Origin: Pseudoalteromonas translucida KMM 520
GTDB lineage: Bacteria > Pseudomonadota > Gammaproteobacteria > Enterobacterales > Alteromonadaceae
Direction of reading: 5' to 3'
NCBI RefSeq assembly: GCF_001465295.1
Contig: NZ_CP011035.1
Coordinates: 480,001 to 512,000, forward strand
Length of the DNA: 32,000 nt
Shown here: positions 1 through 32,000 of the stretch, piece after piece
How positions within the stretch are numbered: the first letter of the stretch is position 1
How the letters are laid out: every line of letters begins with the position of its first letter
Notes under the pieces: model-generated
What the model saw: only the letters and a program-made list of their open reading frames with translations
Database searches by the model: none
What the model was told of the DNA's origin: nothing
Made by a program: the position numbers and the translations under genes

Positions 1-404
1 GCATCGGTTGCAAACTGAGCAAAGTCGACTTGCAACGCTTCAATAGTAATACTTACCGTTGCTGTTACTTGGTTGTTAACCCCATCAGACACACCAAACA
101 TAAAGCTATCTGACCCTGTTTGTTCTTTGTTGGGCGTGTAGGTGTATGTGCCATCGGCATTTACAACTACGCTGCCGAGTGTGGGTTGGGTTGTTATGCT
201 GTAGGTAAGTGTATCGCCATCGGCATCTGCTGCGTCAAGCATGTCGTTAATAGCCACCTCAGTTTGTGTGGTTACCATGGTATCGCTTGCTGTGGGAGCA
301 ACATTAACCGCCACTGTTGGCTCGTTGTCATTATCGCTACCACAGCCGCTCATTGCTAAAACACTTACCAGCAAACATGCCTGTGTATATTTTAAATTAC
401 GCAT
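1..404 (-). CDS. Lipoprotein with cadherin-like/Ig-like repeat domain; 5' part only, gene runs off the left edge
   Basis: Absent from the ORF track because it has no stop in the window. The reverse complement from ATG 404-402 is open to position 1 and reads MRNLKYTQACLLVSVLAMSGCGSDNDNEPTVAVNVAPTASDTMVTTQTEVAINDMLDAADADGDTLTYSITTQPTLGSVVVNADGTYTYTPNKEQTGSDSFMFGVSDGVNNQVTATVSITIEAL. It has a lipobox-like MSGC, then a DxDGDxLTY...G.Y.YTP...G.DSF pattern typical of bacterial cadherin-like tandem repeats. AAGGA lies 9 nt upstream. The gene starts 11 nt after the DUF4331 stop, so it is probably in the same operon. Confidence 0.6.
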   Translation of the reverse strand, partial: MRNLKYTQACLLVSVLAMSGCGSDNDNEPTVAVNVAPTASDTMVTTQTEVAINDMLDAADADGDTLTYSITTQPTLGSVVVNADGTYTYTPNKEQTGSDSFMFGVSDGVNNQVTATVSITIEALQVDFAQFATD

Positions 405-415
405 TATTTTATTCC

Positions 416-2008
416 TTATTTAGAACCCGCAAGTGGGGTAGTAAGGTAGGGAAAGCTTGCATCCATCATAGCGGCATTTATTGGTGCGCCATCGGTAAAT
501 TGCACAGTACCTACTTCAGCATCCTCTGGTTTACAAAGCCCTAAATTAGTGTCTACGCCTGCTACAGGGATAGGGTGACATAAACGACCCATAACAACTC
601 TTAGTGCTATATCAACAACGTCATCACCTGGGCGACGGCCATTTGGAAATCCGGCTAAATCATTACCTGCTACCCCAAATGTAGATTGATCAGCTTGCGC
701 TGTTGCTGCAATTTTAGTGTTTAAACGCAGCATTTCTGATGGCGTTACTGTTGCTTGCTGATTAACATCGGCAAAACCAGTTAAAAATGCGGTTATAAGG
801 TCATTACGTGGAAAGTTTGTAGGTGCAAGCGTGGCAAAATTTGTCCCTAGGGTGGTATTAACTGCATCTTTAAATAAAATATTTAATAGTTCAGGCAGTG
901 AAGGATGCGACACATAATCTAAAAATTGACCATCATCTTTAGGATGTGCAGTAGAGAAGGTGTCTTTATCTTTAATACCAATTACTAGCTCATTAACCAG
1001 TGGGTTACCTAAACGCGAAACTTGCGTTAATGCGCCGCCGTTAACTGCGTTATTTGCAAACTTAGCATTAGGGTTTAAAATACGTGCTTGCGGTAAGCTT
1101 GCTGTTGTCCACGAACCAATTACGCCATTACCTGAGCCAATCACACAGCTTTTAGGTATTTCGATTGCTATAGAGGTAATGTTTTTATCAGCTAAATCAT
1201 CGTTATCTGCCGACTGTGTAATGCCACCAGGAAAGCCTGAGCCATCACCTGCACCCGCAGCACTGTCACCTTCAACAGGTACGTAGTTTACTAAATCAAA
1301 GGTTTTGCCTAGGTTAACTACAAAAGAGTCTTTACGTTGGCCAACGAACACTTTAGCCATGCCATCACAGTTCGCAATAGCGACTTGATACATAAATTGG
1401 TCGGCATACATTTGGTAATCTTGCTTTGAGGTAAAGGTTTTATTACCTACATAATCAAGCGGTTTATTAAAAGTAGTTGAGCTAGTAGTGGTGTTACTAA
1501 GCTGTACGCTAGTGCCTGTTTTTTGCGGGCCGCTGATCATGTTTACAGTGTAAGATTCACTAAAGTTAGCTGCACTATCATTACCTGCCGTAATACCACC
1601 AACATTTTTTAGCGGCACAGATACAGTGCGCTGATTGCCCTCAGGGCCGACGGTTAATTGCACACCTTGATTATCATTAGGCAGCATACTTTTAAAGTTA
1701 AACGCAAAAGTAATATCTTCAATAGCATCACCATCGTTATCAATGTGAATGCTGTAAGTAGCATCAGGGTCCATGGCAAAGTAATTAGGGCCACCGTAGG
1801 CATCTTGCAATGGAATGTAATTAGCAATCAAGGTAACAAAGTCACCACGGCCTTGCTCATAACTATTAAAAACATAAAAATCGGTAGAGTCTAAGGTTGG
1901 AAAACGACTAATATTAGGCGCTTCTCTATGGCTTGATGCTTCACTTGATGCACTTGCAAAAGTAGCACATATAACAACTGCGAGTATTGATGGAGTAAAA
2001 GCTTTCAT
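416..2008 (-). CDS. Secreted DUF4331 family protein
   Basis: 530-aa ORF with a signal peptide. The hallmark DUF4331 N-terminus ASSHREAPNISRFPTLDSTDFYVF follows immediately. Function unknown. Confidence 0.8.
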   Translation of the reverse strand: MKAFTPSILAVVICATFASASSEASSHREAPNISRFPTLDSTDFYVFNSYEQGRGDFVTLIANYIPLQDAYGGPNYFAMDPDATYSIHIDNDGDAIEDITFAFNFKSMLPNDNQGVQLTVGPEGNQRTVSVPLKNVGGITAGNDSAANFSESYTVNMISGPQKTGTSVQLSNTTTSSTTFNKPLDYVGNKTFTSKQDYQMYADQFMYQVAIANCDGMAKVFVGQRKDSFVVNLGKTFDLVNYVPVEGDSAAGAGDGSGFPGGITQSADNDDLADKNITSIAIEIPKSCVIGSGNGVIGSWTTASLPQARILNPNAKFANNAVNGGALTQVSRLGNPLVNELVIGIKDKDTFSTAHPKDDGQFLDYVSHPSLPELLNILFKDAVNTTLGTNFATLAPTNFPRNDLITAFLTGFADVNQQATVTPSEMLRLNTKIAATAQADQSTFGVAGNDLAGFPNGRRPGDDVVDIALRVVMGRLCHPIPVAGVDTNLGLCKPEDAEVGTVQFTDGAPINAAMMDASFPYLTTPLAGSK

Positions 2009-2046
2009 GACTTTGTCCTTTAGTTTTTGATTGAAGTCATTAGTAA

Positions 2047-2076
2047 TACGAGGCAGGATTTAAATTGGATGCAAAT
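2047..2076 (-). promoter_or_regulatory. Candidate ECF-type promoter of the DUF4331 operon (TTTGCATCCA-N15-CGT)
   Basis: On the minus strand, GCATCC (2072-2067) is followed by 16 nt and then CGT (2050-2048), about 40 nt upstream of ATG 2008. The 10-mer TTTGCATCCA and the 16-nt spacing to CGT recur upstream of the ECF sigma gene. Confidence 0.45.
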
Positions 2077-2180
2077 AAGTTAATTTATTTTTAATTAATG
2101 TGCTTTATTTGTTAATTATTGTTGTTTTTAGCTCTAATATCTTATTTCTGAAAAAAGATAAAAGAGCTGTTTTTAGTAAT

Positions 2181-2864
2181 TTATAAAAGTATTAATTCGG
2201 TGGTATAGAGTACTTCGCTTGGTGAGCCGTTTGGCGAGCCGCCAATAGGTTCTAAACTTACAGCTAATAAAGCAACATCACTGGCTTTAAAACGGCTGTT
2301 TTTAGATAGCGTTATGCTGCCTGTTTTAGGGAGTAAGCCCAGCGATATTGGTGCGTCTTGGTCTTTTAGTATCATCCACAGCTCATAGTCTTTATCTGTT
2401 TTAGCCACAAGCTGACTACTTGCCTTAATTGATAAAGCCTGCTCATTAACATCAATAAACCATAACGGCTGCTGCGCTTTATTTTGCACTAATGCAATTT
2501 GCTGAATATTGCTAATATTAGTGGCCGGTTGCATTACTAAAAAGGCTAATACAATTGAAGCTACTGTAGCAACAAACGACCAAGTGCGCCAAATTGAAGC
2601 TTGTGTACGAATTATTGTTTTCGTTGGTTGGGGCTGATTTTCAATTTGTTGTAATATTTTTGGCCATAAGTCGTCACTTGGCGCTCGTGGCGTAATAGCA
2701 CTGGCTAAGTTATTTAAGTTTTGCTCCCACATTGTTGTGGCCTCACGTGCTTTGCTGGAGTTGAGGAGTAATCGCTGAAAACGCTTACGGGTTGAGCTTG
2801 ATAGCGTACCCAATACATATTGCCCTGCAAGTGCATTTAATACCTCGGGTTTATTATAATTCAT
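2181..2864 (-). CDS. Anti-sigma factor, RskA (anti-sigma-K)-like, single TM
   Basis: The C-terminal region YELWMILKDQDAPISLGLLPKTG...LLAVSLEPIGGSPNGSPSEVLY resembles the RskA extracytoplasmic domain. A central TM segment reads WSFVATVASIVLAFLVM. I prefer ATG 2864 (MNYNKPEVLNALAGQYVLGTL), which overlaps the sigma stop as ATGA. The track start at 2909 lies inside the sigma gene. Confidence 0.75.
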   Translation of the reverse strand: MNYNKPEVLNALAGQYVLGTLSSSTRKRFQRLLLNSSKAREATTMWEQNLNNLASAITPRAPSDDLWPKILQQIENQPQPTKTIIRTQASIWRTWSFVATVASIVLAFLVMQPATNISNIQQIALVQNKAQQPLWFIDVNEQALSIKASSQLVAKTDKDYELWMILKDQDAPISLGLLPKTGSITLSKNSRFKASDVALLAVSLEPIGGSPNGSPSEVLYTTELILL

Positions 2865-3385
2865 AGGGTTAAACACCTTTGTAGCTGAACTAATCCACGG
2901 CGGATCCAACTTTTTACCGTACCTAAAGGCGTGTCGATATGATCAACTAATTCGCTGTGGCTTAAGCCTTTGTAATAGGCCAAGTGAATCGCTTGTTTTT
3001 GCTGTGGCTCTAATTGCTCTATACAGCTTACGAGTTTGGTATTTTCGGCATAACTTACTTCAATATCGTGCTCGTTTATATCGTCATCGGCTAGTGATTG
3101 CTCCTTGCGCACTTTGTTGTAGCGCAGCGCATCAAGGCTTCGGTATCTAACAATGCTGATCATCCAGCTAATAACCGTTCCCTTAGATGAATTATACTCA
3201 GATGCGTTATGCCAAATTTTAATAAAAGCTTCTTGCAATACTTCTTCCGCATGCGCTCTGTTTGTTAACATATTTAAAGTTATAGCAAATAATTTTCCGC
3301 TTGTTTGCTGATAAAGATTAGCGAATGCGTGTTTATCGCCTTGTGCGGTTGAGCACAAAAGGGGGAGTAAATCGTCGTTTTCCAT
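2861..3385 (-). CDS. ECF-family RNA polymerase sigma-70 factor
   Basis: 174 aa. Region 2-like EEVLQEAFIKIWHNASEY and region 4-like AIHLAYYKGLSHSELVDHIDTPLGTVKSWIRRGL. Translationally coupled to the downstream anti-sigma gene. Confidence 0.9.
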   Translation of the reverse strand: MENDDLLPLLCSTAQGDKHAFANLYQQTSGKLFAITLNMLTNRAHAEEVLQEAFIKIWHNASEYNSSKGTVISWMISIVRYRSLDALRYNKVRKEQSLADDDINEHDIEVSYAENTKLVSCIEQLEPQQKQAIHLAYYKGLSHSELVDHIDTPLGTVKSWIRRGLVQLQRCLTL

Positions 3386-3417
3386 GATTACCTTAATATT
3401 TTTATTATTAGTTAAAT

Positions 3418-3448
3418 AAACGTTTGAGAGTTGTTTGTGGATGCAAAA
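3418..3448 (-). promoter_or_regulatory. Candidate autoregulated ECF-type promoter of the sigma/anti-sigma operon
   Basis: On the minus strand, TTTGCATCCA (GCATCC = 3444-3439) is followed by 16 nt and then CGT (3422-3420), about 35 nt upstream of ATG 3385. The motif and spacing are identical to the site at 2047-2076. Confidence 0.45.
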
Positions 3449-3740
3449 AAATGCTTAGATGTGCTATTAGATTAGCTGCAATACAGCCTAATACAAGTAA
3501 ACAAACTGTATTGCTGTTACTTTATACCAGTGTGAACAATTGACCTACTATAGTGTAAAAACAGCAACGTTTTATAAGTGGGCTAAAAAAAAGGCTTAAT
3601 AAATAAAAATTAAAGTGTTAATTATCAATAATATAATTAACGAGGGATAAGTGAATGCTGGCGTAAAATTTGCTTTTACAATATTAAGGCATGATTAATA
3701 AATATAACAACAACGAGCATATATTATAAAAGGAGAACAC

Positions 3741-5369
3741 ATGTGGGCTGCAATTAGTTACTTACTATTGGCATTAATACTCATATTTATTGGCTGGGAA
3801 GTTAACTCAATTTACTTTTCAATTGTATTTTATTGGAGTGCGTTGTCACTACTTTTAGTGGGGGGCGCTTATATATTCGATATAGCAAAAGTGTTTAGAA
3901 AGCGCGAAAACGGCGTTATCCCTTTTTATATTCGCTGGGCGTTTATTCCTTTTTTATTCGGCGCACAATTATACAATGCGTGGGCACGTAAACACGATAA
4001 AGTGCCGCCTATTCAAAAGATTAATGAACATTTGTTTTTGGCATGTCGATTATTCCCCTCCGACATAGACACGCTAAAAGAAAATGGTATTACCGCAATA
4101 CTCGATGTAACGTGCGAGTTTGACGGCTTAGAGTGGAGCTCTACGCAAGAGAATATTAATTATTTAAACATTCCGGTACTTGATCATAGCGTACCTACGC
4201 ATTCGCAGTTAAACCAAGCAATTAATTGGATTCATCATCATGTACAAAAAGATCGCCGTGTGGTGGTGCATTGTGCTTTAGGGCGCGGGCGCTCTGTGTT
4301 TGTAATGGCGGCCTACTTGCTTAGCCAAAATAAAGATGCCGATGTGCATCAAGTATTGGCACAAATAAAAGAAACCCGCGAGACAGCTAATCTTAATAAA
4401 CGCCAATTGCATCACTTAGCTAAGCGCCATAAAAAAGGTGAGTTAGTAATTAAAAACAAAGCATTTTTGATTGCAAACCCAGTGTCGGGCACAAAAATGT
4501 GGCAAGACAAACAACACCTAATTATTGCCAGTTTATCGGCTTATTACGACTTAACCGTATTAACAACCTCAAAAGAAGTTAACGGCGTAGCACTCGCTAA
4601 ACAGGCAATAAAAGAGCAACCAGATATTATTATTGCTTGTGGTGGTGACGGCACGGTGACAGAAGTTGCCAGTGTACTAGTGCACACTAAATGCAGGTTG
4701 GGTATTATTCCGCTGGGCACGGCTAACGCATTAGCGCATGTGTTAATGGGCATAAAATCAAAATTTATTCCTGTAGAGCAAGCCTGCGATTTAATTATTG
4801 ATGGGCAAACAAGTTTAATCGACACCGCTTATTGTAACGACGAGCTAATGTTATTACTGGCAGGAATTGGCTTTGAGCACTCCATGATTGAAAAAGCCGA
4901 CCGTGAAGCTAAAAATAAATCTGGGCAACTAGCCTATTTAAATGGTTTTTTACAAGCGTTTGGTGAACAAAAAGCACAAGTGTTAACTATAAAGCTTGAT
5001 GATAACGAACCAACGCAAGTAAGTACCAATAGTTTTATAGTTGCAAATGCCGCGCCCTTTACTACTTTACTAGCTCAAGGTGGCGGGCAGCCTGATCATA
5101 GTGACGGGCTTCTTGATGTGAATTGGTTAATACCCAATAAAGAAAATGGCACTACAGTACTGAGTATTGCCGAGCTTATGTTTAGCAGCATTACACAAAC
5201 GCATTTAGCCATTAACTCGCATCATACAAATGCTAAAAGAGTGGAAATAAGTGCAGAGCAAGAGATTAAATACGTAGTAGATGGAGAGGTTAAAACTTCT
5301 AACAAATTAGTTATTACAATCTCACCTGGATCATTAAATGTAATTTGCAAAGAACAGCTAGATAAATAA
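3741..5369 (+). CDS. Membrane protein fusing a dual-specificity (PTPMT1-like) phosphatase domain to a DAGK-catalytic / YegS-like lipid kinase domain
   Basis: The N-terminus has about 3 hydrophobic segments. The phosphatase P-loop VVVHCALGRGRSVFVMAAYLL carries the CX5R motif. The kinase part reads FLIANPVSGT...IIIACGGDGTVTEVASVL...IIPLGTANALAHVL, the GGDGT motif of the DAGK/YegS/BmrU family. RBS AAGGAG lies upstream of the ATG. Confidence 0.8.
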   Translation: MWAAISYLLLALILIFIGWEVNSIYFSIVFYWSALSLLLVGGAYIFDIAKVFRKRENGVIPFYIRWAFIPFLFGAQLYNAWARKHDKVPPIQKINEHLFLACRLFPSDIDTLKENGITAILDVTCEFDGLEWSSTQENINYLNIPVLDHSVPTHSQLNQAINWIHHHVQKDRRVVVHCALGRGRSVFVMAAYLLSQNKDADVHQVLAQIKETRETANLNKRQLHHLAKRHKKGELVIKNKAFLIANPVSGTKMWQDKQHLIIASLSAYYDLTVLTTSKEVNGVALAKQAIKEQPDIIIACGGDGTVTEVASVLVHTKCRLGIIPLGTANALAHVLMGIKSKFIPVEQACDLIIDGQTSLIDTAYCNDELMLLLAGIGFEHSMIEKADREAKNKSGQLAYLNGFLQAFGEQKAQVLTIKLDDNEPTQVSTNSFIVANAAPFTTLLAQGGGQPDHSDGLLDVNWLIPNKENGTTVLSIAELMFSSITQTHLAINSHHTNAKRVEISAEQEIKYVVDGEVKTSNKLVITISPGSLNVICKEQLDK

Positions 5370-5388
5370 TACGCGGTTATAAAGCAAT

Positions 5389-5414
5389 AAAACGGCGTTA
5401 TTACACGCCGTTTT
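5389..5414. terminator. Bidirectional intrinsic terminator between convergent genes
   Basis: Perfect 10-bp stem AAAACGGCGT (5389-5398) / ACGCCGTTTT (5405-5414) with the 6-nt loop TATTAC. T-rich sequence follows on the plus strand. Confidence 0.7.
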
Positions 5415-5419
5415 ATTAT

Positions 5420-5728
5420 TTATTTTTTGATCGAAGGCCAAACAAAGCCTGATGTATCAGGTGCTCTATCGGAAGTGGGCCTTGGTGCACTTTTAGGTCT
5501 ACGAATTGGCTTGTTATTTATGGTATGAATATAAAGCGCTTCTACTTTATCTCGTGCCCATGGGGTTTTACGCAAAAATTTTAAGCTCGATTTAATGCTT
5601 GGTGCATCAGTAAAGCATTTAATTTTAACCTGTTCACCCAAAGTTCTCCAGCCAAGTCGCTGCTCTAACTCAACAAGTATTTGTTCTAACGTTACCCCAT
5701 GTAAAGGGTTTTTAGGTTGATTATCCAT
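5420..5728 (-). CDS. VF530 / DUF2132 family small protein
   Basis: [60 protein letters not shown] matches my recollection of the DUF2132 helical domain. The tail is basic and proline-rich. Confidence 0.65.
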
Positions 5729-5782
5729 AGCTACACTACTTATTTAAACTGCGGATATTGTAACTTAATTCACTCGTAGAGG

Positions 5783-6085
5783 CTAATTCACTGTAATTGT
5801 AGCGGGCTTAGTAGGGTAAATAGCATTGCCTTGTTTGTCGAGTTTAAGCCAAATTAGTTGACTGTTGTTATGTTGTACAAATTTAGCCCCGCAAATAAGC
5901 GTAAATGAGTGTATTTGTATTAACGCTCCTTCGCTGTAGCGTTTATTGTCGTACCAACAACTTGTGTCGGTATTTACAAACTGATTAGCATCAATAACAG
6001 CATGGGTTTTAATTGTATTAGCATGGCTGAGTAGCGAATAGCCTAAGCAACTAATATAAAAACATAAGATTAATAAATGGCGCAT
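5783..6085 (-). CDS. Small secreted protein, possibly DUF1496 (YnjH-like)
   Basis: 100 aa with a signal peptide. It has the pattern CWYDNKRYSEGALI...ICG. The family assignment is from memory only. Confidence 0.4.
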   Translation of the reverse strand: MRHLLILCFYISCLGYSLLSHANTIKTHAVIDANQFVNTDTSCWYDNKRYSEGALIQIHSFTLICGAKFVQHNNSQLIWLKLDKQGNAIYPTKPATITVN

Positions 6086-6291
6086 TTTAGCCTCAAATTG
6101 TCGCGGGTTTAAAAATAATACACTAAGCTAAAAAACATGCTAGGGTAAGGTATACACAAACACCATAAAAATGCGTAATTGGGTATTTTATAGCACCTTA
6201 ACATTAGACAGCTGCTTATAAAAAAGGCGCTTTCTTGACTTGGGTATATTTATATTTAGTAAAACACAGAACAATAAATAGGTGAAAATAT

Positions 6292-6525
6292 ATGCAATTT
6301 AACCAAACAATGATCGATGAATTTACACTGTTAGCTAAATTTCCGCGTGAAAGTAAAATGCAGGGAATTAAACTTCATTCAGACGCAGAGCCTAGCTTAT
6401 TAAGCGCCGCACAACGTTTATTTGATAAAGGAATTATAGATAGCCCAGATGGCGGTTATTTAACTGATCTGGGCTTAGAATTAATTGACCATGTCACTGT
6501 GGTGCACAGCGCCTTACAAGGCTAA
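6292..6525 (+). CDS. Small conserved hypothetical protein
   Basis: 77-aa ORF with the purine-rich AATAGGTGAAAA upstream of the ATG. No recognisable catalytic motif. It may belong to a small gammaproteobacterial family that I cannot verify. Confidence 0.4.
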   Translation: MQFNQTMIDEFTLLAKFPRESKMQGIKLHSDAEPSLLSAAQRLFDKGIIDSPDGGYLTDLGLELIDHVTVVHSALQG

Positions 6526-6560
6526 TTTTCTGGGTTAATTACCTAGGCTAATTATTTAGA

Positions 6561-7193
6561 CTAGGTTGCATCGGGTTGATTTTGTGGTGCGGCATCAATA
6601 AATGCATCGAGCTTATTACAACGCTCATAAATGGCTGCTATTTTAGGATATGCGGCCATATTTACATTAAAACGAATAGCATTAAATACCTGCGGTACTA
6701 AGCACACATCGGCAAGGCTTGGTTGCTCACCCACACAAAAAGCGTTATTACTATCAAGCAGTTGCTCTACTTTTTCAAACCCTACTTCTACCCAATGACG
6801 ATACCAGGTGTTTTTAGCATCATCGTCTACCCCTAGTTCGTTGCTTAAATACTTGAGCACGCGTAAATTATCTAAAGGATGAATGTCGCAGGCTATGGCG
6901 TAACTTAAATTACGAATTTGTGCTTTTTGCCACGCGTTACCAAATAATAATGGCGCAGTGTTTGGATAGCTTTCTTCAAGATACTCTAAAATAGCCAGAG
7001 ATTGCCCAAGTACACCGTCAGCTGTTTCAAGTGCAGGGAGTAAACCTTGTGGATTTTTATCTAAGTAGGCTGAACCTAACTGTTCAGACTTTAGTAAATT
7101 AACACCAACCAATTCGTGATCAATGTTTTTTAAGTTAAGCGCAATACGCACCCGATAAGCAGCAGATGAGCGAAAATAACTATAAAGTTTCAT
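6561..7193 (-). CDS. maiA: Maleylacetoacetate isomerase (zeta-class GST)
   Basis: MKLYSYFRSSAAYRVRIALNLK...QGLLPAL...SLAILEYLEE is typical of MaiA. It starts 6 nt downstream of hmgA. Confidence 0.9.
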   Translation of the reverse strand: MKLYSYFRSSAAYRVRIALNLKNIDHELVGVNLLKSEQLGSAYLDKNPQGLLPALETADGVLGQSLAILEYLEESYPNTAPLLFGNAWQKAQIRNLSYAIACDIHPLDNLRVLKYLSNELGVDDDAKNTWYRHWVEVGFEKVEQLLDSNNAFCVGEQPSLADVCLVPQVFNAIRFNVNMAAYPKIAAIYERCNKLDAFIDAAPQNQPDAT

Positions 7194-7199
7194 GGTTTT

Positions 7200-8507
7200 T
7201 TATCCTTGTGAGCCAGTAAATTGCTTTTTAATTGTGCGCCAGCAATCAGTGTAATTAGCTTGGCGCTCTTTGCCTTCAAGAGCGTATTTAGTAGGGGATA
7301 TGACATAACGTGATTCAAACATAAATGCCAGCGTATTCTCATAACGTTGTGGCTCAAGCTGGGCATTAGAGGCTTTGTCGAACACGTCGGCTTCAGGGCC
7401 ATGAGGCGACATACAATTGTGTAGGCTCATACCGCCGGGAACAAAGCCATGCTCTTTAGCATCGTAAACACCTTCTATTAAGCCCATAAATTCACTCATT
7501 ATATTGCGGTGAAAGTAAGGAGGGCGAAAGGTATTTTCGGCCACCATCCAACGTGGAGGGAAAATAGCAAAATCAATATTAGCAACACCCTCAGTACCTG
7601 ATGGCGATGTAAGTACGGTAAATATAGAAGGATCTGGGTGATCAAAGCTCACTGTATTCATTACATTAAAACGCGATAAATCATATTTATACGGCGCACT
7701 GTTACCGGTCCAGGCAACTACATCTAGAGGAGAGTGGCCTATATCACAACGAAACATATTGCCGTTAAATTTGGCAACTAATTCAAACTTATCTTCTATA
7801 TCTTCAAAAGCAGCCACTGGGTATTGAAAGTCACGATCGTTGGCAAAGCCATTAGAGCCGACCGGGCCACGCTCAGCTAAAACATATTGATGACCATAGT
7901 TTTCACAAATATAACCGCGTGCAGTTGCTGTTAATAGTTGTACCTGAAACTTTATACCACGGGGAATAACCGCTATTTCGCCCGCTTTAATGGTTAAATT
8001 ACCACACTCAGTTTTAAGTAATAATTCACCTTGCTGCGGTACAAACAGCATTTCGCCATCGGCATTATAAAAATAACGCCCGTCCATCGATTTATTAGCA
8101 ACATAAACATGAATACCAATACCGGTTTGGCCATTTGCACTACCATTAGCGGCCATAGTAATTAAGCCATCAATAAAGTCAGTTGGTTGCTGTGGAATGT
8201 CGATAGGGTTCCAGCGCAGCATAGTCGGTGGTGTCACTACTTCGGTGATAGGCGCAGTGCGAATTAAGCCATTATCTATTGCAGTATAATCGCCTTGAAC
8301 AACAGAGGGACGAATACGGTATAGCCAAGTTCGGCGATTATCGGCGCGCGGCGCAGTAAACGCGGTTGTACTAAACTGCTCTGCATATAAATCGTACTTT
8401 ACTTTTTGCGGGCTAAATTGCCCGATAGGCAATGCACCAGGCAAAGCTTCGGTTTCAAACTCATTACCAAAACCAGTCATGTATTTTAATTCGGTAGCCA
8501 TTAGCAA
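7200..8507 (-). CDS. hmgA: Homogentisate 1,2-dioxygenase
   Basis: 435 aa. [27 protein letters not shown] and the C-terminal [16 protein letters not shown]...HGP motifs are characteristic of HmgA. Confidence 0.95.
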
Positions 8508-8651
8508 CTCCTGTGAGAGTGGGGTAGTTTAATCTTGTTATTATTTAGGTTAAGATACTCTCAAGTGAGACTAATATCAAATGTGCAACTACGCACCTGT
8601 GTAAATATTAATGAACAGTTTAGCAACGCTTGTATAGATGGAATAACTAAA

Positions 8652-9083
8652 ATGAAAATTGATTTAGCCACGTTTTTACCTTACCAATTAAATAATATAG
8701 CGACGCAGGTAAGTAACGATTTTGCCAAAGTGTATAAACGTGAATTTGGCTTAAATATTCCGCAGTGGCGCATACTCGCTAACTTAGCGCAATATGGGCA
8801 AAGCACGGCTAAACAATTATGTATGCAAGCTGATATGGACAAATCAACGGTATCAAGAGCGGTACAAGCCTTAATAACTAAAGGTTTTATTTACAGCAAA
8901 GTGAATGAGCAAGATAAACGTGCTGCATTTTTAATGCTAGCTGATGAAGGCGAGGCTCTGTATAAAAAAATCACCCCAGAGGCACTTGCATGGGAAGCGC
9001 AGCTCTTAAATACACTTAGTGATGATGAGCGCCAGCAAATGATGAGCATTTTTGAAAAATTAAAACATCAGTTACAGCCATAA
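8652..9083 (+). CDS. MarR-family transcriptional regulator, divergent from hmgA
   Basis: NIPQWRILANLAQYGQSTAKQLCMQADMDKSTVSRAVQALITKGFI is a MarR winged-HTH. I prefer ATG 8652 (MKIDLATFLPYQL). The track start at 8535 is a TTG that adds 39 non-homologous residues across the divergent promoter region. Confidence 0.85.
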   Translation: MKIDLATFLPYQLNNIATQVSNDFAKVYKREFGLNIPQWRILANLAQYGQSTAKQLCMQADMDKSTVSRAVQALITKGFIYSKVNEQDKRAAFLMLADEGEALYKKITPEALAWEAQLLNTLSDDERQQMMSIFEKLKHQLQP

Positions 9084-9086
9084 AAA

Positions 9087-9106
9087 AGCCCATCAAAAGA
9101 TGGGCT
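9087..9106 (-). terminator. Intrinsic terminator after the first TonB-dependent receptor
   Basis: AGCCCATC (9087-9094), loop AAAA, GATGGGCT (9099-9106). The T-run lies on the minus strand, where plus-strand 9082-9086 is AAAAA. Confidence 0.6.
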
Positions 9107-9138
9107 CTAAACTAAATAAAATTATTACCTAATTTTTA

Positions 9139-12100
9139 TTAGAAAGTGTAACGAACACCTACGCGCATTTCCCAAAGAGAAGCATCACGTTGCACGGTTG
9201 TATTGGCATTATTAGGATTGAAATCCGAATAAATATAACGACCTTGAGCGTCAACATCGGTTGTAATCATACGAGAACCAACAAATGGACCTTTCTTAAG
9301 AACACCCCAATCATCATTTAACATATTAGTTAAGTTATCGATAACAAAGAATGCCTCACCTTTGTGGCCATCCATAAATCCTGGGATTTCTTGGGTTAGC
9401 TTAAAGTTGAACTTAACGAACCAATCTGCATTTTGAGCATTACGCCCAGCAATTTCACCACGTTTAAGACCTTGTGATGCTATAAACTCATTAAATTCAG
9501 TAATTTCAGCTGCGCTCATATTGTAAATAACATTAGGATCGTTTTCTAATGGTACGTATAAAAGCTGACGAGAACGATTTGAGTTTGCATCGCCAAATGC
9601 GCCATCACTTCCATTAAATGTAAAGCTGTATGGTAAGCCTTTATATGCTTCACCGAATAGGTTGAAGCGCGTGTTATAGCCATTGAAAAATTCATGGGTA
9701 TAACCAAGGTTTAAAGTAAAGCGGTGTGGTATTTCATAATCAGACGATGCAACACCAGGGTTACCAGGGTTAGCAGTTGCTACATTACCATAGTTAGAAT
9801 CAGCAACAGAGCTGGTCATCGGGTTTACATCATCAGAATCAGTATAAGCATAAGAAAATTGAACTTTAATACCATTATCATAAGCTTTACTAATAGCTGC
9901 AGAAATAACAGATGATTGACCACTGCTTCCATCTACATTAGTTAGTAGTAAGTCGCCATCACGTCCTTCAATTGATTCGTATAATGGGCGGCCGTCAAAA
10001 CTCACATCGCCAGATGGACGAAGTGCGATATCTCTTAAAATAGCGGCATTACGCTTTTTGGTATAAAGGTAATCAAGCGCAATAACATATTCATCTTCAG
10101 TAGTATAAGTTGCACCAAGTGAGTACTTCCACTCAGATGGAATATCAAAACCAGGATCAACAGCTTTTACCGATGCATCACCAGAACCAGGCACTACACT
10201 AGCCACACCATCAAATAATTCTTGTGGAACTTCAAAACCAGGCTTACCACCATTCACATTAGGTGTGTTAAATAAGTCCACATTATTCATGCGAAGGCCA
10301 ATATTTGTAATACCGTCATTTGAATACGAGTTAGATAACCATACATTTGGGTTACCGCCTGAGAATAAACCCATGCCCGCACGCACTTCTAGTGCATCGG
10401 TGGCGTACCATTCAAAACCAACACGTGGTTGAATTAAATCAATGCCATCAAAGGTTGACTGGTTACTAAATCCATAACGGTCAGTAAAATTTTGATTAAG
10501 TGTTGGTTTATCATCACTGCTGTAGCTATCGTAACGTAAGCCAAAGGTTAGTGACGCATCAATATTTGAGAAGCTATACTCATCTTGAACATAAAAGGTA
10601 TTTTGTGAATAAGAAAAGTTAGCAGCGGCATCTGCAGGGTTATTAGTACCAGCGGCATTGTTATAATACACGCGCGAAGCTAAACCATTTTCAAAATCAT
10701 CAATAGATGCAAAACGCCATTCACCTTCAGTATGCTGAACAAACTGATTGAAGACTTCTAGCTCTTCATATTCAAAACCAGCAGTAATAGTATGCTGATC
10801 TAAGTAATATGTACCTGCTATTTTAGCTGTAATAGTATCGTAGTTTAAGTCATTTGATTGACGAGAGTCATCAGGACCAAGGTAGACAGTGCCACCGTCA
10901 GTTGCTTCAATTTGGAATTCGCCAAAACTACTTGCAGCATCTAGAGAGTTTACACGTGCATCGAGTTCAGATTTACCAAGGCGAACTTCTGTTGAAAAAC
11001 TATCGTTCCAATCTGAATATAATGAACCTACGATTGAGGTGAATTCAGCGCCTTGTTCAAAAAAATGGCTATCTAAAGATAAGCGAGTAGAACCAGTATC
11101 TGACTGAGATAATGTGTAACCATCATTATAATTATAAACTAAGTTTGCACGATGAGAGTCGTTAATGTTCCAGTCTAACTTTATTAATATTTTTTCATCT
11201 TCAACTGGTGAACTTGCAGGCATACCACCGGCATCATAACCATATACAGTTTGAGATATCTGTTTAATACGTTCTAAATCAGCACTAGATACACTTGAAC
11301 CTAAAGGATCATAATTAAACTGTGCAACACCTTCTAACTTTTCATATGAAGTGAATAAAAATAAAGTGTCTTGAATAAGGGGCAAACCAACGTTAAAGCC
11401 ATAACGCTTTTCGCTGAAGTCTCCGTTATCAACTTTTTCACCTTCAATTTTGTCGCCTTTCATTGAATCGTTGGTGTAATCGTAGAATACGGCACCATGA
11501 ATGTCATTGCCGCCAGACTTAGTTACTGCATTAATGTTACACGAGGTAAAACCACCGTATTGCACATTGAAAGGGGCTAATTCAACGGCTACTTGCTCAA
11601 TTGAGTCAAATGAAAACGGAGCGCGAATAGTTGGGTAGCCGTTAGAGCTTAAGCCGAAGTTGTCGTTCATACGAACGCCATCAAGCGTTAAGCTGTTAAA
11701 GCGAGGGTTACCACCGCCACAGTTAATTGAACCACGACTGTCATCAACAGCAACGCGTGGATCAATACGAATAATATCTTTTAAATCGCGGTTAATTGCA
11801 GGTTGGTTTTCAAGGTCATTAAGTGTGAATGTTGAAGCGGGCCCTGTACCACCAGACATAGTGCTGATAGCACGACCTGTTACTACAATTTGTTCAATAT
11901 TAGATTGTGGTGCAAGTGTTACATTTACAGGGTAATCACTGCCTATATTCAAAATAATATTATTAAATGTTTGGTCAGCATAAACATCTGAATCAACAAC
12001 AACTTTATATGGGCCGCCAACGCGAAGGCCTTTTGCAGTAAAGTAACCAGCGGCATTTACTTCGGTAGATTTAACTGAGCCAGAAGGAACATGTAAAATT

Positions 12101-12252
12101 GTTACTTTAGTTCCTTGTGCAGGGTTGCCATTAGGGCCCATTATCTGACCTTTAATTGCAGACGTTGTTTCGTTGGCGATTGCAGCACCACTTACTCCTA
12201 CACATGCTGCAATAGCGAGTGATAGAGCTGTTTTACGAAGTTGAGTTTTCAT
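9139..12252 (-). CDS. TonB-dependent receptor, Oar-like, with N-terminal carboxypeptidase-regulatory-like domain
   Basis: About 1037 aa with a signal peptide. The N-terminal domain includes GTKVTILHVPSG...GLRVGGPYKVVV. TonB-box-like IEQIVVTG and plug LDGVRMND are present. The C-terminus ends in the beta-barrel signature VGVRYTF. ATG 12252 (MKTQL) is preferred because GGGAAA lies upstream of it. Confidence 0.9.
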   Translation of the reverse strand: MKTQLRKTALSLAIAACVGVSGAAIANETTSAIKGQIMGPNGNPAQGTKVTILHVPSGSVKSTEVNAAGYFTAKGLRVGGPYKVVVDSDVYADQTFNNIILNIGSDYPVNVTLAPQSNIEQIVVTGRAISTMSGGTGPASTFTLNDLENQPAINRDLKDIIRIDPRVAVDDSRGSINCGGGNPRFNSLTLDGVRMNDNFGLSSNGYPTIRAPFSFDSIEQVAVELAPFNVQYGGFTSCNINAVTKSGGNDIHGAVFYDYTNDSMKGDKIEGEKVDNGDFSEKRYGFNVGLPLIQDTLFLFTSYEKLEGVAQFNYDPLGSSVSSADLERIKQISQTVYGYDAGGMPASSPVEDEKILIKLDWNINDSHRANLVYNYNDGYTLSQSDTGSTRLSLDSHFFEQGAEFTSIVGSLYSDWNDSFSTEVRLGKSELDARVNSLDAASSFGEFQIEATDGGTVYLGPDDSRQSNDLNYDTITAKIAGTYYLDQHTITAGFEYEELEVFNQFVQHTEGEWRFASIDDFENGLASRVYYNNAAGTNNPADAAANFSYSQNTFYVQDEYSFSNIDASLTFGLRYDSYSSDDKPTLNQNFTDRYGFSNQSTFDGIDLIQPRVGFEWYATDALEVRAGMGLFSGGNPNVWLSNSYSNDGITNIGLRMNNVDLFNTPNVNGGKPGFEVPQELFDGVASVVPGSGDASVKAVDPGFDIPSEWKYSLGATYTTEDEYVIALDYLYTKKRNAAILRDIALRPSGDVSFDGRPLYESIEGRDGDLLLTNVDGSSGQSSVISAAISKAYDNGIKVQFSYAYTDSDDVNPMTSSVADSNYGNVATANPGNPGVASSDYEIPHRFTLNLGYTHEFFNGYNTRFNLFGEAYKGLPYSFTFNGSDGAFGDANSNRSRQLLYVPLENDPNVIYNMSAAEITEFNEFIASQGLKRGEIAGRNAQNADWFVKFNFKLTQEIPGFMDGHKGEAFFVIDNLTNMLNDDWGVLKKGPFVGSRMITTDVDAQGRYIYSDFNPNNANTTVQRDASLWEMRVGVRYTF

Positions 12253-12511
12253 TTTTTTTCCCATGTAGTTTATTAAACTTTTTATATTTATAAAGTATTT
12301 GCACTAAACAAACGAACCAAATTCATGCAGTACTAAATCTATACATATTATACATTAGTTTATGTTTACAAATAAGCTACAAGTGTAATGTTTTTTTAAT
12401 ATTTATAGATTAATACTACGAATGATTGATGTTAATAATGAAATGTTCGTGTTGTAAAAGAGAGTAAATACTATTTATGACAAATAGATGAAAAAGGGAG
12501 TTTAAATGAAA

Positions 12512-12539
12512 AAACCCATTACAAAGTTGTAATGGGTTT
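12512..12539 (-). terminator. Intrinsic terminator after the second TonB-dependent receptor
   Basis: AAACCCATTACAA / TTGTAATGGGTTT inverted repeat, followed on the minus strand by TTTTT (plus-strand 12507-12511 is AAAAA). Confidence 0.65.
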
Positions 12540-12571
12540 AACTAATATAAAGCGTAATGTTTTATTAGGTA

Positions 12572-15500
12572 TTAAAACTTATAGCTCACACCAATTTTAG
12601 CTTGCCATGCAGATGATGACGTAGAAATTTGGCTATAATTGCGTACATCAGCACCGTTATGACGATTGTTGATAATGTATCGGCCTTCATCATCTATTCC
12701 AGCTAGGTCATATACAGCTTGATCAGAGTAACCTAAACGCTTTTCAACACCCCAGTCGCTATTAAGTAAGTTAGCAAAGTTATCAATCATAAAGTAAACC
12801 TCACCTTTATGGCCTTCAGCAAAACCTGGGATCTCTTGTTTAACACTAATATCCATAGTCGTAACCCAAGGTTGAGTGCCTGTATTACGGTTTAGAATTT
12901 GGCCACGCTCAGAAATACCAGCACGGTTAAGTAGCGTTTCAAGTTCGCTCCACGACAAACCAGATTCATCCCAGTTTACATTTGCATCATCAGCACCCGT
13001 TGGGATGTATGCAAGGTAAGCCGAGTTTGAATAAAAGTCACGTGTATCGCCTAAATCATCTTTTTCATAAAGACCCATTGTATAGCTAAATGGGCGGCCA
13101 GAGCGACGCTCAAAGTACATGTTAAACTTGGTTTGGTAGCCAGAAAAAAGCTCAGTATTATAGCTCACATTAACCTTAAAGCTATGTTCCACTTCGTAAG
13201 CACCACGCTGTGCTAAATCAACATTACGGCTTTGTGTTAATGTATGTTTATAATTACTTTGTGCTTGTGATGATGAACCACCTGAAGCTTCTGTAATATC
13301 TTGATGTGCATAACTGGTCGATATATACAGGCCGTTATCCCATTCTTTAGCAAGAGCGGTAGAGAAGATTACCGAGCGCCCATCTTCAGCTGAGTTGGTC
13401 ATTGCTATATCAAAGTTATCTTTTAAGTCACCTTCGTAGATACCTTCATAAATAATACGATCGCCATCAGCGGTTGTACCAACAGGCTTGATTGCAGTGT
13501 TATGCCATACAGCCTCATTTTCTTTTTTATGGTAAGCAATTTCTGCTTGCCATTTAAAGCCATTACCTAAAAATTCTGAGTCAAATTCATAATCAAAACC
13601 AACTTGCGCACGGATGCTTGAAGGTAATTTAAAATTAGGATCAATATAGTTAGTGCTACCCGCACCTTGTACTAATGAACCTTTTATTTCGTCTGGAACT
13701 TGAGTGATATCAACAGGATTATTTGCGTAGTAACCATCAATTACGCTTTGTGGTGCATCAACAAAAGTAAGACCGTCTTTTTGGAATGAGTTGTTATACC
13801 AAACGTTAGGAATACCGCCTTGGAAACGACCTACGCCACCATTGATAGTAAGAGCCTCTGTTGCATAATATTTGAAACCAACACGAGGTAAAATAATATC
13901 TACACCATCAAGGTTTTCTTGGTTAGTAAAACCATAGGTTTCTAAAAACTTTTCATTCAATGTTGGTTTATCGTCAGACGCTAAACGCTCATAACGTACA
14001 CCCGCAGTTACTTCTAAATCATCAGTAGCATAAAACGTATCTTCTACGTAAAGAGCAAACTGACTGCGCGTTGCATCGTAAGCAGTATCTGCTGAGTTAT
14101 TGGTATAGGCATTACTGTAAGTAAAGTCATGTTTACCTTTGTAATTACCTACTTCGCGGTTTTCGAAACCAGCAAAGTTATCAAACTCCCATGAGCCTAA
14201 AGAGTTGGCTGCAAATAAATTATATAAATTTAAAGATTCATACTTAGCACCAAACTTAATTTGATGTTCGTCTAATAAGTATGTGCCATCAAAAGTTAGT
14301 GTTAAATTTTCAGTCGCTGCTTTATTGGCATGACGGTATTCATCAGTACCAAACTGATAAGCTGGTCCACGGAAATATTCTTCAACTTTAACACTACCAA
14401 TTTTAGAGTTAGTGATGCTGTCAGATGTTACATCTTTATAAGCAATACCAATTTCAGTAGAGAAGTCTTCATTCCAATCTGAGTAAAGCTTGGTAGCAAA
14501 GTTGTTGAATTTAGTCGCGTAAGTGTAACGATTTGAAGCAAGTGAAACGGTACTGCCACCAGTACCAAAATTACGCTCGTCTTTATCGTCTTGCCATTGG
14601 TATGTAAAGTCTAAACGATGGTCGTCGTTGATGTTCCAGCTTAACTTAACCAATAATGACTCATTGGTGTCTTTAGGGTCGCCACCAAGAGAATCTTGCA
14701 TACCGTACACGTTATCTAATATAGATAAAAACTGATCAAAGCTTTCTTTGGTTACATCGTATTCGTTTGCTGCGCCTGAGCCTTCAAAGCCATAGTCTAA
14801 ATCTAACTCGCTCTTCCATGCATTGTAGTTTACAAAGTAAAAAAGCTTATCCTCTAGTATTGGTCCGCCAAAGTTAAAACCGTAACGCGCTTCTGTTTGG
14901 ATTGGCTTTACTTGTTCAGTAACAAATGTTCTGTGGCCATCTTCATCTAAAGCCGGTCTGCCATTTGCGTATACTTGTGAAATACTATCAACATCACCCG
15001 CCATATCTGGAGTTGATGTTTCATAAAAGCCAGAAAACTTAAATTCGTTAGTACCTGACTTTGTTACTGCATTTATAGTACCGCCACCAAAGTTACCTTT
15101 AGCTGCTGAAAAAGGAGATACGTCTACAGAAATTTGTTCAATTGCATCAAGTGCAACAGGTGGCTGCGCTGTAGGGTAGCCGCCATAGTTCAAACCAAAA
15201 TCGTCGTTTTGGCCAATGCCATCAACAGTTAAGCTATTACTACGTGGATTATTACCAGCAAAGGTTAGCTCTCCATTACCGTTAATATTTGCAAGTGGGT
15301 TTAAGCGAGCAATATCTTTAATATCACGGTTAAAACTCGGCATGTTTTGAATTGTATCTTCGCCAAAAGAGCTGCTAGAACCGCCAGATTGTTGTACTAT
15401 TTTATAGCCAGAAACTTCAATTTTTTCCATGTTTAATGGTCTAAGCTGAGAGTTTAAGCGATAAGTATCACCTAATTCTAGGTAGATGTTTTCAAGCGTA

Positions 15501-15778
15501 GTATCGTTAAAAGTATCAGAGTCGATTATTACTGTATATGGACCCCCAACACGTAAACCGTTAGCTATAAAAGTACCACTTGAATTGGTTGTAAGTTCAC
15601 TTACAGTTCCAGTAGGACCATGAATAACTTTAATTTTTACATTTGCAGCACTTTCACCAGATGGAGTAGTGATTTTACCACGCATTGCAGATGACGTGTC
15701 AGCAGCCATAGCACTTGCAGAAACACCAAGAGCTAAAATAATTGCTCCGGTTAATTTCGAAAGGCGAAGTTTATTCAT
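12572..15778 (-). CDS. TonB-dependent receptor, Oar-like paralogue
   Basis: 1068 aa with the same architecture: IKVIHGPTG...GLRVGGPYTVII, MEKIEVSG, LTVDGIGQND, and the C-terminal IGVSYKF. It is clearly paralogous to 9139-12252. It starts 25 nt after the nuclease stop with no hairpin in between. Confidence 0.9.
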   Translation of the reverse strand: MNKLRLSKLTGAIILALGVSASAMAADTSSAMRGKITTPSGESAANVKIKVIHGPTGTVSELTTNSSGTFIANGLRVGGPYTVIIDSDTFNDTTLENIYLELGDTYRLNSQLRPLNMEKIEVSGYKIVQQSGGSSSSFGEDTIQNMPSFNRDIKDIARLNPLANINGNGELTFAGNNPRSNSLTVDGIGQNDDFGLNYGGYPTAQPPVALDAIEQISVDVSPFSAAKGNFGGGTINAVTKSGTNEFKFSGFYETSTPDMAGDVDSISQVYANGRPALDEDGHRTFVTEQVKPIQTEARYGFNFGGPILEDKLFYFVNYNAWKSELDLDYGFEGSGAANEYDVTKESFDQFLSILDNVYGMQDSLGGDPKDTNESLLVKLSWNINDDHRLDFTYQWQDDKDERNFGTGGSTVSLASNRYTYATKFNNFATKLYSDWNEDFSTEIGIAYKDVTSDSITNSKIGSVKVEEYFRGPAYQFGTDEYRHANKAATENLTLTFDGTYLLDEHQIKFGAKYESLNLYNLFAANSLGSWEFDNFAGFENREVGNYKGKHDFTYSNAYTNNSADTAYDATRSQFALYVEDTFYATDDLEVTAGVRYERLASDDKPTLNEKFLETYGFTNQENLDGVDIILPRVGFKYYATEALTINGGVGRFQGGIPNVWYNNSFQKDGLTFVDAPQSVIDGYYANNPVDITQVPDEIKGSLVQGAGSTNYIDPNFKLPSSIRAQVGFDYEFDSEFLGNGFKWQAEIAYHKKENEAVWHNTAIKPVGTTADGDRIIYEGIYEGDLKDNFDIAMTNSAEDGRSVIFSTALAKEWDNGLYISTSYAHQDITEASGGSSSQAQSNYKHTLTQSRNVDLAQRGAYEVEHSFKVNVSYNTELFSGYQTKFNMYFERRSGRPFSYTMGLYEKDDLGDTRDFYSNSAYLAYIPTGADDANVNWDESGLSWSELETLLNRAGISERGQILNRNTGTQPWVTTMDISVKQEIPGFAEGHKGEVYFMIDNFANLLNSDWGVEKRLGYSDQAVYDLAGIDDEGRYIINNRHNGADVRNYSQISTSSSAWQAKIGVSYKF

Positions 15779-15803
15779 TATGTTGTTTTCCCGTATTATA
15801 AAG

Positions 15804-16673
15804 TTACTTAGTTAGTTGTTTTTCGCTAGTTTGCATCTTAAGTGCACTGACTAACGGTGTTGCTGATTCATCAAATAAACTATTTAATAAACCTGCGAGT
15901 CTTATTCCGCTTTGTTGCAGCCGAATTTTAATTATTGGCATATGGTTAAAAATGTAACTATAGCTAATGTCTGTTTCGTTTTTATTATAAATTGATTCTG
16001 CTAAGTTGTTTGATTCTACTAACCAACTAGTAGGGTTACTGGTTAGGTACTCACTAATTAAGGTTTGATTATTAGTATTGATAAAGTCAGCAAATTCAGT
16101 ATATGAGAGGTTTTCACCTTCAATTAATTTACTGTCCCATAAACTGTGTAGGTTGGTTTCTTGACCAAAATGTTGCACCTTTATACGGTTACCACCGCGA
16201 TCATCTGCACGCCCAGCATGAAAAGGCTGATGGCTGTCGCCTACTAAGTGTACTAAAAAGCGTAAACTAAACTGTTTAGCATCTAATGAACTTTGCTCGT
16301 CTTGAAGTACTTTAATTGAGTAATGAATGCCTTCAAGGATGTTGGTAACAGATTCTTTATTTTTTGTATGAGAATGATTGAGTGAAATAGGCTTGTTTGC
16401 AGATGTATTAATATAATGCCAGCGTGATGATTTTCTTTGCCAAAACTCACCAGGAGCAGAGCGCATTTCATCTGGCCAAGTAGACACTTGTGCTAAAGAT
16501 TCATTATTTAATAACGGAAAAAGTTTTGTTTTTGTTGTTTCACTAAGATGAGACTCTGCAATTTTAGCTATGATCCTGTGTCCATTTTGACCCCATGCAT
16601 GAGCATTAGTACAAACAAGTACAGCGCTGACGACCAGCGTTGCTTTAACTGAGGACATTAAGTTGTTACGCAT
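15804..16673 (-). CDS. Secreted S1/P1-family zinc nuclease
   Basis: A signal peptide is followed by WGQNGHRIIAKIAESHL...STWPDEMR...RWHYIN...FLVHLVGDSHQPFHAG...GGNRIKV...NLHSLWDSKLIE, which carries the family's metal-ligand motifs. AGGA lies 7 nt upstream of ATG 16673. Confidence 0.85.
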   Translation of the reverse strand: MRNNLMSSVKATLVVSAVLVCTNAHAWGQNGHRIIAKIAESHLSETTKTKLFPLLNNESLAQVSTWPDEMRSAPGEFWQRKSSRWHYINTSANKPISLNHSHTKNKESVTNILEGIHYSIKVLQDEQSSLDAKQFSLRFLVHLVGDSHQPFHAGRADDRGGNRIKVQHFGQETNLHSLWDSKLIEGENLSYTEFADFINTNNQTLISEYLTSNPTSWLVESNNLAESIYNKNETDISYSYIFNHMPIIKIRLQQSGIRLAGLLNSLFDESATPLVSALKMQTSEKQLTK

Positions 16674-16818
16674 TTGGTTTCCTTCAAATTATTATAGGGT
16701 CAAAATCACTAATCCGGTCAATTGTCCTTGTTTATTAGTGGGATAGGAAGGCGTTAATAACATTCATATTAACTTGTGGGTAAGTCATTTAAATCAATAG
16801 CTTGTATTTGATAGGTAA

Positions 16819-16842
16819 AATTACTTATTGCAATAAGTAATT
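16819..16842. promoter_or_regulatory. Perfect 24-bp palindrome AATTACTTATTGCAATAAGTAATT in the divergent intergenic region
   Basis: Exact self-complementarity read directly from the sequence. It lies between the nuclease/TBDR unit (minus) and the PhnD-like/wHTH-like pair (plus). The confidence value refers to an operator function; the palindrome itself is certain. Confidence 0.5.
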
Positions 16843-16876
16843 AAAATTGTTCAAATGGGGTAATAATAATATTAGG

Positions 16877-17776
16877 ATGTTTTGTTTGAACATTAAATGC
16901 GTCATTTACAATAAAATGCTGTTAATTGTATTTTTATATTTGTTAATTGTTTTAGTGTGGGTGTGTGGTCAGCTGAGTGTTGATAGCAGTGAATTACGCT
17001 TTGTAAAATTAATAGAAACATCAATTGAATGCCAAACATCTGTAATTAAAAATGAAAACCAGTTAATCATCTTTGCGCCATCAAAAAAAATAGCAGGTAC
17101 ATTAGCACATAGCTTGTGTACAGATGATGTGGTAGCTAAGCAATACGGTGCGGTTGTAAGTTACTGGCGCTATAACACGACGGAGAGCTTTGAATTTGTA
17201 GGAAAAGGCATTGCAGATCTTATTTTAACTAAAAACAATATTATGGAAGCATTTAAAGCCGAGGCTACCTATAACTACCAGCCTGTAGTTGGGTTTTCTG
17301 ATTACACTGCATTTTTTATTTCGGCTAAAGAAAAACCTAAAATAACAAAAGAGTACTTTTTAGGTAAGCGTATTGGATTATTAGATTATCCAACCAGTCG
17401 CTCAGGGCATATATTGCCAAAGCAAGTATTTAAAGAGTTGGATATTAACCTCGAAAACTTAAATATTGTTTATGCCAGCTCTCATGATGCGTTACGTGAT
17501 TTATTGGCTAACGGCAAAGTTGATCTTATAGCTTCATTTTGGCAAGAAAGTGATACAAAACGCTTTTCAAAAAACTATATTACACCGCTAAAAAATAACA
17601 TTGCAGGCACGCGCTGGTATTTAAAAATGCCACACAATAATACCGATTTATTGTGCTCGGTACAGGCGCATTTATTAGCCATGTCGCAAGAGCAATCTCT
17701 TCATTACTATAAAGGTGCGCAGTCATTTTGGCAGTGTGATAACGACGTTGTAACTTATAAGCGAGATGCAATATGA
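16877..17776 (+). CDS. Membrane-anchored periplasmic binding protein, PhnD-like (phosphonate-binding type 2 PBP fold)
   Basis: The N-terminus has one hydrophobic segment, LLIVFLYLLIVLVWV. GKRIGLLDYPTSRSGHILPKQVFKELDINLENLNIVYASSHDALRDLLANGKVDLIASFW matches the core pattern of the PhnD / Phosphonate-bd family. The start is uncertain: TTG 16847, ATG 16877 or ATG 16916. Confidence 0.55.
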   Translation: MFCLNIKCVIYNKMLLIVFLYLLIVLVWVCGQLSVDSSELRFVKLIETSIECQTSVIKNENQLIIFAPSKKIAGTLAHSLCTDDVVAKQYGAVVSYWRYNTTESFEFVGKGIADLILTKNNIMEAFKAEATYNYQPVVGFSDYTAFFISAKEKPKITKEYFLGKRIGLLDYPTSRSGHILPKQVFKELDINLENLNIVYASSHDALRDLLANGKVDLIASFWQESDTKRFSKNYITPLKNNIAGTRWYLKMPHNNTDLLCSVQAHLLAMSQEQSLHYYKGAQSFWQCDNDVVTYKRDAI

Positions 17777-18720
17777 GTAAGCAGATACTTTCATTTATTA
17801 CGCTATTAATTTTTTTGTTACTTTGTAGCGTATTTTATTACTCAGTAAGCTATAAACAACAGCAAGTGCAAAAGCTTAATATAGCCACGATAGAAAAGCA
17901 GGTAGCGCTGGATTTACCTTTACTCGAGCTATCTAATGAACTGCTTAAGTACTCCAGTAATATAGATAATATAAATAGTTATTTAGAGCAGTTAAATTCG
18001 CAGCTAGTCGGCACTAATTTGTTATTGTTAAATATTGTCGCTGATAAAAAGCTATCAACCACATTAACCGAAGCGCAGTTTTTTACGCGTTTAACGACTA
18101 GTATTGGCCCTGTTTTTTTAGTTTTTGATATAAAACCACAGCCATGGCCGTGGCGTTATATTTATTATTATGTCGCTATTTTTATTTTAAGTGCTTTTGT
18201 GAGCTACTGGCTGAAAACAGTCATTACAATAGAGCAAAAAAGTAAGCAATTAGCTACGCTGCAGCCTGAACCTGTTGAGGAAAGTAAATCACCCGTGTTA
18301 GTTATTAATCTAAATACTAAAACGGTGTCAGTTAATATTAATCCGCAATACCAAGTATGTTTAGCAAATAAACCTCTTAGCTTTTATTTAGCGCTTATTG
18401 AATTTTGTAACAGTAATAGCGATGTTGTGCTTAGCCATAATAAAGATGTACCTGATGAGCTGATTGAATTAGCTAATAAATATTTTTATCGACTGGTGGA
18501 GCTGGGGCACACGATCCGCAAGCGCCCTAACTTTAACAATAGTCTTGAAAAAACATTGAGCGAAATACGCGCGGCGTTAGATGAAGTGTTAAGTGAATAC
18601 CCGCAACAAAAAGAAATTTTTTATCCGCCTAAGGCATTTGGAGAGGGTTCTCGTTCGCGGCTTCACAGTTACGGGTTAGTTAATATTGCTAAAGGCGATT
18701 TAGAAATAGTAGGCAAGTAA
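17773..18720 (+). CDS. Two-TM membrane protein with C-terminal OmpR/PhoB-like winged-helix region (tentative)
   Basis: Its ATG overlaps the upstream stop as ATGA. TM1 is FITLLIFLLLCSVFYY, followed by a loop of about 105 aa, then TM2 YIYYYVAIFILSAFVSYWL. The C-terminal 150 aa, VLVINLNTKTVSVNINPQYQVCLANKPLSFYLALIEFCNSNSDVVLSH...SLEKTLSEIRAALDEVL...YGL, aligns by eye to OmpR effector-domain elements. This has not been verified. Confidence 0.5.
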   Translation: MSKQILSFITLLIFLLLCSVFYYSVSYKQQQVQKLNIATIEKQVALDLPLLELSNELLKYSSNIDNINSYLEQLNSQLVGTNLLLLNIVADKKLSTTLTEAQFFTRLTTSIGPVFLVFDIKPQPWPWRYIYYYVAIFILSAFVSYWLKTVITIEQKSKQLATLQPEPVEESKSPVLVINLNTKTVSVNINPQYQVCLANKPLSFYLALIEFCNSNSDVVLSHNKDVPDELIELANKYFYRLVELGHTIRKRPNFNNSLEKTLSEIRAALDEVLSEYPQQKEIFYPPKAFGEGSRSRLHSYGLVNIAKGDLEIVGK

Positions 18721-18753
18721 TATACTCGTTCCTACTATCTCCAAAAAAATAGA

Positions 18754-20370
18754 TTATTTAGGGGCGAACTGGGCCGCATCTATCGGGCTGTGCTCTGCAA
18801 AAAAGCGCTTTAATGCGTTAGAGTCTGTTTCATCGGTGACTACGAAACCTTTTGCTGTGGTTAGTGCAGGGTAGCCATCACCACCTGAGGCGTTAAAGTT
18901 ATTAATGCTCATACGGTAAGTTTTACTTTTATCTAATGCTTGCCCATTTATTAATATCTTTACTAAGGAGTTGTTTTTATGCTCAAACGATAATTTGTGG
19001 TACTGCATGTAAGCGCCGGAATCAGGCGGAAAACGCGTTACAACTTCTAAATATTGCCATAAATCTTCTCCTGCAATATCGATATAAGCCACTCGATTTT
19101 GAAACGGTTGGGCTTTTAAAATATCTTTATAACTTACTTCGCCTGCAGCAATACTGTCGCGTACACCGCCGCCACTCATAATGCCAAAGTCAGCATCGGT
19201 ACTGTTCATTTGTGCTTGAATAATAACGCGGGCTAAATTTGTTTGTTGGTAGCGTACTTTATTACGGTCGCCTTCAAGTCTGGCATTTACATAGCCAATT
19301 TTACCTTCAATTTGTTTAGCGCCTTTTTCCTGATACTCGGCTAAAAATGCGTTTAACTGTGGATTCGGCTCAATGTACTCGTTAGCTAATAGACTCGATG
19401 TTGTGCCATCCGCGTTTTGTTTATCAACATATAAATTAACGGGTAGCAGTTTATAACTTAAGAGAGTTAGCTGGCCATTTTCAAGTTTAAATTCGGCTTT
19501 ACCAACATATTTACCCCATTCGTGGGCTTGCATTATCCAAGTGCCATTTTGTTGATCGGGCGTGCAGGCTAGACCAGGTTTAAAGTTATCGTCATTTACG
19601 TTTTTAGCCGCCATACATACAGGCTCTTGAGAGTGACCACCGATGATCATATCTAAGGTATTAGTTGGCAGTGAACGCGCAAGTGTTACATCCCCAGGCG
19701 CATTAATTGCGTGGCTAGCATCCACATAATGCCCCATATGAGTGAGCGCAATGGTAATGTCGGGATTATATTGTGCTTTAATTTTTTGTGCTAATTGCGC
19801 CGTGATCTCAATCGGATCTTTAAACTCTAATTGGCGAATATATTCGGGATTACCTATTTTGGCTGTATCAGTGGTGGTTAAACCTATAACAGCAATACTC
19901 AGCCCATTTTTGTTAAATACTTTATAGCTATCAAATACATTTTCACCGGTCGATTTTTCAAATATATTTGCCGACAAAAAAGGAAAGTTAGCCCATTGCT
20001 GTTGCTTTTTAAGTACGCTCATCGGGTTATCAAATTCATGATTTCCAAGGGCCATCGCATCATAGCCAATTAACGACATGCCTTTGAAGTCGGGTTCAGC
20101 GAATTGTAAATCTGACTCTGGAATACCGGTATTTATATCGCCACCAGACAGCAGCAGTACTGCGTGTCCCTGCGCGATTGCTTTGTTGCGTAGCGAGTCA
20201 ATCAGGGTTTTACGGGCAGCCATGCCGTATTCACCTTTTTCATTGTGCCAAAAGCGGCCATGATTATCGTTAGTATGCAGTACGGTTAAATATTGTGGGG
20301 CGGGGCTGGTGAGTGTAGTACTACACCCAAGTACACTAAAAGCAATGACAAACAAAAAAATTATGCGCAT
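18754..20370 (-). CDS. ushA: 5'-nucleotidase / UDP-sugar hydrolase, lipoprotein form (UshA/NutA-like)
   Basis: LTVLHTNDNHGRFW, LLSGGDINTG and GNHEFD are metallophosphoesterase motifs, and the C-terminal 5'-nucleotidase domain is present. The lipobox is SVLGCS. I prefer ATG 20370 (MRIIFLFV) because AGGTG lies 4 nt upstream. The track start at 20394 is a GTG. Confidence 0.9.
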   Translation of the reverse strand: MRIIFLFVIAFSVLGCSTTLTSPAPQYLTVLHTNDNHGRFWHNEKGEYGMAARKTLIDSLRNKAIAQGHAVLLLSGGDINTGIPESDLQFAEPDFKGMSLIGYDAMALGNHEFDNPMSVLKKQQQWANFPFLSANIFEKSTGENVFDSYKVFNKNGLSIAVIGLTTTDTAKIGNPEYIRQLEFKDPIEITAQLAQKIKAQYNPDITIALTHMGHYVDASHAINAPGDVTLARSLPTNTLDMIIGGHSQEPVCMAAKNVNDDNFKPGLACTPDQQNGTWIMQAHEWGKYVGKAEFKLENGQLTLLSYKLLPVNLYVDKQNADGTTSSLLANEYIEPNPQLNAFLAEYQEKGAKQIEGKIGYVNARLEGDRNKVRYQQTNLARVIIQAQMNSTDADFGIMSGGGVRDSIAAGEVSYKDILKAQPFQNRVAYIDIAGEDLWQYLEVVTRFPPDSGAYMQYHKLSFEHKNNSLVKILINGQALDKSKTYRMSINNFNASGGDGYPALTTAKGFVVTDETDSNALKRFFAEHSPIDAAQFAPK

Positions 20371-20456
20371 AAAACACCTATTGATTAAAAGCACTTACGT
20401 TTATTGGCGCATAGTTTAACTAGTTTGCTACAAAAACACACTTTTACATTCTTTAA

Positions 20457-20633
20457 TCACACTTTAATTTTTTTAGTAGCAGCTAACTCTCTGCGTTTTA
20501 GCTCTTCGCTGGCATATTTGGCTTTTTGATGATTAATACCTACCATCCAGATTAAAAAACTAGCAGGTAAGCGTGTGTAGGGCTCTCCCTTATGCAAACC
20601 AAAATCACAAATTTGGTTGTTTTTTTCTGACAT
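20457..20633 (-). CDS. DUF3820 family small protein
   Basis: MSEKNNQICDFGLHKGEPYTRLPASFLIWMVG fits the F-G-K-x-K-G...LP..YL.W pattern of DUF3820. GGAG lies 8 nt upstream of ATG 20633. The track N-terminal extension back to 20762 is hydrophobic and low-complexity, and I reject it. Confidence 0.65.
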   Translation of the reverse strand: MSEKNNQICDFGLHKGEPYTRLPASFLIWMVGINHQKAKYASEELKRRELAATKKIKV

Positions 20634-20945
20634 TACAATTCTCCATTTACGAATTTGCAGAGGAATCATAACAAAAATAAAACAATTTATAAGTGTATTC
20701 TCATTAAACGACAACTTTATGTGTATTGATATAGCTATTATTTGCTGCTTTTTTAAAGACATTAAATTAATCAGCGTTTTTACAGGGATAAGTTCAGCAG
20801 GAAGGCGATAAAATGTAATTAAGTTGTAACTGACTTGGTTTGAATTGTATCGGAAACTATTTTTCAGTCGATTTTTAGTCTTACTCGCATTACTCTAAGT
20901 ATCACTAAATTTTACACTTAAATAAAATAATAATAGGGAAAAACG

Positions 20946-21686
20946 ATGAAAAAGCTTTTATTAGCCTCGTTACTTAGCGCAGTAAGCTTTGCCAGTTCAG
21001 CAACCATTGTTGAAGTAAGTACCAGCCAAGGTGTTATTAAAATTAATTTATTTGATCAAAAAACACCAAAAACAGTAGAAAACTTTATTAGTTATTTAGA
21101 TGATGCTGCGTATAACCAAACAGTGATCCATCGCTCAGTAAAAGATTTTATTATTCAAGGTGGCGGTTTTACCTATTCAGATGATTTTGATCGAATTACA
21201 ACTAAGCCAGCAGTCATTAACGAACCTATTTACTCTAATGTTAAAGGCACGATTGCCATGGCTAAACTAGGTGGAAAACCAAACAGTGCAACTAGCCAGT
21301 GGTTTTTTAACTTAAAAGATAATAGTGCCAACTTGGATGTGCAAAACAGTGGTTTTACTGTGTTTGGACAGATTACGGATGATAGTCAAGCGACGTTAGA
21401 TAAAATAGCTGCTTTAGTACATTGTGGTGAAATACCGGTAGTTGGTCTTACGAAAGAGCAGTGCTCAAAAAGTGATGTAACGATTAGTAATGCTAACTTG
21501 GTGACCATTCAAAGTGTATTAGTTTTAGATGACGATCCTAATTCAGCGCAGAACCTTACACCGGCTAAAAACACATTAATAAATCAAGTAGTGCCACCTT
21601 CGCAAAAAGATGATTCAAGCGGTAGTATGGCTTGGTTACTAGGTGCTTTATTATTAGTATTACCACGTTTAAAACGCGCTAAATAA
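20946..21686 (+). CDS. Cyclophilin-type peptidyl-prolyl isomerase with signal peptide and GlyGly-CTERM-like tail
   Basis: KTPKTVENFISY...HRSVKDFIIQGGGF...GTIAMAK...SATSQWFFNL...FTVFGQI is the cyclophilin core. The C-terminus is SSGSMAWLLGALLLVLPRLKRAK. Confidence 0.9.
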   Translation: MKKLLLASLLSAVSFASSATIVEVSTSQGVIKINLFDQKTPKTVENFISYLDDAAYNQTVIHRSVKDFIIQGGGFTYSDDFDRITTKPAVINEPIYSNVKGTIAMAKLGGKPNSATSQWFFNLKDNSANLDVQNSGFTVFGQITDDSQATLDKIAALVHCGEIPVVGLTKEQCSKSDVTISNANLVTIQSVLVLDDDPNSAQNLTPAKNTLINQVVPPSQKDDSSGSMAWLLGALLLVLPRLKRAK

Positions 21687-21704
21687 CAAATATTTTAAAT
21701 AAAG

Positions 21705-21739
21705 AAACCCCGCTATGGGTGCTAAATAGCGGGGTTTTT
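21705..21739. terminator. Bidirectional intrinsic terminator
   Basis: AAACCCCGCTAT (21705-21716), a 9-nt loop, ATAGCGGGGTTT (21726-21737), then TT. It lies between the convergent PPIase and MAPEG genes. Confidence 0.7.
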
Positions 21740-21757
21740 AGTTGTTTAATGTAAGTT

Positions 21758-22177
21758 TTAAAACAATAATACCCGCCAAATTATTACCAGCCATAATGCA
21801 AATACACTGCCACAGCCTATTAAAAACAGATTAAAGCGTATTCTTATTTTATTACTGCCCAAGTGAACAACGCTATGTAAAATACGCGAAATCACAAACA
21901 GCCAAGCTAAAACAGCCACCAGAATGCTTGCACTATTGAATTGCATTGCCAGTAAGCACCCAGCATAAAACAACACGGGTATTTCAAATTGATTGGTAAA
22001 GTTTCTATCAGCAACACGCACATTGTCACCTGCATTATCTAAACGCATAGTGGCAAAGTCGGTTAAATTGATGTGTTTGTTTTTAGCTGCGGCAAAACGT
22101 CTTTTACCCATAATAATCATTACAATGAGTGAGAGTAAAACTTGGGCGAACATAGCTAAAATGATCAACTTTTCCAT
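21758..22177 (-). CDS. MAPEG-family membrane protein
   Basis: 139 aa with 3-4 TM segments. RVADRNFTNQFEIPVLFY...SRILHSVVHL resembles MAPEG / glutathione-transferase-like membrane proteins. Confidence 0.7.
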   Translation of the reverse strand: MEKLIILAMFAQVLLSLIVMIIMGKRRFAAAKNKHINLTDFATMRLDNAGDNVRVADRNFTNQFEIPVLFYAGCLLAMQFNSASILVAVLAWLFVISRILHSVVHLGSNKIRIRFNLFLIGCGSVFALWLVIIWRVLLF

Positions 22178-22353
22178 GGTTTTTCCTTATTATTATTTAA
22201 ATTAATTGCAGTATGCAGGTGTTTTTCACAATGTGTTACACAATTAACGGATAAATTGTGGCAAAACATTAATCTAAAATGTTAATTTAGGCTGTAAATA
22301 GCTTTTTAAATAAGCGCAGATCGCAGTTGCGACATACTTTTAATGGAAATAAA

Positions 22354-25236
22354 ATGAAAAAAATTATTGGCTTTAGTGCCATTGCACTTGCTGTACTAAG
22401 CGGTTGTACAAATACATCATCTGTATCTCAGGCACCTCAAACTGTTTTATTATCAGACTCGCTGGTTGTAAGCCCTAACGATAATCGCGAATATAAAACG
22501 CTTAAATTAGCTAACGACATTGAAGTTATTTTAGTATCAGACCCCAGTGCTGAAAAATCAGCCGCGGCATTAAGTGTTGGAGTGGGTTTACTACACGACC
22601 CAATGAGCCAACAAGGCATGGCCCATTATTTAGAGCATATGCTGTTTTTAGGCACAGAGCGTTACCCAGATACTAAAGGGTACTCTGATTTTATGACCAA
22701 AAATGGTGGCGCGCACAACGCCTATACTTGGCTCGATATTACTAATTACATGTTTAAAATTAATAACGATGCCTTTGATGAAGGGCTAGACCGTTTTGCT
22801 GACTTTTTTAAAGCCCCTAAGTTATACCCAGAATACACAGACAAAGAAAAAAATGCAGTAAATGCAGAGTGGTCAATGCGCCGCGAAATGGACTTTTTTG
22901 GGCAGTTTAAACTAGCGCGTAAAATGATGGGTGAACACCCAGCCAACCGTTTTTTAATTGGCAACCTAGAAACCTTAGGTGACAAAGAAGGCAGTTCATT
23001 ACACAAAGAAACAGTTGATTTTTATAATAAATACTACTCTTCAAATATTATGAAAGTAGCACTTATCTCTAACTTGCCAATTGCGGCAATGGAGCAAAAA
23101 GCGCAAAAATATTTTGCAGATATTAAAAATAAAAATATCGAAAAACCTACAGTAACCGCCAAGCTTAACTTTGATAACGCCGGTGGTAAGCGCGTGTTTT
23201 ATGCCCCTAATGAAGATGTAAAACAGTTACAACTTGATTTTACCATTAGCAATAACAATAACGAGTTTGCACTTAAACCTAATCGCTTTGTGGCCTACTT
23301 ATTAAGTAATGAAATGCCAGGTAGTCCAGCGCAAATATTACGTGATAAAGGGTGGGTATCGCAATTGTCAGCATCGGCAGTGCCAACCCACTATGGCAAC
23401 TACGGGTCGTTAAACGTTAACGTAGAGCTTACCGATACAGGTATGCAAAATCGTGAAACGATAGTCGCGACTATAATGCAGTACATCGAATTGATTAAAA
23501 AAGAGGGCGTTGATAGTAAATACTTTAACGAAATTCGTACTTCGTTAAATAATCAATTTAAGTTTTTAGAAAAAGGCGATGAGTTTAACTACGTAAGTAC
23601 ATTGACTCAAAGTATGCAAGATTACCCGTTAAATCATGCCATTAATGCGCCTTATTATTACGCTAAGTTTGATGCAGACTCAGTAAATAAAGTGCTTAAA
23701 CAGTTAAATGCCGACACTTTACGCATTTGGTATGTATCGCAACAAGAAGAAACCGACTCACAGCTACACTTTTACGACGGTAAATACCGCATTAGTGACA
23801 TAAGCGCGCAGGAAATTGCAAGCTGGAACAAAAAAAGCCAGTTTAATTTAGCACTCCCTAGCGTAAATAACTTACTGCCAGAAAATTTTGCTATTAAAAC
23901 CCAAGCATTTAAACAGCAAAAATTCCCAGAGCTTGCTTATGATAAAAATGGCGTGAAAATATGGCGTCAGGCAAGTCAAAAATTTGCCGAGCAACCAAAG
24001 GGACTTGTTGAAGTTTATATTAATACCCAGCCGGGGCTAAACGATGTAAAAGCGGAGGTTTTATACTCTGTTTGGGCCGATCTGTACAACATACAGCAAA
24101 GCCAACTGAGCACAGAGGCTGCTATAGCAGGTATGAGCGTAAACCTTGCACCAAGTAATGGTTTAGTTTTGTCTATGAGTGGCTTTACAGATAAGCAAAA
24201 TGTACTGCTTAAACAAGCATTAAGTGGGCTAAACAGTGATATTAGTGTGCAAGCATTTAACCAAGCTATAGATCGTTTTAAACGTAATTTACTTAACCAG
24301 CAAAAACAATTTCCTTACGCGCAAGCATTTGCTGAATATACAAAATTAAGCCGTACCGGTAGCTTTGATACAGATACTTTAATTAGCACAGCCGACACGT
24401 TAACCTTAGCTGATTTTAATGCTTTAAAACAAAACACCTTTGCTAATAACGATTTACGCGTATTTAGTTATGGTAACTATAATCAGCAAGACATAGCAGC
24501 AATAGCATCCGAGCTGAGTACTATTTTGCCAAGTAACTATAAACACTCTGAATTTGCGCGCAGTAAAGCATGGTTACCGCAACCGGGTGAAACCATAGTG
24601 CTACAAAAAGATATAGATGTAGCCGATGTAGCCGTGGTTGATATGACGGTTCATCCAACACCGGGTTACAAACAAAAAGCACAAGCGGCCGTGCTACAAG
24701 GGCATTTTAGAACCATTGCATTTGATAAGATGCGTACTGAGGAGCAACTTGCTTATGCTGTTGGTGCGTTAGCTCGCCCCATCGAGGATTACTCAGCGAT
24801 TGGTTTGTTTATTCAAACACCAGTAAAAGGGCCAAAAGAAATACAAGCGCGTTTTGATCTGTTTAAGAAAGAGTATGCAGTTGAGCTCGACAACATGAAC
24901 GAGGAGACGTTTGCGCAGCTTAAAAATGCCACGTTAGTGTCGCTTAAAGAGCAACCTAAAAACTTAAGTGACGAAATGAGCCCACTATTAAATGATTGGT
25001 ATCGTGAGAACTTTAATTTTGATTCAAAGCAACAGCTAATAAATGAAGTTGAAAAAGTAACGCTTAGCGATATTAAAGACTATTACCAACAAACAATGCT
25101 TAACCCTAATGCGGCACGTTTAAATGTGCAATTACGCGGGACTAAGTTTATCCAGAGCGAGTTTGCCGATTTACCAAAGCAAACTAAAATCACAACGCTT
25201 GATGCCTATTACAATGGTATTAAACTACAAAAATAA
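22354..25236 (+). CDS. ptrA: M16 insulinase-family zinc peptidase (pitrilysin / protease III-like), lipoprotein signal
   Basis: It has the HxxEH motif GMAHYLEHMLFLGTERYPD and is about 960 aa. MKKIIGFSAIALAVLSGC is a lipobox. I prefer ATG 22354 over the track TTG at 22327. Confidence 0.88.
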   Translation: MKKIIGFSAIALAVLSGCTNTSSVSQAPQTVLLSDSLVVSPNDNREYKTLKLANDIEVILVSDPSAEKSAAALSVGVGLLHDPMSQQGMAHYLEHMLFLGTERYPDTKGYSDFMTKNGGAHNAYTWLDITNYMFKINNDAFDEGLDRFADFFKAPKLYPEYTDKEKNAVNAEWSMRREMDFFGQFKLARKMMGEHPANRFLIGNLETLGDKEGSSLHKETVDFYNKYYSSNIMKVALISNLPIAAMEQKAQKYFADIKNKNIEKPTVTAKLNFDNAGGKRVFYAPNEDVKQLQLDFTISNNNNEFALKPNRFVAYLLSNEMPGSPAQILRDKGWVSQLSASAVPTHYGNYGSLNVNVELTDTGMQNRETIVATIMQYIELIKKEGVDSKYFNEIRTSLNNQFKFLEKGDEFNYVSTLTQSMQDYPLNHAINAPYYYAKFDADSVNKVLKQLNADTLRIWYVSQQEETDSQLHFYDGKYRISDISAQEIASWNKKSQFNLALPSVNNLLPENFAIKTQAFKQQKFPELAYDKNGVKIWRQASQKFAEQPKGLVEVYINTQPGLNDVKAEVLYSVWADLYNIQQSQLSTEAAIAGMSVNLAPSNGLVLSMSGFTDKQNVLLKQALSGLNSDISVQAFNQAIDRFKRNLLNQQKQFPYAQAFAEYTKLSRTGSFDTDTLISTADTLTLADFNALKQNTFANNDLRVFSYGNYNQQDIAAIASELSTILPSNYKHSEFARSKAWLPQPGETIVLQKDIDVADVAVVDMTVHPTPGYKQKAQAAVLQGHFRTIAFDKMRTEEQLAYAVGALARPIEDYSAIGLFIQTPVKGPKEIQARFDLFKKEYAVELDNMNEETFAQLKNATLVSLKEQPKNLSDEMSPLLNDWYRENFNFDSKQQLINEVEKVTLSDIKDYYQQTMLNPNAARLNVQLRGTKFIQSEFADLPKQTKITTLDAYYNGIKLQK

Positions 25237-25259
25237 GCTTTATTTATACAGCTAAAAAT

Positions 25260-25291
25260 AAACCCCAATGTATTGCTACATTGGGGTTTTT
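25260..25291. terminator. Bidirectional intrinsic terminator
   Basis: AAACCCCAATGTA (25260-25272), loop TTGC, TACATTGGGGTTT (25277-25289), then TT, giving a run of five T on the plus strand. It lies between convergent ptrA and the NhaC-family gene. Confidence 0.75.
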
Positions 25292-25321
25292 ATTTAAGTT
25301 AATTTAAGCCATCACTAAAGC

Positions 25322-26704
25322 TTAAGCCATTAATAAAAAGCCTATCACTGCAAGTGCTGCAGCAATCAGCGTATAAGGCAATTGTGTAACCGCGTGGCTC
25401 ATTAAGTTACAGCCAGCACCTTGTGCTGCTAATACCGTTGAGTCTGAATAAAAACATGCTTGGCTGCCAAACGATGATGCCGATAATAACGCGCCAATGA
25501 CTAATGGAATATTAGCATCTACCGCCGTTGCCAGTGGCATAACAATAGGAATAGACACAGCAAATATTCCCCAGCTTGAGCCCGTTGCAAATGCTAAAAT
25601 AGACATTGCAATAAATACCACTGCAGGCAAGTAACCCGCGGTCATGTATGGGCTTAAGCTATTAATAACATATTGCGGCAAGCCAATTAAATCACACACA
25701 TCTTTAAATATAAACGCGGCTATAACCGTGCCTATAGCCGGTATCATGCTTTTAAATCCATCGAGCATACGTTCAATCATTTCACTAAACGACATTAATT
25801 TTTGTAGTGCATAAAAGGGCAAAATTATAGCCATAGTGGCTAATAAACCTTTATAAACGTCTATTTCAAAGTAAACGGTAAAACCGACTAATAAAATAAT
25901 AGGCAATAAAAAGTTATGTAATTTACCTTTAGGATCGGCATCTTCAAAGTTTTCTTCTACTGCTTTTACCGCGTACTCGTCTGCTGTTTGTACTTCACTG
26001 TATTGCGCCGGATCGACTTGTGCTTGCTCAATTTGTGCCATTTGTTCTGCTTTTTTCATTGGGCCAAAAGCAGGGATCACACCAAGTACCACTAATAGCA
26101 CAACGAGTACCGCAAACCATGCGTAAAACATGTACGGAATAGCCTGAATATAAACAGCAATGCCTTTGCCTTCTTCAGCAATACCGTTATCTACGAGTAA
26201 ACCACCAAAAAATACCGCCCACGTAGATAGAGGCACAAGCACGCAAATTGGTGCCGCAGTTGAGTCGACAACGTAGGCTAGCATTTCGCGGCTTACTTTA
26301 AATTTATCGGTAATGCGTTTCATGGTTTCACCCACAGTAAGCGCATTTAAATAGTCATCAATAAAAATAACTAATCCAAGGCAAAAGGTCATAAATAATG
26401 AAGAGCGTTTGCCCTTAGTGTATTTAAGTGCCAACTTACCAAATGCAGAGGCGCCACCGGTACGGACTAATAAGGCGATTAATGCACCAAAGCCACCACA
26501 CACCAATATTAGCCAACCAATGGTTTCGTCACTCATTACTTTAAGTGAGGTGCTGGCAAAATTAGCCAATACCTGCGAAGGATCAGCCATTATGAGCCCA
26601 ACAAGGGCACCAATTAATAAAGATAAAATAGGGCGGCGTAGTACTACAGCCAAAATAACTACCACTAAAGGCGGCAGTAAGCTTAACGCAGAAGGTTCAA
26701 GCAT
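25322..26704 (-). CDS. NhaC-family Na+/H+ antiporter-type transporter
   Basis: 460 aa and polytopic. Its overall pattern, starting LLPPLVVVILAVVLRRPILSLLIG, is typical of NhaC-superfamily carriers. The substrate cannot be inferred. Confidence 0.8.
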   Translation of the reverse strand: MLEPSALSLLPPLVVVILAVVLRRPILSLLIGALVGLIMADPSQVLANFASTSLKVMSDETIGWLILVCGGFGALIALLVRTGGASAFGKLALKYTKGKRSSLFMTFCLGLVIFIDDYLNALTVGETMKRITDKFKVSREMLAYVVDSTAAPICVLVPLSTWAVFFGGLLVDNGIAEEGKGIAVYIQAIPYMFYAWFAVLVVLLVVLGVIPAFGPMKKAEQMAQIEQAQVDPAQYSEVQTADEYAVKAVEENFEDADPKGKLHNFLLPIILLVGFTVYFEIDVYKGLLATMAIILPFYALQKLMSFSEMIERMLDGFKSMIPAIGTVIAAFIFKDVCDLIGLPQYVINSLSPYMTAGYLPAVVFIAMSILAFATGSSWGIFAVSIPIVMPLATAVDANIPLVIGALLSASSFGSQACFYSDSTVLAAQGAGCNLMSHAVTQLPYTLIAAALAVIGFLLMA

Positions 26705-27038
26705 TTAAGTATTCACAAAATTAAAAGCATATTTAAAAATTTAAACTGCTTAACAAAAACAAAGAAGATGATAAGTTAGTTGTATTATCACTTTCCAAGT
26801 CACTGCTTTTGCACGCGATATCACTAGGGAACTGTTATTTTAAATTAATAATCAGCAGTAATATGCGTTGGCTTGGCGCCAGACGGTGCAAGGAGTGCAA
26901 CCGCTTTTGTTATGCCTATAAAAACATCGGCGCAAAAGTAATCTGCTTTACATCTTCAGTCAACAAATAAATGCTTTAATTGACTCATTTTTATAATTTG
27001 GCTGAATATAACGCTACAAACCAGAAGGATAACAATAA

Positions 27039-27545
27039 ATGCGAAGGCAATTTAATACCGAGCGATTAATTATTCGCCATGCTGTTGAAGCAGATGCTGG
27101 CGATTTATTAAAGTTGGTAAATCAAAATAGTTTTATAAAATACATTGGGGATAAAAAAATTTATACTCTTGAGGATGCCATAACCTATATTAAACAAGCT
27201 TTTAGCAACGCGCACCAATCGCAAGGTTTTGGCCCCTATGTGATCACTTTAAAAAATCAGCAATTAGTAGGAGTTGTAGGTTTTTATAGCCGTGCAATGT
27301 TGCATCACCCAGATATAGGATTTACGTTATTAACAGCGTTTGAAAAACAAGGGTATATTTACGAAGCTGCAAAAGCGTTAGTTGAAAATAAAAGTATATT
27401 TGGCATTAATAAATTATGCGCTATTACCTCAACAGATAATAGCGCATCACAAAATGTATTAATTAAGCTTGGTTTTAAGCCACAAGGGCAGGCAATAATA
27501 GATAAAGAAAGCCGCAGCGTTGTTTCTTTATTTTTATATCATTAA
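27039..27545 (+). CDS. GNAT-family N-acetyltransferase (RimJ/RimL-like)
   Basis: TERLIIRHAVEADAGDLLKLVN...VGVVGF...FEKQGYIYEAAKALV...SQNVLIKLGFK shows the GNAT acetyl-CoA-binding pattern. Confidence 0.85.
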   Translation: MRRQFNTERLIIRHAVEADAGDLLKLVNQNSFIKYIGDKKIYTLEDAITYIKQAFSNAHQSQGFGPYVITLKNQQLVGVVGFYSRAMLHHPDIGFTLLTAFEKQGYIYEAAKALVENKSIFGINKLCAITSTDNSASQNVLIKLGFKPQGQAIIDKESRSVVSLFLYH

Positions 27546-27561
27546 GTAATTTTAGTTATGA

Positions 27562-28176
27562 TTATTTAAACCGCGTTTGTTCAATTTTCTTGGCTACTGC
27601 TAGGTTGATTTCTTGCCAGGTTTTTTCAAGCGTTGCTACCAGCGCATCATAGCCGTCACCGTCGAGTTGCGTTACATTAGCAAAATTATGCAAACTTAAT
27701 AAGCGTCGGCCTGTTTCGGGATGGGTATAATATAAACGCCATAGCCCAGATATATCTGCGTTGCCTTGTAGGTCGCCATTAAAATGATGAATTTCATATT
27801 CTAATTCATAAAAAGTTTGTTGATCTAGCTCGGTGATCACCGGTAAACCTTTTATTACCATCCAGTTAGGTAGGGCATTAAAGAGTATTTGTTGTGCACT
27901 TACGGTGAGCATCGAATCAGGTGACTCACCCCATAAATGGTAGTTTGCAGCATGAATTTGATTGTGATCTATTTTCATCGCAATGCCGCGATTATTTAAG
28001 GCACCTCTTAGTACAACTGTTTGTACTCTTAATTGCGCATCAGTTGCACTTACATCTCTAGAGGAGGCAACAATAGGTTGTTCAAACTGATAATACGCGA
28101 TGGCAGTTTGAATTGATGAACTACAACCGCTAAGCAGTAAAGCGAGTAAAATAACAAAAAAAGATGATTTAACCAT
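27562..28176 (-). CDS. pqiC: PqiC-like lipoprotein (ABC-type transport auxiliary component, YmbA family)
   Basis: The lipobox is LLLSGCSS. It is 204 aa. Its ATG overlaps the pqiB stop as TAATG. It sits immediately downstream of the MCE-domain gene. Confidence 0.8.
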   Translation of the reverse strand: MVKSSFFVILLALLLSGCSSSIQTAIAYYQFEQPIVASSRDVSATDAQLRVQTVVLRGALNNRGIAMKIDHNQIHAANYHLWGESPDSMLTVSAQQILFNALPNWMVIKGLPVITELDQQTFYELEYEIHHFNGDLQGNADISGLWRLYYTHPETGRRLLSLHNFANVTQLDGDGYDALVATLEKTWQEINLAVAKKIEQTRFK

Positions 28177-29102
28177 TATTGCTTCCTTGGTTTTGGGTCT
28201 GCGGGTAATGCTTTATCAAATATAAACATATTAGGCTGCTCATTTAGGCCTTTAGTTAGCGGCTGTAGCTGCTCACTTAAACGTTTAAACTCTTGCAAGG
28301 TTTGCTGTAGCTGATTATTAAACTGCGAACCTGCTTGGTAGCTGGCCATGGTTTTATCAAATTGGCGCATAGTGACTTCAAATTGTTCCATACTCTTGGT
28401 CATTTTTTTGAAGTTTTGATTAAAGTCACCCGGTAAATTTTGTGTGTCTTTTTGGTTTAGCAAATCGCGCATGTCGTTGGCCAACCCTTGGTAGTCGCTA
28501 AAAGTGGCTTGCATTTGTGCTAAGCTATCTTCGATTTTTAGCTCGTTTACCTTATTAAGTACATCAGAAACCTGATCGGCTAATACTGTAATACCGCTAG
28601 ATATACTTGGAAAAACATCATATTGAGCCAGCTTTTCTAGTTTTGCATCAGGCGCATCGGTATAAATGTCAAAGTCGACATACACGGCACCGGTAAGTAA
28701 ATTACCCGGTTTAAGCGAAGCGCGCATGCCATTGTTTACCCAGCCATTTAAACTCGTTTGCCAATACTCTTTAGCTAAATCGTTATCGTGGTACAAGCGC
28801 CCATATTCTATTTTAATAAGCACAGGTACAGCCGTATTGTGGTTTTTAAAGTGAGCTGGTTTGCCGTTAATAATCACATTGGCAGGGGCTTCTACTACTG
28901 TACCAATTCGCGTTCCTCGGTATTCAACCGGAGCGCCAGCGCGCAGGCCACGAATTGATTGCTCAAACTCAATAAGATAGTAGTCAAAGTCGTAAAAACG
29001 CTCTTCTAGTGCTTCTTTATAGCTTTGACTAAGCGAAAAACTATGCTCATTTTGGGCAATATCGCCAGGGGCTTGTTGATCGGGTAAGCCCACCGATATA
29101 CC
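28176..29102 (-). pseudogene. pqiB: pqiB 3' fragment (MCE-domain protein, C-terminal about 304 codons) cut off by the IS insertion
   Basis: The frame continues exactly from the 5' fragment once the IS and one copy of the target duplication are removed (...KGGISV|GLPDQQAPGD...). The apparent GTG start at 29093 lies inside the target duplication, so it is an artefact of the track. Confidence 0.85.
29091..29102. repeat. Target-site duplication, left copy (CACCGATATACC)
   Basis: An identical 12-mer occurs at 30529-30540. Each copy directly abuts an IS terminal inverted repeat. Confidence 0.9.
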
Positions 29103-29106
29103 TAAT

Positions 29107-29138
29107 GCCAGTCAGTTAACACTGACTGGCTTTTTTTT
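29107..29138 (+). terminator. Inward-facing terminator-like hairpin at the IS left end
   Basis: GCCAGTCAG (29107-29115), loop TTAACA, CTGACTGGC (29122-29130), then T8 (29131-29138) on the plus strand. It overlaps the transposase stop codon on the other strand. Confidence 0.5.
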
Positions 29139-30437
29139 ATACGGATATTTAGATGGTTTCTTTTTCACACATCGTGGAAAGCTGCGCTCATGACGCCTTG
29201 TCGGTAACTGAAATAGCGTCAGCGTTTCTAATAAATGCTCATAGTGTTTTGGTAAATTTCCCGGACTTGTCAGTGGGATAGTTAACAGAAATACGTTGAT
29301 ATGCCTTGAACAATGAGAAAAACTCAGTTGATTTGGCCATACTTCCAGTAACTCTGCCGCCTCACGCATGGCTATTCTTATAATATTGTAGGCAATTAGT
29401 AACCCCCACAATTCTTGCCTTATCATATCCGGCCTTTTTGAGCGTAGGATATAGTTTGAGTGCAGCATCGTTTGTTTTATTTCTCGATATCCTATTTCTA
29501 TTTCCCAGCGATGCATGTACAAATCAGCTATTTCTTTTGATGGGTAACGCATTACATCAAGCATTGATGTAAGAATCTGATACTGCTTATTATTATGCGT
29601 GTAGGTAAGCAGCCGAGCTTCTATAAACTCTGGCAAGTCAGTAAACTTTTTTCGCGCTTGTGGCGATGTTTTAAGACGCACTAACTGGTCATTTTTACTC
29701 ATTTTCTTTATAGTATCAACCGTTAAGCCTTTTCTGACCGGTATCATCCAGTGTCTTTCAGTCCCTGCTTGATGCCAACGATGCAAAAGCCCTAATGAAT
29801 AATAACCGCGATCAAATAAGGTTAATGAGTTATCCGGTGTGCCTTCAATGAGTTCTTCAGCGAGTGTCATCTCCCCTTGATGCTGCCCGTTAAAAGCACA
29901 ATTAATGAGTTGATGACTCGTTAGCTCCATGTGGCATACCATCCGAATTTGCGGATAGGTATTTTCACCATACTGGGTTGAGCCACATCCAAATACGTCT
30001 TTATTCTCTGGCGTATCATGTGTACGAAAGACAACCCCATCAACAGCTAATAGATTTAAGCCACAAAATGTATCAAAGTGGGCATGATTATAATGCCGTG
30101 ACGCCATCATCTTGAAGACCTGCTCGACAGCACCTTCACCTAAGCGTTGTCTCGCTTGAACCATGGCACTAGGGGCAACTAGTTTCCCTTTACCTGGTAA
30201 GGCGATGTCCATTTTAGAGGCTATATCCCAAACAGATTCATGACGAAATAAACTCATACCAATCACAGACCAAACGACAGCGTCGAGTGGTAAACGACGT
30301 TTACGAACGGTGGCGACCCCCGATTTTTCAAAAGCTTGGTTAAGTAATTCGGGATCTAATATGCCAGATAAGTTATCAAGCGCTGTAAATTCCTCGGCAG
30401 ATGAGAAAGTGGTCGAAAGAGCTGTTTGAATATCCAT
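29112..30437 (-). CDS. IS4-family DDE transposase
   Basis: 441 aa. [69 protein letters not shown] and [17 protein letters not shown] closely resemble my recollection of E. coli IS4 InsG, including the Y-(2)-R-(3)-E-(6)-K signature. Confidence 0.92.
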
Positions 30438-30441
30438 AAAA

Positions 30442-30472
30442 AATCCGTAATTAGCGAAACTAATTACGGATT
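30442..30472 (-). promoter_or_regulatory. 13-bp perfect hairpin immediately upstream of the transposase ATG
   Basis: On the minus strand: AATCCGTAATTAG, loop TTTCG, CTAATTACGGATT, then TTTT and the ATG. The 3' arm contains the only GGA that could act as a Shine-Dalgarno sequence. Confidence 0.6.
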
Positions 30473-30497
30473 ATTCACGATCATTTAGATCGGTCAA
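30470..30497 (-). promoter_or_regulatory. Candidate transposase promoter (TTGACC-16 nt-AATAAT) flanked by GATC sites
   Basis: On the minus strand, -35 is TTGACC (30497-30492) and -10 is AATAAT (30475-30470). GATC occurs at 30488-30491, 30500-30503 and 30518-30521, the last inside the right terminal repeat. Confidence 0.45.
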
Positions 30498-30528
30498 CCG
30501 ATCAATTAACCTTAACTGATCGGCATTA

Positions 30529-30540
30529 CACCGATATACC
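30529..30540. repeat. Target-site duplication, right copy (CACCGATATACC)
   Basis: Identical to 29091-29102. Confidence 0.9.
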
Positions 30541-31269
30541 GCCTTTTAAAAGTTTACTAAGCGAGCCGGTATTAATGTTTATGCCATCAGCAGAAAGGTC
30601 AATTTCTATACCAGAGTTAACCCAAAAAATAGAATTTAAGGTGATCAGGTTTTCGTAGGGTGCTTTAATAAAAATACCGTACTTCATGGCTTGGTTTTTC
30701 CAATCAAATGTCGCGGTTTCTATTTGCCCAATTTTATAGTTTTTGAAAAATATACCGGTACTTACTTCAAGTACCTCAGCGTTGTAGCTCAATAACTTAA
30801 AGCGTCCACCTTTAACATCTTTACCGATTAAGGCAGGCTCGTCTTGTAGTTCAAACTTTTCTTTTTTCTTTTTGCTTTCACCTGGCGAAAACTCTAAATA
30901 CACACCTGATAAAAGCGTACTCATGCCACTAATGCCGGTTTCATCTATACGCGGTTTTACCACCCAAATTTTGGCATCTTCGGTGAGTAAGTTATCGTAG
31001 TTTTTATCAATTTGAGCGCGGGCAATAACACTGTCTTGCGTGTCGGATAAACGCACATGATCTATTTGGCCAATTTTAACACTGCGTACTTTAATTTCGG
31101 TTTTACCCGCAACTATCCCCTCCGCTTGTGGCATGGTTATATAAATAGTGGGGCCTAAATTAGTTTGGTATTGATACAGCATCCAAACCCCCACAAGCAG
31201 GGCAATAACGGGAATAATCCAAATTGCAGAAATTTTTGATTTTTGTTTAATATTAGCGGTTTCGGTCAT
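30529..31269 (-). pseudogene. pqiB: pqiB 5' fragment (N-terminal TM plus first MCE domains, 247 codons)
   Basis: MTETANIKQKSKISAIWIIPVIALLVGVWMLY...IYITMPQAEGIVAGKTEIKVRSVKIGQI is typical of the PqiB N-terminus. The frame runs into a TAA formed by the IS end (30528-30526). Its ATG overlaps the pqiA stop as ATGA. Confidence 0.85.
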
Positions 31270-32000
31270 GCATTATTCTCTGCGTTATTATTTTTAGGTG
31301 AATCCCATAGCAAACGTGGGTCAAAGGCGTGAGCTGCCATCATTTGACATAGTACCATAACAGTAAAAAAGGCAACGCCTAAGCCGGGCGTTACCGACAT
31401 TAAGTTACCCAATTGTACCAAAGCAACTAAAATGGCCACAACAAATACATCAATCATAGACCATTTCCCAATAAATTCAGTAAGTTGATAAATACGTGTA
31501 TACCCTATGGTGTGATCATTTGCGGGTTTGGCAACCATAAAGCACAAAAAGCTCAATACTAAAGCCTTTGCAAGTGGGACTACAACACTGGCAATAAATA
31601 TAATCATGGCAATAGGGTATGAGCCATTTTTCCACAGTGCAATAACACCAGCAATTAAGGTTGAAGGACTTTCATCGCCTAAACTGGTGGTATACATAAT
31701 GGGTAAAACATTGGCTGGAATATAGCAAATAATAGAGGTAATTAACCAAGCGGTAGCTTTTTGTACACTGTTGGGGTTTCTAATATAGGTTTTACTATGG
31801 CAGCGATTACAAACACTTTGCGTGCATAGTTGATGGCACACATGACAAGCTTTAATATCGTTATCAATGGCGCGATGAGTAAGGTTTATATTTTCAAGTT
31901 TTTCTACTGGGCCAATTTGTGCCCACAAGCGGGGGCGGTTTAAATGCGTTAACGCACTAATATATAAAATAACAAAACCCACATAAGCCCAAAAGCTCAC
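31266..32000 (-). CDS. pqiA: PqiA-family inner-membrane protein, C-terminal part (gene continues beyond the right edge)
   Basis: A CxxC...CxxC cluster (CHVCHQLCTQSVCNRCH) is followed by TM segments, as in the second repeat of PqiA. The M at the track start is only the window edge. Confidence 0.8.
   Translation of the reverse strand: MSFWAYVGFVILYISALTHLNRPRLWAQIGPVEKLENINLTHRAIDNDIKACHVCHQLCTQSVCNRCHSKTYIRNPNSVQKATAWLITSIICYIPANVLPIMYTTSLGDESPSTLIAGVIALWKNGSYPIAMIIFIASVVVPLAKALVLSFLCFMVAKPANDHTIGYTRIYQLTEFIGKWSMIDVFVVAILVALVQLGNLMSVTPGLGVAFFTVMVLCQMMAAHAFDPRLLWDSPKNNNAENNA

What the first reader, a model, noticed from the sequence alone, without database searches (positions are those of the whole stretch)
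12572..16673. Secreted S1/P1 nuclease apparently co-transcribed with an Oar-like TonB-dependent receptor
- The nuclease stop (15804) and the receptor start (15778) are 25 nt apart, with no hairpin between them.
- A strong terminator appears only after the receptor, at 12512-12539.
- S1/P1 nucleases release 5'-mononucleotides and short oligonucleotides from single-stranded nucleic acid.
- Placing such an enzyme in one unit with an outer-membrane active transporter suggests TonB-energised uptake of nucleic-acid breakdown products.
- As far as I know, no substrate of that class is well established for TonB-dependent receptors, and Oar-like receptors with the carboxypeptidase-regulatory N-domain are mostly substrate-orphan.
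Basis: partly seen in the sequence, partly recalled or inferred. Interest (0 to 1): 0.65.

Follow-up and report, generated by a model that had tools for sequence, protein, structure and literature searches.

The report
Nucleic-acid scavenging locus with TonB receptor
A secreted S1/P1 nuclease and an outer-membrane TonB-dependent receptor sit in a gene module, with its own regulator pair and DNA operator, that is conserved across marine bacteria and most likely lets them feed on nucleic-acid breakdown products.

Summary
An S1/P1 nuclease gene (15804-16673, -) lies 25 nt upstream of an Oar-like TonB-dependent receptor (12572-15778, -). The junction is unstructured, and a strong terminator follows the receptor only.

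The pair is not a chance neighbour. It is half of a four-gene module, with a divergent PhnD-like binding protein (16847-17776) and an uncharacterised membrane protein (17773-18720). A 20-bp palindrome (16821-16840) lies between the two halves.

The module is kept in about 80 Pseudoalteromonas species.

Accessory genes differ between lineages but share one theme: UshA, alkaline phosphatase, uridine kinase, e(P4) 5'-nucleotidase, RNase T2 and Endonuclease_NS.

A sister locus type, common in ocean metagenomes, keeps the receptor, the regulator pair and the same operator. It has no S1/P1 nuclease and carries udk-nupC downstream of the regulator genes.

This strongly favours import of nucleic-acid-derived nutrients over nuclease export.

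I rate it a new variant of a known kind. Nothing here is experimentally shown.

The parts
15804..16673 (-). S1/P1 nuclease, 289 aa. It has a Sec-type signal peptide, and predicted cleavage (AHA|W) leaves Trp27 as the mature N-terminus.
   Evidence: - Pfam PF02265: 2.2e-66, full-length match.
- Best solved relative is 8qjl, 'S1/P1 Nuclease', at 3.9e-32. Residue 27 aligns to residue 1 of every mature PDB chain.
- W27, H32, D68, H86, H142, D146, H152, H176 and D180 are invariant in 12 homologues.
15779..15803 (-). 25-nt junction between the nuclease stop and the receptor start. It has no hairpin and carries an ACGGGAAAA ribosome-binding region.
   Evidence: - Sequence read; fold -2.4 kcal/mol, z +0.41.
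- The gap is 57 nt or less in 70 of 78 Pseudoalteromonas-type loci.
- The same CACGGGAAA box precedes the second receptor.
12572..15778 (-). Oar-like TonB-dependent receptor, class B, 1068 aa. In order: signal peptide, CarboxypepD_reg N-terminal extension, EKIEVSGY TonB-box-like stretch (my reading), weak plug, barrel, C-terminal Phe.
   Evidence: - Domain hits.
- Class B is the class closest to four of the five receptors next to the nuclease in clearly different genomic settings: Cellvibrio L091 and L095, Psychrosphaera L092 and L093, 42-46% identity.
- The Flocculibacter receptor (L088) is closest to class C (49%, against 45% to B).
12512..12539 (-). Intrinsic terminator that ends the nuclease-receptor unit.
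   Evidence: The terminator is also visible in the alignment of orthologous intergenic regions.
16821..16840 (.). Perfect 20-bp palindrome TTACTTATTGCAATAAGTAA. It is the candidate operator in the divergent promoter region.
   Evidence: - Unique in the window.
- Found with 4 or fewer mismatches 132-198 nt upstream of the nuclease in 85 of the 89 nuclease-TBDR loci scanned. Two misses lack upstream sequence, L011 lacks the regulator pair, and L091 is Cellvibrio.
- Found upstream of the PhnD-like gene in 62 of 66 metagenome loci of both types, with 1 match elsewhere in 979 kb.
16716..16775 (-). Further conserved non-coding boxes between the operator and the nuclease: AAGTAATTATGAAT..TCCTTTCTAT and GGACAATTGACC. 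Probably a half-site plus promoter elements.
   Evidence: - Alignment.
- The small-ORF reading is rejected: ORF length ranges from 3 to 100 codons, and the conserved DNA is read in different frames in different genomes.
16847..17776 (+). PhnD/SsuA-like substrate-binding-fold protein with an N-terminal membrane anchor. No ABC partner genes are present. It is the candidate periplasmic ligand sensor.
   Evidence: - Pfam Phosphonate-bd: 1e-6, 28.7 bits against a cut-off of 27.
- PDB 5jvb phosphonate-binding protein: E 0.018.
- RefSeq names the orthologue a 'PhnD/SsuA/transferrin family substrate-binding protein'.
- It is always immediately upstream of the next gene.
17773..18720 (+). Orphan 315-aa membrane protein with two transmembrane helices, a small periplasmic domain and a highly conserved cytoplasmic C-terminal domain. 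It is the candidate membrane-bound DNA-binding regulator. Its start overlaps the upstream gene by 4 nt.
   Evidence: - No Pfam or NCBIfam hit.
- The family has only 81 clusters at 50% identity among 1.84 billion representatives.
- AlphaFold2: pLDDT 76.6 for the whole protein; pLDDT 78 and pTM 0.78 for the C-terminal domain.
- The top 7 Foldseek PDB hits for the C-terminal domain are all the V. cholerae ToxR DNA-binding domain. They are not significant (E 0.7-2.4, TM 0.42-0.55).
- Cross-genus alignment.
18754..20394 (-). UshA 5'-nucleotidase / UDP-sugar hydrolase. It is a lineage-specific accessory gene that would convert the nuclease's 5'-NMP products into nucleosides and phosphate.
   Evidence: - NCBIfam NF007109 equivalog: 815.6 bits against a cut-off of 600.
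- Adjacent to the module in the Pseudoalteromonas-type loci.
- Not adjacent to the module in Flocculibacter, Psychrosphaera or Cellvibrio. Alkaline phosphatase + uridine kinase (Psychrosphaera) and an e(P4) 5'-nucleotidase (Cellvibrio) sit beside it there.
9139..12264 (-). Second, paralogous Oar-like TonB-dependent receptor (class A, 1041 aa). It is a separate transcription unit with its own conserved promoter-like region.
   Evidence: - Pfam hits.
- A 307-nt gap containing the terminator separates it from the first receptor.
- Classes A and B are 31-38% identical.
- In 36 other loci (26 with A alone, 10 with A-B) a class A receptor is the first receptor after the nuclease. In most of these the gap is short; in five (L010, L011, L035, L038, L041) it is 303-413 nt.

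Best explanation
The two genes are the enzymatic and outer-membrane-transport half of a self-regulated nucleic-acid scavenging module.

Shown by sequence:
- An S1/P1 nuclease with an export signal, followed 25 nt later by an Oar-type TonB-dependent receptor, with one terminator after both.
- Upstream and divergent: a PhnD-like periplasmic binding-fold protein and an orphan two-TM membrane protein whose start overlaps it by 4 nt.
- A perfectly palindromic 20-bp site between the two halves.

Inferred mechanism:
1. The PhnD-like protein senses a periplasmic phosphorylated ligand, probably a nucleotide or similar phosphate ester.
2. It signals through the membrane protein, whose conserved cytoplasmic domain (possibly a ToxR-like winged helix) binds the palindrome and switches on the nuclease-receptor operon.
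3. The nuclease is exported by Sec. Cleavage before Trp27 creates the N-terminal Trp that this family uses as a zinc ligand. It cuts single-stranded DNA/RNA and oligonucleotides to 5'-mononucleotides, either in the periplasm or after further secretion.
4. The receptor uses TonB energy to bring nucleic-acid fragments (oligonucleotides, nucleotides or nucleosides) across the outer membrane at low ambient concentration.
5. Periplasmic UshA removes the phosphate. Nucleosides and phosphate then enter through inner-membrane carriers.

The neighbouring second receptor is a separately transcribed paralogue. In other species a receptor of that class sits directly after the nuclease.
For: 1. Anatomy.

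2. Conservation within the genus:
- All 80 Pseudoalteromonas-type genome loci with sequence downstream have an Oar-like receptor after the nuclease, with a gap of 57 nt or less in 70 of 78.
- The one apparent exception (L020) is the same receptor split by an IS3 element.

3. Conservation with unrelated flanks. The four-gene module is intact in:
- Flocculibacter (L088);
- Cellvibrio sp. BR (L091);
- Psychrosphaera (L092);
- an unnamed 4.6-Mb contig (L093);
- L094, L095 and L096;
- L102.

4. Accessory genes converge on nucleic-acid catabolism:
- UshA here;
- alkaline phosphatase plus uridine kinase (288 bits, equivalog) directly after the receptor in Psychrosphaera;
- Endonuclease_NS after the receptor, plus RNase T2 and an e(P4) 5'-nucleotidase, in Cellvibrio;
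- an adenosine-deaminase-like gene and a urate-oxidase-related gene in L095.

5. Sister locus type. A metagenome scan seeded with the orphan membrane protein returned 80 loci.
- In 47 of the 47 loci with enough upstream sequence, an Oar-like receptor lies divergent from the PhnD-like gene.
- 22 loci carry the S1/P1 nuclease. 43 instead carry udk-nupC-2OG oxygenase after the regulator pair. None has both.
- In L099 the receptor is followed by an ExeM/NucH-family extracellular nuclease, and in L105 by an EEP-family protein.

6. The same 20-bp operator occurs in both locus types: 62 of 66 loci, with 1 background match in 979 kb.

7. Precedent for TonB transporters in DNA utilisation: PMC12478041.
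Against: - There is no expression, localisation, transport or growth data for any member. Everything functional is inferred from gene context.
- Co-transcription is not measured, and an internal promoter cannot be excluded.
- The substrate size class is unresolved. 5'-NMPs and nucleosides are small enough for porins, so the need for a TonB-dependent transporter rests on an argument about low concentrations.
- The only studied Oar protein works in protein secretion, not import (PMC6434023).
- The DNA-binding assignment of the membrane protein is weak. It has no Pfam hit, and the Foldseek E-values are 0.7 or higher.
- More distant S1/P1 homologues on plasmids of Sphingomonads, Fulvitalea and Rhodanobacter are not next to such receptors. 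The link is therefore clade-specific, not a property of the enzyme family.
Confidence: 0.68

Rival explanations
1. The Oar-like receptor is a TonB-dependent exporter. It moves the periplasmic S1/P1 nuclease across the outer membrane, as Myxococcus Oar does for the protease PopC. The operon would then be an enzyme plus its dedicated secretion pore.
For: - Oar is the only studied protein with this architecture that my literature searches turned up. It is required, with ExbB/ExbD/TonB, for PopC secretion. The authors suggest other uncharacterised TBDTs may secrete proteins (PMC6434023).
- The nuclease has only a Sec signal and no obvious route across the outer membrane.
- Tight nuclease-receptor coupling would fit a cargo and its pore.
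Against: - 43 sister loci keep the receptor, the regulator pair and the operator but have no S1/P1 nuclease. Some (L170) have no nuclease-like gene next to the receptor at all. These loci pair the receptor with the inner-membrane nucleoside importer NupC and with uridine kinase.
- Next to one conserved nuclease, the receptor has been swapped between classes that are only 31-43% identical. That is hard to reconcile with a specific cargo-pore interaction.
- A cytoplasmic salvage kinase and periplasmic phosphatases in the same operons point to assimilation.
Confidence: 0.1
2. The receptor imports a different organophosphate or other nutrient, such as phosphorylated sugars, polyphosphate, phospholipid head groups or peptides. 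The nuclease is merely co-regulated as one of several scavenging enzymes, as in phosphate-starvation regulons.
For: - The partner sensor has a phosphonate/phosphate-binding fold.
- Phosphatases (UshA, alkaline phosphatase, e(P4)) are recurrent neighbours.
- One Novosphingobium S1/P1 gene sits beside PhoD and a FecIR-controlled receptor.
- Phosphate-starvation SusCD-like 'PusCD' systems exist in Flavobacterium (PMC8115612). A 2026 preprint assigns them to phospho(inositol)lipid utilisation.
- A Pho-box-like site lies upstream of the second receptor.
Against: - No Pho box lies upstream of the nuclease operon, which has its own dedicated operator.
- The genes that replace the nuclease in the sister loci are nucleoside-specific (nupC 484 bits, udk 275 bits), not general phosphate-scavenging genes.
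- The other neighbours are nucleases and purine-catabolic genes.
Confidence: 0.14
3. The adjacency is inherited synteny with no functional coupling. The nuclease and the receptor simply sit side by side on the second chromosome of Pseudoalteromonas.
For: Within Pseudoalteromonas the whole 12-kb neighbourhood is syntenic (PPIase, UshA, module, MarR, hmgA). Conservation within the genus is therefore weak evidence on its own.
Against: - The module recurs with completely different flanks in at least five other genomic settings.
- It recurs with a non-orthologous nuclease in L099.
- A shared operator occurs across lineages whose regulator proteins are only about 25% identical.
Confidence: 0.03

Closest known systems
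Bacteroides thetaiotaomicron ddbABCDEF DNA-utilisation locus and the related Riemerella anatipestifer transformation genes (PMC12478041)
   Same: [quoted passage not shown] The locus is needed to deplete exogenous DNA and to produce nucleobases from it. There is a PUL-like logic of outside cleavage, TonB-dependent import and periplasmic finishing. Several transporter subtypes have diverged and are exchanged between strains.
   Different: - The ddb transporter is a SusC-type protein with a surface lipoprotein partner (DdbD, DUF5689). Here there is no SusD-like or DUF5689 gene.
- The receptor here is an Oar-type protein of Gammaproteobacteria.
- The ddb nucleases are described as three nucleases without a family assignment in the passages I read. 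I did not compare them with the S1/P1 protein here.
- Regulation here appears to use a PhnD-like protein and an orphan membrane protein with a palindromic operator. The passages I read describe no counterpart at ddb.
Myxococcus xanthus Oar (PMC6434023)
   Same: The domain architecture is the same: signal peptide, carboxypeptidase-regulatory-like N-terminal extension, plug with TonB box, and large barrel.
   Different: Oar is implicated in exporting a protease and, to my knowledge, is not encoded next to its cargo. Here the context (NupC, Udk, nucleotidases) argues for import. Direct sequence relatedness to Oar itself was not measured.
Polysaccharide utilisation loci / SusCD systems, and phosphate-starvation PusCD systems of Flavobacterium (PMC8115612)
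   Same: [quoted passage not shown]
   Different: There is no SusD-like lipoprotein. The host phylum, receptor subfamily and substrate class all differ. There is no Pho box at the operon.
ToxR/ToxS-type membrane-bound one-component regulators, and binding-protein-gated sensors such as Vibrio CBP-ChiS (my own knowledge)
   Same: A membrane-embedded protein that may bind DNA directly, encoded with a periplasmic partner protein, controlling an adjacent nutrient-acquisition operon. ToxR's DNA-binding domain gives the top structural matches.
   Different: The topology is reversed: the conserved domain is C-terminal, after two TM helices. There is no detectable sequence homology to the OmpR/ToxR family. 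DNA binding is untested.
Shewanella extracellular-DNA utilisation (ExeM and ExeS nucleases, UshA and phosphatases) and trypanosomatid surface 3'-nucleotidase/nuclease of the S1/P1 family (my own knowledge)
   Same: Exported nucleases plus nucleotidases are used to live on external nucleic acids. An S1/P1-family enzyme serves nucleoside salvage.
   Different: No TonB-dependent receptor or dedicated regulator module has been tied to those systems, as far as I know. An ExeM/NucH-type nuclease does appear next to the receptor in the sister locus L099.

Membership tests
S1/P1 nuclease (PF02265) | Full-length match to the family profile above the curated cut-off | tested here: met
   224.8 bits against a cut-off of 29.5; profile positions 1-258 of 258.
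S1/P1 nuclease (PF02265) | Nine zinc ligands, including the mature N-terminal Trp (P1 numbering: W1, H6, D45, H60, H116, D120, H126, H149, D153; from my own knowledge) | tested here: met
   W27, H32, D68, H86, H142, D146, H152, H176 and D180 are invariant in 12 homologues. W27 aligns with residue 1 of all mature PDB chains.
S1/P1 nuclease (PF02265) | Single-strand-specific nuclease / 3'-nucleotidase activity that yields 5'-NMPs | not testable with these tools
   Needs an enzyme assay.
TonB-dependent transporter | 22-strand barrel domain with a terminal aromatic residue | tested here: met
   OMP_b-brl_4 at 1.6e-24 and TonB_dep_Rec_b-barrel at 6.1e-9. The protein ends in ...SYKF.
TonB-dependent transporter | [quoted passage not shown] | tested here: inconclusive
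   Plug matches at residues 129-225, but with 19.8 bits, below the cut-off of 23.9. Plug is listed for the orthologous receptors of L091 and L095, and marked weak for L096. The TonB box (EKIEVSGY) was read by eye only.
Oar-like TBDT subgroup | Carboxypeptidase-regulatory-like N-terminal extension before the plug | tested here: met
   PF13620 at 5.9e-14, residues 32-112.
Oar-like TBDT subgroup | Role in protein secretion, as shown for M. xanthus Oar | not testable with these tools
   Context argues against it, but no experiment exists.
SusC/SusD-type utilisation locus (PUL, ddb, PusCD) | A SusD-like or DdbD-like surface lipoprotein encoded next to the transporter | tested here: not met
   No such gene occurs in the window or in any related locus. 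The genes beside the receptor are the nuclease, phosphatases, other nucleases or a second receptor.
Pho regulon member | A Pho box in the promoter region of the operon | tested here: not met
   No match with 3 or fewer mismatches between 16674 and 16846. The only nearby match is upstream of the second receptor, and matches are no more frequent than chance in the window.
PhnD/SsuA-type ABC-transporter binding protein | Binding-protein fold | tested here: met
   Phosphonate-bd at 28.7 bits against a cut-off of 27, which is marginal. The same family hits the orthologues in other genera.
PhnD/SsuA-type ABC-transporter binding protein | Adjacent ABC permease and ATPase genes | tested here: not met
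   None occur in any of the loci. The gene is always paired with the orphan membrane protein.
OmpR/ToxR winged-helix DNA-binding domain | Sequence match to Trans_reg_C or to solved family members | tested here: not met
   No Pfam hit at E up to 10. The profile search of PDB sequences finds nothing relevant. An exhaustive profile search finds only a closed family of 81 clusters.
OmpR/ToxR winged-helix DNA-binding domain | Structural similarity of the predicted domain | tested here: inconclusive
   The top 7 Foldseek hits are all the ToxR DNA-binding domain. However, E is 0.7-2.4, probability is 0.47 or less, and TM is 0.42-0.55.

The most novel reading that the evidence does not exclude
Oar-type TonB-dependent receptors of this clade are dedicated high-affinity importers of nucleic-acid-derived molecules (oligonucleotides, nucleotides or nucleosides) in marine and aquatic Gammaproteobacteria. 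They are switched on by a previously unrecognised type of membrane-bound one-component regulator. That regulator is a two-TM protein with a C-terminal ToxR-like DNA-binding domain. It is gated by a PhnD-like periplasmic ligand sensor and binds a 20-bp palindrome conserved across both locus types. This would assign a substrate to a large orphan receptor group that is common in ocean metagenomes, and it would define a new signalling family.
Probability: 0.4. Interest if true: 0.8.

Novelty: new variant of a known kind. Interest (0 to 1): 0.68.

Why it matters
To my knowledge, TonB-dependent receptors are among the most abundant outer-membrane proteins reported from marine bacteria and ocean metaproteomes, yet most have no known substrate. 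Dissolved DNA and RNA are a large pool of organic phosphorus and nitrogen in the sea.

This locus gives a concrete, testable assignment: one receptor clade, two locus architectures, a defined operator and a candidate sensor pair. It occurs in culturable, genetically tractable Pseudoalteromonas and recurs in TARA and other seawater metagenomes.

If confirmed, it would:
- extend the recently described link between TonB transporters and DNA utilisation from Bacteroidota to Gammaproteobacteria;
- do so with entirely different parts;
- give a function to an orphan protein family.

Tried and rejected
- **Small leader peptide.** The conserved ATGAAT box upstream of the nuclease does not encode one. 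ORF lengths run from 3 to 100 codons, some genomes have GTG or TTG, and the conserved GGACAATTGACC is read in different frames.
- **Pho control of the operon.** No Pho box is present.
- **Known RNA element.** Rfam finds nothing in the window.
- **Sequence-level identification of the orphan membrane protein.** Pfam at E up to 10, NCBIfam, and a PDB sequence profile all gave nothing. Foldseek on the full-length model gave only noise. The domain model gave suggestive but non-significant ToxR hits.
- **PDB relatives of the receptor.** None found by sequence.
- **Plasmid-borne distant S1/P1 homologues as an out-group for the pairing.** They are mostly next to mobile-element or unrelated genes, which shows that the link is clade-specific.
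- **Literature on this pairing.** Searches for S1/P1 nuclease plus TonB receptor in Pseudoalteromonas found nothing. Two searches failed on term syntax.
- **The L020 exception.** The apparent exception to the pairing turned out to be an IS3 insertion in the receptor.
- **Taxonomy of L093-L096.** It could not be resolved from cluster names.

Full report
**What is in the window**

The window comes from a Pseudoalteromonas replicon. The nuclease is 97% identical to a multispecies Pseudoalteromonas protein. The region matches a 680-kb replicon of Pseudoalteromonas sp. HL-AS2, where the nuclease is 97.2% identical at protein level and the gene order is the same.

Genes in the region:

| Coordinates | Strand | Gene |
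|---|---|---|
| 18754-20394 | - | UshA 5'-nucleotidase (NCBIfam equivalog, 815.6 bits) |
| 17773-18720 | + | 315-aa protein with no family hit |
| 16847-17776 | + | PhnD/SsuA-like binding-fold protein |
| 15804-16673 | - | S1/P1 nuclease |
| 12572-15778 | - | Oar-like TonB-dependent receptor |
| 9139-12264 | - | second Oar-like receptor |
| 8535-9083 | + | MarR |
| 7200-8507 | - | hmgA |
| 6561-7193 | - | maiA |

**Checking the observation**

Every stated feature is present.
- The nuclease stop and the receptor start are 25 nt apart.
- The junction is unstructured: -2.4 kcal/mol, z +0.41.
- The hairpin at 12539-12512 is a textbook intrinsic terminator. It has a 12-bp perfect stem and a U tract, folds at -16.5 kcal/mol with z -4.4, and no shuffle folds as well.
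- The promoter scan carries no information, with 36 hits against 41 expected. An internal promoter cannot be excluded.

The nuclease looks like a functional family member.
- It gives a full-length Pfam match.
- Its best solved relative is 8qjl.
- Trp27, directly after an AHA signal-peptide cleavage motif, aligns with residue 1 of every mature PDB chain.
- The residues matching the nine zinc ligands are invariant among homologues.

The receptor has a signal peptide, a carboxypeptidase-regulatory-like N-terminal extension, a weak plug match, the barrel domains and a terminal Phe.

**Is the pairing conserved? Within the genus**

A genome scan with a nuclease alignment returned 80 loci. One is a MAG labelled only Alteromonadaceae (L075); the rest are Pseudoalteromonas species.
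- All loci with downstream sequence carry an Oar-like receptor after the nuclease on the same strand.
- The gap is 57 nt or less in 70 of 78 loci.
- The single apparent exception, L020, is the same receptor interrupted by an IS3 element.

The receptor in this slot is not always the same gene. The receptors fall into classes A-E that are only 31-43% identical to each other.

| Arrangement after the nuclease | Loci |
|---|---|
| A alone | 26 |
| B-A | 23, plus the window |
| A-B | 10 |
| B alone | 8 |
| C | 4 |
| D | 4 |
| B-C | 2 |
| B-E | 1 |

Because the whole neighbourhood is syntenic in the genus, this alone would be weak evidence of coupling.

**Beyond the genus**

The decisive evidence is the same arrangement in unrelated genomic settings. 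In each case below, four genes are kept while the flanks differ: a ~310-aa orphan protein, a PhnD-like protein, then divergently an S1/P1 nuclease and an Oar-like receptor.
- Flocculibacter collagenilyticus: between RecQ/SelO and AraC/ketoacyl synthase genes.
- Cellvibrio sp. BR.
- Psychrosphaera haliotis.
- An unnamed 4.6-Mb contig: between the his operon and miaE.
- Two further settings, L094 and L095.
- L102.

Four of the five receptors in the clearly different settings (Cellvibrio L091 and L095, Psychrosphaera L092, and L093) are closest to class B, the window's first receptor, at 42-46% identity. The Flocculibacter receptor is closest to class C. Class B is therefore probably the original partner of the nuclease.

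More distant S1/P1 homologues on plasmids of Sphingomonads, Fulvitalea and Rhodanobacter lack this context. The link belongs to this clade, not to the enzyme family.

**What the neighbours say about function**

The accessory genes differ by lineage but share one theme.
- Pseudoalteromonas: UshA.
- Psychrosphaera: an alkaline phosphatase 24 nt after the receptor, then uridine kinase (equivalog, 288 bits).
- Cellvibrio: an Endonuclease_NS gene after the receptor, with RNase T2 and an e(P4)-family 5'-nucleotidase upstream.
- L095: an adenosine-deaminase-like gene and a urate-oxidase-related gene.

**The regulator pair and its operator**

The 315-aa protein has no Pfam or NCBIfam match. Its family is small and closed: 81 clusters at 50% identity among 1.84 billion representatives. 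Most members are 300-345 aa with the conserved domain at the C-terminus.

AlphaFold2 predicts two long membrane helices around a small periplasmic domain, followed by a compact C-terminal domain with pLDDT 78 and pTM 0.78. This C-terminal domain is almost invariant across genera. Its seven best Foldseek matches in the PDB are all the DNA-binding domain of Vibrio cholerae ToxR, itself a membrane-anchored regulator. The scores are not significant (E 0.7-2.4, TM 0.42-0.55). I treat DNA binding as a hypothesis.

Independent support comes from the DNA. A perfect 20-bp palindrome, TTACTTATTGCAATAAGTAA, lies at 16821-16840 between the divergent genes and is unique in the window. With 4 or fewer mismatches it occurs 132-198 nt upstream of the nuclease in 85 of the 89 nuclease-TBDR loci scanned. 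The four misses are two loci with no upstream sequence, L011 (which has lost the regulator pair) and Cellvibrio L091.

**A sister locus type**

Using the orphan protein family as bait in metagenomes gave 80 loci.
- In all 47 loci with at least 3.8 kb of upstream sequence, an Oar-like receptor lies divergent from the PhnD-like gene.
- 22 loci are of the window's type.
- 43 loci, many from TARA Oceans, lack the S1/P1 nuclease. They continue after the regulator pair with uridine kinase, a NupC nucleoside permease and a 2OG-Fe(II) oxygenase. None has both arrangements.
- In L099 the receptor is followed by an ExeM/NucH-family extracellular nuclease. In L105 it is followed by an endonuclease/exonuclease/phosphatase-family protein, and in L170 by a DJ-1-family protein.
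- The same operator, TTAC(C/T)TATTGC(A/T)(A/T)TAA(G/A)TAA, is present in 41 of 41 type II loci and 19 of 22 type I loci. Only one match occurs elsewhere in 979 kb.

The invariant core is therefore receptor + PhnD-like protein + orphan membrane protein + operator. The variable part is always nucleic-acid or nucleoside metabolism.

**Mechanism and rivals**

*Best explanation: an inducible scavenging system (confidence 0.68).*
1. A periplasmic ligand is sensed by the PhnD-like protein.
2. The membrane protein binds the palindrome.
3. The nuclease-receptor operon is expressed.
4. The nuclease produces 5'-mononucleotides, and the receptor brings nucleic-acid fragments across the outer membrane using TonB energy.
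5. UshA and inner-membrane carriers finish the job.

Only the gene anatomy, the conservation and the motif statistics are shown. Every step of function is inferred. The size of the transported molecule and the final location of the nuclease are open.

*Export rival (0.10).* It rests on Myxococcus Oar, which is needed for PopC secretion (PMC6434023). It is weakened by the many loci that keep the receptor with nupC and udk but have no nuclease, and by receptor-class swapping next to a conserved nuclease.

*General organophosphate import (0.14).* It cannot be excluded, but the nucleoside-specific genes argue against it, as does the absence of a Pho box.

*Pure synteny (0.03).* It is effectively refuted.

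**Comparison with what is known**

The nearest described system is the Bacteroides thetaiotaomicron ddbABCDEF locus.

The present module works like that system but is not a member of it. There is no SusD- or DdbD-like lipoprotein. The receptor is an Oar-type protein of Gammaproteobacteria. The regulator pair has no described counterpart in what I read. Whether the ddb nucleases are related to S1/P1 was not tested here.

Searches of the held literature found no paper that links an S1/P1 nuclease to a TonB receptor in Pseudoalteromonas.

**Verdict**

I rate it a new variant of a known kind, with interest 0.68. The interest rests on three points:
- it gives a testable substrate assignment for an abundant orphan receptor clade;
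- it points to a new regulator family;
- it occurs in culturable bacteria and in open-ocean metagenomes.

Noticed in passing
window 9139-12264 and 12572-15778; loci L002-L080: The slot after the nuclease is a hotspot of receptor turnover. Five receptor classes (31-43% identical between classes) occur as A, B, B-A, A-B, C, D, B-C or B-E in different Pseudoalteromonas species. The cause was not examined. It could be differences in substrate range, or escape from phages or bacteriocins that use the receptor.
   Followed up: partly
window 12477-12494 (-), upstream of the second receptor: A Pho-box-like direct repeat, TTTTCATCTATTTGTCAT, sits just after the terminator. In the alignment of 30 orthologous intergenic regions it falls in a conserved block (ATTTCA[T/C]...TTGTCATAAA), and 19 of those regions match the Pho-box pattern with 3 or fewer mismatches. 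It lies 60-70 nt upstream of a conserved promoter-like TTGTAA..N17..TACACT. The match is not statistically significant in the window alone.
   Followed up: partly
L103-L182 (type II loci), e.g. L105 9732-12527: In the sister loci, a 2OG-Fe(II) oxygenase (DIOX_N + 2OG-FeII_Oxy) always follows udk-nupC. It might modify imported nucleosides, for example by hydroxylating deoxynucleosides so that uridine kinase can use them. This is pure speculation.
   Followed up: no
type II intergenic regions, e.g. L126 and L128: A second palindrome, TTGACCA-N2-TGGTCAA (extended form CTTGACC-N4-GGTCAAG), lies between the receptor and the PhnD-like gene in several type II loci. It may be the site of a second regulator.
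   Followed up: no
window 27562-32000: This is a pqiABC-like operon in which the PqiB/MlaD-domain gene appears to be split by an IS4-family transposase. PqiA is at 31266-32000. MlaD fragments are at 30526-31269 and 28176-29093, on either side of the transposase at 29112-30437. The PqiC-like lipoprotein is at 27562-28176.
   Followed up: no
L020 7910-11632: In Pseudoalteromonas sp. AOP31-A2-14, the receptor after the nuclease is interrupted by an IS3-family element (orfA/orfB). This is a natural knockout that could be compared phenotypically with relatives.
   Followed up: partly
L011 (Pseudoalteromonas sp. BSi20652): This genome has lost the PhnD-like/orphan-protein pair and the palindrome but keeps the nuclease. 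The gap to the next receptor is 413 nt. This is consistent with the pair and the operator belonging together.
   Followed up: partly
window 3741-5369 (+): A 542-aa fusion protein combines a dual-specificity protein phosphatase domain with a diacylglycerol-kinase-like catalytic domain and a YegS C-terminal domain.
   Followed up: no
window 416-3385 (-): An ECF sigma factor, an RskA-type anti-sigma factor and a DUF4331 protein form a run of same-strand genes of unknown role.
   Followed up: no
L097 1053-4108: A very distant member of the orphan family (377 aa), with its PhnD-like partner, is followed by a DprA (DNA-processing protein A) gene on a short metagenome contig. This may be coincidence.
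   Followed up: no
L131, L153, L163, L177 and L091 (Cellvibrio-like loci): These loci have the full module but lack a recognisable copy of the 20-bp operator. A CACTGCAATAGTG palindrome in L091 may be the local variant.
   Followed up: no

What the first reader, a model, noticed from the sequence alone, without database searches (positions are those of the whole stretch)
16847..18720. Uncharacterised two-gene membrane module: anchored PhnD-like binding protein plus 2-TM protein with a C-terminal OmpR-like winged helix (candidate undescribed co-component signalling system)
These are the only two sizeable genes in the window without a clear family-level function.

- **Coupling:** the two genes overlap as ATGA (17773-17776), which suggests translational coupling.
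- **Gene 1:** one N-terminal hydrophobic anchor followed by a type-2 periplasmic binding fold of the PhnD kind. That domain is otherwise seen as an ABC-transporter binding protein or as the sensor domain of kinases and cyclases.
- **No usual partners:** no permease, ATPase, kinase or GGDEF gene lies adjacent.
- **Gene 2:** TM, a loop of about 105 aa, TM, then about 150 cytoplasmic residues. By eye these follow the OmpR/PhoB effector pattern: a beta-hairpin (VLVINLNTKTVSV), a helix (PLSFYLALIEF) and a recognition-helix-like LEKTLSEIRAALDEVL, with an insertion.
- **Why it is unusual:** a membrane-tethered wHTH at the C-terminus is the reverse of the ToxR/CadC/TcpP/VtrA arrangement. A dedicated periplasmic ligand-binding partner recalls ToxS/VtrC-type co-components.
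- **Context:** the pair sits between a nuclease/TonB-receptor unit and a 5'-nucleotidase, behind a perfect palindrome. That fits a sensor of a phosphorus- or nucleotide-related ligand controlling those genes.
Basis: partly seen in the sequence, partly recalled or inferred. Interest (0 to 1): 0.78.

Follow-up and report, generated by a model that had tools for sequence, protein, structure and literature searches.

The report
Membrane-tethered regulator with binding-protein partner
Two overlapping genes, always inherited together in marine Alteromonadales, most likely form an undescribed sensor: a periplasmic binding protein paired with a two-pass membrane protein whose cytoplasmic tail looks like a ToxR/OmpR-type DNA-binding domain, and they always sit beside genes for scavenging extracellular DNA and nucleotides.

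Summary
Two ORFs, 16847/16877-17776 and 17773-18720, overlap in ATGA.

- **Gene 1:** an N-terminal hydrophobic segment followed by a PhnD-type binding domain, just above the Pfam cut-off.
- **Gene 2:** no hit in Pfam, NCBIfam or PDB sequences. It has two TM segments around a loop of about 103 aa, and the positive-inside rule puts both ends in the cytoplasm.
- **C-terminal domain:** residues 170-315 give a confident AlphaFold model (pLDDT 88.5). Its only structural neighbours in the PDB are ToxR DNA-binding domains (prob 0.85, TM 0.49, E 0.15). A profile-profile comparison with OmpR-family domains is co-linear (P 0.0044; 0 of 150 shuffles reach it). This is moderate, sub-threshold support for a cryptic winged helix.
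- **Coupling:** all 79 loci with enough flank keep the pair adjacent, as does a member only 21% identical.
- **Context:** in four genera the pair lies divergent from a TonB-dependent receptor plus a secreted nuclease, S1/P1 or EEP depending on genus, next to UshA or NupC/Udk/PafA-like genes.
- **Palindrome:** part of a ~115-bp upstream element conserved across genera and found only there.

Best reading: a new transmembrane transcription regulator with a binding-protein co-sensor controlling a nucleic-acid scavenging locus. DNA binding, ligand and regulon are untested.

The parts
16877..17776 (+). Gene 1: periplasmic PhnD-type binding protein. It has an N-terminal hydrophobic segment (signal peptide or anchor, not resolved). 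The longest ORF starts at TTG 16847.
   Evidence: - Pfam PF12974 28.7 bits, cut-off 27.
- The family has four invariant Cys and an invariant DYPTSRSGHILP loop.
- Homologues are about 286-300 aa.
17773..17776 (+). ATGA stop/start overlap of the two genes.
   Evidence: - ORF coordinates.
- The genes also overlap in L001 (8 nt), L060 (11 nt), L082 (4 nt) and L085 (13 nt).
17773..18720 (+). Gene 2: 315-aa two-pass membrane protein with a cytoplasmic C-terminal ToxR/OmpR-like domain.
   Evidence: - No Pfam, NCBIfam or PDB sequence hit.
- Small family: 94 clusters at 50% identity among 1.84 billion proteins.
- Relatives in 227 species genomes.
17785..17853 (+). TM1 (about aa 5-27).
   Evidence: Hydropathy.
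17854..18156 (+). Periplasmic loop domain (about aa 28-128; 90-117 aa across the family). It carries the conserved EK.IALDLP...Y...LN motif and is the proposed docking site for gene 1's product.
   Evidence: - Positive-inside rule.
- Conservation.
- The full-length model gives helices plus three strands here, pLDDT about 70-85.
18157..18222 (+). TM2 (about aa 129-150).
   Evidence: Hydropathy.
18223..18294 (+). Poorly conserved juxtamembrane linker (about aa 151-174).
   Evidence: - Variable columns in A1 and A2.
- pLDDT below 50 at aa 163-171.
- Much longer and low-complexity in P0303 and P0317.
18295..18717 (+). Highly conserved cytoplasmic domain (aa 175-315): a three-stranded sheet, helix 1, helix 2, a basic loop GHTIRKRP, helix 3 (LEKTLSEIRAALDE), an extra helix, then the GEGSRSR.H.Y.L segment. 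It is a cryptic ToxR/OmpR-like winged helix.
   Evidence: - AF2 pLDDT 88.5.
- Foldseek top hits are all ToxR DNA-binding domains.
- hhalign P 0.0044, and 0 of 150 shuffles reach the score.
16742..16860 (.). Non-coding element of about 115 bp upstream of gene 1, conserved across genera. Blocks: ATAGrAAGG, ATTCATAwyTTCTT, ATCAAT, GTAAnATTACyTATTG-N4-AAGTAA, TGnTCaAAT.
   Evidence: - Alignment of 76 distinct Pseudoalteromonas intergenic regions.
- The same blocks occur in Lacimicrobium and Paraglaciecola.
- No Rfam match.
16819..16842 (.). Perfect 24-bp palindrome AATTACTTATTGCAATAAGTAATT. It is a candidate operator. Its centre, TTGCAA, may double as a -35 box 17 bp upstream of the conserved TGTTCAAAT.
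   Evidence: - Palindrome.
- The relaxed motif occurs in 58 of 79 loci, and only at this position.
- The promoter reading is inference; the consensus scan did not call it.
16716..16727 (.). Second conserved imperfect palindrome GGTCAATTGTCC, nearer the S1/P1 nuclease start. Seen in Pseudoalteromonas only.
15804..16673 (-). S1/P1 nuclease, divergent from the pair. Proposed target gene.
   Evidence: Pfam PF02265, 224.8 bits.
12572..15778 (-). TonB-dependent receptor 2 (CarboxypepD_reg + OMP_b-brl_4), 25 bp downstream of the nuclease gene. Absent from some Pseudoalteromonas loci.
9139..12264 (-). TonB-dependent receptor 1. It is the closest match (43-51% identical) to the single receptor that lies divergent from the pair in Lacimicrobium and Paraglaciecola; Bowmanella has a receptor of the same domain type there.
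18754..20394 (-). UshA (periplasmic 5'-nucleotidase / UDP-sugar hydrolase), convergent with gene 2.
   Evidence: NCBIfam NF007109 equivalog, 815.6 bits against a cut-off of 600.

Best explanation
The two genes encode a two-protein transmembrane sensor-regulator.

**Proposed mechanism**
1. Gene 1's product is exported to the periplasm. There it binds a small anionic ligand, most plausibly a phosphoryl-bearing product of extracellular nucleic-acid breakdown such as a nucleotide or short oligonucleotide.
2. It docks on the ~100-residue periplasmic loop of gene 2's product.
3. Gene 2's product spans the inner membrane twice. It carries a ToxR/OmpR-like winged-helix DNA-binding domain on a flexible cytoplasmic linker.
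4. The state of the binding protein changes the oligomeric state or orientation of the membrane protein.
5. The tethered domains then bind the conserved AT-rich element in the divergent promoter region.
6. This controls the pair's own operon and the divergent nuclease / TonB-dependent receptor operon. The adjacent nucleotide-processing genes may also be controlled.

**Shown**
- Gene architecture.
- Strict co-inheritance of the pair, and overlap of the two genes in every locus where it was checked.
- Family-wide charge bias consistent with an in-out-in topology.
- A confident fold model whose only PDB neighbours are ToxR domains.
- A weak but co-linear profile match to Trans_reg_C.
- A conserved genomic theme.
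- A conserved cis element.

**Inferred**
- DNA binding.
- The protein-protein contact.
- The identity of the ligand.
- The direction of regulation.
- Which cis element is bound.
For: **Pairing**
- PhnD-type gene 1 sits directly upstream of gene 2 in all 79 loci with enough flank.
- It also does so in the most divergent member: gene 2 21% identical, gene 1 homologue 29% identical with E 7e-45, and a 4-nt overlap.

**Periplasmic location of gene 1's product**
- An N-terminal hydrophobic segment and four invariant Cys.

**Topology of gene 2's product**
- K+R 5.6 against 2.8; 49 of 57 sequences agree.

**DNA-binding fold**
- AF2 pLDDT 88.5, pTM 0.84.
- Foldseek ranks 1-7 and 9 are all ToxR DNA-binding domains, prob up to 0.85, TM 0.44-0.50.
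- ToxR also appeared with the poor full-length model.
- hhalign against Trans_reg_C gives score 21.8 and P 0.0044 over 76 co-linear columns. The family's invariant R266 aligns with the invariant Arg of the OmpR-family helix 3.
- Shuffled controls: mean 11.7, maximum 21.1, 0 of 150 reach the real score.
- Divergent members carry S-x-K-E/H-F-A-F-Y-x-A-L-L, like the OmpR-family LTxKEFxLLxxL motif.

**Linker**
- Variable, low confidence, and expanded to low-complexity sequence in some members, as in CadC (PMC5430869).

**Context**
- Pseudoalteromonas: S1/P1 nuclease, receptor(s) and UshA.
- Lacimicrobium, Paraglaciecola and Bowmanella: an EEP nuclease and receptor lie divergent from the pair.
- In Lacimicrobium and Bowmanella, Udk, NupC, a 2OG oxygenase and a PafA-like phosphatase follow downstream.
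- The nuclease family differs between genera but the theme is kept.

**Cis element**
- About 115 bp conserved across genera where gene 2 is only ~40% identical.
- The palindrome motif is found only there.

**Precedents**
- CadC binds a quasi-palindromic AT-rich site head-to-head (PMC5430869).
- ChiS binds DNA from the membrane under the control of a periplasmic binding protein.
Against: **Weak statistics for the winged helix**
- No family member matches Pfam Trans_reg_C, even at E up to 10.
- Profiles of the family find no OmpR-family chain in the PDB.
- Foldseek E-values are 0.15-3 and TM scores are below 0.5.
- hhalign probability is only 7.8%.
- An HMM of Trans_reg_C against the 68 members gives a best E of 0.045.

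**Weak points in the model**
- The segment that should form the wing (aa ~285-310) is modelled as coil with pLDDT about 60.
- An extra helix lies between helix 3 and that segment.

**Gaps in the target-gene argument**
- The divergent locus L082 shows no receptor or nuclease within 8 kb.
- The conserved element is absent upstream of that pair.

**Open points**
- Nothing shows which protein binds the palindrome.
- The PhnD assignment of gene 1 is marginal: 28.7 bits against 27, and the family profile finds nothing in the PDB.
- No contact between the two proteins could be modelled here.
Confidence: 0.5

Rival explanations
1. The pair is a membrane complex with a non-transcriptional role in nucleic-acid scavenging. 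One example: the binding protein captures nucleotides or oligonucleotides brought in by the receptor, and the two-pass protein anchors or organises periplasmic enzymes or transport. Its C-terminal domain would then bind a protein or a small molecule rather than DNA.
For: - Every match to DNA-binding domains is below the usual significance thresholds.
- The wing is not confidently modelled.
- The genomic context fits a role in uptake as well as a role in regulation.
Against: - Two TM helices do not make a permease.
- The most conserved part is cytoplasmic and rich in invariant basic residues: K200, R249, K260, R266, R294.
- Its only structural neighbours are DNA-bound ToxR domains.
- None of the conserved locus types examined contains another regulator that is always present. 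MarR and ArgR genes are seen only in some.
Confidence: 0.2
2. Gene 2's product is a membrane-tethered regulator as proposed, but the palindrome at 16819-16842 is the operator of a different, soluble dimeric regulator, or is simply promoter sequence. Gene 2's product would bind elsewhere, for example at the other conserved blocks.
For: - Most OmpR-family proteins bind direct repeats (general knowledge).
- The palindrome centre TTGCAA lies 17 bp upstream of the conserved TGnTCAAAT and could be a -35 box (inference).
- Three further conserved blocks upstream (ATAGrAAGG, ATTCATAwyTTCTT, ATCAAT) are not palindromic.
- The centre of the palindrome varies between genera.
Against: - The element travels with the pair across genera and is found nowhere else in 1.33 Mb of locus DNA.
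- No other regulator gene is conserved with it.
- CadC, a membrane-bound OmpR-type protein, binds head-to-head on a quasi-palindromic AT-rich site (PMC5430869).
Confidence: 0.25
3. Gene 1 encodes an ordinary phosphonate/phosphite ABC-transporter binding protein whose permease and ATPase lie elsewhere. Gene 2 would be an unrelated hypothetical membrane protein that merely sits next to it.
For: The only family-level hit for gene 1 is the ABC-transporter family PF12974 / TIGR01098.
Against: - The genes are adjacent in every locus checked, down to 21-29% identity, and overlap wherever this was examined.
- No phnC/phnE-type genes appear in any locus examined.
- The score is far below the TIGR01098 cut-off: 24.9 bits against 112.
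Confidence: 0.05

Closest known systems
ToxR/ToxS and VtrA/VtrC co-component systems (Kinch et al. 2022, PMC9214523)
   Same: - Two partly overlapping genes.
- One encodes a membrane-tethered OmpR-type winged-helix regulator without kinase or receiver.
- The other encodes a periplasmic sensing partner.
- ToxR's DNA-binding domain is the closest structural neighbour of gene 2's C-terminal domain.
   Different: - Here the DNA-binding domain is C-terminal, after two TM helices and a periplasmic loop. ToxR and VtrA have an N-terminal domain and a single TM.
- The partner is a PhnD-type type-2 binding protein, not a lipocalin-like ToxS/VtrC.
- The partner gene is upstream, not downstream.
- There is no detectable sequence homology by HMM.
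CadC (with LysP) of E. coli
   Same: - A membrane-integrated OmpR-type regulator.
- A disordered linker between the membrane and the DNA-binding domain.
- Head-to-head binding on an AT-rich quasi-palindromic site (PMC5430869).
- Co-sensing through a second protein.
   Different: - CadC has an N-terminal DNA-binding domain, one TM and a large periplasmic pH-sensing domain.
- Its co-sensor LysP is a permease, not a periplasmic binding protein.
ChiS with chitin-binding protein CBP of Vibrio cholerae
   Same: - A periplasmic solute-binding protein controls a membrane-embedded protein.
- That protein has a periplasmic domain flanked by TM segments and a cryptic C-terminal DNA-binding domain missed by standard domain models.
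- It regulates a nutrient-polymer utilisation locus from the membrane (papers listed).
   Different: - ChiS is a large hybrid sensor kinase with HK and receiver domains and its own type of DNA-binding domain.
- Gene 2's product has none of these.
- ChiS does not appear among its structural neighbours.
Binding-protein-dependent sensor kinases such as TorT/TorS and LuxP/LuxQ (from my own knowledge)
   Same: A dedicated periplasmic binding protein, encoded next to the sensor and lacking a transporter, docks on the periplasmic domain of a two-TM sensor.
   Different: Their output is a histidine kinase and phosphorelay. Here the output domain is the DNA-binding domain itself.
PhnD phosphonate/phosphite ABC-transporter binding proteins (PF12974)
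   Same: - Type-2 binding fold family.
- The Ser/Thr-rich loop TSRSGH aligns with ASTSSH of the solved PhnD chain 5jvb.
   Different: - No ABC permease or ATPase partner.
- Scores are marginal.
- Four invariant Cys.
- Always paired with gene 2.
DNA-utilisation loci (ddbABCDEF) of gut Bacteroidales (bioRxiv 10.1101/2025.03.18.642099)
   Same: A locus that combines secreted nucleases with a TonB-dependent outer-membrane transporter for the use of exogenous DNA.
   Different: - A different phylum and different proteins.
- That work's abstract and section headings mention no regulator of this kind.
- DNA use by the locus studied here is inferred from gene content only.

Membership tests
OmpR/PhoB-type winged helix (Pfam Trans_reg_C, PF00486) | Sequence match to the family HMM at or above the gathering score. 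| tested here: not met
   - No hit for the window protein.
- No Trans_reg_C hit in any of 68 family members at E up to 10.
- A home-made Trans_reg_C HMM gives a best E of 0.045 among the 68.
OmpR/PhoB-type winged helix (Pfam Trans_reg_C, PF00486) | Fold: an N-terminal antiparallel sheet, three helices with helix 3 as the recognition helix, and a C-terminal hairpin wing. | tested here: inconclusive
   - The confident model has three strands, then helices 1 to 3, in the right order.
- Foldseek's top eight relevant hits are all ToxR DNA-binding domains: prob up to 0.85, TM 0.44-0.50, E 0.15-2.9.
- The wing is not confidently modelled, and there is an extra helix.
OmpR/PhoB-type winged helix (Pfam Trans_reg_C, PF00486) | Profile-profile similarity to the family. 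| tested here: inconclusive
   - hhalign score 21.8, P 0.0044, probability 7.8%, over 76 co-linear columns.
- 0 of 150 block-shuffled controls reach it; reversed controls score 14.3 and 17.2.
OmpR/PhoB-type winged helix (Pfam Trans_reg_C, PF00486) | Sequence-specific DNA binding. | not testable with these tools
   Needs EMSA, footprinting or ChIP.
ToxR-like / co-component transmembrane regulators | An N-terminal cytoplasmic winged helix, a single TM and a C-terminal periplasmic domain. | tested here: not met
   Two TM segments with a periplasmic loop and a C-terminal cytoplasmic domain.
ToxR-like / co-component transmembrane regulators | A partner gene that overlaps or abuts the regulator gene and encodes a membrane-anchored lipocalin-like periplasmic protein. 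| tested here: not met
   The genes do overlap, but the partner is a PhnD-type binding protein encoded upstream.
Transmembrane transcription regulators in the broad sense (PMC10269533) | One polypeptide with at least one TM segment and a DNA-binding domain that acts from the membrane. | tested here: inconclusive
   - TM segments are met.
- The DNA-binding domain is supported only at fold level.
- That survey identified DNA-binding domains by domain family, citing Pfam. A protein with no Pfam domain hit would probably not have been counted (inference).
PhnD-family ABC-transporter binding protein | Match to PF12974 / TIGR01098. | tested here: met
   - PF12974 28.7 bits against a cut-off of 27.
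- TIGR01098 24.9 bits against 112, so not met for that narrower model.
- Many homologues carry a precomputed PF12974 assignment.
PhnD-family ABC-transporter binding protein | Encoded with an ABC permease and ATPase (phnC/phnE type). | tested here: not met
   None in the window or in loci from four genera.
Two-component sensor histidine kinase | HisKA/HATPase_c catalytic core after the second TM. | tested here: not met
   No such Pfam or NCBIfam hits. Only the TM-loop-TM sensor topology is shared.

The most novel reading that the evidence does not exclude
This is a previously unrecognised family of transmembrane transcription regulators. It has a sensor-kinase-like TM-loop-TM topology, but a cryptic ToxR-like winged helix directly replaces the kinase. 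It obligately uses a transporter-less PhnD-type periplasmic binding protein as its ligand receptor. It would be the master switch of an Alteromonadales 'DNA/nucleotide utilisation locus' made of a TonB-dependent receptor, a secreted nuclease and nucleotidases. It would sense nucleic-acid breakdown products in the periplasm.
Probability: 0.4. Interest if true: 0.72.

Novelty: new variant of a known kind. Interest (0 to 1): 0.6.

Why it matters
**Signalling.** If correct, this adds a new architecture to the short list of regulators that bind DNA while embedded in the membrane. The simplest possible output, a tethered winged helix, would be grafted onto the input logic of binding-protein-dependent sensor kinases. 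It would also show that surveys based on Pfam DNA-binding domains miss such proteins.

**Ecology.** It would identify the regulator, and through gene 1 a route to the inducing ligand, of a conserved gene set. Marine Alteromonadales probably use that set to harvest extracellular DNA or RNA and nucleotides. Extracellular DNA is a major phosphorus, nitrogen and carbon source in the sea floor (PMC8289736, abstract).

**Experimental access.** The system is compact: two genes and one ~200-bp divergent promoter with a sharply defined conserved element. That makes it easy to test.

Tried and rejected
- **Sequence searches with gene 2.** Pfam, NCBIfam and PDB sequence searches found nothing, whether with the protein, a 23-sequence profile or a 45-sequence domain profile. 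The best PDB hits were ryanodine receptor noise.
- **Full-length AlphaFold model.** Poor in the C-terminal half (pLDDT 55-65), and Foldseek on it was uninformative. The domain-only model was needed.
- **Third homology search.** Spent on the divergent member P0315; it returned only itself. It did, however, unlock its contig.
- **Gene 1 profile against the PDB.** No hit. The single sequence had given E 0.018 to a PhnD chain.
- **Rfam scan of the intergenic region.** No match, so the conserved 115 bp is not a known RNA.
- **Extra copies of the conserved blocks.** Searched elsewhere in the window, including upstream of receptor 1 and ushA; none found.
- **Promoter consensus scan.** Three weak sites, no more than in shuffles. 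The -35/-10 assignment is therefore my inference from conservation.
- **FecR/FecI-type transducer system.** Considered and rejected. The receptors carry a CarboxypepD_reg domain, no signalling-domain hit was listed, and no ECF sigma factor lies adjacent.
- **Lipoprotein anchor for gene 1.** Considered and rejected. VWVC is not a canonical lipobox (sequence inspection).
- **Two points set aside by inspection only.**
  - A CytR-type operator: the palindrome contains TTGCAA, but its centre is GC rather than CG and is not conserved.
  - A Pho box: none is visible.


Full report
**1. What is in the sequence**

Two + strand ORFs occupy the reported interval: 16847-17776 (309 aa from TTG) and 17773-18720 (315 aa). 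They overlap as ATGA.

Gene 1 probably starts at ATG 16877, for two reasons:
- Its 97%-identical homologue is 299 aa.
- 16847-16860 belongs to a conserved non-coding block.

The perfect palindrome AATTACTTATTG/CAATAAGTAATT lies at 16819-16842.

- S1/P1 nuclease, 15804-16673 (-).
- Two TonB-dependent receptors of the CarboxypepD_reg/OMP_b-brl_4 type, 12572-15778 and 9139-12264 (-).
- A UshA equivalog, 18754-20394 (-), at 815.6 bits against a cut-off of 600.

No ABC permease or ATPase, kinase or GGDEF gene occurs anywhere in the window.

**2. Gene 1**

- It matches Pfam Phosphonate-bd just above the gathering score (28.7 against 27).
- It matches TIGR01098 far below its cut-off.
- It matches one solved PhnD chain at E 0.018. 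That alignment places the loop TSRSGH against ASTSSH.
- A 22-sequence family alignment shows an N-terminal hydrophobic segment preceded by Lys/Arg, four invariant cysteines and an invariant DYPTSRSGHILP motif. These features fit an exported, disulfide-bonded protein.
- Whether the hydrophobic segment is cleaved or serves as an anchor could not be decided.
- In PhnD-type proteins the Ser/Thr-rich loop contacts the phosphoryl oxygens (my own knowledge). Its conservation suggests an anionic, phosphoryl-bearing ligand. This is inference.

**3. Gene 2: family and topology**

- The protein hits nothing in Pfam, NCBIfam or the PDB by sequence.
- It belongs to a small family: 94 clusters at 50% identity among 1.84 billion proteins, nearly all about 310 aa with the same layout.
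- Relatives occur in 227 species-representative genomes. The best 80 are Pseudoalteromonas, Lacimicrobium and Paraglaciecola.
- Hydropathy gives two TM segments (about aa 5-27 and 129-150) around a loop of 90-117 aa.
- Across 57 members with two clear TM calls, K+R within 15 residues averages 5.6 on the N-terminal plus post-TM2 side and 2.8 on the loop side. 49 of the 57 are biased this way.
- Both termini should therefore be cytoplasmic and the loop periplasmic.
- After TM2 comes a variable linker of about 25 residues with low model confidence. It is expanded to 70-90 low-complexity residues in P0303 and P0317.
- The linker is followed by the most conserved part of the protein, aa 175-315.

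**4. Is the C-terminal domain a winged helix?**

*Structure*
- The full-length model was poor in this region.
- A model of aa 170-315 built with a 45-sequence alignment is confident (pLDDT 88.5, pTM 0.84).
- It shows three strands, helix 1, helix 2, a basic loop, helix 3, a short extra helix, a long coil and a final strand.
- Foldseek against the PDB returns V. cholerae ToxR DNA-binding domains at ranks 1-7 and 9. The best is prob 0.85, TM 0.49 normalised by target, and rmsd 3.9 A over 101 columns, with E 0.15-2.9. Every other hit has prob 0.04 or less.

*Profile comparison*
Ten of them were confirmed as Trans_reg_C at 71-105 bits. I aligned all 13.
- hhalign against the family alignment gives score 21.8, P 0.0044 and 76 co-linear columns.
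- The paired segments are:
  - VLVINLNTKTVSV with the N-terminal sheet;
  - LANKPLSFYLALIEF with helix 1;
  - SLEKTLSEIRAALDEV with the recognition helix.
- The family's invariant R266 aligns with the invariant Arg of the OmpR-family LRxK motif.
- 150 block-shuffled versions of the OmpR alignment score 11.7 +/- 2.4 (maximum 21.1). Reversed alignments score 14.3 and 17.2, over about 22 columns only.
- The most divergent members carry S-x-K-E/H-F-A-F-Y-x-A-L-L, close to the OmpR-family LTxKEFxLLxxL motif.

*Against*
- No member reaches Pfam Trans_reg_C, even at E 10.
- A Trans_reg_C HMM against the 68 members peaks at E 0.045, against 1.2 for reversed sequences.
- hhalign's calibrated probability is 7.8%.
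- The presumed wing (GEGSRSR.H.Y.L, with invariant G290, G292 and R294) is not confidently modelled.

My reading is that this is a divergent ToxR/OmpR-like winged helix, with a probability of about 0.7. It is not a Pfam-level member of the family.

**5. Coupling of the two genes**

- tblastn with the window's proteins against 81 fetched loci finds gene 1's homologue immediately upstream of gene 2's in every locus with enough flank.
- The genes overlap in every locus where I checked called genes or ORFs.
- The most divergent member found, P0315 (21% identical, from a metagenome), still has an overlapping upstream gene. That gene is 29% identical to gene 1 (E 7e-45) and hits Phosphonate-bd weakly.
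- Such strict co-inheritance with overlapping stop and start codons argues for a stoichiometric complex.

**6. Genomic theme**

- Pseudoalteromonas arrangement: receptor(s) and S1/P1 nuclease, divergent from the pair, with ushA convergent. Some species lack receptor 2, so a receptor of the receptor-1 type abuts the nuclease.
- In Lacimicrobium and Paraglaciecola the pair lies divergent from a receptor 43-51% identical to receptor 1, followed by an Exo_endo_phos nuclease (checked in Lacimicrobium sp. SS2-24 and Paraglaciecola). Bowmanella has the same receptor type and nuclease.
- In Lacimicrobium (L060) and Bowmanella, the genes downstream of the pair are uridine kinase, a NupC-type nucleoside transporter, a 2OG oxygenase and a PafA-like phosphatase or phosphodiesterase.
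- The nuclease family and the nucleotide-processing genes differ between genera. The theme of secreted nuclease, outer-membrane receptor and nucleotide or nucleoside processing is kept.
- This is good guilt-by-association evidence that the pair belongs to a nucleic-acid scavenging system.
- Nuclease-plus-TonB-transporter loci for DNA use are known in Bacteroidales. UshA-dependent use of extracellular DNA as a phosphate source is known in Vibrio (PMC4714964, listed).
- No regulator of the present kind turned up in my literature searches.

**7. The cis element**

- Aligning 76 distinct Pseudoalteromonas intergenic regions shows about 115 conserved bp just upstream of gene 1.
- The same blocks are present in Lacimicrobium and Paraglaciecola, where gene 2 is only ~40% identical.
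- The blocks are ATAGrAAGG, ATTCATAwyTTCTT, ATCAAT, GTAAnATTACyTATTG-N4-AAGTAA and TGnTCaAAT.
The outer arms TTACyT/ArGTAA are conserved while the centre varies.
- The relaxed motif occurs in 58 of 79 loci, always at this position, and nowhere else in 1.33 Mb.
- None of the blocks recurs elsewhere in the window. There is no Rfam match.
- The conserved TGnTCAAAT may be an extended -10. The palindrome centre TTGCAA may be a -35 at 17-bp spacing. This is my inference; the consensus scan did not call it.
- A protein bound to the palindrome would then sit on the -35 region.
- OmpR-family proteins mostly bind direct repeats. However, membrane-bound CadC binds head-to-head on an AT-rich quasi-palindrome (PMC5430869). 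A palindrome is therefore compatible with the model.
- Which protein binds remains unknown.

**8. Mechanism proposed**

The steps are those listed under the best explanation.
- The binding protein reports a periplasmic nucleic-acid breakdown product to the loop of the membrane protein.
- Oligomerisation or re-orientation then lets the tethered winged helices engage the conserved element.
- This controls the divergent nuclease/receptor operon and the pair's own operon.
- The architecture, pairing, topology bias, fold neighbours, context and cis element are shown.
- DNA binding, the protein contact, the ligand and the sign of regulation are inferred.
- Overall confidence is 0.5.

**9. Comparison with known systems and novelty**

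- The system works like ToxR/ToxS, VtrA/VtrC, CadC/LysP and especially ChiS/CBP.
- It fails the defining architectural features of the ToxR-like and co-component class: an N-terminal domain, a single TM and a lipocalin partner.
- It lacks the kinase and receiver domains of ChiS.
- It is best described as a new variant of the transmembrane transcription regulator with a co-sensor. It is carried by an unannotated protein family restricted, as far as seen, to Alteromonadales.
- The published survey of such regulators identified DNA-binding domains by domain family, citing Pfam (PMC10269533). It would probably have missed this family.

**10. Verdict**

- Interest is moderate to high (0.6). The system is compact and testable, and it links an unusual signalling architecture to marine DNA and nucleotide scavenging. 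Its central claim of DNA binding rests on sub-threshold similarity.

Noticed in passing
window 27562-32000: An IS4-family transposase ORF (29112-30437, -) lies between two MlaD-domain ORFs (30526-31269 and 28176-29093). PqiA (31266-32000) is upstream and a PqiC-like lipoprotein (27562-28176) is downstream. This looks like an insertion sequence splitting pqiB of a pqiABC operon.
   Followed up: no
window 20457-20762 (-), conserved part about 20457-20630: A small ORF between ushA and the cyclophilin gene is conserved in most Pseudoalteromonas loci (44-78% identity over about 45-90 aa by tblastn). It has no Pfam hit. Function unknown.
   Followed up: partly
window 12572-15778 compared with loci L014-L017, L022, L024, L029, L030 and others: The second TonB-dependent receptor (receptor 2) is present in only some Pseudoalteromonas species. 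In the others a receptor of the receptor-1 type directly follows the S1/P1 nuclease gene and a MarR gene lies beyond it. The locus has therefore gained or lost a receptor paralogue.
   Followed up: partly
L060 2374-3615, L079 2448-3623, L085 5301-6467 compared with window 15804-16673: The nuclease next to the conserved receptor belongs to a different family in different genera. It is Exo_endo_phos in Lacimicrobium, Paraglaciecola and Bowmanella, and S1/P1 in Pseudoalteromonas. This is a non-orthologous replacement within one functional locus.
   Followed up: partly
window 16716-16727: A second imperfect palindrome, GGTCAATTGTCC, lies about 45 bp upstream of the S1/P1 nuclease start. It is conserved across Pseudoalteromonas but was not seen in the other genera.
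   Followed up: partly
P0303 (400 aa) and P0317 (377 aa), relatives of gene 2: The linker between TM2 and the C-terminal domain is expanded to about 70-90 residues of Pro/Ala-rich or acidic low-complexity sequence. This fits a flexible tether.
   Followed up: no
window 416-3385: An ECF sigma factor (2861-3385), an RskA-type anti-sigma factor (2181-2909, overlapping it) and a 530-aa DUF4331 protein (416-2008) lie on the - strand. This is another uncharacterised module in the window.
   Followed up: no
window 3741-5369 (+): A 542-aa fusion of a dual-specificity phosphatase domain with a diacylglycerol-kinase/YegS-type lipid kinase domain.
   Followed up: no
L082 2765-4150 (-): In the metagenomic contig carrying the most divergent pair, a nearby gene fuses a DprA (DNA_processg_A) domain to a HAD phosphatase domain, next to a phosphoribosyltransferase gene. 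This is a different, possibly still nucleotide-related, context.
   Followed up: no
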